Positions 1 to 64,000 of a stretch of 64,000 nt of DNA are shown here, in pieces. The first letter of the stretch is position 1. Each line of letters starts with the position of its first letter. This stretch comes from Heptranchias perlo (taxonomy: Eukaryota): positions 62,001 to 126,000 of the forward strand of contig NW_027139268.1 in the NCBI RefSeq assembly GCF_035084215.1. Reading direction: 5' to 3'. The notes beneath the pieces were generated by a model that worked only from the letters and a program-made list of their open reading frames with translations, had not been told where the DNA came from and did no database searches. The position numbers and the translations under genes are program-made.

Positions 1-12596: not shown

Positions 12597-12708
12597 CTGT
12601 CAAAGGAACAATTAAAGGGATGGGTTAATAAACATTTACAAACAGTCCCAACTGATCAAAGTGAAGCCCATTCAGATAGTGAAAATCTCCAGACGTCCAC
12701 TGCATTAT

Positions 12709-13377
12709 AAGAACATAAGAAATTGGAGCAGGAGTCGGCCAATCGGCCCCTCGAGCCTGCTCCGCCATTCAATAAGATCATGGCTGATCTGATGCCAACC
12801 ACAAATCTAAAGAACACAAGAAGTCGGAGCAGGACCCGGCCACATAGCCCCTGGGCCCTCTCCGCCACCCACAGGGCATTGACCGATCCGAACTCAGCTT
12901 CATGTCCAATTTCCTGCCCGCTCCCCATAACCCCTAATTCCCTTTACTTCTAGGAAACTGTCTATTTCTGTTTTAAATTTATCTAATGATGTAGCTTCCA
13001 CAGCTTCCTGGGGCAGCAAATTCCACAGACCTACCACCCTCTGAGTGAAGAAGTTTCTCCTCATCTCAGTTTTGAAAGAGCAGCCCCTTATTCTAAGATT
13101 ATGCCCCCTAGTTCTAGTTTCACCCATCTTTGGGAACATCCTTACTGCATCCACCCGATCAAGACCCTTCACAATCTTATATGTTTCAATAAGATCGCCT
13201 CTCATTCTTCTGAACTCCAATGAGTAGAGTCCCAATCTACTCAACCTCTCCTCATATGTCCGCCCCCTCATCCCCGGGATTAACCGAGTGAACCTTCTTT
13301 GTACTGCCTCGAGAACAAGTATGTCTTTTCTTAAGTATGGAGACCAAAACTGTATGCAGTATTCCAGTATGCAGTAT
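12709..13377 (-). mobile_element. 5'-truncated young CR1, gene A intron 1 only
   Basis: ORF 12900-13382 is near-identical to the 3554-4057 ORF; empty site TGCATTAT|CTCAATG at ~41934. Confidence 0.92.
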
Positions 13378-13419
13378 CTCAATGTCAGAATCCTGTCTGT
13401 ATGATAAACAGGGGATCAC

Positions 13420-14255
13420 TGCAGTGTGGGAGGGACAAGCAGCAGAGTTTTGGATGAGCTCAAGTTTACGGAGGGTGGAAGGTGGGAGGCCGGCCAGGAA
13501 AGCAATGGGATAGTCACGTCTAGAGATAGCAAAGGAATGGAGGAGGGTTTCAGCAGCAGAAGGGCTGAGGCAGGGGGGGAGACGGGCGATGTTACAGAGG
13601 TGGAAGTCGGCGGTCTTGTTGATGGAGAGGAGATGGGGTCAGAAGCTCATCTCAGGGTCAAATAGGACGTTGAGTTTGTGAACAGTCTGGTTCAGCCTCA
13701 GACAGTGGTCAGGGAGAGGGATGGAATCAGAAGTGAGGGAACGGAGTTTGTACCGGGGCCCGAAGAAAATGGAGCCGGTCTTCCCAATGTTTAATTGGAG
13801 GAAATTGAGGCTCATCCAGGACTTTGTTGGAGAAGCAGCGTGAGAACACTGAGGCAGTGGAGGGGTCGAGGGAGGTGGTGGTGAGGTAGAGCTGGGTGAG
13901 GTCAGTGTAGATGCAGAACCTGACGTCTTGTCTTCAGATGATGTCGTCAAGAGGCAGCATATAGATGAGAAATAAGAAGGGGCCAAAGATTGATCCTTGG
14001 AGGACTCCAGAGGTAACGGTGTGGGAATGGGAATGGGATGGGAAGAGAAGCCATTGCAGGATATTGTCTACGAGTGGATAGGCAAAAGGCTACAGAGAGG
14101 TGGAGAAGGATGAGGAGGGATAGTTCACCATGGTTACAGTCTCAGAGAATGTCATTTGTGACTTTGATAAGGGCCGTTTCAGTACTGTGAAAGAGACGGG
14201 AACCTGATTGGAGAGATTCAAACATGGACTTGCGGGAAAGATGGCCACGGATTTG
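13420..14255 (-). mobile_element. Degenerate L2 LINE RT fragment (paralog ~41975-42550)
   Basis: QSG..HSTETALIKVTNDIL, WMSLNFLQLNIGKT, LGVLFD-like motifs. Confidence 0.8.
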
Positions 14256-14504
14256 GGAATTGTAATCACACCAGGGAACATCGAGCAGATCTAAAAAAAA
14301 AGCAACTGCAATCAGTACTGAAGAAAATGAATCTTCAGACAAGACAACGCCCAGGCAGGCAGCAGAAAGTTCCTTTAAGTAACTGAGACTTTCAGAAACC
14401 AAGAGCTCCTTTTAATTGTTTCTGCCTCAACTTTCTGGGCAAAAATGGAAGAAAACAGAATCTGATTGGTTCAAATCTGACACTCCAAATGATCTCATGG
14501 TTCA

Positions 14505-17500
14505 AACCGACAATCCCCAATCACACCGACAATCCCCAATCACACCGACAATCCCCAATCATACCGACAATCCCCAATCACACCGACAATCCCCAATCAC
14601 ACCGACAATCCCCAATCACACCCACAATCTCCAATCACACCGACAATCCCCAATCACACCGACAATCCCCAATCACACCGACAATCTCCAATCACACCGA
14701 CAATCTCCAATCACACCGACAATCCCCAATCACACCGACAATCTCCAATCACACCCACAATCTCCAATCACACCGACAATCCCCAATCACACCCACAATC
14801 CCCAATCACACCGACAATCTCCAATCACGCCGACAATCTCCAATCTCACCGCCAATCCCCAATCACACCCACAATCTCCAATCACACCGACAATCCCCAA
14901 TCACACCGACAATCCCCAATCCCCAATCACACCGACAATCCCCAATCACACCGACAATCCCCAATCACACCGACAATCTCCAATCACACCGACAATCTCC
15001 AATCACGCCGACAATCTCCAATCACGCCGACAATCCCCAATCACGCCGACAATCTCCAATCACGCCGACAATCCCCAATCACGCCGACAATCCCCAATCA
15101 CGCCGACAATCCCCAATCACGCCGACAATCCCCAATCACATCGACAATCCCCAATCACGCCGACAATCCCCAATCACGCCGACAATCTCCAATCCCCAAT
15201 CACACCGACAATCCCCAATCACACCGACAATCCCCAATCACACCGACAATCTCCAATCTCACCGCCAATCCCCAATCACACCGACAATCTCCAATCACAC
15301 CGACAATCCCCAATCACACCGACAATCTCCAATCACACCGACAATCCCCAATCACACCGACAATCCCCAATCACACCGACAATCCCCAATCACACCGACA
15401 ATCCCCAATCACACCCACAATCCCCAATCACACCCACAATCCCCAATCACACCGACCATCCGCAATCACACCGACAATCCCCAATCAGACCGACAATCCC
15501 CAATCACACCGACAATGCCCAATCACACCGACAATCCCCAATCACACCGACAATCCCCAATCACACCGACAATCCCCAATCACACCGACAATCCCCAATC
15601 ACACCGACAATCCCCAATCACACCGACAATCCCCAATCACACCGACAATCCCCAATAACATCGACAATGTCCAATCACGCCGACCATCCCCAATCACACC
15701 GACCATCCGCAATCACACCGACAATCCCCAATCACACCGACAATCTCCAATCACACCGACAATCCCCAATCACACCGACAATCCCCAATCACACCGACAA
15801 TCCCCAATCCCCAATCACACCGACAATCCCCAATCACACCGACAATCCCCAATCACATCGACAATCCCCAATCACACCGACAATCCCCAATCCCCAATCA
15901 CGCCGACAATCCCCAATCACACCGACAATCCCCAATCACACCGACAATCCCCAATCACACCGACAATCTCCAATCACACCGACAATCCCCAATCCCCAAT
16001 CACGCCGACAATCCCCAATCACACCGACAATCCCCAATCACACCGACAATCTCCAATCACGCCGACAATCCCCAATCACGCCGACAATCCCCAATCACGC
16101 CGACAATCCCCAATCACGCCGACAATCGCCAATCACACCGACAATCTCCAATCACACCGACAATCCCCAATCACACCGACAATCCCCAATCACACCGACA
16201 ATCTCCAATCACACCGACAATCTCCAATCACACCGACAATCCCCAATCACACCCACAATCTCCAATCACACCCACAATCTCCAATCACACCGACAATCCC
16301 CAATCACACCCACAATCTCCAATCACACCGACAATCTCCAATCACACCGACAATCTCCAATCACACCGACAATCCCCAATCACACCGACAATCTCCAATC
16401 ACACCGACAATCCCCAATCACACCGACAATCCCCAATCACACCGACAATCCCCAATCACACCGACAATCTCCAATCACACCGACAATTCCCAATCACACC
16501 GACAATCTCCAATCACGCCGACAATCCCCAATCCCCAATCACACTGACAATCCCCAATCACACCGACAATCCCCAATCACACCGACAATCCCCAATCACA
16601 CCGACAATTCCCAATCACACCGACAATCTCCAATCACACCGACAATCCCCAATCACACCGACAATCTCCAATCACACCGACAATCCCCAATCACACCGAC
16701 AATCCCCAATCACACCGACAATCCCCAATCACACCGACAATCCCCAATCACACCGACAATCCCCAATCACACCGACAATCCCCAATCACACCGACAATCC
16801 CCAATCACACCCACAATCCCCAATCACACCGACAATCTCCAATCACACCGACAATCCCCAATCACACCGACAATCCCCAATCACACCGACAATCCCCAAT
16901 CACACCGACAATCCCCAATCACACCGACAATCCCCAATCACACCGACAATGCCCAATCACACCGACAATCCCCAATCACACCGACAATCCCCAATCACAC
17001 CGACAATCCCCAATCACACCGACAATCCCCAATCACACCGACAATCCCCAATCACACCGACAATCCCCAATCACACCGACAATCCCCAATAACATCGACA
17101 ATGTCCAATCACGCCGACCATCCCCAATCACACCGACCATCCGCAATCACACCGACAATCCCCAATCACACCGACAATCTCCAATCACACCGACAATCCC
17201 CAATCACACCGACAATCCCCAATCACACCGACAATCCCCAATCCCCAATCACACCGACAATCCCCAATCACACCGACAATCCCCAATCACATCGACAATC
17301 CCCAATCACGCCGACAATCTCCAATCACACCGACAATCCCCAATCCCCAATCACGCCGACAATCCCCAATCACACCGACAATCCCCAATCACACCGACAA
17401 TCCCCAATCACGCCGACAATCCCCAATCACGCCGACAATCCCCAATCACGCCGACAATCCCCAATCACACCGACAATCTCCAATCACACCGACAATCCCC

Positions 17501-18528
17501 AATCACACCGACAATCCCCAATCACACCGACAATCTCCAATCACACCGACAATCTCCAATCACACCGACAATCCCCAATCACACCCACAATCTCCAATCA
17601 CACCCACAATCTCCAATCACACCGACAATCCCCAATCACACCCACAATCTCCAATCACACCGACAATCTCCAATCACACCGATAATCTCCAATCACACCG
17701 ACAATCCCCAATCACACCGACAATCTCCAATCACACCGACAATCCCCAATCACACCGACAATCCCCAATCACACCGACAATCCCCAATCACACCGACAAT
17801 CTCCAATCACACCGACAATTCCCAATCACACCGACAATCTCCAATCACGCCGACAATCCCCAATCCCCAATCACACCGACAATCCCCAATCACACCGACA
17901 ATCCCCAATCACACCGACAATCCCCAATCACACCGACAATTCCCAATCACACCGACAATCTCCAATCACACCGACAATCCCCAATCACACCGACAATCTC
18001 CAATCACACCGACAATCCCCAATCACACCGACAATCCCCAATCACACCGACAATCCCCAATCACACCGACAATCCCCAATCACACCGACAATCCCCAATC
18101 ACACCGACAATCCCCAATCACACCGACAATCCCCAATCACACCGACAATTCCCAATCACACCGACAATCTCCAATCACACCGACAATCCCCAATCACACC
18201 GACAATCTCCAATCACACCGACAATCCCCAATCACACCGACAATCCCCAATCACACCGACAATCTCCAATCACACCGACAATCCCCAATCACACCGACAA
18301 TCCCCAATCACACCGACAATCCCCAATCACACCGACAATCCCCAATCACACCGACAATCTCCAATCACACCGACAATCCCCAATCACACCGACAATCCCC
18401 AATCACACCGACAATCCCCAATCACACCGACAATCCCCAATCACACCGACAATCTCCAATCACACCGACAATCACCAATCACACCGACAATTCCCAATCA
18501 CATCGACAATCCCCAATCACACCGACAA
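14505..18528. repeat. 19-bp minisatellite (CCGACAATCYCCAATCACR), ~210 units, gene A intron 1
   Basis: Direct tandem repeats. Confidence 0.98.
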
Positions 18529-19516
18529 CTGTGCCAATGCAAAAAAATCATATTTCTTTTTCTAAAACAGCGACAATCGAACCCACGTGTTCGCAGGTCG
18601 GGGTATGTAGTCGGAACAGAGGAATAAATGTCGGACAATGGCCTATTGAGCCTCCAGTGAGATTTCTTGTTGCCATGGTAGCTGGAACTCGAATCCCAAT
18701 TCTCTCTCCTTTCTCCATATTCCTTAATGCCATTATTTCCCATGTAAACATCCCTCTCCTTGTTACACACCCAGTGGATGTTGTTAGGACAGCAAGTCCC
18801 ACATTGTCACACTGTTTGTGAGCAGCAAATGTTCTTATGTTCACTTTTACTCAGCTCAGCTCAAATGATGTCCTCTGTTGANNNNNNNNNNNNNNNNNNN
18901 NNNNNNNNNNNNNNNNNNNNNNNNNNNNNNNNNNNNNNNNNNNNNNNNNNNNNNNNNNNNNNNNNNNNNNNNNNNNNNNNNNNNNNNNNNNNNNNNNNNN
19001 NNNNNNNNNNNNNNNNNNNNNNNNNNNNNNNNNNNNNNNNNNNNNNNNNNNNNNNNNNNAGAGAGACAGATTGAGATAAACAGGGAGAGAGAGAGAGATA
19101 CAGACAGACACTCAGAGAGAGAAAGAGACAGAGAGAAAGAGAGACAGAGAGAGAGATTGAGAGAGACAGAAAGAGAGAGAAAGACACACACTCAGAGATA
19201 GAAAGAGAAAGGGAGAGAGAGCGACAGAGAGAGATAGAAAGAGACTGCAAAATAGAGAGAGAGAGAGATTGAGCGAGACAGAGAGACAGAGAGAGAGTGA
19301 TGAGGAGAGAGAGATATGGAGAGGAAAAAATACAAAGCTGGACAGACAAAGTGAGCTCTCCCGTGTGAGTGCAATATACCGACACACATTCCCCGCACTC
19401 ACAGACAGTCCCACCCCCAGGAAAATCCCAGGGAATTTGCTGCCCAGACCCTGAGCTGGAGAAGTGAAAGTGGCAGAGAAAGAGAGTGAGATTGGAAGGA
19501 TGAATTCTGTACTTAC

Positions 19517-19568
19517 CGGGAGAGACCCGGGAAAAACACAGGGATATGGAGAAAAGGATCAGCAGCAT
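19517..19568 (-). CDS. MHC class I-like gene A, exon 1 (leader) MLLILFSISLCFSRVSP
   Basis: ATG at 19568; hydrophobic 17-aa signal peptide; 52-nt exon ending CCC G|GTAAGT (phase 1); identical coding copy at 51805-51856. Confidence 0.88.
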
Positions 19569-19754
19569 TCTGGGAATCCACGGCCTCTATTCCAATCAGT
19601 GACTGGGAATAAAATACTCAGAGAGGGACCGATCGAGCGTTTATTGACTGAACAAAACACAAATAAAACAAGAATCTCTCAGACTCCATTTTACTGTTTA
19701 TCTCAAACTTTCTTCACTTCCTTGAACTCAAAGTGCAGAGTCTGAGGGTCAATG

Positions 19755-19820
19755 ATTGGGTATTTTACAGAAATAGAACCAATTAAATGGAGAAACAGTC
19801 ACCAGTCACCAGTTACCAGG
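19755..19820 (-). promoter_or_regulatory. Gene A promoter: X1 (RFX-like) box, Y box and downstream CCAAT
   Basis: Minus strand CCTGGTAACTGGTG (19820-19807), then ATTGG 37 nt after the X1 start (19783-19779), then CCAAT at 19759-19755; about 190-250 nt upstream of the ATG. Confidence 0.65.
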
Positions 19821-20082
19821 ACGATCAAACTCAGACAGGCTGAGAAACCGAGTGGAAGAGAGAGATTGAAGAGGCCTCCGACACCAGGTCCATTTTAAAG
19901 GGAGGAGAGAGTGGGATCTTGGGCTCCCCACTCACAGGAAACACATTGAGAACGGGCCATCCCCAGGAACTGTGAAACTGACTCTGCTCTGGGCTGGAGT
20001 TAGACCACAAACAGGAACAGTTAGACACAACCTTTAATATAGTGAATATCACAAGGGAATTCACAGAGGAGAAACACACGGA

Positions 20083-20730
20083 GCAGGAGGAGAGTGAGGG
20101 GAGAGGGTCAAACTAACAGGAGGAGAGTGAGGGGAGAGGGTCAAACTAACAGGAGGAGAGTGAGGGGAGAGGGTCAAACTAACAGGGGGAGAGTGAGGAG
20201 AGAGGGTCAAACTAACAGGAGGAGAGTGAGGGGAGAGGGTCAAACTAACAGGAGGAGAGTGAGGGGAGAGGGTCAAACTAACAGGAGGAGAGTGAGGGGA
20301 GAGGGTCAAACTAACAGGGGGAGAGTGAGGGGAGAGGGTCAAACTAACAGGAGGAGAGTGAGGGGAGAGGGTCAAACTAACAGGGGGAGAGTGAGGGGAG
20401 AGGGTCAAACTAACAGTGGGAGAGTGAGGGGAGAGGGTCAAACTAACAGGGGGAGAGTGAGGGGAGAGGGTCAAACTAACAGTGGGAGAGTGAGGGGAGA
20501 GGGTCAAACTAACAGGGGGAGAGTGAGGGGAGAGGATCAAACTAACAAAGGGAGAGTGAGGGGAGAGGGTCAAACTAACAGGGGGAGAGTGAGGGGAGAG
20601 GCTCAAACTAACAGGAGGAGAGTGAGGGGAGAGGGTCAAACTAACAGGGGGAGAGTGAGGGGAGAGGGTCAAATTAACAGGAGGAGTGTGAGGGGAGAGG
20701 GTCAAACTAACAGGAGGGGGAGAGTGAGTG
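20083..20730. repeat. 30-bp minisatellite upstream of the promoter, ~21 units (~15 units at 52371-52812)
   Basis: GAGTGAGGGGAGAGGGTCAAACTAACAGGR. Confidence 0.95.
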
Positions 20731-22245
20731 GAGGTGGATACCTGAGTGTGAGTCACAGCCTGGACTCTAATTGAGGGGTTCACATGGTTTAAATATGATC
20801 CACTCCCACAGTTTCGTTGAAAGTAATTCTCCGATTTCCCTTTTCCCGATTGTTTCATGTGTTATAAACCTCTCTGGCACCTCCTTTCCAGGCTGAAGAG
20901 CCCAAGTCTCTCTGGTCTTTCCTCACAACTCAGAGCCCTGACACGGGGGACCAGCCTGGTGGCTCCTCTCTGCACTGCCCCCAGTGTCTGAGTGTCTCCC
21001 CTGTGTCTCAGTGACCAGACCCGGACACAGTACTAGTAAGAACACTGGGGTCCATGGGTTGACCATCCAGCCGAGGTCTCGGACTGAATGGGGCTTCAGT
21101 TTGGCCCATGGACGGCCTTCCATCACCCAGTTGTGATTAACTTTGAGTTGACCTCACCAGCTGCCGATTACAAGATCCACAAGCTGCTGAGTGAATGAAT
21201 TAACCCTTTCTTGCCAAATCATCAAAGAAGGATTCAGACAACAAGTCATCAATCAACAAATATTTATTGACTCCAAGACACAATTATCACCACTTAAAGA
21301 TAAACATTGAGTATTGAAATAATAAGAGATAAAGTTACTGACAGTGTCACCCAGCGAATTTGAATAATAAATAATGAACAGACGGAGTTAGTTCAGGAAA
21401 TGGGTGACAGAGATTGTAAAGACAGCTCAGTGTCTCACTGGAATTCACCATGAACTGGGTTACTCATTGTCAAATTATAGCTGAGATTAGAGCCTGAGAC
21501 GGGTATCAATTGGGGAGATTAAATTCCGAGTAACTCCTTCGATCACTGACAAGTTACCAGCATTGACTGGTCAGTTTATTGAGTAGGTTAGGGTCTGTGT
21601 ACTGGTGGGGAGCAATGTTTCCAGAGCTGAAACGACCGTGTCCTCATGAGCGGGTTGGTTCAGTTGATCTCCTCCCCTGGGACGGGGAACGTTGAATTGG
21701 TGACAGGGTTTCTGTTCCACTTGAATCCTCCGTTCTGTTTGAACCCACCTCACACACGAGAGACTGGGTCTGTGCTCACTGACTCACCTCGAACCATCCT
21801 TGATCTCACACAACCTGTACAGTTCAGTGACACTCTTATTTCTGACTGTAACTGGCTCGTACAGTCATACAACCTGACTTCTGTAACCTTTAACTCTCTG
21901 TCCTGATATACTATGTACTTGTAAAGGTCGCCTTCTACATCTGTTGGAGACAAACAGAACATAGTGAGAGATGAGCCATGCTCCCTCTTGTATACCTTCA
22001 ATTTAAATTAAACCCCCTTCCATTCAATTCACCAATCTGGTCACACATGTATCTGAAGGGTGCACCCTCTCGGTATCAATCACGTCTAACAGCCATCGAA
22101 GTGTTCTCGAAGACCTCGAGGTTAATGAGGCCTGGATCCCTGGGCAAACCCAACCATACAACCACTCCCCTAACATCTCAATCTTTCTCCAACAAAGGTC
22201 CTCGTCAGGCCCAGATGAGGAGCCATCTCTGGGCATTAATATAGA

Positions 22246-22560
22246 ACATTGTATCGATATCTGTCTGTATAGATCTCTCTCTATCCATTAGTTTATGTCT
22301 TTGCATATACTGATGTATCTCACATTGTATCTATATCTGTCTGTATTGATCTCTCTCTATCCATTAGTTTATGTCTGTGTATATACTGATGAATCTCACA
22401 TTGTATCGATATCTGTCTGTATAGATCTCTCTCTATCCATTAGTTTATGTCTGTGTATAAACTGATGTATCTCACATTGTATCTATATCTGTCTGTATTG
22501 ATCTCTCTCTATCCATTAGTTTATGTCTGTGTATATACTGATGTATCTCACATTGTATCT
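22246..22560. repeat. 76-bp minisatellite, ~4 units (paralog ~53630-53885)
   Basis: CATTGTATCKATATCTGTCTGTAT...CTGATGTATCTCA. Confidence 0.88.
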
Positions 22561-22629
22561 CCGTCTCTCTGTGTTCCTTTATCTATCTTCCTATTTTTAT
22601 CTCACTCTGTCTGGATTTGTCTCCCCACA

Positions 22630-23210
22630 AAAGACCCTGTTTTCTGCCTGTGAAACTTGGACAATATATTCACGTCACATTAAGAAAGGGACTCACTTTC
22701 CCCTCAGCTCCCTGAGACGACTAATGAAGATCAGATTGCAGGAGAAGATCCCTGACACCAAAGTCCTTCAAAAAGCTGAGATGCCGAGTATCGATGCTCT
22801 GATGGTGAGGACACGGCTACAATGGTCAGCTCATGTGGTGCGAGTGTCTGATGATCAAATCCTGAAGATGTTCTTTTATCGCACGTTGTCAACTGGGAAA
22901 CGATTTTGTGATGTTCAGCAAAAGGGACACAAAGACTGCTTAAAAGCAACTCTGAAACTGTACAAAATAGACGTCCATAAATGAGAACAAGTTGCTGAAG
23001 ATAAGAAGCCTGGGGAGGAACCATCCATGAAGACCCCTCCCACTATCAGGCCCATCACATTGCTGATGCTCAATGGAAACGGCAGCTGAGGGAATCTCGG
23101 CTGAAAAATCCAGATTCCCGACCGGGTGTATCGGTGACCCACTGTTCAATCTGTAATCACTCATTCACAGCAAATATAGGTCTCCATCATCAAAGGACTC
23201 ACTGCAGGAA
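22630..23210 (+). mobile_element. RTE/BovB-like LINE 3' fragment (paralog ~53950-54530)
   Basis: ACETWT..LRRLMKI..RLQWSAHVVR..LKATLK pattern of the RTE ORF C-terminus. Confidence 0.78.
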
Positions 23211-23212
23211 AT

Positions 23213-24059
23213 AAGAACATAAGAACAGAAGAAATAGGAGCAGGAGTAGGCCAATCGGCCCCTCGAGCCTGCTCCGCCATTCGATAAGATCATGGCTGAT
23301 CTGATCCTAACCTCAAATCTAAATTCATGTCCAATTTCCTGCCCGCTCCCCGTAACCCCTAATTCCCTTTACTTCTAGGAAACTGTCGATTTCTGTTTTA
23401 AATTTATTTAATGATGTAGCTTCCACAGCTTCCTGGGGCAGCAAATTCCACAGACCCACCACCCTCTGAGTGAAGAAGTTTCTCCTCATCTCAGTTTTGA
23501 AAGAACAGCCCCTTATTCTAAGATTATGCCCCCCAGTTCTAGTTTCACCCATCCTTGGGAACATCCTCACCGCATCCACCCGATCAAGCCCCTTCACAAT
23601 CTTATATGTTTCAATAAGATCGCCTCTCATTCTTCTGAACTCCAATGAGTAGAGTCCCAATCTACTCAACCTCTCCTCAAATGTCCACCCCCTCATCCCT
23701 GGGATAAACCGAGTGAACCTTCTTTGGACTGCCTCGAGAGCAAGTATGTCTTTTCTTAAGTATGGAGACCAAAACTGTATGCAGTATTCCAGGTGCGGTC
23801 TCACCAATACCTTATATAACTGCAGCAATACCTCCCTGTTTTTATATTCTATCCCCCGAGCAATAAAAGCCAACATTCCGTTGGCCTTCTTGATCACCTG
23901 CTGCACCTGCACACTAACTTTTTGATTTTCTTGCACTAGGACCCCCAGATCCCTTTGTACTGCAGTACTTTCCAGTTTCTCACCATTAAGATAATAACTT
24001 GCTCTCTGATTTTTCCTGCCAAAGTGCATAACCTCACATTTTCCAATATTGTATTGCAT
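23213..24059 (-). mobile_element. 5'-truncated young CR1 between genes A and B only
   Basis: Open 244-aa ORF2 C-terminus; empty site CAGGAAAT|GAGCTG at ~54534. Confidence 0.93.
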
Positions 24060-24419
24060 GAGCTGATATTCTGTGTGTCTTCTGCGATATGGAAGGAGGA
24101 GTGACGATGATGGGCACGTTTCACACTAGTACAGGTGAGTCCAGTTACCCAGCAACAAGGTTCTGTGAACATCCTGCAGTGGTTTACAGTGAACTGACGA
24201 GGGAAGGAATGGAGAGGCACAAGGCAATCGGTTAAAGCCAGCCTGAGGAATGGGAAAGGAAGGGTTAAACATTTAATAATGGGACTGTCACTATCGGCTT
24301 GGTCAGGGTGTGACAGTGGGGTTTATATACAGCTTGGTGAGTGTGTAATAGTGATTGTGATCACCAAACATTAATGGACATTTAAAGAGATAAATATTAA
24401 TGGTACATTTAAGGTGGTA

Positions 24420-25370
24420 ATTAGAGAGTCTGACAGGTTTAATAGTGTGTGGGAGGGTGAGAGGGTCAGGGGGGAATGAGAGAGTGTGACAGGTTTAATA
24501 GTGTGTGGGAGGGTGAGAGAGGGTCAGGGGGGGAATTAGAGAGTCTGACAGGTTTAATAGTGTGTGGGAGGGTGAGAGAGGGTCAGGGGGGGAATTAGAG
24601 AGTCTGACAGGTTTAATAGTGTGTGGGAGGGTGAGAGAGGGTCAGGGGGGAATTAGAGAGTGTGACAGGTTTAATAGTGTGTGGGAGGGTGAGAGAGGGT
24701 CAGGGGGGAATTAGAGAGTGTGAGAGGTTTAATAGTGTGTGGGAGGGTGAGAGAGGGTCAGGGGGGAATTAGAGAGTCTGACACGTTTAATAGTGAGTGG
24801 GAGGGTGAGAGAGGGTCAGGGGGGAATTAGAGAGTGTGACAGGTTTAATAGTGAGTGGGAGGGTGAGAGAGGGTCAGGGGGGAATTAGAGAGTCTGACAC
24901 GTTTAATAGTGAGTGGGAGGGTGAGAGAGGGTCAGGGGGGAATTAGAGAGTGTGACAGGTTTAATAGTGAGTGGGAGGGTGAGAGAGGGTCAGGGGGGGA
25001 ATTAGAGAGTCTGACAGGTTTAATAGTGTGTGGGAGGGTGAGAGAGGGTCAGGGGGGGAATTAGAGAGTCTGACAGGTTTAATAGTGTGTGGGAGGGTGA
25101 GAGAGGGTCAGGGGGGGAATTAGAGAGTGTGACAGGTTTAATAGTGAGTGGGAGGGTGAGAGAGGGTCAGGGGGGGAATTAGAGAGTGTGACAGGTTTAA
25201 TAGTGTGTGGGAGGGTGAGAGAGGGTCAGGGGGGAATTAGAGAGTGTGACAGGTTTAATCGTGTGTGGGAGGGTGAGAGAGGGTCAGGGGGGGAATTAGA
25301 GAGTGTGACAGGTTTAATAGTGTGTGGGAGGGTGAGAGAGGGTCAGGGGGGGAATTAGAGAGTCGGACAG
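24420..25370. repeat. 58-59 bp minisatellite, ~16 units (paralog 54895-57180, split by the Penelope insertion)
   Basis: GAGTSTGACAGGTTTAATAGTGTGTGGGAGGGTGAGAGAGGGTCAGGGGGG(G)AATTAGA. Confidence 0.95.
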
Positions 25371-25827
25371 GCGGGAAAATCGAAAGTTTACTTACTGAAA
25401 GACTCACGGAGGAGAGCGATCAGAGACTTCAGAAGCTGTGAAAATAAAAACAGAATAAAAATAGAATGTGAGATTAAACCATCTCCCAGCATTCACGAAA
25501 CCACCTCAGACAGGAAGAATATTCACTGAGGGGAGGAACCCCCCCACCCCGAGTCAGTGAGTCCAGGGGAGGGGGTGAGGGACTGGAGGGGGTCCCTCCT
25601 GTGTAACTCCCCCCACCCCGAGTCAGTGAGTCCAGGGGAGGGGGTGAGGGACTGGAGATGTTCACAGTCTGATCTCTGTTTCCTGATTGATCCATTCTTC
25701 CTCATTAATGGATCAAACTGTCTGATGGACATTTTGTTTCTCTGCGCAGTTAATGTTCAAATCAGATTGTAAAATAATTCACCAACACATCAAAACAATG
25801 ACTCGGATTATCCGAGCTGTTGTTTTT

Positions 25828-25850
25828 TCAGTGTAAGAACGGACTGAACT
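25828..25850 (-). CDS. MHC class I-like gene B, predicted exon 7 coding part KFSPFLH*
   Basis: Next good acceptor (tatttccag|) gives an in-phase short tail ending TGA; conserved in copy C. Confidence 0.55.
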
Positions 25851-25997
25851 CTGGAAATACAGATTAAATATTTCACATTGTTTCTCTGCTGGATCGAGAA
25901 TCTCCTTCTGGAGAACTCCCAGGAGAATGAAATTCGACAACTTAATGTCCCTTATTATCCATTTCATCCCCAACAATCTGTCCCCTCCGTCACTTAC

Positions 25998-26030
25998 TGC
26001 CTGCTGTTATGTAAATCGGACTTGTTCGGT
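25998..26030 (-). CDS. MHC class I-like gene B, exon 6 (cytoplasmic) DRTSPIYITAG
   Basis: 33 nt between ttttctcctgcag| and |GTAAGT, phase 1; same length and YxxA position as HLA-A exon 6 (DRKGGSYSQAA). Confidence 0.8.
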
Positions 26031-26128
26031 CTGCAGGAGAAAAATAAATGTCAGTGAGAATGGGGATCTCCCAAAATCAGAGAGTCAGCACACAACAAGG
26101 TGGGGAAATGGAGAGTGTGGAATAAATG

Positions 26129-28385
26129 CTCAGTCTCACACCCCCCTTCAGTCTCACACTCCCCCCTTCAGTCCCACACTCCCCCCTTCAGTCTCACACT
26201 CCCCCCTTCAGTCTCACACTCCCCCCTTCAGTCTCACACTCCCCCCCTTCAGTCCCACACTCCCCCCTTCAGTCTCACACCCCCCTTCAGTCCCACACTC
26301 CACCCTTCAGTCTCACACTCCCCTTCAGTCTCACACTCCCCCCTTCAGTCTCACACTCCCCCCCTTCAGTCTCACACTCCCCCCTTCAGTCCCACACTCC
26401 CCCCTTCAGTCTCACACTCCCCCCTTCAGTCTCACACTCCCCCCTTCAGTCTCACACTCCCCCCTTCAGTCCCGCACTCCCCCCCTTCAGTCTCACACTC
26501 CCCCCCTTCAGTCTCACACTCCCCCCTTCAGTCCCACACACCCCCCTTCAGTCCCACACTCCCCCCTTCAGTCTCACACTCCCCCCTTCAGTCTCACACT
26601 CCCCCCTTCAGTCCCACACTCCCCCCCTTCAGTCCCACACTCCCCCCTTCAGTCTCACACTCCCCCCTTCAGTCTCACACTCCCCCCTTCAGTCCCACAC
26701 TCCCCCCCTTCAGTCCCACACTCCCCCCCTTCAGTCCCACACTCCCCGCTTCAGTCTCACACTCCCCCCTTCAGTCCCACACTCCCCTTCAGTCTCACAC
26801 TCCCCCCCTTCAGTCCCACACTCCCCCCTTCAGTCTCACACTCCCCCCTTCAGTCTCACACTCCCCCCTTCAGTCTCACACTCCCCCCCTTCAGTCTCAC
26901 ACTCCCCCCCCTTCAGTCTCACACTCCCCCCTTCAGTCTCACACTCCCCCCTTCAGTCCCACACTCCCCTTCAGTCTCACACTCCCCCCTTCAGTCTCAC
27001 ACTCCCCCCCTTCAGTCCCACACTCCCCCCTTCAGTCTCACACTCCCCCCCTTCAGTCCCACACTCCCCCCTTCAGTCCCGCACTCCCCCCCTTCAGTCC
27101 CGCACTCCCCCCCTTCAGTCCCGCACTCCCCCCTTCAGTCCCACACTCCCCCCCTTCAGTCCCACTCCCCCCCCTTCAGTCTCACACTCCCCCCTTCAGT
27201 CTCACACTCCCCCCTTCAGTCCCACACTCCCCCCTTCAGTCTCACACTCCCCCCCTTCAGTCCCACACTCCCCCCCTTCAGTCCCACACTCCCCCCCTTC
27301 AGCCCCACACTCCCCCCCTTCAGCCCCACACTCCCCCCCTTCAGTCCCACACTCCCCCCCTTCAGTCCCACACTCCCCCCTTCAGTCTCACACTCCCCCC
27401 TTCAGTCTCACACTCCCCCCTTCAGTCCCACACTCCCCCCTTCAGTCCCACACTCCCCCCTTCAGCCCCACACTCCCCCCCTTCAGTCTCACACTCCCCC
27501 CCTTCAGTCCCACACTCCCCCCTTCAGTCCCACACTCCCCTTCAGTCTCACACTCCCCCCTTCAGTCCCACACTCCCCCCTTCAGTCTCACACTCCCCCC
27601 TTCAGTCTCACACTCCCCCCCTTCAGTCCCACACTCCCCCCTTCAGTCCCACACTCCCCCCTTCAGTCTCACACTCCCCCCCTTCAGTCTCACACTCCCC
27701 CCTTCAGTCTCACACTCCCCCCTTCAGTCTCACACTCCCCCCTTCAGTCTCACACTCCCCCCCTTCAGTCCCACACTCCCCTTCAGTCTCACACTCCCCC
27801 CTTCAGTCTCACACTCCCCCCCTTCAGTCTCACACTCCCCCCCTTCAGTCTCACACTCCCCCCTTCAGTCCCACACTCCCCCCCTTCAGTCCCGCACTCC
27901 CCCCTTCAGTCTCACACTCCCCCCTTCAGTCTCACACTCCCCACCTTCAGTCTCACACTCCCCCCCTTCAGTCTCACACTCCCCCCCTTCAGTCTCACAC
28001 TCCCCCCTTCAGCCCCGCACTCCCCCCCTTCAGTCTCACACTCCCCCCCTTCAGTCCCGCACTCCCCCCCTTCAGTCTCACACTCCCCTTCAGTCTCACA
28101 CTCCCCCCCTTCAGTCTCACACTCCCCCCTTCAGTCCCACACTCCCCTTCAGTCTCACACTCCCCCCCTTCAGTCTCACACTCCCCCCCTTCAGTCTCAC
28201 ACTCCCCCCTTCAGCCCCGCACTCCCCCCCTTCAGTCCCACACTCCCCCCCTTCAGCCCCACACTCCCCCCCTTCAGCCCCACACTCCCCCCCTTCAGCC
28301 CCGCACTCCCCCCTTCAGTCTCACACTCCCCCCCTTCAGTCCCGCACTCCCCCCCCTTCAGTCCCGCACTCCCCCCCTTCAGTAC
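26129..28385. repeat. 20-21 bp minisatellite, gene B intron 5
   Basis: Same unit as 1-880. Confidence 0.97.
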
Positions 28386-30240
28386 CAGTACTGGAGACTC
28401 TCCCACACTCACTCTGTCCCCTCAGTTCTCCATTCCCCTCTCTCTGACTCTCCTCTCTCAGTGCCCTGTACTCCCAGTACTGGAGACTCTCCCACACTCA
28501 CTCTGTCCCCTCAGTTCTCCATTCCCCTCTCTCTGACTCTCCTCTCTCAGTGCCCTGTACTCCCAGTACTGGAGACTCTCCCACACTCACTCTGTCCCCC
28601 TCAGTTCTCCATTCCCCTCTCTCTGACTCTCCTCTCTCAGTGCCCTGTACTCCCAGTACTGGAGACTCTCCCACACTCACTCTGTCCCCTCAGTTCTCCA
28701 TTCCCCTCTCTCTGACTCTCCTCTCTCAGTGCCCTGTACTCCCAGTACTGGAGACTCTCCCACACTCACTCTGTCCCCCTCAGTTCTCCATTCCCCTCTC
28801 TCTGACTCTCCTCTCTCAGTGCCCTGTACTCCCAGTACTGGAGACTCTCCCACACTCACTCTGTCCCCCTCAGTTCTCCATTCCCCTCTCTCTGACTCTC
28901 CTCTCTCAGTGCCCTGTACTCCCAGTACTGGAGACTCTCCCACACTCACTCTGTCCCCCTCAGTTCTCCATTCCCCTCTCTCTGACTCTCCTCTCTCAGT
29001 GCCCTGTACTCCCAGTACTGGAGACTCTCCCACACTCACTCTGTCCCCCTCAGTTCTCCATTCCCCTCTCTCTGACTCTCCTCTCTCAGTGCCCTGTACT
29101 CCCAGTACTGGAGACTCTCCCACACTCACTCTGTCCCCCTCAGTTCTCCATTCCCCTCTCTCTGACTCTCCTCTCTCAGTGCCCTGTACTCCCAGTACTG
29201 GAGACTCTCCCACACTCACTCTGTCCCCTCAGTTCTCCATTCCCCTCTCTCTGACTCTCCTCTCTCAGTGCCCTGTACTCCCAGTACTGGAGACTCTCCC
29301 ACACTCACTCTGTCCCCCTCAGTTCTCCATTCCCCTCTCTCTGACTCTCCTCTCTCAGTGCCCTGTGCTCCCAGTACTGGAGACTCTCCCACACTCACTC
29401 TGTCCCCTCAGTTCTCCATTCCCCTCTCTCTGACTCTCCTCTCTCAGTGCCCTGTACTCCCAGTACTGGAGACTCTCCCACACTCACTCTGTCCCCTCAG
29501 TTCTCCATTCCCCTCTCTCTGACTCTCCTCTCTCAGTGCCCTGTACTCCCAGTACTGGAGACTCTCCCACACTCACTCTGTCCCCCTCAGTTCTCCATTC
29601 CCCTCTCTCTGACTCTCCTCTCTCAGTGCCCTGTACTCCCAGTACTGGAGACTCTCCCACACTCACTCTGTCCCCTCAGTTCTCCATTCCCCTCTCTCTG
29701 ACTCTCCTCTCTCAGTGCCCTGTACTCCCAGTGCTGGAGACTCTCCCACACTCACTCTGTCCCCCTCAGTTCTCCATTCCCCTCTCTCTGACTCTCCTCT
29801 CTCAGTGCCCTGTACTCCCAGTACTGGAGACTCTCCCACACTCACTCTGTCCCCTCAGTTCTCCATTCCCCTCTCTCTGACTCTCCTCTCTCAGTGCCCT
29901 GTACTCCCAGTACTGGAGACTCTCCCACACTCACTCTGTCCCCCTCAGTTCTCCATTCCCCTCTCTCTGATTCTCCTCTCTCAGTGCCCTGTACTCCCAG
30001 TACTGGAGACTCTCCCACACTCACTCTGTCCCCCTCAGTTCTCCATTCCCCTCTCTCTGACTCTCCTCTCTCAGTGCCCTGTACTCCCAGTACTGGAGAC
30101 TCTCCCACACTCACTCTGTCCCCCTCAGTTCTCCATTCCCCTCTCTCTGACTCTCCTCTCTCAGTGCCCTGTACTCCCAGTACTGGAGACTCTCCCACAC
30201 TCACTCTGTCCCCCTGAGTTCTCCATTCCCCTCTCTCTGA
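28386..30240. repeat. 89/90 bp minisatellite, ~21 units, gene B intron 5
   Basis: Same unit as 881-2640. Confidence 0.97.
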
Positions 30241-30247
30241 TTCTTAC

Positions 30248-30361
30248 CTCTCCGTTGTCTTTTCCAGATGACTATTCCGATTATCACCACTATAACAGCC
30301 AGCGCCGCAATCACTGATCCGATAATAATTCCCAGATTGGATTCCCTGTTTTCCGGTCTTT
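30248..30361 (-). CDS. MHC class I-like gene B, exon 5 (TM)
   Basis: Identical to the gene A TM exon, offset +27600. Confidence 0.9.
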
Positions 30362-32610
30362 CTGAAACACATTTCAATAATATCAGGATTGTTTCTCTCT
30401 GTTCCAGGAACCATTCCCAGTTCTGTGTTGATTGGGGGAAATTTTAACCTCACCCACCCGTGGGGAAACTGACGAGATCGGGTGTAACGCTGGTTTTACT
30501 CCCCGCCCCGATTTTACTGCCCATTGAAGTCAGTGGTCAGTAATATTGGTCAGAATCCAGCCCATCCCATGGGTCTCTCGCCCGGTGAGTCAGGTTAACA
30601 TTCCCCCCGATGTCTGTGTGTCTTTTCCTTGTCCCATCCCCAGGGTTACATTGTACAGTCCAGGAGTCAGCCTCACTGATGTTTCTCACAGATCGGTTTC
30701 TGGCCATTATATGGACATCCAATAATACTCAGCTATTTTAAGCTTGCCCTTCACCAATGTATTTCAGAAAATCACAGCCCCCCCACTACACTCCCCTCAG
30801 TACCACCCTGGGACCAGTCAGGGGTAAACTCCCCAATTGCAGCCCCTTCTCTCTGATCCACCACACTCCCTGACAATAACGGTGATGTTCAGACACACAA
30901 TGACGGAGGTTCGGATACACTGGGCTGTATCGACAGAAACATCATTCCCAATTTAAACCCTGCCCGTCCGGCGGGAACGTTGTAAGGTTCCCCATAGCCC
31001 AGGAGAGCTCCTCCAGGCCCAACAAGGAAGCCTTGGGCCTCCTCTGCCCTGGCCTTCCCCCCCTGCCCAACCTCCTCTGTCTGTGACCAGCCCAGATCCC
31101 AGCTCCGACATTATTTTCCTTGCCGGGGATCATCTCCTTCGATCTCTGGCCCCAATTATTGCTCTCACTCACCCCATGATGTCCCTCTTGCAGGATTCAG
31201 ATGGGAGACAGAGCTGGAGTATTTAAATACGGCCCAGGAGGTAACTTTTAATGATTTGTGAATCTGTACCCCTCGATCCCTTTGCCCCTCGACCCCATTT
31301 AGACTTTTTCTAAGCAGTGTGTGGCCTCCTTATTCCTCCTACAAAAATGCAACACCTCACACTTCTCTATATTGAAATTCATTTGCCAATTACACGCCCA
31401 TTCTGCAAGTTTATTAATGTCTTTATTGTCGATGTACTTGGTGTATGCCTGTGGATTGGAAAATGCAAATGTCACTCCATTATTAAGGAGGGAGAGAGGG
31501 AGAAACCAGGTAACTACAGACCTGTCAGTTTAACATCAATTGTGTGGAAGATTACAGGACTCTCTCATCAGAGATCGAGGGACTGAACACATGGATGAAG
31601 GAACAGAGTGAGTTGTATATCCAAGTTTGGAGATCACACAGTAAAGGGACACAGACAGATTAAATGAGTGGGCAAAACTATGGCAGGTGGAGTTCAATGT
31701 GAGTCACATTGTGAGGCACGGACTCGATGGGCCGAATGGTTCCATGTGGGGAAATTCAAGATCATCCATTTTAGATCGGAGAAAGACAAATCAGAATATT
31801 TCCTGAATGGTGATAGACCAGGGGCTGTAAAGGAGCAAAGGGATTTGGGTGTCCAAGTACACAAATCACTAAAAGCGAGTGTGCAGGTAAAAATTAATCA
31901 AAAAGCCCAATGGAATGTTGGCCTTTATCTCGGGGCCTGGATTACAAAGTGAGGAAGTGATGCTTCAGTTGGACAGAGTCTTGGTCAGAATGCAACTGGA
32001 GAATTGTGTTCAGTTCTGGGAATCGCACCTTATGTAAGATATATTGTCCTTGGAGGGGATACAGTGCAGATTCACCAGACTGATACCGGGGCTTAGAGGG
32101 TTAAATTCTGAGGACAGGTTACAGAAACTTGGCTTGTGTTCCCTGGAATATAGAAGGGTGAGGGGTGATCTAAATGAGGGGTTTAAAATGATAAAGGGAT
32201 TCGATAGGGTGGAGACAGAGAAACTATTTTCTCTGGTGGGGAATCCAGAACGAGGGGTCACAATCTTAAAATTAGAGCCAGGCCATTTAGGAGTGAAATC
32301 AGAAAGCACTTTTTCCACACAAAGGGGAGTGGAAATCAGGAAATCTCTCCCCAAAAGGCTGTGGGTGCTGGGAACAACTGAAAATTTCAAGACTGAGATC
32401 GATAGATGTTTGTGGGGTAAGGGAATCAAGGGATATGGATCAAAGGAGGGGAAATGGAGGAGAGGTACAGATCAGTCATGGTCTCATTGAATGGCAGAAC
32501 AGACTCAAGGGGCCGAATGGCCTACTCCTGTTCCGATGTTCCGTACACACACACACACGCACACACACACGCACACAGACACGCACACAGACACACACAC
32601 ACAGACAAAA

Positions 32611-35600
32611 TGTCCTTCACGGAAGGAAACCTGCAGTCTTTACCCGGTCTGGCCGATATGTGACTCCAGACCCACAGCAATGTGGTTGATTCTTAATCAC
32701 CCTCTGAAATGGCCGAGCAAGCCACTCAGTTGTGCAATCTCGCTAAACAAAGACATAATAAGAATAAAACCGGATGGACCACCCGGCATCGGACCACTGG
32801 GCACCGGACACGACAAAGGCAAACCAAGCCCAGTCAGCCCTGCAAAGTCCTCCTCACTAACATCTGGGGATTTGTGCCAAAATTGGGAGAGCTGTCCCAC
32901 AGACCAGTCAAGCAACAGCCTGACATAGCCATACTCACAGAATCATACCTGACAGCCAACGTCCCAGAATCTTCTATCACCATCCCTGGGTATGTCCTGT
33001 CCCACCGGCAGGACAGACCCACCAGAGGTGGCGGTACAGTGATATACAGTCAGGAGGGAGTGGTCCTGGGAGTCCTCAACATTGACTCCGGACCCCATGA
33101 AATCTCATGGCATCAGGTCAAACATGGGCAAGGAAACCTCCTGCTGATTACCACCTACCGCCCTCCCTCAGCTGATGAATCAGTCCTCCTCCATGTTGAA
33201 CACCACTTGGAGGTAGCACTGAGGGTAGCAAGGGCACAAAATGTACTCTGGGTGGGGGACTTAAATGTCCATCACCGAGAGTGGCTCGGTAGCACCACTA
33301 CTGACCGAGCTGGCTGAGTCCTGAAGGACATAGCTGCCAGACTGGGCCTGTGGCAGGTGGTGAGCGAACCAACACGAGGGAAAAACCTACTTGATCTCGT
33401 CCTCACCAATCTACCTGTCGCAGATGCATCTGTCCATGACAGCATTGGTAGGAGTGACCACTGCACAGTCCTCGTGGAGACAATGTCCCGTCTTCAAACT
33501 GAGAACACCATCCAACGTGTTGTGTGGCACTACCACCGTGCTAAATGGGATAGATTCAGAACACATCCAGCAGCTCAAAACTGGGCATCCATGAGGCACT
33601 GTGGGCCATCAGCAGCAGCAGAATTGTGTTCCAGCACAATCTGTAACCTCATGGCCCGGCATATTCCTCATTCTACCATTACCAACAAGCCAGGGGATCA
33701 ACCCTGGTTCAATGAGGAGTGAAGAAGGGCATGCCAGGAGCAGCACCAGGCGTACCTAAAAATGATGTGCCAACTTGGTGAAGCTACAACTCAGGACTAC
33801 ATGCATGCTAAACAGCGGAAGCAACATGCTATAGACAGAGCTAAGCGATTCCACAACCAACGGATTCGATCAAAGCTCTGCAGTCCTGCCACATCCAGTC
33901 GTGAATGGTGGTGGACAATTAAACAATTAAACAATTAATGGGAGGAGGATGCTCTGTAAACATCCCCATCCTCAATGATGGCGGAGTCCAGCACATGAGT
34001 GCAAAAGACAAGGCTGAAGCATTTGCAACCATCTTCAGCCAGAAGTGCCGAGTGGATGATCCATCTCGGCCTCCTCCCGATATCCCCAACATCACAGAAA
34101 CCAGTCTTCAGCCAATTCGATTCAGTCCACGTGATATCAAGAAACGGCTGAGTGCACTGGATACAGCAAAGGCTATGAGCCCCGACAACATCCCAGCTGT
34201 AGTGCTGAAGACTTGTGCTCCAGAACTAGCTGCGCCTCTAGCCAAACTGTTCCTGTGCAGCTACAACATCTACCCAACAATGTGGAAAATTGCCCAGGTA
34301 TGTCCTGTCCACAAAAAGCAGGACAAATCCAATCCGGCCAATTACCGCCCCATCAGTCTAACCTCAATCATCAGCAAAGTGATGGAAGGTGTCGTCGACA
34401 GTGCTATCAAGCGGCACTTACTCACCAATAACCTGCTCACCGATGCTCAGTTTGGGTTCCTCCAGGACCACTCGGCTCCAGACCTCATTACAGCCTTGGT
34501 CCAACCATGGAAAAAAGAGCTGAATTCCAGAGGTGAGGTGAGAGTGACTGCCCTTGACATCAAGGCAGCATTTCACCGAGTGTGGCACCTCGGAGTCCGA
34601 GTAAAATTGCAGTCAATGGGAATCGGGGTAAAACTCTCCAGTGGCTGGAGTCATACCTAGCACAAAGGAAGATGGTAGTGGTTGTTGGAGGCCAATCATC
34701 TCAACCCCTGGGCATTGCTGCAGGAGTTCCTCAGGGCAGTGTCCTCGGCCCAACCATCTTTTGATGCTTCATCAATGACCTTCCCTCCATCATAAGGTTA
34801 GAAATGGGGATGTTCGCTGATGATTGCACAGTGTTCAGTTCCATTCGCAACCCCTCAGATAATGAAGCAGTCCGAGCCTGCATGCAGCAAGACCTGGACA
34901 ACATCCAGGCTTGGGCTGATAAGTGGCAAGTAACATTCGCGCCAGACAAGTGCCAGGCAATGACCATCTCCAACAAGAGAGAGTCTAACCACCTCCCCTT
35001 GACATTCAACGGCATTACCATCGCCGAATCCCCCACCATCAACATCCTGGGAGTCACCATTGACCAGAAACTTAACTGGACCAGCCATATAAATACTGTG
35101 GCTACAAGAGCAGGTCAGAGGCTGGGTATTCTGTGGCGAGTGACTCACCTCCTGACTCCCCAAAGCCTTTCCACCATCTACAAGGCACAAGTCAGGAGTG
35201 TGTTGGAATCCTCTCCACTTGCCTGGATGAGTGCAGCTCCAACAACACTCAAGAAGCTTGACACCATCCAGGACAAAGTAGCCCGCTTGATTGGCACCCC
35301 ATCCACCACCCTAAACATTCACTCCCTTCACCACCGGCGCACAGTGGCTGCAGTGTGTACCATCCACAGGATGCACTGCAGCAACTCGCAAAGGCTTCTT
35401 CGACAGCACCTCCCAAACCCGCGACCTCTACCATCTAGAAGGACAAGAGCAGCAGGCACATGGGAACACCACCACCTGCACGTTCCCCTCCAAGTCACAC
35501 ACCATCCCGACTTGGAAATATATCGCCGTTCCTTCATCGTCGCTGGGTCAAAATCCTGGAACTCCCTTCCTGACAGCACTGTGGGAGAACCGTCACCACA

Positions 35601-35711
35601 CGGACTGCAGCGGTTCAAGAAGGCGGCTCATCATCACCTTCACAAGGGCAATTAGGGATGGGCAATAAATGCCGGCCTTGCCAGCGACATCCCATGAATT
35701 AATAAAAAAAA
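32611..35711 (+). mobile_element. Paralogous copy of the intron-4 LINE in gene B
   Basis: Same position and ends as the gene A copy, with different stops and indels. Confidence 0.93.
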
Positions 35712-35864
35712 GCGTCTCATGACTGTCATAATCAATATCTCACATGGACATTATTTCACTCGCTCGAACAAACACTCTCTCACACCCACACACACACACA
35801 CACACCCACAAACACACATACACACACACACACACACCCACACACTTCCAGTGCAGTTCCTTAC

Positions 35865-36143
35865 CCCACTGATAGACCTTTGCCTCCGCCAGGCTGCTGT
35901 GTTCAATTTGACAGGAGTATTGATCCTCATCCCCAGCATTGACTTCAATCTCTTTCTTGATCTGATGGGTCCCATCGTGGTTCGGTCGAACCCCCGAGGA
36001 TTGGCTCTCAGACACTTGCTCACCATTCCTTAGCCAGGTCACCTCGATGTTTACAGGGTAAAATCCAGTAACCAGGCAGGAGAGAGTGGGCGGGTTGTAC
36101 TGATTATTGGGGTCACTTCTGGAGATGAACACTTCAGGCTGAA
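35865..36143 (-). CDS. MHC class I-like gene B, exon 4 (alpha3)
   Basis: 279 nt Ig C1 domain; 1 aa difference from gene A (R/Q). Confidence 0.96.
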
Positions 36144-36257
36144 CTGAAAGGGGAAAGGGAGGAAACACAAACAATAGAGAGACAGAGAATGGAATGGGAT
36201 AACGGTTTCATAGATCAGAAAGTTCAATCAGAAAATGGGAAAATAGGAAATCAATAC

Positions 36258-36533
36258 CTTTCCTTTTGAGATATTCCTTTCCAGCGCGTAAATATAACTG
36301 TAAAACATCAACCAGTTCTTCTTCCAACTGCCATTTCCAATAATTGTTCCAGGAATCATCAGAATCCCATTTCTCCTTGGTCTTCACTGCAAGGTGATTG
36401 GTTGCGACCCATCTCATTCTGTCTGGCTCTAAACTAATATAATCCTTTCCGTCATATCCAAACCGCATCGATCTCTTAATGGAGCCGTCTTCAGAGATCT
36501 CAACATTCCTTATCCATTGGAAAATGTGAATTC
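36258..36533 (-). CDS. MHC class I-like gene B, exon 3 (alpha2), lacking C101 and C164
   Basis: 276 nt, open; 5 aa differences from gene A. Confidence 0.95.
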
Positions 36534-36609
36534 CTGTCAGTGACCAACCAGAGATCAATAATCAATAATCAATAGTTAATGGAGAATGTCCATTTATAAC
36601 TCAGACAGT

Positions 36610-36792
36610 GGGCGCAATTTTAACCTAACCCACCCGTCGGGAAACTAACGGGAGTGGTTGCAACACTGGTTTTACACACTGCCCGATTTTACTGCACTGA
36701 AGTCAGTGGACAGTAATATTGGGCACAGTGTAAAACTCTCATTCCCCCTATCCCATGGGGATCCCACCCGGTGAGATCGGTGAAAATTACCC
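36610..36792. mobile_element. MITE-like element, gene B intron 2 only
   Basis: Similar to 2834-3008; imperfect TIRs; ACAGT on both sides; absent at ~9205 in gene A. Confidence 0.55.
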
Positions 36793-38374
36793 ACAGTGTG
36801 TCTTTCTCCCTCTATACAGGAATGGGATGGGTTAGAGTCACATGGTCTGAGCAGAGGCGAAAGGGGGTCCAGTATCAGGTAGAAATGGGGGGTAAGATTT
36901 GTTAACCCCTTCTGAACCGTGACAGAATTATAGAAGGCAATATCACGGTAAATCTCAGATAATAGGCACCATTTTTATCACATGACTTCCCCTCCCCCAC
37001 TTCTCGAACTCGATACCCGTGAGTGCCGCTGGTGCACTGCCCTTGAGGACCAGAACCAGGTGTATATTTCTGATGTGCCAGTGGGCCTGTTTTGGGAACC
37101 ACACTGGCCCCAAACCTCCATTTTGCCCCAATGTTGCGCTGCTGAGCCTGGATTTCTGGGAGCCAATCCAGTCCCGTACTGACCACCCGCAAATCACACA
37201 CTCATCTCATTTACACACCCACTGGCATTGGCTGAGCGCAGCGCCCATGTGACACGGACCTCCCCTGACGGGTGGGGGTGGGGATTTAAAGCGCAGTCTT
37301 TAAAGAGCCGCAAATGGCTGAAGATTGCAGCAGAGGGAAGGATCTAAACTTTCCCCCAAGACTGGGGTCCCATCAGGAGCTGGAATAAGAGGCTCATGTG
37401 AGATATTGTGAGACTTTTAAACAATGTGGTCACGGGAGGAGCAGGCAGAGGGTCTGGGAGAAGGGAGCAGGGCATTGGAAGGAGGGAGAATAGAAGATCC
37501 CAAAATTATAATGAGAACAACCATCAGACACTGATAGATGGAACAGGCAAAGGGAAGAGAGAGCGANNNNNNNNNNNNNNNNNNNNNNNNNNNNNNNNNN
37601 NNNNNNNNNNNNNNNNNNNNNNNNNNNNNNNNNNNNNNNNNNNNNNNNNNNNNNNNNNNNNNNNNNNNNNNNNNNNNNNNNNNNNNNNNNNNNNNNNNNN
37701 NNNNNNNNNNNNNNNNNNNNNNNNNAGAGAGAGATAAAGGGAGAGACAGACTGAGGGAGAGAGAGGGAGACTGACAGACAATGAGAGAGAGTTAGATAGA
37801 GACAGAGATAGGCAGAGATCGATTGACAGAGAAAGAGAGTGAGAGGGAGATAGAGACGTGAAGAGAGAGAGAGAGACGGAGACAGAGCGAGAGAGAGACA
37901 GAGAAAGGGAGTCAGAGAGCGACAGGAAGAAAGATAGAGAGAGATAGGAGATCGATATCGGGATAGATAGAGAGAGACATAGAAAGAGAAAGAGAGAGAC
38001 AGAGAGGGTGAGAGAGAGCGAGAGAGTTAGAGACACAGAGAAAGACAGAGATAGAGAGACAGAAAGAGAGATAGGAAAGAGATATAGTGACAGATAGAGA
38101 CAGAGTGAGAGAGAGATAGAGATAGAGAGAGAGACAGAGAGACAGAGAGAAAGAAAGTGAGAGAGAAAAATAGTGAGAGAAAGAGACTGCTCATGGGAGT
38201 AAAGCTCAGAAAGATGTCTCATGTGCCATGTCGAGGAAGGTAGCAGTGACACTAGCACTGAGCACCAACTCTCACCTCTAGGACTGCAGACAAGTGCCAG
38301 AAGAAGTGCAATGACCTGAAAAGGGCAGGCAAGGTAATGCACCATCCAGTCTCCACTGCAGGTATCATACCATC

Positions 38375-38554
38375 CACTGCAGCACTCCCTTAGTACTGTC
38401 CATCTGACAGTGTAGCTCTCCCTCAGTACTGCCCCTCCAACAGTGCAGCACTCCCTCAATACTCCACTGGAGTGTCAGCCTCAATTATGCGCTTAAGTCT
38501 CTGGACTGGGGTAGAACCTTCTCACTCAGAGGCGGGAATGCTACCACTGAGCCA
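38375..38554 (-). mobile_element. tRNA-derived SINE 5' fragment
   Basis: Minus strand TGGCTCAGTGGTAGCA A-box head, degenerate B box, repeated AGTACTGAGGGAG body motif. Confidence 0.65.
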
Positions 38555-38912
38555 ATATCAAGCAGTGACAGCCAGCTCCAGAGTGTAAGGAACATGGGGA
38601 CTGATTACAAGAGGGACCAGTGTCACTGAACCCAGACAGTATCTGCCACAGACTGGAAATATGTAACAAGGTCTAAGGGGAGATTTAATTGAGGTTTCGA
38701 CAATGAAGGGTTTTGATAGAGTGAATAAGGAAAGACTGTTTCGTATGGTTGGGGAGAGAGTGACAAGGGATCATCAATTTAAAACTGTCACCAGGAGACT
38801 GAGAAGAGGTTGGTTGTGTGTGAAATGCTTTACCACAGGACACAGAGAAGGCACAGACCAGAGAATCTTTTAAATTGGATAAATATTTCATGCAGTGGAA
38901 GATACAATGCTA

Positions 38913-40863
38913 AGGGGAGAGAGTGGGACAGTGGGATTAGTTTGGGATTGATACAGGGCTATGGGGAGAGAGTGGGACAGTGGGATTAGTTTGGGATTGA
39001 TACAGGGCTATGGGGAGAGAGTGGGACAGTGGGATTAGTTTGGGATTGATACAGGGCTATGGGGAGAGAGTGGGACAGTGGATTAGTTTGGGATTGATAC
39101 AGGGCTAAGGGGAGAGAGTGGGACAGTGGGATTAGTTTGGGATTGATACAGGGCTAAGGGGAGAGAGTGGGACAGTGGGATTAGATTGGGATTGATACAT
39201 GGCTATGGGGAGAGAGTGGGACAGTGGGATTAGTTTGGGATTGATACAGGGCTATGGGGAGAGAGTGGGACAGTGGGATTAGATTGGGATTGATACAGGG
39301 CTAAGGGGAGAGAGTGGGACAGTGGGATTAGTTTGGGATTGATACAGGGCTATGGGGAGAGAGTGGGACAGTGAGATTAGTTTGGGATTGATACAGGGCT
39401 ATGGGGAGAGAGTGGGTCAGTGGGATTAGTTTGGGATTGATACAGGGCTATGGGGAGAGAGTGGGACAGTGAGTTTAGTTTGGGAAATGATACAGGGCTA
39501 TGGGGAGAGAGTGGGACAGTGGGATTAGTTTGGGATTGATGCAGGGCTATGGGGAGAGAGCGGGGCAGTGGGATTAGTTTGGGATTGATACAGGGCTATG
39601 GAGAGAGAGTGGGACAGTGGGATTAGTTTGGGATTGATACAGGGCGAGTGGGAGAGAGTGGGACAGTGGGATTAGTTTGGGATTGATACAGGGCTATGGG
39701 GAGAGAGTGGGGCAGTGGGATTAGTTTGGGATTGATACAGGGCTATGGGGAGAGAGTGGGGCAGTGGGATTAGTTTGGGATTGATACAGGGCTATGGGGG
39801 GAGAGTGGGACAGTGGGATTAGTTTGCGATTGATACAGGGCTATGGGGGGAGAGTGGGGCAGTGGGATTAGTTTGGGATTGATACAGGGCTATGGGGAGA
39901 GAGTGGGACAGTGGGATTAGTTTAGGATTGATACAGGGCTATGGGGAGAGAGTGGGACAATGGGATTAGTTTGGGATTGATACAGGGCTGTGGGGAGAGA
40001 GCGGGGCAGTGGGATTAGTTTGGGATTGATACAGGGCTATGGGGAGAGAGTGGGACAATGGGATTAGTTTGGGATTGATACAGGGCTGTGGGGAGAGAGC
40101 GAGGCAGTGGGATTGATTCGGATTGGTACAGGGCTATGGGGAGAGAGTGTGGCAGTGCGATTAGATTCGGGATTGATACAGGGCTATTGGGAGAGAGTGG
40201 GGCAGTGGGACTAGTTTGGGATTGATACAGGGCTATGGGGAGAGAGTGGGACAGTGGGATTAGTTTGGGATTGATACAGGGCTATGGGGAGAGAGTGGGG
40301 CAGTGGGACTAGTTTGGGATTGATACAGGGCTATGGGGGGAGAGTGGGACAGTGGGATTAGATTGGGATTGATACAGGGCGATGGGGAGAGAGTGGGACA
40401 GTCGGATTAGTCTGGGAAATGATACAGGGCTATGGGGAGAGAGTGGGACAGTGGGATTAGTTTGGGATTGATACAGGGCTATGGGGAGAGAGTGGGACAG
40501 TCGGATTAGTCTGGGATTGATACAGGGCTATGGGGAGAGAGTGGGACAGTGGGATTAGTTTGGGATTGAGACAGGGCTATGGGGAGAGAGTGGGACAGTG
40601 AGATTAGTTTGGGATTGATACAGGGCTATGGGGAGAGAGTGGGTCAGTGGGATTAGTTTGGGATTGATACAGGGCTATGGGGAGAGAGTGGGTCAGTGGG
40701 ATTAGTTTGGGATTGAGACAGGGCTATGGGGAAGTGAGTGGGGCAGTGGGATTAGTTTGGGATTGATCCAGGGCTATGGGGAGAGAGTGGGTCAGTGGGA
40801 TTAGTTTGGGATTGATACAGGGCTATGGGGAGAGAGTGGGACAGTGGGATTAGTTTGGGATTG
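38913..40863. repeat. 49-bp minisatellite, ~40 units, gene B intron 2
   Basis: Same unit; flanked by CR1 remnants on both sides. Confidence 0.95.
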
Positions 40864-41562
40864 CTCCAGCATATAGCAGGCACCGACACGATGCTGTAAT
40901 GTCTCTGGTTCTATCTCTCACCAAGCTCTTTCCCATATCTTCTTCTCTCTCCCCGATTACTTCCCGATACTGGTGTTTTATGTTCATTTCTCACTCGTTG
41001 CCACCTCTCCTTATTTCCCTCTCCTTTTTGTCATTTCTCTATTTCCCCATTTATCTCTCTCTCTCTCCCCTCTCTCTCACTCACTCACCATTTCCCTCTC
41101 TCCATATTTTCCTCCATCCCCCGATATCTTTTATTTCCGAATTGGGAGAGTGGAATTTAAAAAATAGAGGCCCAGGCTGTGGGGATGGGGAAGGCCTCAG
41201 GAGCAGTGGCAGTCTCTATAAATCAAGGCCCAGGCTGTGGGGATGGGAAAGGCCGCAGGAGCACTGGCAGTCCCCATAAATAGAGGCTCAGGCTGTGGGG
41301 ATGGGGAAAGGCCGCAGGAGCACTGGCAGTCCCCATAAATAGAGGCCCAGGCTGTGGGGATGGGGAAGGCCGCAGGAGCTGGTAAAATATAGAACAGCCG
41401 ACGTAGTAACTATAAACCAGGAGGATGTGATGTGGGACTGGTCGGGAAAGTGGGAGCAGCTGGGATCAGAGAGCAAATTGACATCAAAAATAATTGATTC
41501 ATTCCCAGTAGACGGCCATTAAACAGGCCGTCAGTGGGAGATTCCTGTATCACTGATCTTAC

Positions 41563-41823
41563 CGGATGTCTTGTTCGTCCATTTCAATATTGTACTGAGA
41601 TTCTCCATCGTCACATCGTGACGCTTTTTCCGCTGACGATTGATATAATTCCATTGTTCCACATCGAAAGAGTCTGTTACGAACTGCTGTCTGGAAACCA
41701 CCTGCTGAGTGTCACTGTCATAATACGTTAACACAACTCCATTAACCATCGTCACACCCGCAAACTCAGGGCCATCCGTGTTGCCGGAAATTCCCGTGTA
41801 CACCACAGTGAAGGAATCAGAGT
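41563..41823 (-). CDS. MHC class I-like gene B, exon 2 (alpha1)
   Basis: 261 nt, open, GT-AG; paralog of 12336-12596 with 19 aa differences; N86 sequon NKT. Confidence 0.92.
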
Positions 41824-42732
41824 CTGTCAAATAAACAATTGAAGGGATGGGTTAATAAACATTGACAAACAGTACCAACTGATCAAAGTGAAGCCCATTC
41901 AGAGAGTGAAAATCTCCAGACGTCCACTGCATTATCTCAATGTCAGAATCCTGTCTGTATTATAAACAGGGGATCACTGCAGTGTAGGAGGTACAAGCAG
42001 TAGAGTTTTGGATGAGCTCAAGTTTACGGAGGGTGGAAGGTGGGAGGCCGGCCAGGAAAGCAATGGGATAGTCACGTCTAGAGATAGCAAAGGAATGGAG
42101 GAGGGTTTCAGCGGCAGAAGGGCTGAGGCAGGGGGGGAGACGGGCGATGTTACAGAGGTGGAAGTAGGTGGTAGAGCTGGGTGAGGTCAGTGTACATGCA
42201 GAACCTGACGTCTTGTCTTCAGATGATGTCGTCAAGAGGCAGCATGTAGATGAGAAATAAGAAGGGGCCCAGGATTGATCCTTGGAGGAATCCAGAGGTA
42301 ACGGTGTGGGAATGGGAATGGATGGGAAGAGAAGCCATTGCAGGATACTGTCCACGAGTGGATAGGCAAAAGGCTACAGAGAGGTGGAGAAGGATGAGGA
42401 GGGATAGTTCACCACGGTCACAGTCTCAGAGAATGTCATTTGTGACTTTGATAAGGGCCGTTTCAGTACTGTGAAAGAGACGGGAACCTGATTGGAGAGA
42501 TTCAAACATGGAGTTGCGGGAAAGATGGCCAGGGATTTGGGAATTGTAATCACACCAGGGAACATCGAGCAGATCTAAAAAAGCAACTGCAATCAGTACT
42601 GAAGAAAATGAGTCTTCAGACAAGACAACAGCCAGGCAGGCAGCAGAAAGTTCCTTTCAGTAACTGAGACTTTCAGAAACCAAGAGCTCCATTTAAATGT
42701 TTCTGCCTCAACTTTCTGGGCAACAATGGAAG

Positions 42733-44077
42733 GACAAAATTAGTCTCCACTTGGAGAAGCAAGGATTAATCAGGGATAGTCAACATGGCTTTGTCAAGGG
42801 AAGATCATGTCTGACTAATTTGATTGAATTTTTTGAGGGGGTGACTAGGCGTGTGGATGAGGGTAACGCAGTGGATGTGGTATACATGGATTTCAGTAAG
42901 GCCTTCGATAAAGTCCCCCACAGGAGACTGGTCAAGAAGGTATGAGCCCATGGAATCCAGGGTGCCTTGGCACTTTGGATACAAAACTGGCTTCGTGGCA
43001 GAAGGCAGAGGGTGATGGTCGAAGGTTGTTTTTGTGACTGGAAGCCTGTGGCCAGTGGGGTACCACAGGGATCGGTGCTGGGTCCCTTGCTGTTTGTGGT
43101 CTACATTAATGACTTGGATATGAATGTAAAAGGTATGATCAGTAAGTTCGCTGATGATACAAAAATTGGTAGGGTGGTAAATAGCGAGGAGGATAGCCTC
43201 AGTCTGCAGGACGATATAGATGGGTTGGTCAGATGGGCGGAACAGTGGCAAATGGAATTTAACCCAGAAAAGTGCGAGGTGATGCACTTTGGAGGGACTA
43301 ACAAGGCAAGGGAATACACAATGAATGGGAGGACCCTAGGCAAGACAGAGGGTCAGAGGGATCTTGGTGTGCAAGTTCACAGATCCCTGAAGGCGGCGGA
43401 ACAGGTAGATAAGGTAGTAAAGAAGGCATATGGGATACTTGCCTTTATTAGCCGAGGCATAGAATATAAGAGCAAGGAGGTTATGATGGAGCTGTATAAA
43501 ACACTGGTTAGGCCACAGCTGGAGTACTGTGTGCAGTTCTGGTCGCCACACTACAGGAAGGATGTGATTGCTTTGGAGAGGGTGCAGAGGAGATTCACCA
43601 GGATGTTACCAGGGCTGGAGCGCTTCAGCTATGAAGAGAGACTGGGAAGATTGGGTTTGTTTTCCTTGGAGCAGAGGAGGCTGAGGGGGGACATGATTGA
43701 GGTGTACAAAATTATGAGGGGCACAGATAGGATGGATACTAAGGAGCTTTTTCCCTTCGTTGAGGGTTCTATAACAAGGGGACAGAGATTCAAGGTAAAA
43801 GGCGGGAGGTTTAGATGGGATTTGAGAAAGAACTTTTTCACCCAGAGGGTGGTTGGAGTCTGGAACTCACTGCCTGAAAGTGTTGTGGAGGCAGGAACCC
43901 TCACAACATTCAAGAAGCAATTAGATGAGCACTTGAAATGCCATAGCATACAAGGCTACGGACCAAATGCTGGAATATGGGATCAGAGTAGACAGGGCTG
44001 ATGGCCGGCGCGGACACGATGGGCCGAAGGGCCTCTATCCGTGCTGGATAACTCGATGACTCCATGACTCAATGACT
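42733..44077 (+). mobile_element. 5'-truncated CR1 of a second family, gene B intron 1 only
   Basis: QHGF, DFSKAFD, PQGSVLGP, FADD, RPQLEYC motifs; (ACTCNATG)n tail; empty site ATGGAAG|AAAACAGAATC at ~14451. Confidence 0.94.
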
Positions 44078-44129
44078 AAAACAGAATCTGATTGGTTCAA
44101 ATCTGACCCTCCAAATGATCAGATTGCTT

Positions 44130-47100
44130 CACACCGACAATCCCCGATCACACCGACAATTCCCAATCACACCGACAATCTCCAATCACAACGACAATCC
44201 CCAATCACACCGACAATTCTCAATCACACCGACAATCTCCAATCACACCGACAATCCCCAATCACACCGACAATCTCCAATCACACCGACAATCCTCAAT
44301 CACACCGACAATCTCCAATCACACCGACAATCCCCAAACACACCGACAATCTCCAACCACACCGACAATCCCCAATCACACCGACAATCTCCAATCACAC
44401 CGACAATCCCCAATCACACCGACAATCCCCAATCACACCGACAATTCCCAATCACACCGACAATCTCCAATCACACCGACAATCCCCAATCACACCGACA
44501 ATTCCCAATCACACCGACAATCTCCAATCACACCGACAATCCCCAATCACACCGACAATCCCCAATCACACCGACAATCTCCAATCACACCGACAATCCC
44601 CAATCACACCGACAATCTCCAATCACACCGACAATCCCCAATCACACCGACAATCCCCAATCCCCAATCACACCGACAATCTCCAATCACACCGACAATC
44701 TCCAATCACACCGACAATCCCCAATCACACCGACAATCCCCAATCCCCAATCACACCGACAATCCCCAATCACACCGACAATCCCCAATCCCCAATCACA
44801 CCGACAATCTCCAATCACGCCGACAATCCCCAATCACACCGACAATCCCCAATCACACCGACAATCTCCAATCACACCGACAATCTCCAATCACACCGAC
44901 AATCCCCAATCACACCGACAATCCCCAATCACACCGACAATCCCCAATCACACCGACAATTCCCAATCACACCGACAATCCCCAATCACACCGACAATCT
45001 CCAATCACACCGACAATCCCCAATCACACCGACAATCTCCAATCACACCGACAATCCCCAATCACACCGACAATCCCCAATCACACCGACAATCTCCAAT
45101 CACACCGACAATCCCCAATCACACCGACAATCCCCAATCCCCAATCACACCGACAATCTCCAATCACACCGACAATCTCCAATCACACCGACAATCCCCA
45201 ATCACACCGACAATCCCCAATCCCCAATTACACCGACAATCCCCAATCACACCGACAATCCCCAATCCCCAATCACACCGACAATCTCCAATCACGCCGA
45301 CAATCCCCAATCACACTGACAATCCCCAATCACACCGACAATCTCCAATCACACCCACAATCCCCAATCACACCGACAATCCCCAATCACACCCACAATC
45401 TCCAATCACACCCACAATCCCCAATCACACCGACAATCCCCAATCACACCCACAATCTCCAATCACACCCACAATCTCCAATCACACCCACAATCCCCAA
45501 TCACACCGACAATCCCCAATCACACCGACAATCCCCAATCACACCGACAATCTCCAATCACACCGACAATCCCCAATCACACCGACAATCTCCAATCACA
45601 CCGACAATCTCCAATCACACCCACAATCCCCAATCACACCGACAATCCCCAATCACACCGACAATCCCCAATCACACCGACAATCTCCAATCACACCGAC
45701 AATCCCCAATCGCACCGACAATCCCCAATCACACCAACAATCCCCAATCCCCAATCACACCGACGATCCCCAATCACACCGACGATCTCCAATCACACCA
45801 ACAATCCCCAATCCCCAATCACACCCACAATCCCCAATCACACCGACAATCCCCAATCACACCGACAATCCCAAATCACACCGACAATCCCCAATCACAC
45901 CCACAATCCCCAATCACACCCACAATCTCCAATCACGCCGACAATCTCCAATCACGCCGACAATCCCCAATCACGCCGACAATCCCCAATCACGCCGACA
46001 ATCCCCAATCACGCCGACAATCCCCAATCACGCCGACAATCTCCAATCCCCAATCACACCCACAATCCCCAATCACGCCGACAATCCCCAATCACGCCGA
46101 CAATCCCCAATCACGCCGACAATCTCCAATCCCCAATCACACCAACAATCCCCAATCCCCAATCACACCCACAATCCCCAATCACACCGACAATCCCCAA
46201 TCACTCCAACAATCCCCAATCACGCCGACAATCCCCAATCACGCCGACAATCCCCAATCACGCCGACAATCCCCAATCACGCCGACAATCCCAAATCATA
46301 CCCACAATCCCCAATCACACCGACAATCCCCAATCACACCGACAATCTCCAATCACACCGACAATCTCCAATCACACCGACAATCTCCAATCACACCGAC
46401 AATCCCCAATCCCACCGACAATCCCCAATCCCACCGACAATCCCCAATCACACCGACAATCTCCAATCACACCGACAATCTCCAATCACACCCACAATCT
46501 CCAATCACGCCGACAATCTCCAATCACGCCGACAATCCCCAATCACGCCGACAATCCCCAATCACGCCGACAATCCCCAATCACGCCGACAATCTGCAAT
46601 CACACCGACAATCCCCAATCACACCGACAATCCCCAATCACACCGACAATCCCCAATCACACCGACAATCTCCAATCACACCGACAATCTCCAATCCCCA
46701 ATCACGCCGACAATCCCCAATCACGCCGACAATCCCCAATCACACCGACAATCTGCAATCACACCGACAATCCCCAATCACACCGACAATCCCCAATCAC
46801 ACCGACAATCTCCAATCACACCGACAATCCCCAATCACACCGACAATCCCCAATCACATCGACAATCCCCAATCACACCGACAATCTCCAATCACGCCGA
46901 CAATCCCCAATCACGCCGACAATCCCCAATCACGCCGACAATCCCCAATCACGCCGACAATCTCCAATCACGCCGACAATCTCCAATCACACCGACAATC
47001 CCCAATCACACCGACAATCTCCAATCACACCGACAATCTCCAATCACACCCACAATCCCCAATCACACCGACAATCCCCAATCACATCGACAATCCCCAA

Positions 47101-50100
47101 TCACACCGACAATCTCCAATCACGCCGACAATCCCCAATCACGCCGACAATCTCCAATCACACCCACAATCTCCAATCACGCCGACAATCCCCAATCACA
47201 CCGACAATCTCCAATCACGCCGACAATCTCCAATCACACCCACAATCTCCAATCACGCCGACAATCCCCAACCACGCCGACAATCCCCAATCACGCCGAC
47301 AATCCCCAATCACGCCGACAATCTCCAATCACGCCGACAATCCCCAACCACGCCGACAATCCCCAATCACACCCACAATCCCCAATCACACCGACAATCC
47401 CCAATCACACCGACAATCTCCAATCACACCGACAATCTCCAATCACACCGACAATCTCCAATCACACCGACAATCCCCAATCCCACCGACAATCCCCAAT
47501 CCCACCGACAATCCCCAATCACACCGACAATCTCCAATCACACCGACAATCTCCAATCACACCCACAATCTCCAATCACGCCGACAATCTCCAATCACGC
47601 CGACAATCCCCAATCACGCCGACAATCCCCAATCACGCCGACAATCCCCAATCACGCCGACAATCTGCAATCACACCGACAATCCCCAATCACACCGACA
47701 ATCCCCAATCACACCGACAATCCCCAATCACACCGACAATCTCCAATCACACCGACAATCTCCAATCCCCAATCACGCCGACAATCCCTAATCACGCCGA
47801 CAATCTCCAATCACACCGACAATCTCCAATCACACCCACAATCTCCAATCACACCGACAATCCCCAATCACGCCGACAATCTGCAATCACACCGACAATC
47901 CCCAATCACACCGACAATCCCCAATCACACCGACAATCTCCAATCACACCGACAATCTCCAATCACACCCACAATCCCCAATCACATCGACAATCCCCAA
48001 TCACACCGACAATCTCCAATCACGCCGACAATCCCCAATCACGCCGACAATCCCCAATCACGCCGACAATCTCCAATCACGCCGACAATCCCCAATCACG
48101 CCGACAATCCCCAATCACGCCGACAATCTCCAATCACGCCGACAATCTCCAATCACGCCGACAATCCCCAATCACGCCGACAATCCCCAATCACGCCGAC
48201 AATCCCCAATCACGCCGACAATCCCCAATCACGCCGACAATCCCCAATCACGCCGACAATCCCCAATCACGCCGACAATCCCCAATCACGCCGACAATCC
48301 CCAATCACGCCGACAATCCCCAATCACGCCGACAATCCCCAATCACGCCGACAATCCCCAATCACGCCGACAATCTCCAATCACGCCGACAATCCCCAAT
48401 CACGCCGACAATCTCCAATCACGCCGACAATCTCCAATCACACCGACAATCTCCAATCACGCCGACAATCCCCAATAACGCCGACAATCCCCAAACACGC
48501 CGACAATCCCCAATCACACCGACAATCCGCAATCACGCCCAGAATCCCCAATCACGCCGACAATCTCCAATCACACCCACAATCCCCAATCGCACCCACA
48601 ATCCCCAATCACACCAACAATCCCCAATCACACCCACAATCTCCAATCACGCCGACAATCTCCAATCACACCGACAATCTCCAATCACACCGACAATCCC
48701 CAATCACGCCGACAATCCCCAATCACGCCGACAATCCCCAATCACGCCGACAATCCCCAATCACGCCGACAATCTCCAATCACGCCGACAATCTCCAATC
48801 ACACCGACAATCTCCAATCACGCTGACAATCCCCAATCACGCCGACAATCCCCAAACACGCCGACAATCCCCAATCACGCCGACAATCCCCAATCACGCC
48901 GACAATCCGCAATCCCCAATCACACCGACAATCCCCAATCACACCGACAATCCCCAATCACACCGACGATCCCCAATCACACCGACAATCCCCAATCACA
49001 CCGACAATCCCCAATCACACCGACAATCTCCAATCACACCGACAATCCCCAATCACACCGACAATCCCCAATCACACCGACAATCTCCAATCACACCGAC
49101 AATCCCCAATCACACCGACAATCCCCAATCACGCCGACAATCCCCAATCACGCCGACAATCCCCAATCACACCGACAATCTGCAATCACACCGACAATCC
49201 CCAATCACACCGACAATCCCCAATCACACCGACAATCTCCAATCACACCGACAATCTCCAATCCCCAATCACACCGACAATCCCCAATCACACCGACAAT
49301 CCCCAATCACGCCGACAATCCCCAATCACGCCGACAATCTCCAATCACGCCGACAATCTCCAATCACGCCGACAATCTCCAATCACGCCGACAATCCCCA
49401 ATCACGCCGACAATCTCCAATCACGCCGACAATCCCCAATCACGCCGACAATCCCCAATCACGCCGACAATCTCCAATCACGCCGACAATCTCCAATCAC
49501 GCCGACAATCTCCAATCACGCCGACAATCCCCAATCACGCCGACAATCCCCAATCACGCCGACAATCCCCAATCACGCCGACAATCCCCAATCACGCCGA
49601 CAATCCCCAATCACGCCGACAATCCCCAATCACGCCGACAATCCCCAATCACGCCGACAATCCCCAATCACGCCGACAATCCCCAATCACGCCGACAATC
49701 CCCAATCACGCCGACAATCTCCAATCACGCCGACAATCTCCAATCACACCGACAATCCCCAATCTCCAATCACGCCGACAATCTCCAATCACGCCGACAA
49801 TCCCCAATCACTCCGACAATCTCCAATCACGCCGACAATCTCCAATCACGCCGACAATCTCCAATCACACCGACAATCCCCAATCACGCCGACAATCTCG
49901 AATCACACCGACAATCCCCAATCACACCCACAATCTCCAATCACGCCGACAATCCCCAATCACGCCGACAATCCCCAATCACGCCGACAATCCCCAATCG
50001 TGCCGACAATCCCCAAACACGCTGACAATCCCCAATCACACCGACAATCCGCAATCACACCCACAATCCCCAATCACGCCGACAATCTCCAATCACACCC

Positions 50101-50909
50101 ACAATCCCCAATCGCACCCACAATCCCCAATCACATCGACAATCCCCAATCACACCCACAATCCCCAATCACACCCACAATCTCCAATCACACCGACAAT
50201 CCCCAATCACACCGACAATCTCCAATCACACCGACAATCCCCAATCACAACGACAATCCCCAATCACACCGACAATCTCCAATCACACCGACAATCCCCA
50301 ATCACACCGACAATTCCGAATCACACCGACAATCCCCAATCACACCGACAATCCCCAATCACACCGACAATCCCCAATCACACCGACAATCCCCAATCAC
50401 GCCGACAATCCCCAAACACGCCGACAATCCCCAATCCCCAATCACACCAACAATCCCCAATCACACCGACAATCCCCAATCACACCGACAATCCCCAATC
50501 ACACCGACAATCCACAATCACACCGACAATCCCCAATCACACCGACAATCCCCAATCACACCGACAATCCCCAATCACACCGACAATCCCCAATCACACC
50601 GACAATCCCCAATCACACCGACAATCCACAATCACACCGACAGTCCCCAATCACGCCGACAATCTCCAATCACACCGACAATCCCCAATCACACCGACAA
50701 TCCCCAATCACACCCACAATCCCCAATCACAACCACAATCTCCAATCACGGCGACAATCCCCAATCACACCGACAATCCCCAATCACACCGACAATCCCC
50801 AATCACGCCGACAATCCCCAATCACGCCGACAATCCCCAATCACACCGACAATCCCCAATCACGCCGACAATCCCCAATCACACCGACAATCCCCAATCA
50901 CACCAACAA
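44130..50909. repeat. 19-bp minisatellite, ~355 units, gene B intron 1
   Basis: Same unit, longer array. Confidence 0.98.
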
Positions 50910-51804
50910 CTGTCCCAGTCGAAAAATATCATATTTCCTTTGTAAAACACTGAGAATCGAACCCACGTGTTCGCAGGTCGGGGTACGTAGTAGGAACAGA
51001 GGAATAAATGTCGGACAATGGCCTATTGAGCCTCCACTGAGATTTCTTGTTGCCATGGTTGCTGAAACTCTAATCCCAATTCCCTCTCCTTTCTCCATAT
51101 TCCTTAATGCCATTATTTCCAATGTAAACATCCCTCTCCTTGTTGCACACCCAGTGGATGTTGTTTGGACAGCAAGTCCCACATTGTCACACTGTTTGTG
51201 AGCAGTAAATTTTCTTATGATCACTTTTACTCAGCTCATCTCAAATGATGTCCTCTGTTAATANNNNNNNNNNNNNNNNNNNNNNNNNNNNNNNNNNNNN
51301 NNNNNNNNNNNNNNNNNNNNNNNNNNNNNNNNNNNNNNNNNNNNNNNNNNNNNNNNNNNNNNNNNNNNNNNNNNNNNNNNNNNNNNNNNNNNNNNNNNNN
51401 NNNNNNNNNNNNNNNNNNNNNNNNNNNNNNNNNNNNNNNNNNNNNNNNNNNNNNNNNNNNNNNNNNNNNNNNNNNNNNNNNNNNNNNNNNNNNNNNNNNN
51501 NNNNNNNNNNNNNNNNNNNNNNNNGAGAGAAAGAAAGACACACACTCAGAGATAGAAAGAGACAGAGAGAGAGACAGAGAGAGAGTGATGAGGAGAGAGA
51601 GATATGGAGAGCAAAAAATACAAAGCTGGACAGACAAAGTGAGCTCTCCCCTGTGAGTGCAATATACCGACACACATTCCCCGCACTCACAGACAGTCCC
51701 ACCCCCAGGAAAATCGCAGGGAATTTCCTGCCCAGACCCTGAGCTGGAGAAGTGAAAGTGGCAGAGAAAGAGAGTGAGATTGGAAGGATGAATTCTGTAC
51801 TTAC

Positions 51805-51856
51805 CGGGAGAGACCCGGGAAAAACACAGGGATATGGAGAAAAGGATCAGCAGCAT
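51805..51856 (-). CDS. MHC class I-like gene B, exon 1 (leader)
   Basis: Same 52-nt exon and G|GTAAGT donor as gene A. Confidence 0.88.
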
Positions 51857-52042
51857 TCTGGGAATCCACGGCCTCTATTCCAATCAGTGACTGGGAATAA
51901 AATACTCAGAGAGGGACCGATCGAGCGTTTATTGACTGAACAAAACACAAACAAAACAAGAATCTCTCAGACTCCATTTTACTGTTTATCTCAAACTTTC
52001 TTCACTTCCTTGAACTCAAAGTGCAGAGTCTGAGGGTCAATG

Positions 52043-52108
52043 ATTGGGTATTTTACAGAAATAGAACCAATTAAATGGAGAAACAGTCACCAGTCACCAG
52101 TTACCAGG
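52043..52108 (-). promoter_or_regulatory. Gene B promoter: X1/Y/CCAAT module
   Basis: Identical to the gene A module, offset +32288. Confidence 0.65.
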
Positions 52109-55070
52109 ACGATCAAACTCAGACAGGCTGAGAAACCGAGTCGAAGAGAGAGATTGAAGAGGCCTCCGACACCAGGTCCATTTTAAAGGGAGGAGAGAGT
52201 GGGATCCTGGGCTCCCCACTCACAGGAAACACATTGAGAACGGGCCATCCCCAGGAACTGTGAAACTGACTCTGCTCTGGGCTGGAGTTAGACCACAAAC
52301 AGGAACAGTTAGACACAACCTTTAATATAGGGAATATCACAAGGGAATTCACAGAGGAGAAACACACGGAGCAGGAGGAGAGTGAGGGGAGAGGGTCAAA
52401 CTAACAGGAGGAGAGTGAGGGGAGAGGGTCAAACTAACAGAGGGAGAGTGAGGGGAGAGGGTCAAACTAACAGGGGGAGAGTGAGGAGAGAGGGTCAAAC
52501 TAACAGGGGGAGAGTGAGGGGAGAGGGTCAAACTAACAGGGGAGACTGAGGGGAGAGGGTCAAACGAACAGGAGGGGGAGTGAGGGGAGAGGGTCAAACT
52601 AACAGGGGGAAGAGTGAGGGGAGAGGGTCAAACTAACAGGGGGAGAGTGAGGGGAGAGGGTCAAACTAACAGGAGGGGAGAGGGTCAAACTAACAGGGGG
52701 AGAGTGAGGGGAGAGGGTCAAACTAACAGGGGGGGAGTGAGGGGAGAGGGTCAAACTAACAGGAGGAGAGTGAGGGGAGAGGGTCAAACTAACAGGAGGG
52801 GCAGAGTGAGGGGAGGTGGATACCTGAGTGTGAGTCACAGCCTGGACTCTAATTGAGGGGTTCACATGGTTTAAATATGACCCACTCCCACAGTTTAGTT
52901 TAAAGTAATTCTCCGATTTCCCTTTTCCCGATTGTTTCATGTGTTATAAACCTCTCAGGCACCTCCTTTCCAGGCTGAAGAGCCCAAGTCTCTCTGGTCT
53001 TTCCTCATAACTCAGAGCCCTGACACGGGGGACCAGCCTGGTGGCTCCTCTCTGCACTGCCCCCAGTGTCTGAGTGTCTCCCCTGTGTCTCAGTGACCAG
53101 ACCCGGACACAGTTCTAGTAAGAACACTGGGGTCCATGGGTTGACCATCCAGCCGAGGTCTCGGACTGAATGGGGCTTCAGTTTGGCCCATGGACGGCCT
53201 TCCATCACCCAGTTGTGATTAACTTTGAGTTGACCTCACCAGCTGCCGATTACAAGACCCACAAGCTGCTGAGTGAATGAATTAACCCTTTCTTGCCAAA
53301 TCATCAAAGAAGGATTCAGACAACAAGTCATCAATCAACAAATATTTATTGATTCCAAGACACAATTATCACCACTTAAAGTGAAACATTGAGTATTGAA
53401 ATAATAAGAGATAAAGTTACTGACAGTGTCACCCAGCGAATTTGAATAATAAATAATGAACAGACGGAGTTAGTTCAGGAAATGAGTGACAGAGATTGTA
53501 AAGACAGCTCAGTGTCTCACTGGAATTCACCATTAACTGGGTTACTCATTGTCAAATTATAGCTGAGATCAGAGCCTGAGACTGGTATCAATTGGGGAGA
53601 TTAAATTCCAGGTTTTGTGTCTGTGTCTCAACTGATGTATCTCACATTGTATCGATATCTGTCTGTATAGATCTCTCTCTATCCATTAGTTTATGTCTGT
53701 GTATAAACTGATGTATCTCACATTGTATCTATATCTGTCTGTATCGATCTCTCTCTATCCATTAGTTTATGTCTGTGTATATACTGATGTATCTCACATT
53801 GTATCTATATCTGTCTGTATTGATCTCTCTCTATCCATTAGTTTATGTCTGTGTATATACTCATGTATCTCACATTGTATCTACGTCTCTCTGTGTTCCT
53901 TTATCTATCTTCCTATTTGTATCTCGCTCTGTCTGGATATGTCTCCCCACAAAAGACCCTGTTTTCTGCCTGTGAAACTTGGACAATATATTCACGTCAC
54001 ATTAAGAAAGGGACTCACTTTCCCCTCAGCTCCCTGAGACGACTAATGAAGATCAGATTGCAGGAGAAGATCCCTGACACCAAAGTCCTTCAAAAAGCTG
54101 AGATGCCGAGTATCGATGCTCTGATGGTGAGGACACGGCTACAATGGTCAGCTCATGTGGTGCGAGTGTCTGATGATCAAATCCTGAAGATGTTCTTTTA
54201 TCGCACGTTGTCAACTGTTAAACGATTTTGTGATGTTCAGCAAAAGGGACACAAAGACTGCTTAAAAGCAACTCTGAAACTGTACAAAATAGTTGTCCAT
54301 AAATGGGAACAAGTTGCTGAAGATAAGAAGCCTGGGGAGGAACCATCCATGAAGACCCCTCCCACTATCAGGCCCATCACATTGCTGATGCTCAATGGAA
54401 ACGGCAGCTGAGGGTATCTCGGCTGAAAAATCCAGATTCCCGACCGGGTGTATCGGTGACCCACTGTTCAATCTGTAATCACTCATTCACAGCAAATATA
54501 GGTCTCCATCATCAAAGGACTCACTGCAGGAAATGAGCTGATATTCTGTGTGTCTTCTGCGATATGGAAGGAGGAGTGACGATGATGGGCACGTTTCACA
54601 CTAGTACAGGTGAGTCCAGTTACCCAGCAACAAGGCTCTGTGAACATCCTGCAGTGGTTTACAGTGAACTGACGAGGGAAGGAATGGAGAGGCACAAGGC
54701 AATCGGTTAAAGCCAGCCTGAGGAATGGGAAAGGAAGGGTTAAACATTTAATACTGGGACTGACACTATCGGCTTGGTCAGGGTGTGACAGTGGGGTTTA
54801 TATACAGCTTGGTGAGTGTGTAACAGTGATTGTGATCACCAAACATTAATGGACATTTAAAGAGATAAATATTAATGGTACATTTAAGGTGGTAATTAGA
54901 GAGTGTGACAGGTTTTATAGTGTGTGGGAGGGTGAGAGGGTCAGGGGGGGGGGAATTAGAGAGTCTGACAGGTTTAATAGTCATGATGTGGAGATGCCGG
55001 TGATGGACTGGGGTTGACAATTGTAAACAATTTTACAACACCAAGTTATAGTCCAGCAATTTTATTTTAA

Positions 55071-55111
55071 ATTCACAAGCTTTCGGAGGCTTCCTCCTTC
55101 GTCAGGTAAAT
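55071..55111 (-). ncRNA. Minimal type I hammerhead ribozyme motif in the pLTR (intact copy)
   Basis: ATTTAC-CTGACGA-A-GGAGG-AAG-CCTCC-GAAA-GCTT-GTGAAT: core boxes, stem I, stem II and palindromic stem III. Confidence 0.72.
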
Positions 55112-56518
55112 GTTCAGGAGCTCCTTGAAGCCTACGCATTTATACATATAGAACAATACATGGTGTTTACAGACTGCCCCTGCAACTGCCCGTTGCCAAG
55201 GCAATCACCGTGTTCAGACAGAGAGGTGTCACCTGCAGAACCCCCGAATACACATTCCACAAAAAAACAAACAGGAAAAAAAAACAGAGAGAGGCAGAGA
55301 CATCCGGAAGGCAGAGAAAGCCAGCAAATGACCCATTATATTAAAAACAGATAACATTTGTTCGCTGGTGGGGTAACGTGTAGCGTGACATGAACCCAAG
55401 ATCCCGGTTGAGGCCGTCCTCATGGGTGCGGAACTTGGCTATCAATTTCTGCTCGACGATTTTGCGTTGTCGTGTGTCTCGAAGGCCGCCTTGGCCGCTG
55501 AAAGACGCCCTAGTAAGAACGGGATATGACGCTCGACTCATCGATCGACAGTTCCGACGGGCCACAGCAAAAAATCGCATAGACCTCCTCAGGAGACCAA
55601 CACGGGACGCAACCAACAGAGGACCCTTTGTCGTCCAGTACTTCCCCGGAGCGGAGAAACTACGCCATGTTCTCCGCAGCCTTCAACATGTCATCAATGA
55701 GGACAAACACCTCGCTATGGCCATCCCCACACCTCCACTACTCGCCTTTAAACAGCCACCCAACCTCAAACAGACCATCGTTCGCAGCAAATTACCTAGC
55801 TTTCAAGAGAACAGCGTCCACGACACCACACAACCCTGCCACGGTAACCTCTGCAAGACATGCCAGATCATCGACACAGATACCACCATCACACGAGAGG
55901 ACACCACCCACCAGGTGCATGGTTCATACTCCTGTGACTCGGCCAACGTTGTCTACCTCATACGTTGCAGGAAAGGATGCCCCAGAGCATGGTACATTGG
56001 CGAGACCATGCAGACGCTGCGACAACGGATGAACGGACACCGCGCAACAATCGCCAAACAGGAGGGTTCCCTCCCAGTCGGGGAACACTTCAGCAGTCAT
56101 GGACATTCATCCACCGACCTTCGGGTAAGCGTACTCCAAGGCAGCCTTCGAGACACACGACAACGCAAAATCGTCGAGCAGAAATTGATAGCCAAGTTCC
56201 GCACCCATGAGGACGGCCTCAACCGGGATCTTGGGTTCATGTCACGCTACACGTTACCCCACCAGCGAACAAATGTTATCTGTTTTTAATATAATGGGTC
56301 ATTTGCTGGCTTTCTCTGCCTTCCGGATGTCTCTGCCTCTCTCTGTTTTTTTTTCCTGTTTGTTTTTTTGTTGAATGTGTATTCGGGGGTTCTGCAGGTG
56401 ACACCTCTCTGTCTGAACACGGTGATTGCCTTGGCAACGGGCAGTTGCAGGGGCAGTCTGTAAACACCATGTATTGTTCTATATGTATAAATGCGTAGGC
56501 TTCAAGGAGCTCCTGAAC

Positions 56519-56559
56519 ATTTACCTGACGAAAGAGGAAGCCTCCGAAAGCTTGTGAAT
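56519..56559 (+). ncRNA. Minimal hammerhead motif, second copy, one stem II mismatch
   Basis: Same motif but AGAGG instead of GGAGG. Confidence 0.65.
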
Positions 56560-57372
56560 TTAAAATAAAATTGCTGGACTATAACTTGGTGTTGTAAAAT
56601 TGTTTACAAAGGTTCAATAGTGTGTGGGAGGGTGAGAGAGGGTCAGGGGGGGAATTAGAGAGTGTGACAGGTTTAATCGTGTGTGGGAGGGTGAGAGAGG
56701 GTCAGGGGGGAATTAGAGAGTGTGACAGGTTTAATAGTGTGTGGGAGGGTGAGAGAGGGTCAGGGGGGGAATTAGAGAGTGTGACAGGTTTAATAGTGTG
56801 TGGGAGGGTGAGAGAGGGTCAGGGGGGGAATTAGAGAGTCTGACAGGTTTAATAGTGTGTGGGAGGGTGAGAGAGGGTCAGGGGGGAATTAGAGAGTCTG
56901 ACAGGTTTAATAGTGAGTGGGAGGGTGAGAGAGGGTCAGGGGGGGAATTAGAGAGTCTGACAGGTTTAATAGTGTGTGGGAGGGTGAGAGAGGGTCAGGG
57001 GGGGAATTAGAGAGTCTGACAGGTTTAATAGTGTGTGGGAGGGTGAGAGAGGGTCAGGGGGGGAATTAGAGAGTCTGACAGGTTTAATAGTGTGTGGGAG
57101 GGTGAGAGAGGGTCAGGGGGGGAATTAGAGAGTGTGACAGGTTTAATAGTGTGTGGGAGGGTGAGAGAGGGTCAGGGGGTGAAACAGTCACAAATACATC
57201 AACAGCGGGAAAATTGAAAGTTTACTTACTGAAAGACTCACGGAGGAGAGCGATCAGAGACTTCAGAAGCTGTGAAAATAAAAACAGAATAAAAATAGAA
57301 TGTGAGATTAAACCATCTCCCAGCATTCACTAAACCACCTCAGACAGGAAGAATATTCACTGAGGGGAGGAA

Positions 57373-57697
57373 CCCCCCCACCCCGAGTCAGTGAGTCCAG
57401 GGGAGGGGGTGAGGGACTGGAGGGGGTCCCTCCTGTGTAACTCCCCCCACCCCGAGTCAGTGAGTCCAGGGGAGGGGGTGAGGGACTGGAGGGGGTCGCT
57501 CCTGTGTAACTCCCCTACCCCGAGTCAGTGAGTCCAGGGGAGGGGGTGAGGTACTGGAGGGGGTCCCTCCTGTGTAACTCCCCCCACACCGAGTCAGTGA
57601 GTCCAGGGGAGGGGGTGAGGGACTGGAGGGGGTCCCTCCTGTGTAACTCCCCCCACCCCGAGTCAGTGAGTCCAGGGGAGGGGGTGAGGGACTGGAG
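57373..57697. repeat. 69-bp minisatellite, ~4.7 units (about 2 units at 25540-25657)
   Basis: CCCCGAGTCAGTGAGTCCAGGGGAGGGGGTGAGGGACTGGAGG... Confidence 0.9.
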
Positions 57698-57867
57698 ATG
57701 TTCACAGTCTGATCTCTGTTTCCTGATTGATCCATTCTTCCTCATTAATGGATCAAACTGTCTGATGGACATTTTGTTTCTCTGCGCAGTTAATGTTCAA
57801 ATCAGATTGTAAAATAATTCACCAACACATCAAAACAATGACTCGGATTATCCGAGCTGTTGTTTTT

Positions 57868-57890
57868 TCAGTGTAAGAACGGACTGAACT
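57868..57890 (-). CDS. MHC class I-like gene C, predicted exon 7 coding part
   Basis: Identical to 25828-25850. Confidence 0.55.
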
Positions 57891-58037
57891 CTGGAAATAC
57901 AGATTAAATATTTCACATTGTTTCTCTGCTGGATCGAGAATCTCCTTCTGGAGAACTCCCCGGAGAATGAAATTCGACAACTTAATGTCCCTTATTATCC
58001 ATTTCATCCCCAACAATCTGTCCCCTCCGTCACTTAC

Positions 58038-58070
58038 TGCCTGCTGTTGTGTAAATCGGACTTGTTCGGT
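58038..58070 (-). CDS. MHC class I-like gene C, exon 6 (cytoplasmic) DRTSPIYTTAG; upstream exons lie beyond 64000
   Basis: Paralog of 25998-26030 (+32040) with one I>T change; same splice sites. Confidence 0.78.
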
Positions 58071-58168
58071 CTGCAGGAGAAAAATAAATGTCAGTGAGAA
58101 TGGGGATCTCCCAAAATCAGAGAGTCAGCACACAACAAGGTGGGGAAATGGAGAGTGTGGAATAAATG

Positions 58169-59086
58169 CTCAGTCTCACACCCCCCTTCAGTCTCACACT
58201 CCCCCCCCTTCAGTCTCACACTCCCCCCTTCAGTCTCACACTCCCCCCCTTCAGTCTCACACTCCCCCCTTCAGTCTCACTCTCCCCCCTTCAGTCTCAC
58301 ACTCCCCCCCTTCAGTCCCACACTCCCCCCTTCAGTCTCACACTCCCCCCTTCAGTCTCACACTCCCCCTTCAGTCTCACACTCCCCCCTTCAGTCCCAC
58401 ACTCCCCCCCTTCAGTCTCACACTCCCCCTTCAGTCCCACACTCCCCCCCTTCAGTCTCACACTCCCCCCTTCAGTCTCACTCTCCCCCCTTCAGTCTCA
58501 CTCTCCCCCCTTCAGTCTCACACTCCCCCCCTTCAGTCCCACTCTCCCCCCTTCAGTCTCACTCTCCCCCCTTCAGTCTCACTCTCCCCCCTTCAGTCTC
58601 ACACTCCCCCCTTCAGTCTCACTCTCCCCCCTTCAGTCTCACTCTCCCCCCTTCAGTCTCACACTCCCCCCTTCAGTCTCACTCTCCCCCCTTCAGTCTC
58701 ACTCTCCCCCCTTCAGTCTCACACTCCCCCCCTTCAGTCCCACTCTCCCCCCTTCAGTCTCACTCTCCCCCCTTCAGTCTCACTCTCCCCCCTTCAGTCT
58801 CACACTCCCCCCTTCAGTCTCACTCTCCCCCCTTCAGTCTCACTCTCCCCCCTTCAGTCTCACTCTCCCCCCTTCAGTCTCACTCTCCCCCCTTCAGTCT
58901 CACACTCCCCCCCTTCAGTCCCGCACTCCCCCCCTTCAGTCTCACACTCCCCCCTTCAGTCTCACACTCCCCCCCTTCAGTCTCACACTCCCCCCTTCAG
59001 TCTCACACTCCCCCCCTTCAGTCTCACACTCCCCCCCTTCAGTCTCACACTCCCCCCCTTCAGTCCCGCACTCCCCCCTTCAGTCC
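58169..59086. repeat. 20-21 bp minisatellite, gene C intron 5
   Basis: Same unit, with a copy-specific CTCACTCTC variant. Confidence 0.97.
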
Positions 59087-62000
59087 CAGTACTGGAGACT
59101 CTCCCACACTCACTCTGTCCCCCTCAGTTCTCCATTCCCCTCTCTCTGACTCTCCTCTCTCAGTGCCCTGTACTCCCAGTACTGGAGACTCTCCCACACT
59201 CACTCTGTCCCCTCAGTTCTCCATTCCCCTCTCTCTGACTCTCCTCTCTCAGTGCCCTGTACTCCCAGTACTGGAGACTCTCCCACACTCACTCTGTCCC
59301 CCTCAGTTCTCCATTCCCCTCTCTCTGACTCTCCTCTCTCAGTGCCCTGTACTCCCAGTACTGGAGACTCTCCCACACTCACTCTGTCCCCTCAGTTCTC
59401 CATTCCCCTCTCTCTGACTCTCCTCTCTCAGTGCCCTGTACTCCCAGTACTGGAGACTCTCCCACACTCACTCTGTCCCCCTCAGTTCTCCATTCCCCTC
59501 TCTCTGACTCTCCTCTCTCAGTGCCCTGTACTCCCAGTACTGGAGACTCTCCCACACTCACTCTGTCCCCTCAGTTCTCCATTCCCCTCTCTCTGACTCT
59601 CCTCTCTCAGTGCCCTGTACTCCCAGTACTGGAGACTCTCCCACACTCACTCTGTCCCCCTCAGTTCTCCATTCCCCTCTCTCTGACTCTCCTCTCTCAG
59701 TGCCCTGTACTCCCAGTACTGGAGACTCTCCCACACTCACTCTGTCCCCTCAGTTCTCCATTCCCCTCTCTCTGACTCTCCTCTCTCAGTGCCCTGTACT
59801 CCCAGTACTGGAGACTCTCCCACACTCACTCTGTCCCCCTCAGTTCTCCATTCCCCTCTCTCTGACTCTCCTCTCTCAGTGCCCTGTACTCCCAGTACTG
59901 GAGACTCTCCCACACTCACTCTGTCCCCCTCAGTTCTCCATTCCCCTCTCTCTGACTCTCCTCTCTCAGTGCCCTGTACTCCCAGTACTGGAGACTCTCC
60001 CACACTCACTCTGTCCCCTCAGTTCTCCATTCCCCTCTCTCTGACTCTCCTCTCTCAGTGCCCTGTACTCCCAGTACTGGAGACTCTCCCACACTCACTC
60101 TGTCCCCCTCAGTTCTCCATTCCCCTCTCTCTGACTCTCCTCTCTCAGTGCCCTGTACTCCCAGTACTGGAGACTCTCCCACACTCACTCTGTCCCCTCA
60201 GTTCTCCATTCCCCTCTCTCTGACTCTCCTCTCTCAGTGCCCTGTACTCCCAGTACTGGAGACTCTCCCACACTCACTCTGTCCCCCTCAGTTCTCCATT
60301 CCCCTCTCTCTGACTCTCCTCTCTCAGTGCCCTGTACTCCCAGTACTGGAGACTCTCCCACACTCACTCTGTCCCCCTCAGTTCTCCATTCCCCTCTCTC
60401 TGACTCTCGTCTCTCAGTGCCCTGTACTCCCAGTACTGGAGACTCTCCCACACTCACTCTGTCCCCCTCAGTTCTCCATTCCCCTCTCTCTGACTCTCCT
60501 CTCTCAGTGCCCTGTGCTCCCAGTACCGGAGACTCTCCCACACTCACTCTGTCCCCTCAGTTCTCCATTCCCCTCTCTCTGACTCTCCTCTCTCAGTGCC
60601 CTGTACTCCCAGTACTGGAGACTCTCCCACACTCACTCTGTCCCCTCAGTTCTCCATTCCCCTCTCTCTGACTCTCCTCTCTCAGTGCCCTGTACTCCCA
60701 GTACTGGAGACTCTCCCACACTCACTCTGTCCCCCTCAGTTCTCCATTCCCCTCTCTCTGACTCTCCTCTCTCAGTGCCCTGTACTCCCAGTACTGGAGA
60801 CTCTCCCACACTCACTCTGTCCCCCTCAGTTCTCCATTCCCCTCTCTCTGACTCTCCTCTCTCAGTGCCCTGTACTCCCAGTACTGGAGACTCTCCCACA
60901 CTCACTCTGTCCCCTCAGTTCTCCATTCCCCTCTCTCTGACTCTCCTCTCTAAGTGCCCTGTACTCCCAGTACTGGAGACTCTCCCACACTCACTCTGTC
61001 CCCCTCAGTTCTCCATTCCCCTCTCTCTGACTCTCCTCTCTCAGTGCCCTGTACTCCCAGTACTGGAGACTCTCCCACACTCACTCTGTCCCCTCAGTTC
61101 TCCATTCCCCTCTCTCTGACTCTCCTCTCTCAGTGCCCTGTACTCCCAGTACTGGAGACTCTCCCACACTCACTCTGTCCCCTCAGTTCTCCATTCCCCT
61201 CTCTCTGACTCTCCTCTCTCAGTGCCCTGCACTCCCAGTACTGGAGACTCTCCCACACTCACTCTGTCCCCCTCAGTTCTCCATTCCCCTCTCTCTGACT
61301 CTCCTCTCTCAGTGCCCTGTACTCCCAGTACTGGAGACTCTCCCACACTCACTCTGTCCCCTCAGTTCTCCATTCCCCTCTCTCTGACTCTCCTCTCTCA
61401 GTGCCCTGTACTCCCAGTACTGGAGACTCTCCCACACTCACTCTGTCCCCCTCAGTTCTCCATTCCCCTCTCTCTGACTCTCCTCTCTCAGTGCCCTGTA
61501 CTCCCAGTACTGGAGACTCTCCCACACTCACTCTGTCCCCTCAGTTCTCCATTCCCCTCTCTCTGACTCTCCTCTCTCAGTGCCCTGTACTCCCAGTACT
61601 GGAGACTCTCCCACACTCACTCTGTCCCCCTCAGTTCTCCATTCCCCTCTCTCTGACTCTCCTCTCTCAGTGCCCTGTACTCCCAGTACTGGAGACTCTC
61701 CCACACTCACTCTGTCCCCCTCAGTTCTCCATTCCCCTCTCTCTGACTCTCCTCTCTCAGTGCCCTGTACTCCCAGTACTGGAGACTCTCCCACACTCAC
61801 TCTGTCCCCCTCAGTTCTCCATTCCCCTCTCTCTGACTCTCCTCTCTCAGTGCCCTGTGCTCCCAGTACTGGAGACTCTCCCACACTCACTCTGTCCCCT
61901 CAGTTCTCCATTCCCCTCTCTCTGACTCTCCTCTCTCAGTGCCCTGTACTCCCAGTACTGGAGACTCTCCCACACTCACTCTGTCCCCTCAGTTCTCCAT

Positions 62001-64000
62001 TCCCCTCTCTCTGACTCTCCTCTCTCAGTGCCCTGTACTCCCAGTACTGGAGACTCTCCCACACTCACTCTGTCCCCCTCAGTTCTCCATTCCCCTCTCT
62101 CTGACTCTCCTCTCTCAGTGCCCTGGACTCCCAGTACTGGAGACTCTCCCACACTCACTCTGTCCCCCTCAGTTCTCCATTCCCCTCTCTCTGACTCTCC
62201 TCTCTCAGTGCCCTGTACTCCCAGTACTGGAGACTCTCCCACACTCACTCTGTCCCCTCAGTTCTCCATTCCCCTCTCTCTGACTCTCCTCTCTAAGTGC
62301 CCTGTACTCCCAGTACTGGAGACTCTCCCACACTCACTCTGTCCCCCTCAGTTCTCCATTCCCCTCTCTCTGACTCTCCTCTCTCAGTGCCCTGTGCTCC
62401 CAGTACTGGAGACTCTCCCACACTCACTCTGTCCCCTCAGTTCTCCATTCCCCTCTCTCTGACTCTCCTCTCTCAGTGCCCTGTACTCCCAGTACTGGAG
62501 ACTCTCCCACACTCACTCTGTCCCCTCAGTTCTACATTCCCCTCTCTCTGACTCTCCTCTCTCAGTGCCCTGTACTCCCAGTACTGGAGACTCTCCCACA
62601 CTCACTCTGTCCCCCTCAGTTCTCCATTCCCCTCTCTCTGACTCTCGTCTCTCAGTGCCCTGTACTCCCAGTACTGGAGACTCTCCCACACTCACTCTGT
62701 CCCCCTCAGTTCTCCATTCCCCTCTCTCTGACTCTCCTCTCTCAGTGCCCTGTGCTCCCAGTACCGGAGACTCTCCCACACTCACTCTGTCCCCTCAGTT
62801 CTCCATTCCCCTCTCTCTGACTCTCCTCTCTCAGTGCCCTGTACTCCCAGTACTGGAGACTCTCCCACACTCACTCTGTCCCCTCAGTTCTCCATTCCCC
62901 TCTCTCTGACTCTCCTCTCTCAGTGCCCTGTACTCCCAGTACTGGAGACTCTCCCACACTCACTCTGTCCCCCTCAGTTCTCCATTCCCCTCTCTCTGAC
63001 TCTCCTCTCTCAGTGCCCTGTACTCCCAGTACTGGAGACTCTCCCACACTCACTCTGTCCCCCTCAGTTCTCCATTCCCCTCTCTCTGACTCTCCTCTCT
63101 CAGTGCCCTGTACTCCCAGTACTGGAGACTCTCCCACACTCACTCTGTCCCCTCAGTTCTCCATTCCCCTCTCTCTGACTCTCCTCTCTAAGTGCCCTGT
63201 ACTCCCAGTACTGGAGACTCTCCCACACTCACTCTGTCCCCCTCAGTTCTCCATTCCCCTCTCTCTGACTCTCCTCTCTCAGTGCCCTGTACTCCCAGTA
63301 CTGGAGACTCTCCCACACTCACTCTGTCCCCTCAGTTCTCCATTCCCCTCTCTCTGACTCTCCTCTCTCAGTGCCCTGTACTCCCAGTACTGGAGACTCT
63401 CCCACACTCACTCTGTCCCCTCAGTTCTCCATTCCCCTCTCTCTGACTCTCCTCTCTCAGTGCCCTGCACTCCCAGTACTGGAGACTCTCCCACACTCAC
63501 TCTGTCCCCCTCAGTTCTCCATTCCCCTCTCTCTGACTCTCCTCTCTCAGTGCCCTGTACTCCCAGTACTGGAGACTCTCCCACACTCACTCTGTCCCCT
63601 CAGTTCTCCATTCCCCTCTCTCTGACTCTCCTCTCTCAGTGCCCTGTACTCCCAGTACTGGAGACTCTCCCACACTCACTCTGTCCCCCTCAGTTCTCCA
63701 TTCCCCTCTCTCTGACTCTCCTCTCTCAGTGCCCTGTACTCCCAGTACTGGAGACTCTCCCACACTCACTCTGTCCCCTCAGTTCTCCATTCCCCTCTCT
63801 CTGACTCTCCTCTCTCAGTGCCCTGTACTCCCAGTACTGGAGACTCTCCCACACTCACTCTGTCCCCCTCAGTTCTCCATTCCCCTCTCTCTGACTCTCC
63901 TCTCTCAGTGCCCTGTACTCCCAGTACTGGAGACTCTCCCACACTCACTCTGTCCCCCTCAGTTCTCCATTCCCCTCTCTCTGACTCTCCTCTCTCAGTG
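59087..64000. repeat. 89/90 bp minisatellite, at least 55 units, gene C intron 5
   Basis: Same unit; runs off the window. Confidence 0.97.

What the first reader, a model, noticed from the sequence alone, without database searches (positions are those of the whole stretch)
36258..36533. Apparently intact class I-like genes that have lost both alpha2 disulfide cysteines
Seen: aligned by eye to HLA-A2, QRMYGC101 corresponds to QWIR(T/N)V and LEGTC164VEWL corresponds to LEEELVD(L/V)L, so C101>V and C164>L in both genes A and B. Alpha1 and alpha2 contain no cysteine at all, yet frames, splice sites, the alpha3 Cys pair, the N86 sequon and the b2m-facing residues (T10, H93, Q96, D119, G120, D122) are retained. 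Known: the C101-C164 bond is nearly invariant in class I and class I-like proteins. Inference: paired replacement by aliphatic residues looks like a compensated, selected change, so this may be a structurally distinct nonclassical lineage rather than decay.
Basis: partly seen in the sequence, partly recalled or inferred. Interest (0 to 1): 0.85.

Follow-up and report, generated by a model that had tools for sequence, protein, structure and literature searches.

The report
Shark class I genes without alpha2 disulfide
Two neighbouring, expressed shark immune genes of the MHC class I type really do lack a normally near-universal disulfide bond, but this is the shared hallmark of a large shark-wide gene family rather than a peculiarity of these two genes.

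Summary
Window 36258-36533 (minus strand) is an intact 276-nt alpha2 exon of an MHC class I gene, with Val at the C101 position and Leu at the C164 position. Gene A (8866-9141) has the same pair. Alpha1 and alpha2 hold no cysteine; the alpha3 pair is kept.

The window is from Heptranchias perlo. Gene B is already a RefSeq model (XP_067834355, "F10 alpha chain-like"). Contigs of four runs from one sample cover the exons only and carry exact alpha1-alpha2, alpha2-alpha3 and alpha3-TM joints, so the gene is transcribed and spliced.

The trait is not special to these genes:
- In 82 relatives from 13 shark species, none of the 78 with a residue at position 101 has Cys (Val in 73).
- Position 164 varies (L, F, Y, C, S, D, G).
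- All 35 other class I sequences have C101 and 34 have C164.
- The family is monophyletic (support 100). Gene B's sublineage keeps Leu164 in 23 of 24 members and occurs in all 13 species.

The family is most probably the published multicopy shark lineage UEA. I could not open that paper to see whether the cysteine loss is stated there. The scan noted the same trait in neighbouring genes of this genome.

The parts
36258..36533 (-). Gene B alpha2 exon (276 nt, phase 1/1). Val (C101 position) is codon 36502-36504 and Leu (C164 position) is codon 36313-36315.
   Evidence: It is 100% identical to residues 106-196 of RefSeq-derived P0169. Spliced contigs cover it.
35865..36143 (-). Gene B alpha3 exon (C1-set Ig domain, Cys pair kept)
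   Evidence: Pfam C1-set E=1.5e-18. Boundaries. The joint 36143->36258 is seen in 4 of 4 runs.
41563..41823 (-). Gene B alpha1 exon (no Cys; NKTS sequon)
   Evidence: A contig's loose end at the alpha2 acceptor matches 41564-41593 exactly, and nowhere else in the window.
51805..51856 (-). Gene B leader exon (MLLILFSISLCFSRVSP, GTAAGT donor), about 10 kb upstream of alpha1 across a satellite-filled intron
30248..30361 (-). Gene B connecting-peptide/transmembrane exon
   Evidence: The loose end at the alpha3 donor equals 30332-30361; the same 30 letters also occur in gene A at 2732-2761.
25407..25436 (-). Gene B cytoplasmic exon (SEVSDRSPP) used by RefSeq isoforms. There is also an optional exon near 25996-26031 and alternative terminal exons at 23984-24241 and 23168-23200.
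   Evidence: tblastn of the tails of RefSeq-derived isoforms P0256-P0261 and of P0169. Short matches, so coordinates are approximate.
8866..9141 (-). Gene A alpha2 exon (same V/L replacement; 5 of 91 residues differ from gene B)
   Evidence: A-type bases are seen in the contigs at 5 of the 7 variant places listed.
8472..8750 (-). Gene A alpha3 exon
12336..12596 (-). Gene A alpha1 exon (19 of 86 residues differ from gene B)
19517..19568 (-). Gene A leader exon (identical to gene B's)
2648..2761 (-). Gene A transmembrane exon (identical to gene B's)

Best explanation
Genes A and B are two tandemly duplicated, transcribed members of a large, shark-only, nonclassical MHC class I multigene family in Heptranchias perlo. 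The family is most probably the lineage published as UEA.

The family's common ancestor lost the alpha2 C101-C164 disulfide. Position 101, on the sheet floor, became a fixed Val. Position 164, on the alpha2 helix, became a free residue that differs between sublineages. In gene B's sublineage it is a conserved Leu.

Shown:
- intact exons and canonical splice sites;
- spliced transcripts;
- family-wide absence of Cys101;
- monophyly of the family;
- conservation of the alpha3 Cys pair, the N86 sequon and the beta2m-contact residues;
- a confident class I fold in the prediction.

Inferred:
- The Val/Leu side chains pack hydrophobically where the disulfide used to staple the helix to the floor.
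- The protein still pairs with beta2m as a membrane glycoprotein.
- The loss is part of a remodelling of the groove end that normally holds the peptide N-terminus. There Y7 is gone in all 82 members and Y159 is mostly gone, while the C-terminal anchors T143, K146 and W147 are largely kept.
- The groove therefore probably takes ligands held by their C-terminal or hydrophobic part rather than classical 8-10-mers clamped at both ends.
For: Gene structure.

Domains: (MHC_I E=1e-16; C1-set E=1.5e-18).

Identity with RefSeq: P0169 (XP_067834355.1, Heptranchias perlo) is 100% identical to gene B's alpha1 and alpha2 exons.

Transcription:
- Depth is 0 in the intron bin 36188-36248, and 0 or at most 2.6 across the upstream intron bins 36676-37500.
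- Coverage lies on 35865-36145 and 36258-36534.
- A GT..AG joint 36143->36258 appears in 4 of 4 runs, all from one sample.
- Loose ends match the TM exon and gene B's own alpha1 end.

Family: 108 proteins among 870 candidates. All those with 51% identity or more over at least half of the query and named for an organism are from 13 selachian species; rays reach only 36-37%.

Residue counts: position 101 is V73 I2 L2 A1 with 4 gaps, so 0 Cys of 78. Position 164 is L28 F20 Y7 C6 S6 D5 G4 and others. The outgroup has C in 35 of 35 and 34 of 35.

Tree:
- The family lies on one side of a branch with SH-aLRT 100.
- Gene B sits in a 7-row clade (support 100) with Pristiophorus, Heterodontus, Mustelus, Cetorhinus and Chiloscyllium.
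- The 24-row clade around it has Leu164 in 23 of 24 rows and holds all 13 species.

Fold: AlphaFold2 gives ectodomain pLDDT 92-98 per 10-residue block. Foldseek gives TM 0.86-0.92 (target-normalised) and rmsd 2.1-2.8 to solved class I chains among the listed matches, including shark 6lup.

Groove residues.

Literature: sharks have two expanded class Ib families, UBA (derived from UAA) and the more ancient UEA (passages of PMC12562908). UEA is multicopy and MHC-linked (passages of PMC10751288).
Against: - No sequence labelled UEA was available, so the family name rests on elimination and on my recall of the 2021 abstract.
- The runs are labelled only 'RNA? (a guess)' and come from one sample. 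They are Logan contigs, which merge paralogues. At 36017 and 36418 every contig carries gene A's base, not gene B's, so gene-B-specific expression rests mainly on one contig's alpha1 end and on exact-match pieces.
- The A-versus-B comparison is underpowered for selection. dN/dS is 0.37 for alpha2 (5 nonsynonymous, 3 synonymous) and 0.27 for alpha3 (1, 1). The exon identities (97.1% and 99.3%) are no higher than some neighbouring noncoding DNA at 97.4-99.2%.
- Contact between Val101 and Leu164 could not be measured, because the tool gives no model coordinates.
- Beta2m pairing and the ligand type are inference.
- The tree was made with the quick method, with a long-branch warning at the root of the family.
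Confidence: 0.8

Rival explanations
1. Genes A and B are recently duplicated pseudogenes or decaying copies, and the missing cysteines are part of that decay.
For: - Alpha1 dN/dS between A and B is 0.85.
- The exons are not clearly more conserved than some flanking noncoding DNA.
- RefSeq isoforms have odd tails that read into repeat-derived sequence, and one is a 912-aa fusion model.
Against: - All five exons of both genes are open, with canonical splice sites.
- Spliced transcripts exist.
- The same Val101 is seen in 73 of 78 relatives from 13 species, and Leu164 in 23 of 24 members of the sublineage. That cannot be recent decay.
- The alpha3 Cys pair, N86 and the beta2m-contact residues are kept.
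- The predicted fold is confident.
Confidence: 0.05
2. The family is a shark class Ib lineage distinct from every published one (not UEA), so the disulfide-less lineage itself is undescribed.
For: No hit carries a lineage name; all names are automatic RefSeq ones. The UEA paper could not be opened, so no direct match was made.
Against: - Reviews list only two expanded shark families. UBA is said to derive from classical UAA, whereas this family is only 20-34% identical to the other class I rows in A1.
- Its shark-only range, many copies per genome and loss of the peptide-terminus anchors fit what I recall of the UEA abstract.
- The authors surveyed genomes of Rhincodon and Chiloscyllium, which hold this family (recalled).
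- A family this large is unlikely to have been missed.
Confidence: 0.1
3. Genes A and B are not two loci but two haplotypes, or an assembly expansion of one locus, so the 'pair' is an artefact. The cysteine loss would still be real.
For: The window has four N gaps and very long satellite arrays, which make assembly hard. Both A-type and B-type bases occur in one individual's transcripts, as two alleles also would.
Against: - The units lie in tandem on one contig. They differ in length (27-32 kb) and in identity by region (89-99%).
- Alpha1 differs at 19 of 86 residues.
- RefSeq models further copies on the same 453-kb scaffold, and the scan noted more copies 5.7 kb and 108 kb beyond the window.
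Confidence: 0.05

Closest known systems
Shark nonclassical class I lineage UEA (Almeida et al. 2021, J Immunol 207:824; seen only as a citation and in review passages, otherwise recalled)
   Same: It is found only in sharks, is multicopy, is very divergent from classical class I, has mostly lost the peptide-terminus anchors, and has several sublineages (passages).
   Different: Nothing is shown to differ. The identity is inferred, not demonstrated. I could not see whether the paper reports the missing alpha2 cysteines, or whether Hexanchiformes were sampled.
Classical shark class I UAA (solved structure 6lup) and other classical class I (chicken BF2, duck, Anolis 7cpo)
   Same: Same exon plan, the same three-domain fold in the prediction (TM 0.90-0.92), the alpha3 Cys pair, the N86 sequon, and T143/K146/W147.
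   Different: No C101-C164 bond. Y7, Y59 and Y159 are replaced in gene B (V, Q, Q). Only about 30-34% identity.
CD1 and the CD1-like shark genes UFA/UGA (review passage)
   Same: They are nonclassical class I genes with hydrophobic groove substitutions, and are MHC-linked in sharks according to the reviews.
   Different: UFA and UGA are single- or low-copy and occur in rays too, whereas this family is highly expanded and found only in sharks. Classical class I and MR1 chains, not CD1, top the fold search. CD1 keeps its alpha2 disulfide (recalled).
Teleost nonclassical lineages S and P (Grimholt et al. 2015, PMC4364491, passages)
   Same: Divergent class Ib lineages with altered groove residues.
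   Different: That paper calls the alpha2 and alpha3 cysteines 'hallmarks of MHCI' and reports them conserved in the S and P lineages. Here the alpha2 pair is absent in the whole family.

Membership tests
MHC class I heavy chain (Pfam PF00129 + C1-set) | Alpha1/alpha2 groove domain recognised by the MHC_I profile | tested here: met
   The alpha2 exons score E=1e-16 and 5.7e-17, above the 28.3-bit cut-off. The alpha1 exons alone score 24.9 and 24.2 bits, below the cut-off.
MHC class I heavy chain (Pfam PF00129 + C1-set) | Membrane-proximal C1-set Ig domain with its Cys pair, followed by a TM segment | tested here: met
   C1-set E=1.5e-18 and 4.2e-18. The Cys pair is present. The TM exon is present and is spliced to alpha3 in the contigs.
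MHC class I heavy chain (Pfam PF00129 + C1-set) | Alpha2 intradomain disulfide C101-C164 (called a 'hallmark' in PMC4364491) | tested here: not met
   V and L stand at the two positions. This is the finding itself. It does not remove the genes from the class I superfamily, since the fold and the profile match stand.
Classical (peptide-presenting) class Ia | [quoted passage not shown] | tested here: not met
   Gene B has V, Q, W, T, K, W, Q, Y at these positions. In the family Y7 is 0 of 82 and Y159 is 15 of 82.
Shark UEA lineage | Found in sharks (Selachii), not in rays or chimaeras (recalled from the abstract) | tested here: met
   All hits with 51% identity or more over at least half of the query and named for an organism come from 13 selachian species. 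The best ray hits reach 36-37% identity and keep both Cys. The search is word-based, so very distant kin could be missed.
Shark UEA lineage | Large multigene family | tested here: met
   There are many distinct 90%-identity clusters per species, for example at least 14 for Chiloscyllium punctatum and 12 for Hemiscyllium ocellatum in alignment A1. The window holds two copies, and more are noted nearby.
Shark UEA lineage | MHC linkage (UEA cluster near beta2m/brd2; PMC10751288 passage) | not testable with these tools
Shark UEA lineage | Clusters with sequences named UEA | not testable with these tools
   No labelled UEA sequence was returned by any search, and the paper is not held.

The most novel reading that the evidence does not exclude
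The loss of the alpha2 disulfide at the root of a very old, highly expanded and expressed shark class I family may be an unreported adaptive redesign. On this reading the loss freed the alpha2 helix at the A-pocket end of the groove and turned position 164 into a specificity-determining residue that diversified by sublineage (L, F, Y, G, S, D, C). The result would be class I molecules that fold without the oxidoreductase-dependent step and that open or reshape the end of the groove normally holding the peptide N-terminus. If so, this would be the only large, conserved class I lineage known to work without that bond.
Probability: 0.2. Interest if true: 0.6.

Novelty: new member of a known kind. 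Interest (0 to 1): 0.35.

Why it matters
The C101-C164 bond is treated as a hallmark of class I molecules. From recalled work on HLA and H-2 mutants, breaking it impairs assembly. A family that has done without it across all 13 sampled shark species, while keeping the fold, the alpha3 domain and the C-terminal anchors, is a natural experiment on how the groove can be stabilised and reshaped. It also gives a simple sequence signature (Val101, no Cys) for recognising this family in shark genomes. For these two genes alone the result is ordinary: they are typical members, already in RefSeq.

Tried and rejected
Steps that led nowhere or gave weak results:
- translated the exon from its first base and gave stops, because the exon is in phase 1. 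The ORF list and a script fixed this.
- I tried four times to open the two J Immunol papers on shark class Ib lineages. Neither is held.
- Searches for a statement on UEA cysteines found none. A search for class I lineages that lack the alpha2 disulfide gave only general papers.
- PMC6769792 and PMC6523485 (passages) say nothing useful. PMC9586880 (passages) only cites the shark papers.
The gene tables of PMC10751288 could have tied RefSeq gene ids to lineage names.
- Val101-Leu164 contact in the model could not be measured, because no coordinates are given.
- I rejected positive selection as the sole cause of the alpha1 divergence. The noncoding DNA beside alpha1 is also more divergent (89-95% identity) than that beside alpha2-TM (97-99%).
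- A second joint, 36145->36316, in 3 of 4 runs has non-canonical ends and 'between: not known'. I treat it as a paralogue or an artefact.
Searches with window sequence were done exon by exon. Full-length work used the public RefSeq-derived proteins by id.

Full report
WHAT IS THERE

The finding's coordinates are exactly one exon on the minus strand. Window 36258-36533 is 276 nt, preceded by ...ctgacAG and followed by GTattg. It is in phase 1 at both ends and open through 91 full codons. Pfam's MHC_I profile matches it over profile positions 93-179 of 179, the alpha2 half (E=1e-16, 61.4 bits, cut-off 28.3). Gene A's copy at 8866-9141 scores 5.7e-17.

I mapped five exons for each gene, all with AG/GT boundaries and phase 1.

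| Exon | Gene B | Gene A |
|---|---|---|
| Leader | 51856-51805 | 19568-19517 |
| Alpha1 | 41823-41563 | 12596-12336 |
| Alpha2 | 36533-36258 | 9141-8866 |
| Alpha3 | 36143-35865 | 8750-8472 |
| TM | 30361-30248 | 2761-2648 |

Short cytoplasmic exons follow for gene B near 26.0, 25.4, 24.1 and 23.2 kb. The two genes sit in a tandem duplication with a unit of 27-32 kb. A LINE in the alpha3-TM intron is shared by both units, so the duplication is younger than that insertion.

THE CYSTEINES

A HMMER alignment of the exon to solved class I chains places Val opposite the Cys of '..YGCEL..' and Leu opposite the Cys of '..EETCIEW..' in 7cpo_A. One search names 7cpo as Anolis carolinensis MHC I.

- The Val codon is at 36502-36504 and the Leu codon at 36313-36315.
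- Neither gene has a cysteine anywhere in alpha1 or alpha2.
- The alpha3 pair and the N86 sequon are kept, as are H93, Q96, D119, G120 and D122.

WHOSE GENOME, AND IS THE GENE KNOWN

A search of 1.84 billion representative proteins with the exon gave 598 hits at E<=0.001. A handful reached 65-80% identity and also lack the cysteines.

I then searched with one of these, Heterodontus P0004 residues 18-290. It returned 108 proteins among 870 candidates. Every named hit with 51% identity or more over at least half of the query is a RefSeq 'class I histocompatibility antigen ... alpha chain-like' or 'uncharacterized' protein. One further hit of that kind, from JGI, carries no name or organism. They come from 13 sharks: Heptranchias, Pristiophorus, Heterodontus, two Scyliorhinus, Mustelus, Carcharodon, Cetorhinus, Stegostoma, two Chiloscyllium, Hemiscyllium and Rhincodon. 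The best ray proteins reach 36-37%.

P0169 (XP_067834355.1, Heptranchias perlo, on a 453-kb scaffold) is 100% identical to gene B's alpha1 and alpha2 exons. The window is therefore from the sharpnose sevengill shark, and gene B is already a RefSeq model with seven isoforms. Gene A appears inside a 912-aa fusion model.

EXPRESSION

Four runs from one sample of one study hold 40-53% of the sampled words of the alpha3-alpha2 stretch. I then laid the runs on 35700-37500.

- Contigs lie on 35865-36145 and 36258-36534.
- Depth is 0 in the intron bin 36188-36248 and close to 0 (at most 2.6) in the upstream intron bins 36676-37500, with minor depth in the two intron bins just upstream of the exon (36554-36675).
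- A joint 36143->36258 with ends CT..AC (GT..AG on the gene's strand) is present in 4 of 4 runs. One 171-letter contig crosses it without a mismatch.
- The loose end at 35865 equals the start of the TM exon, which is the same in both genes.
- The loose end at 36534 in run X1 equals 41564-41593, gene B's alpha1 end. It is found nowhere else in the window, even allowing 3 mismatches.

The tool labels the runs only as a guess at RNA. Exon-only cover with exact joints shows that they are RNA.

There are caveats. This is one sample. These are contigs, not reads. Of the seven variant places listed, five carry gene A's base, and at 36017 and 36418 no contig carries gene B's base. Several family members are therefore expressed, and gene-B-specific evidence is thin.

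THE TRAIT BELONGS TO THE WHOLE FAMILY

In alignment A1 there are 82 shark family rows and 35 other class I rows.

| Position | Shark family | Other class I |
|---|---|---|
| 101 | V 73, I 2, L 2, A 1, gap 4 (0 Cys of 78) | C in 35 of 35 |
| 164 | L 28, F 20, Y 7, C 6, S 6, D 5, G 4, W/H/T 1 each, gap 3 | C in 34 of 35 |
| Alpha3 Cys pair | 79 of 79 and 80 of 82 | not part of this comparison |

A BLAST count over all stored proteins agrees. Of 170 alpha2 matches below 50% identity that cover both positions, 162 have both Cys, 8 lack one and none lacks both.

I built a maximum-likelihood tree of the ectodomain with the two trait columns left out (117 rows, 272 columns, quick search, LG+G4).

- The 82 shark rows lie on one side of a branch with SH-aLRT 100.
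- The tool warns that long branches meet at this join.
- Gene B groups with Pristiophorus, Heterodontus, Mustelus, Cetorhinus and Chiloscyllium proteins in a 7-row clade (support 100).
- The wider 24-row clade has Leu at 164 in 23 of 24 rows and holds all 13 species.
- Other clades carry their own state at 164 (F, G, S, D, Y, C).

The cysteine at 101 was therefore lost once, before the split of the two great shark groups. Val has been held since. Position 164 is fixed within sublineages but differs between them.

SELECTION BETWEEN A AND B

Nei-Gojobori counts:

| Exon | Nonsynonymous | Synonymous | dN/dS |
|---|---|---|---|
| Alpha1 | 23 | 7 | 0.85 |
| Alpha2 | 5 | 3 | 0.37 |
| Alpha3 | 1 | 1 | 0.27 |
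| Leader, TM | 0 | 0 | identical |

Noncoding identity between the two units ranges from 89% to 99% by region.

| Noncoding region | Identity |
|---|---|
| Alpha2-alpha3 intron | 97.4% |
| LINE-bearing intron | 94.5% |
| Beside alpha1 | 89-95% |
| Upstream of the leader | 99.2% |

The A/B comparison alone therefore cannot show constraint. The case for function rests on the deep conservation, the intact structure and the transcripts.

FOLD

AlphaFold2 on A1, with the public protein P0169 as first row, gives pLDDT 92-98 for every 10-residue block of the ectodomain. Val115 lies in strand 107-117 and Leu178 in helix 164-188. Foldseek finds chicken, duck, fish, shark (6lup) and MR1 heavy chains at TM 0.86-0.92 (target-normalised) and rmsd 2.1-2.8 A. 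The best sequence match among solved chains is only E=3.6e-17, so no solved structure of this family is in the PDB copy.

HOW IT LIKELY WORKS

From established class I structures (recalled), C101 sits on the floor strand under the alpha2 helix. C164 sits on that helix between residues 163 and 167, at the groove end that holds the peptide N-terminus.

In this family that same end is rebuilt:
- Y7 is absent in 82 of 82 rows (V in 50).
- Y159 is kept in only 15.
- Y59 is F or Y in 69 rows, but Q in gene B.

The other end is largely kept: T143 in 61, K146 in 72, W147 in 81 of 81.

I infer that Val101 and the residue at 164 pack against each other in place of the bond. The helix at that end is free to sit differently. 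The groove probably binds ligands held by their C-terminal or hydrophobic part. Pairing with beta2m is inferred from the conserved contact residues.

WHAT IT IS CALLED

Passages of a 2025 review say that sharks have two expanded class Ib families, UBA (derived from classical UAA) and the more ancient UEA, plus single-copy UDA, UFA and UGA (PMC12562908). Passages of Verissimo et al. 2023 call UEA multicopy and MHC-linked (PMC10751288).

This family is multicopy, found only in sharks and only 20-34% identical to the other class I rows of A1. By elimination it is UEA. My recall of the 2021 abstract fits: shark-only, very large family, hydrophobic groove, three sublineages.

I could not open that paper, and no search of the held library found a statement about its cysteines. 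Whether the loss is in print remains open. Grimholt et al. 2015 (passages) call the alpha2 and alpha3 cysteines hallmarks of class I and find them in the teleost S and P lineages.

EARLIER NOTES OF THIS SCAN

The scan recorded the same trait in class I genes 5.7 kb and 108 kb beyond this window. This agrees with a cluster of family members. I did not examine those stretches.

VERDICT

The genes are functional-looking and expressed. The missing disulfide is the signature of a known, shark-wide class Ib family, probably UEA, and not a novelty of these two genes. Interest is modest unless the family-wide loss turns out to be unreported.

Noticed in passing
window 25900-30247, 1-2647 and 58000-64000: A satellite with a unit of about 89-90 bp starts directly at the splice donor of the TM exon in both genes and runs for 2.6 to more than 4 kb. 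The cytoplasmic exons lie beyond it. The array creates many long spurious ORFs on both strands.
   Followed up: partly
window 14416-18528 and 44072-50945: Intron 1 of both genes (leader to alpha1, 7-10 kb) is filled by a short-unit satellite that reads as a spurious open frame of up to 2276 codons (PQSHRQSPITPTIPNHTDN repeats). It is not a gene.
   Followed up: no
window 19834-19992 vs 19518-19568; 52122-52280 vs 51806-51856: A terminal coding exon used by an isoform of the upstream neighbour (P0161) lies only about 270 bp from the next gene's start codon. RefSeq also holds a 912-aa fusion model across two copies (P0255). The genes are packed head to tail and may be read through.
   Followed up: partly
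window 12336-12596 vs 41563-41823 and flanks: Alpha1 differs at 19 of 86 residues between A and B, while the leader and TM exons are identical and alpha3 differs at 1 of 92. The noncoding DNA beside alpha1 is also more divergent (89-95% identity) than that beside alpha2-TM (97-99%). A regional cause, such as gene conversion or a mosaic origin, is as likely as selection on alpha1 alone.
   Followed up: partly
window 36145->36316: A second joint that skips 170 letters, with non-canonical ends, appears in 3 of 4 runs. It may come from a paralogue or be an assembly artefact of the contigs.
   Followed up: no
P0005 and P0011 (database proteins): Some family members are modelled without the alpha3 domain, with alpha2 joined directly to the TM segment. 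These could be real alpha3-less isoforms or faulty gene models.
   Followed up: no
P0165 (Heptranchias) and 5 other family rows, alignment A1 position 178: Six family members carry a Cys at position 164 with no partner at 101. This unpaired cysteine on the alpha2 helix could form other bonds.
   Followed up: no
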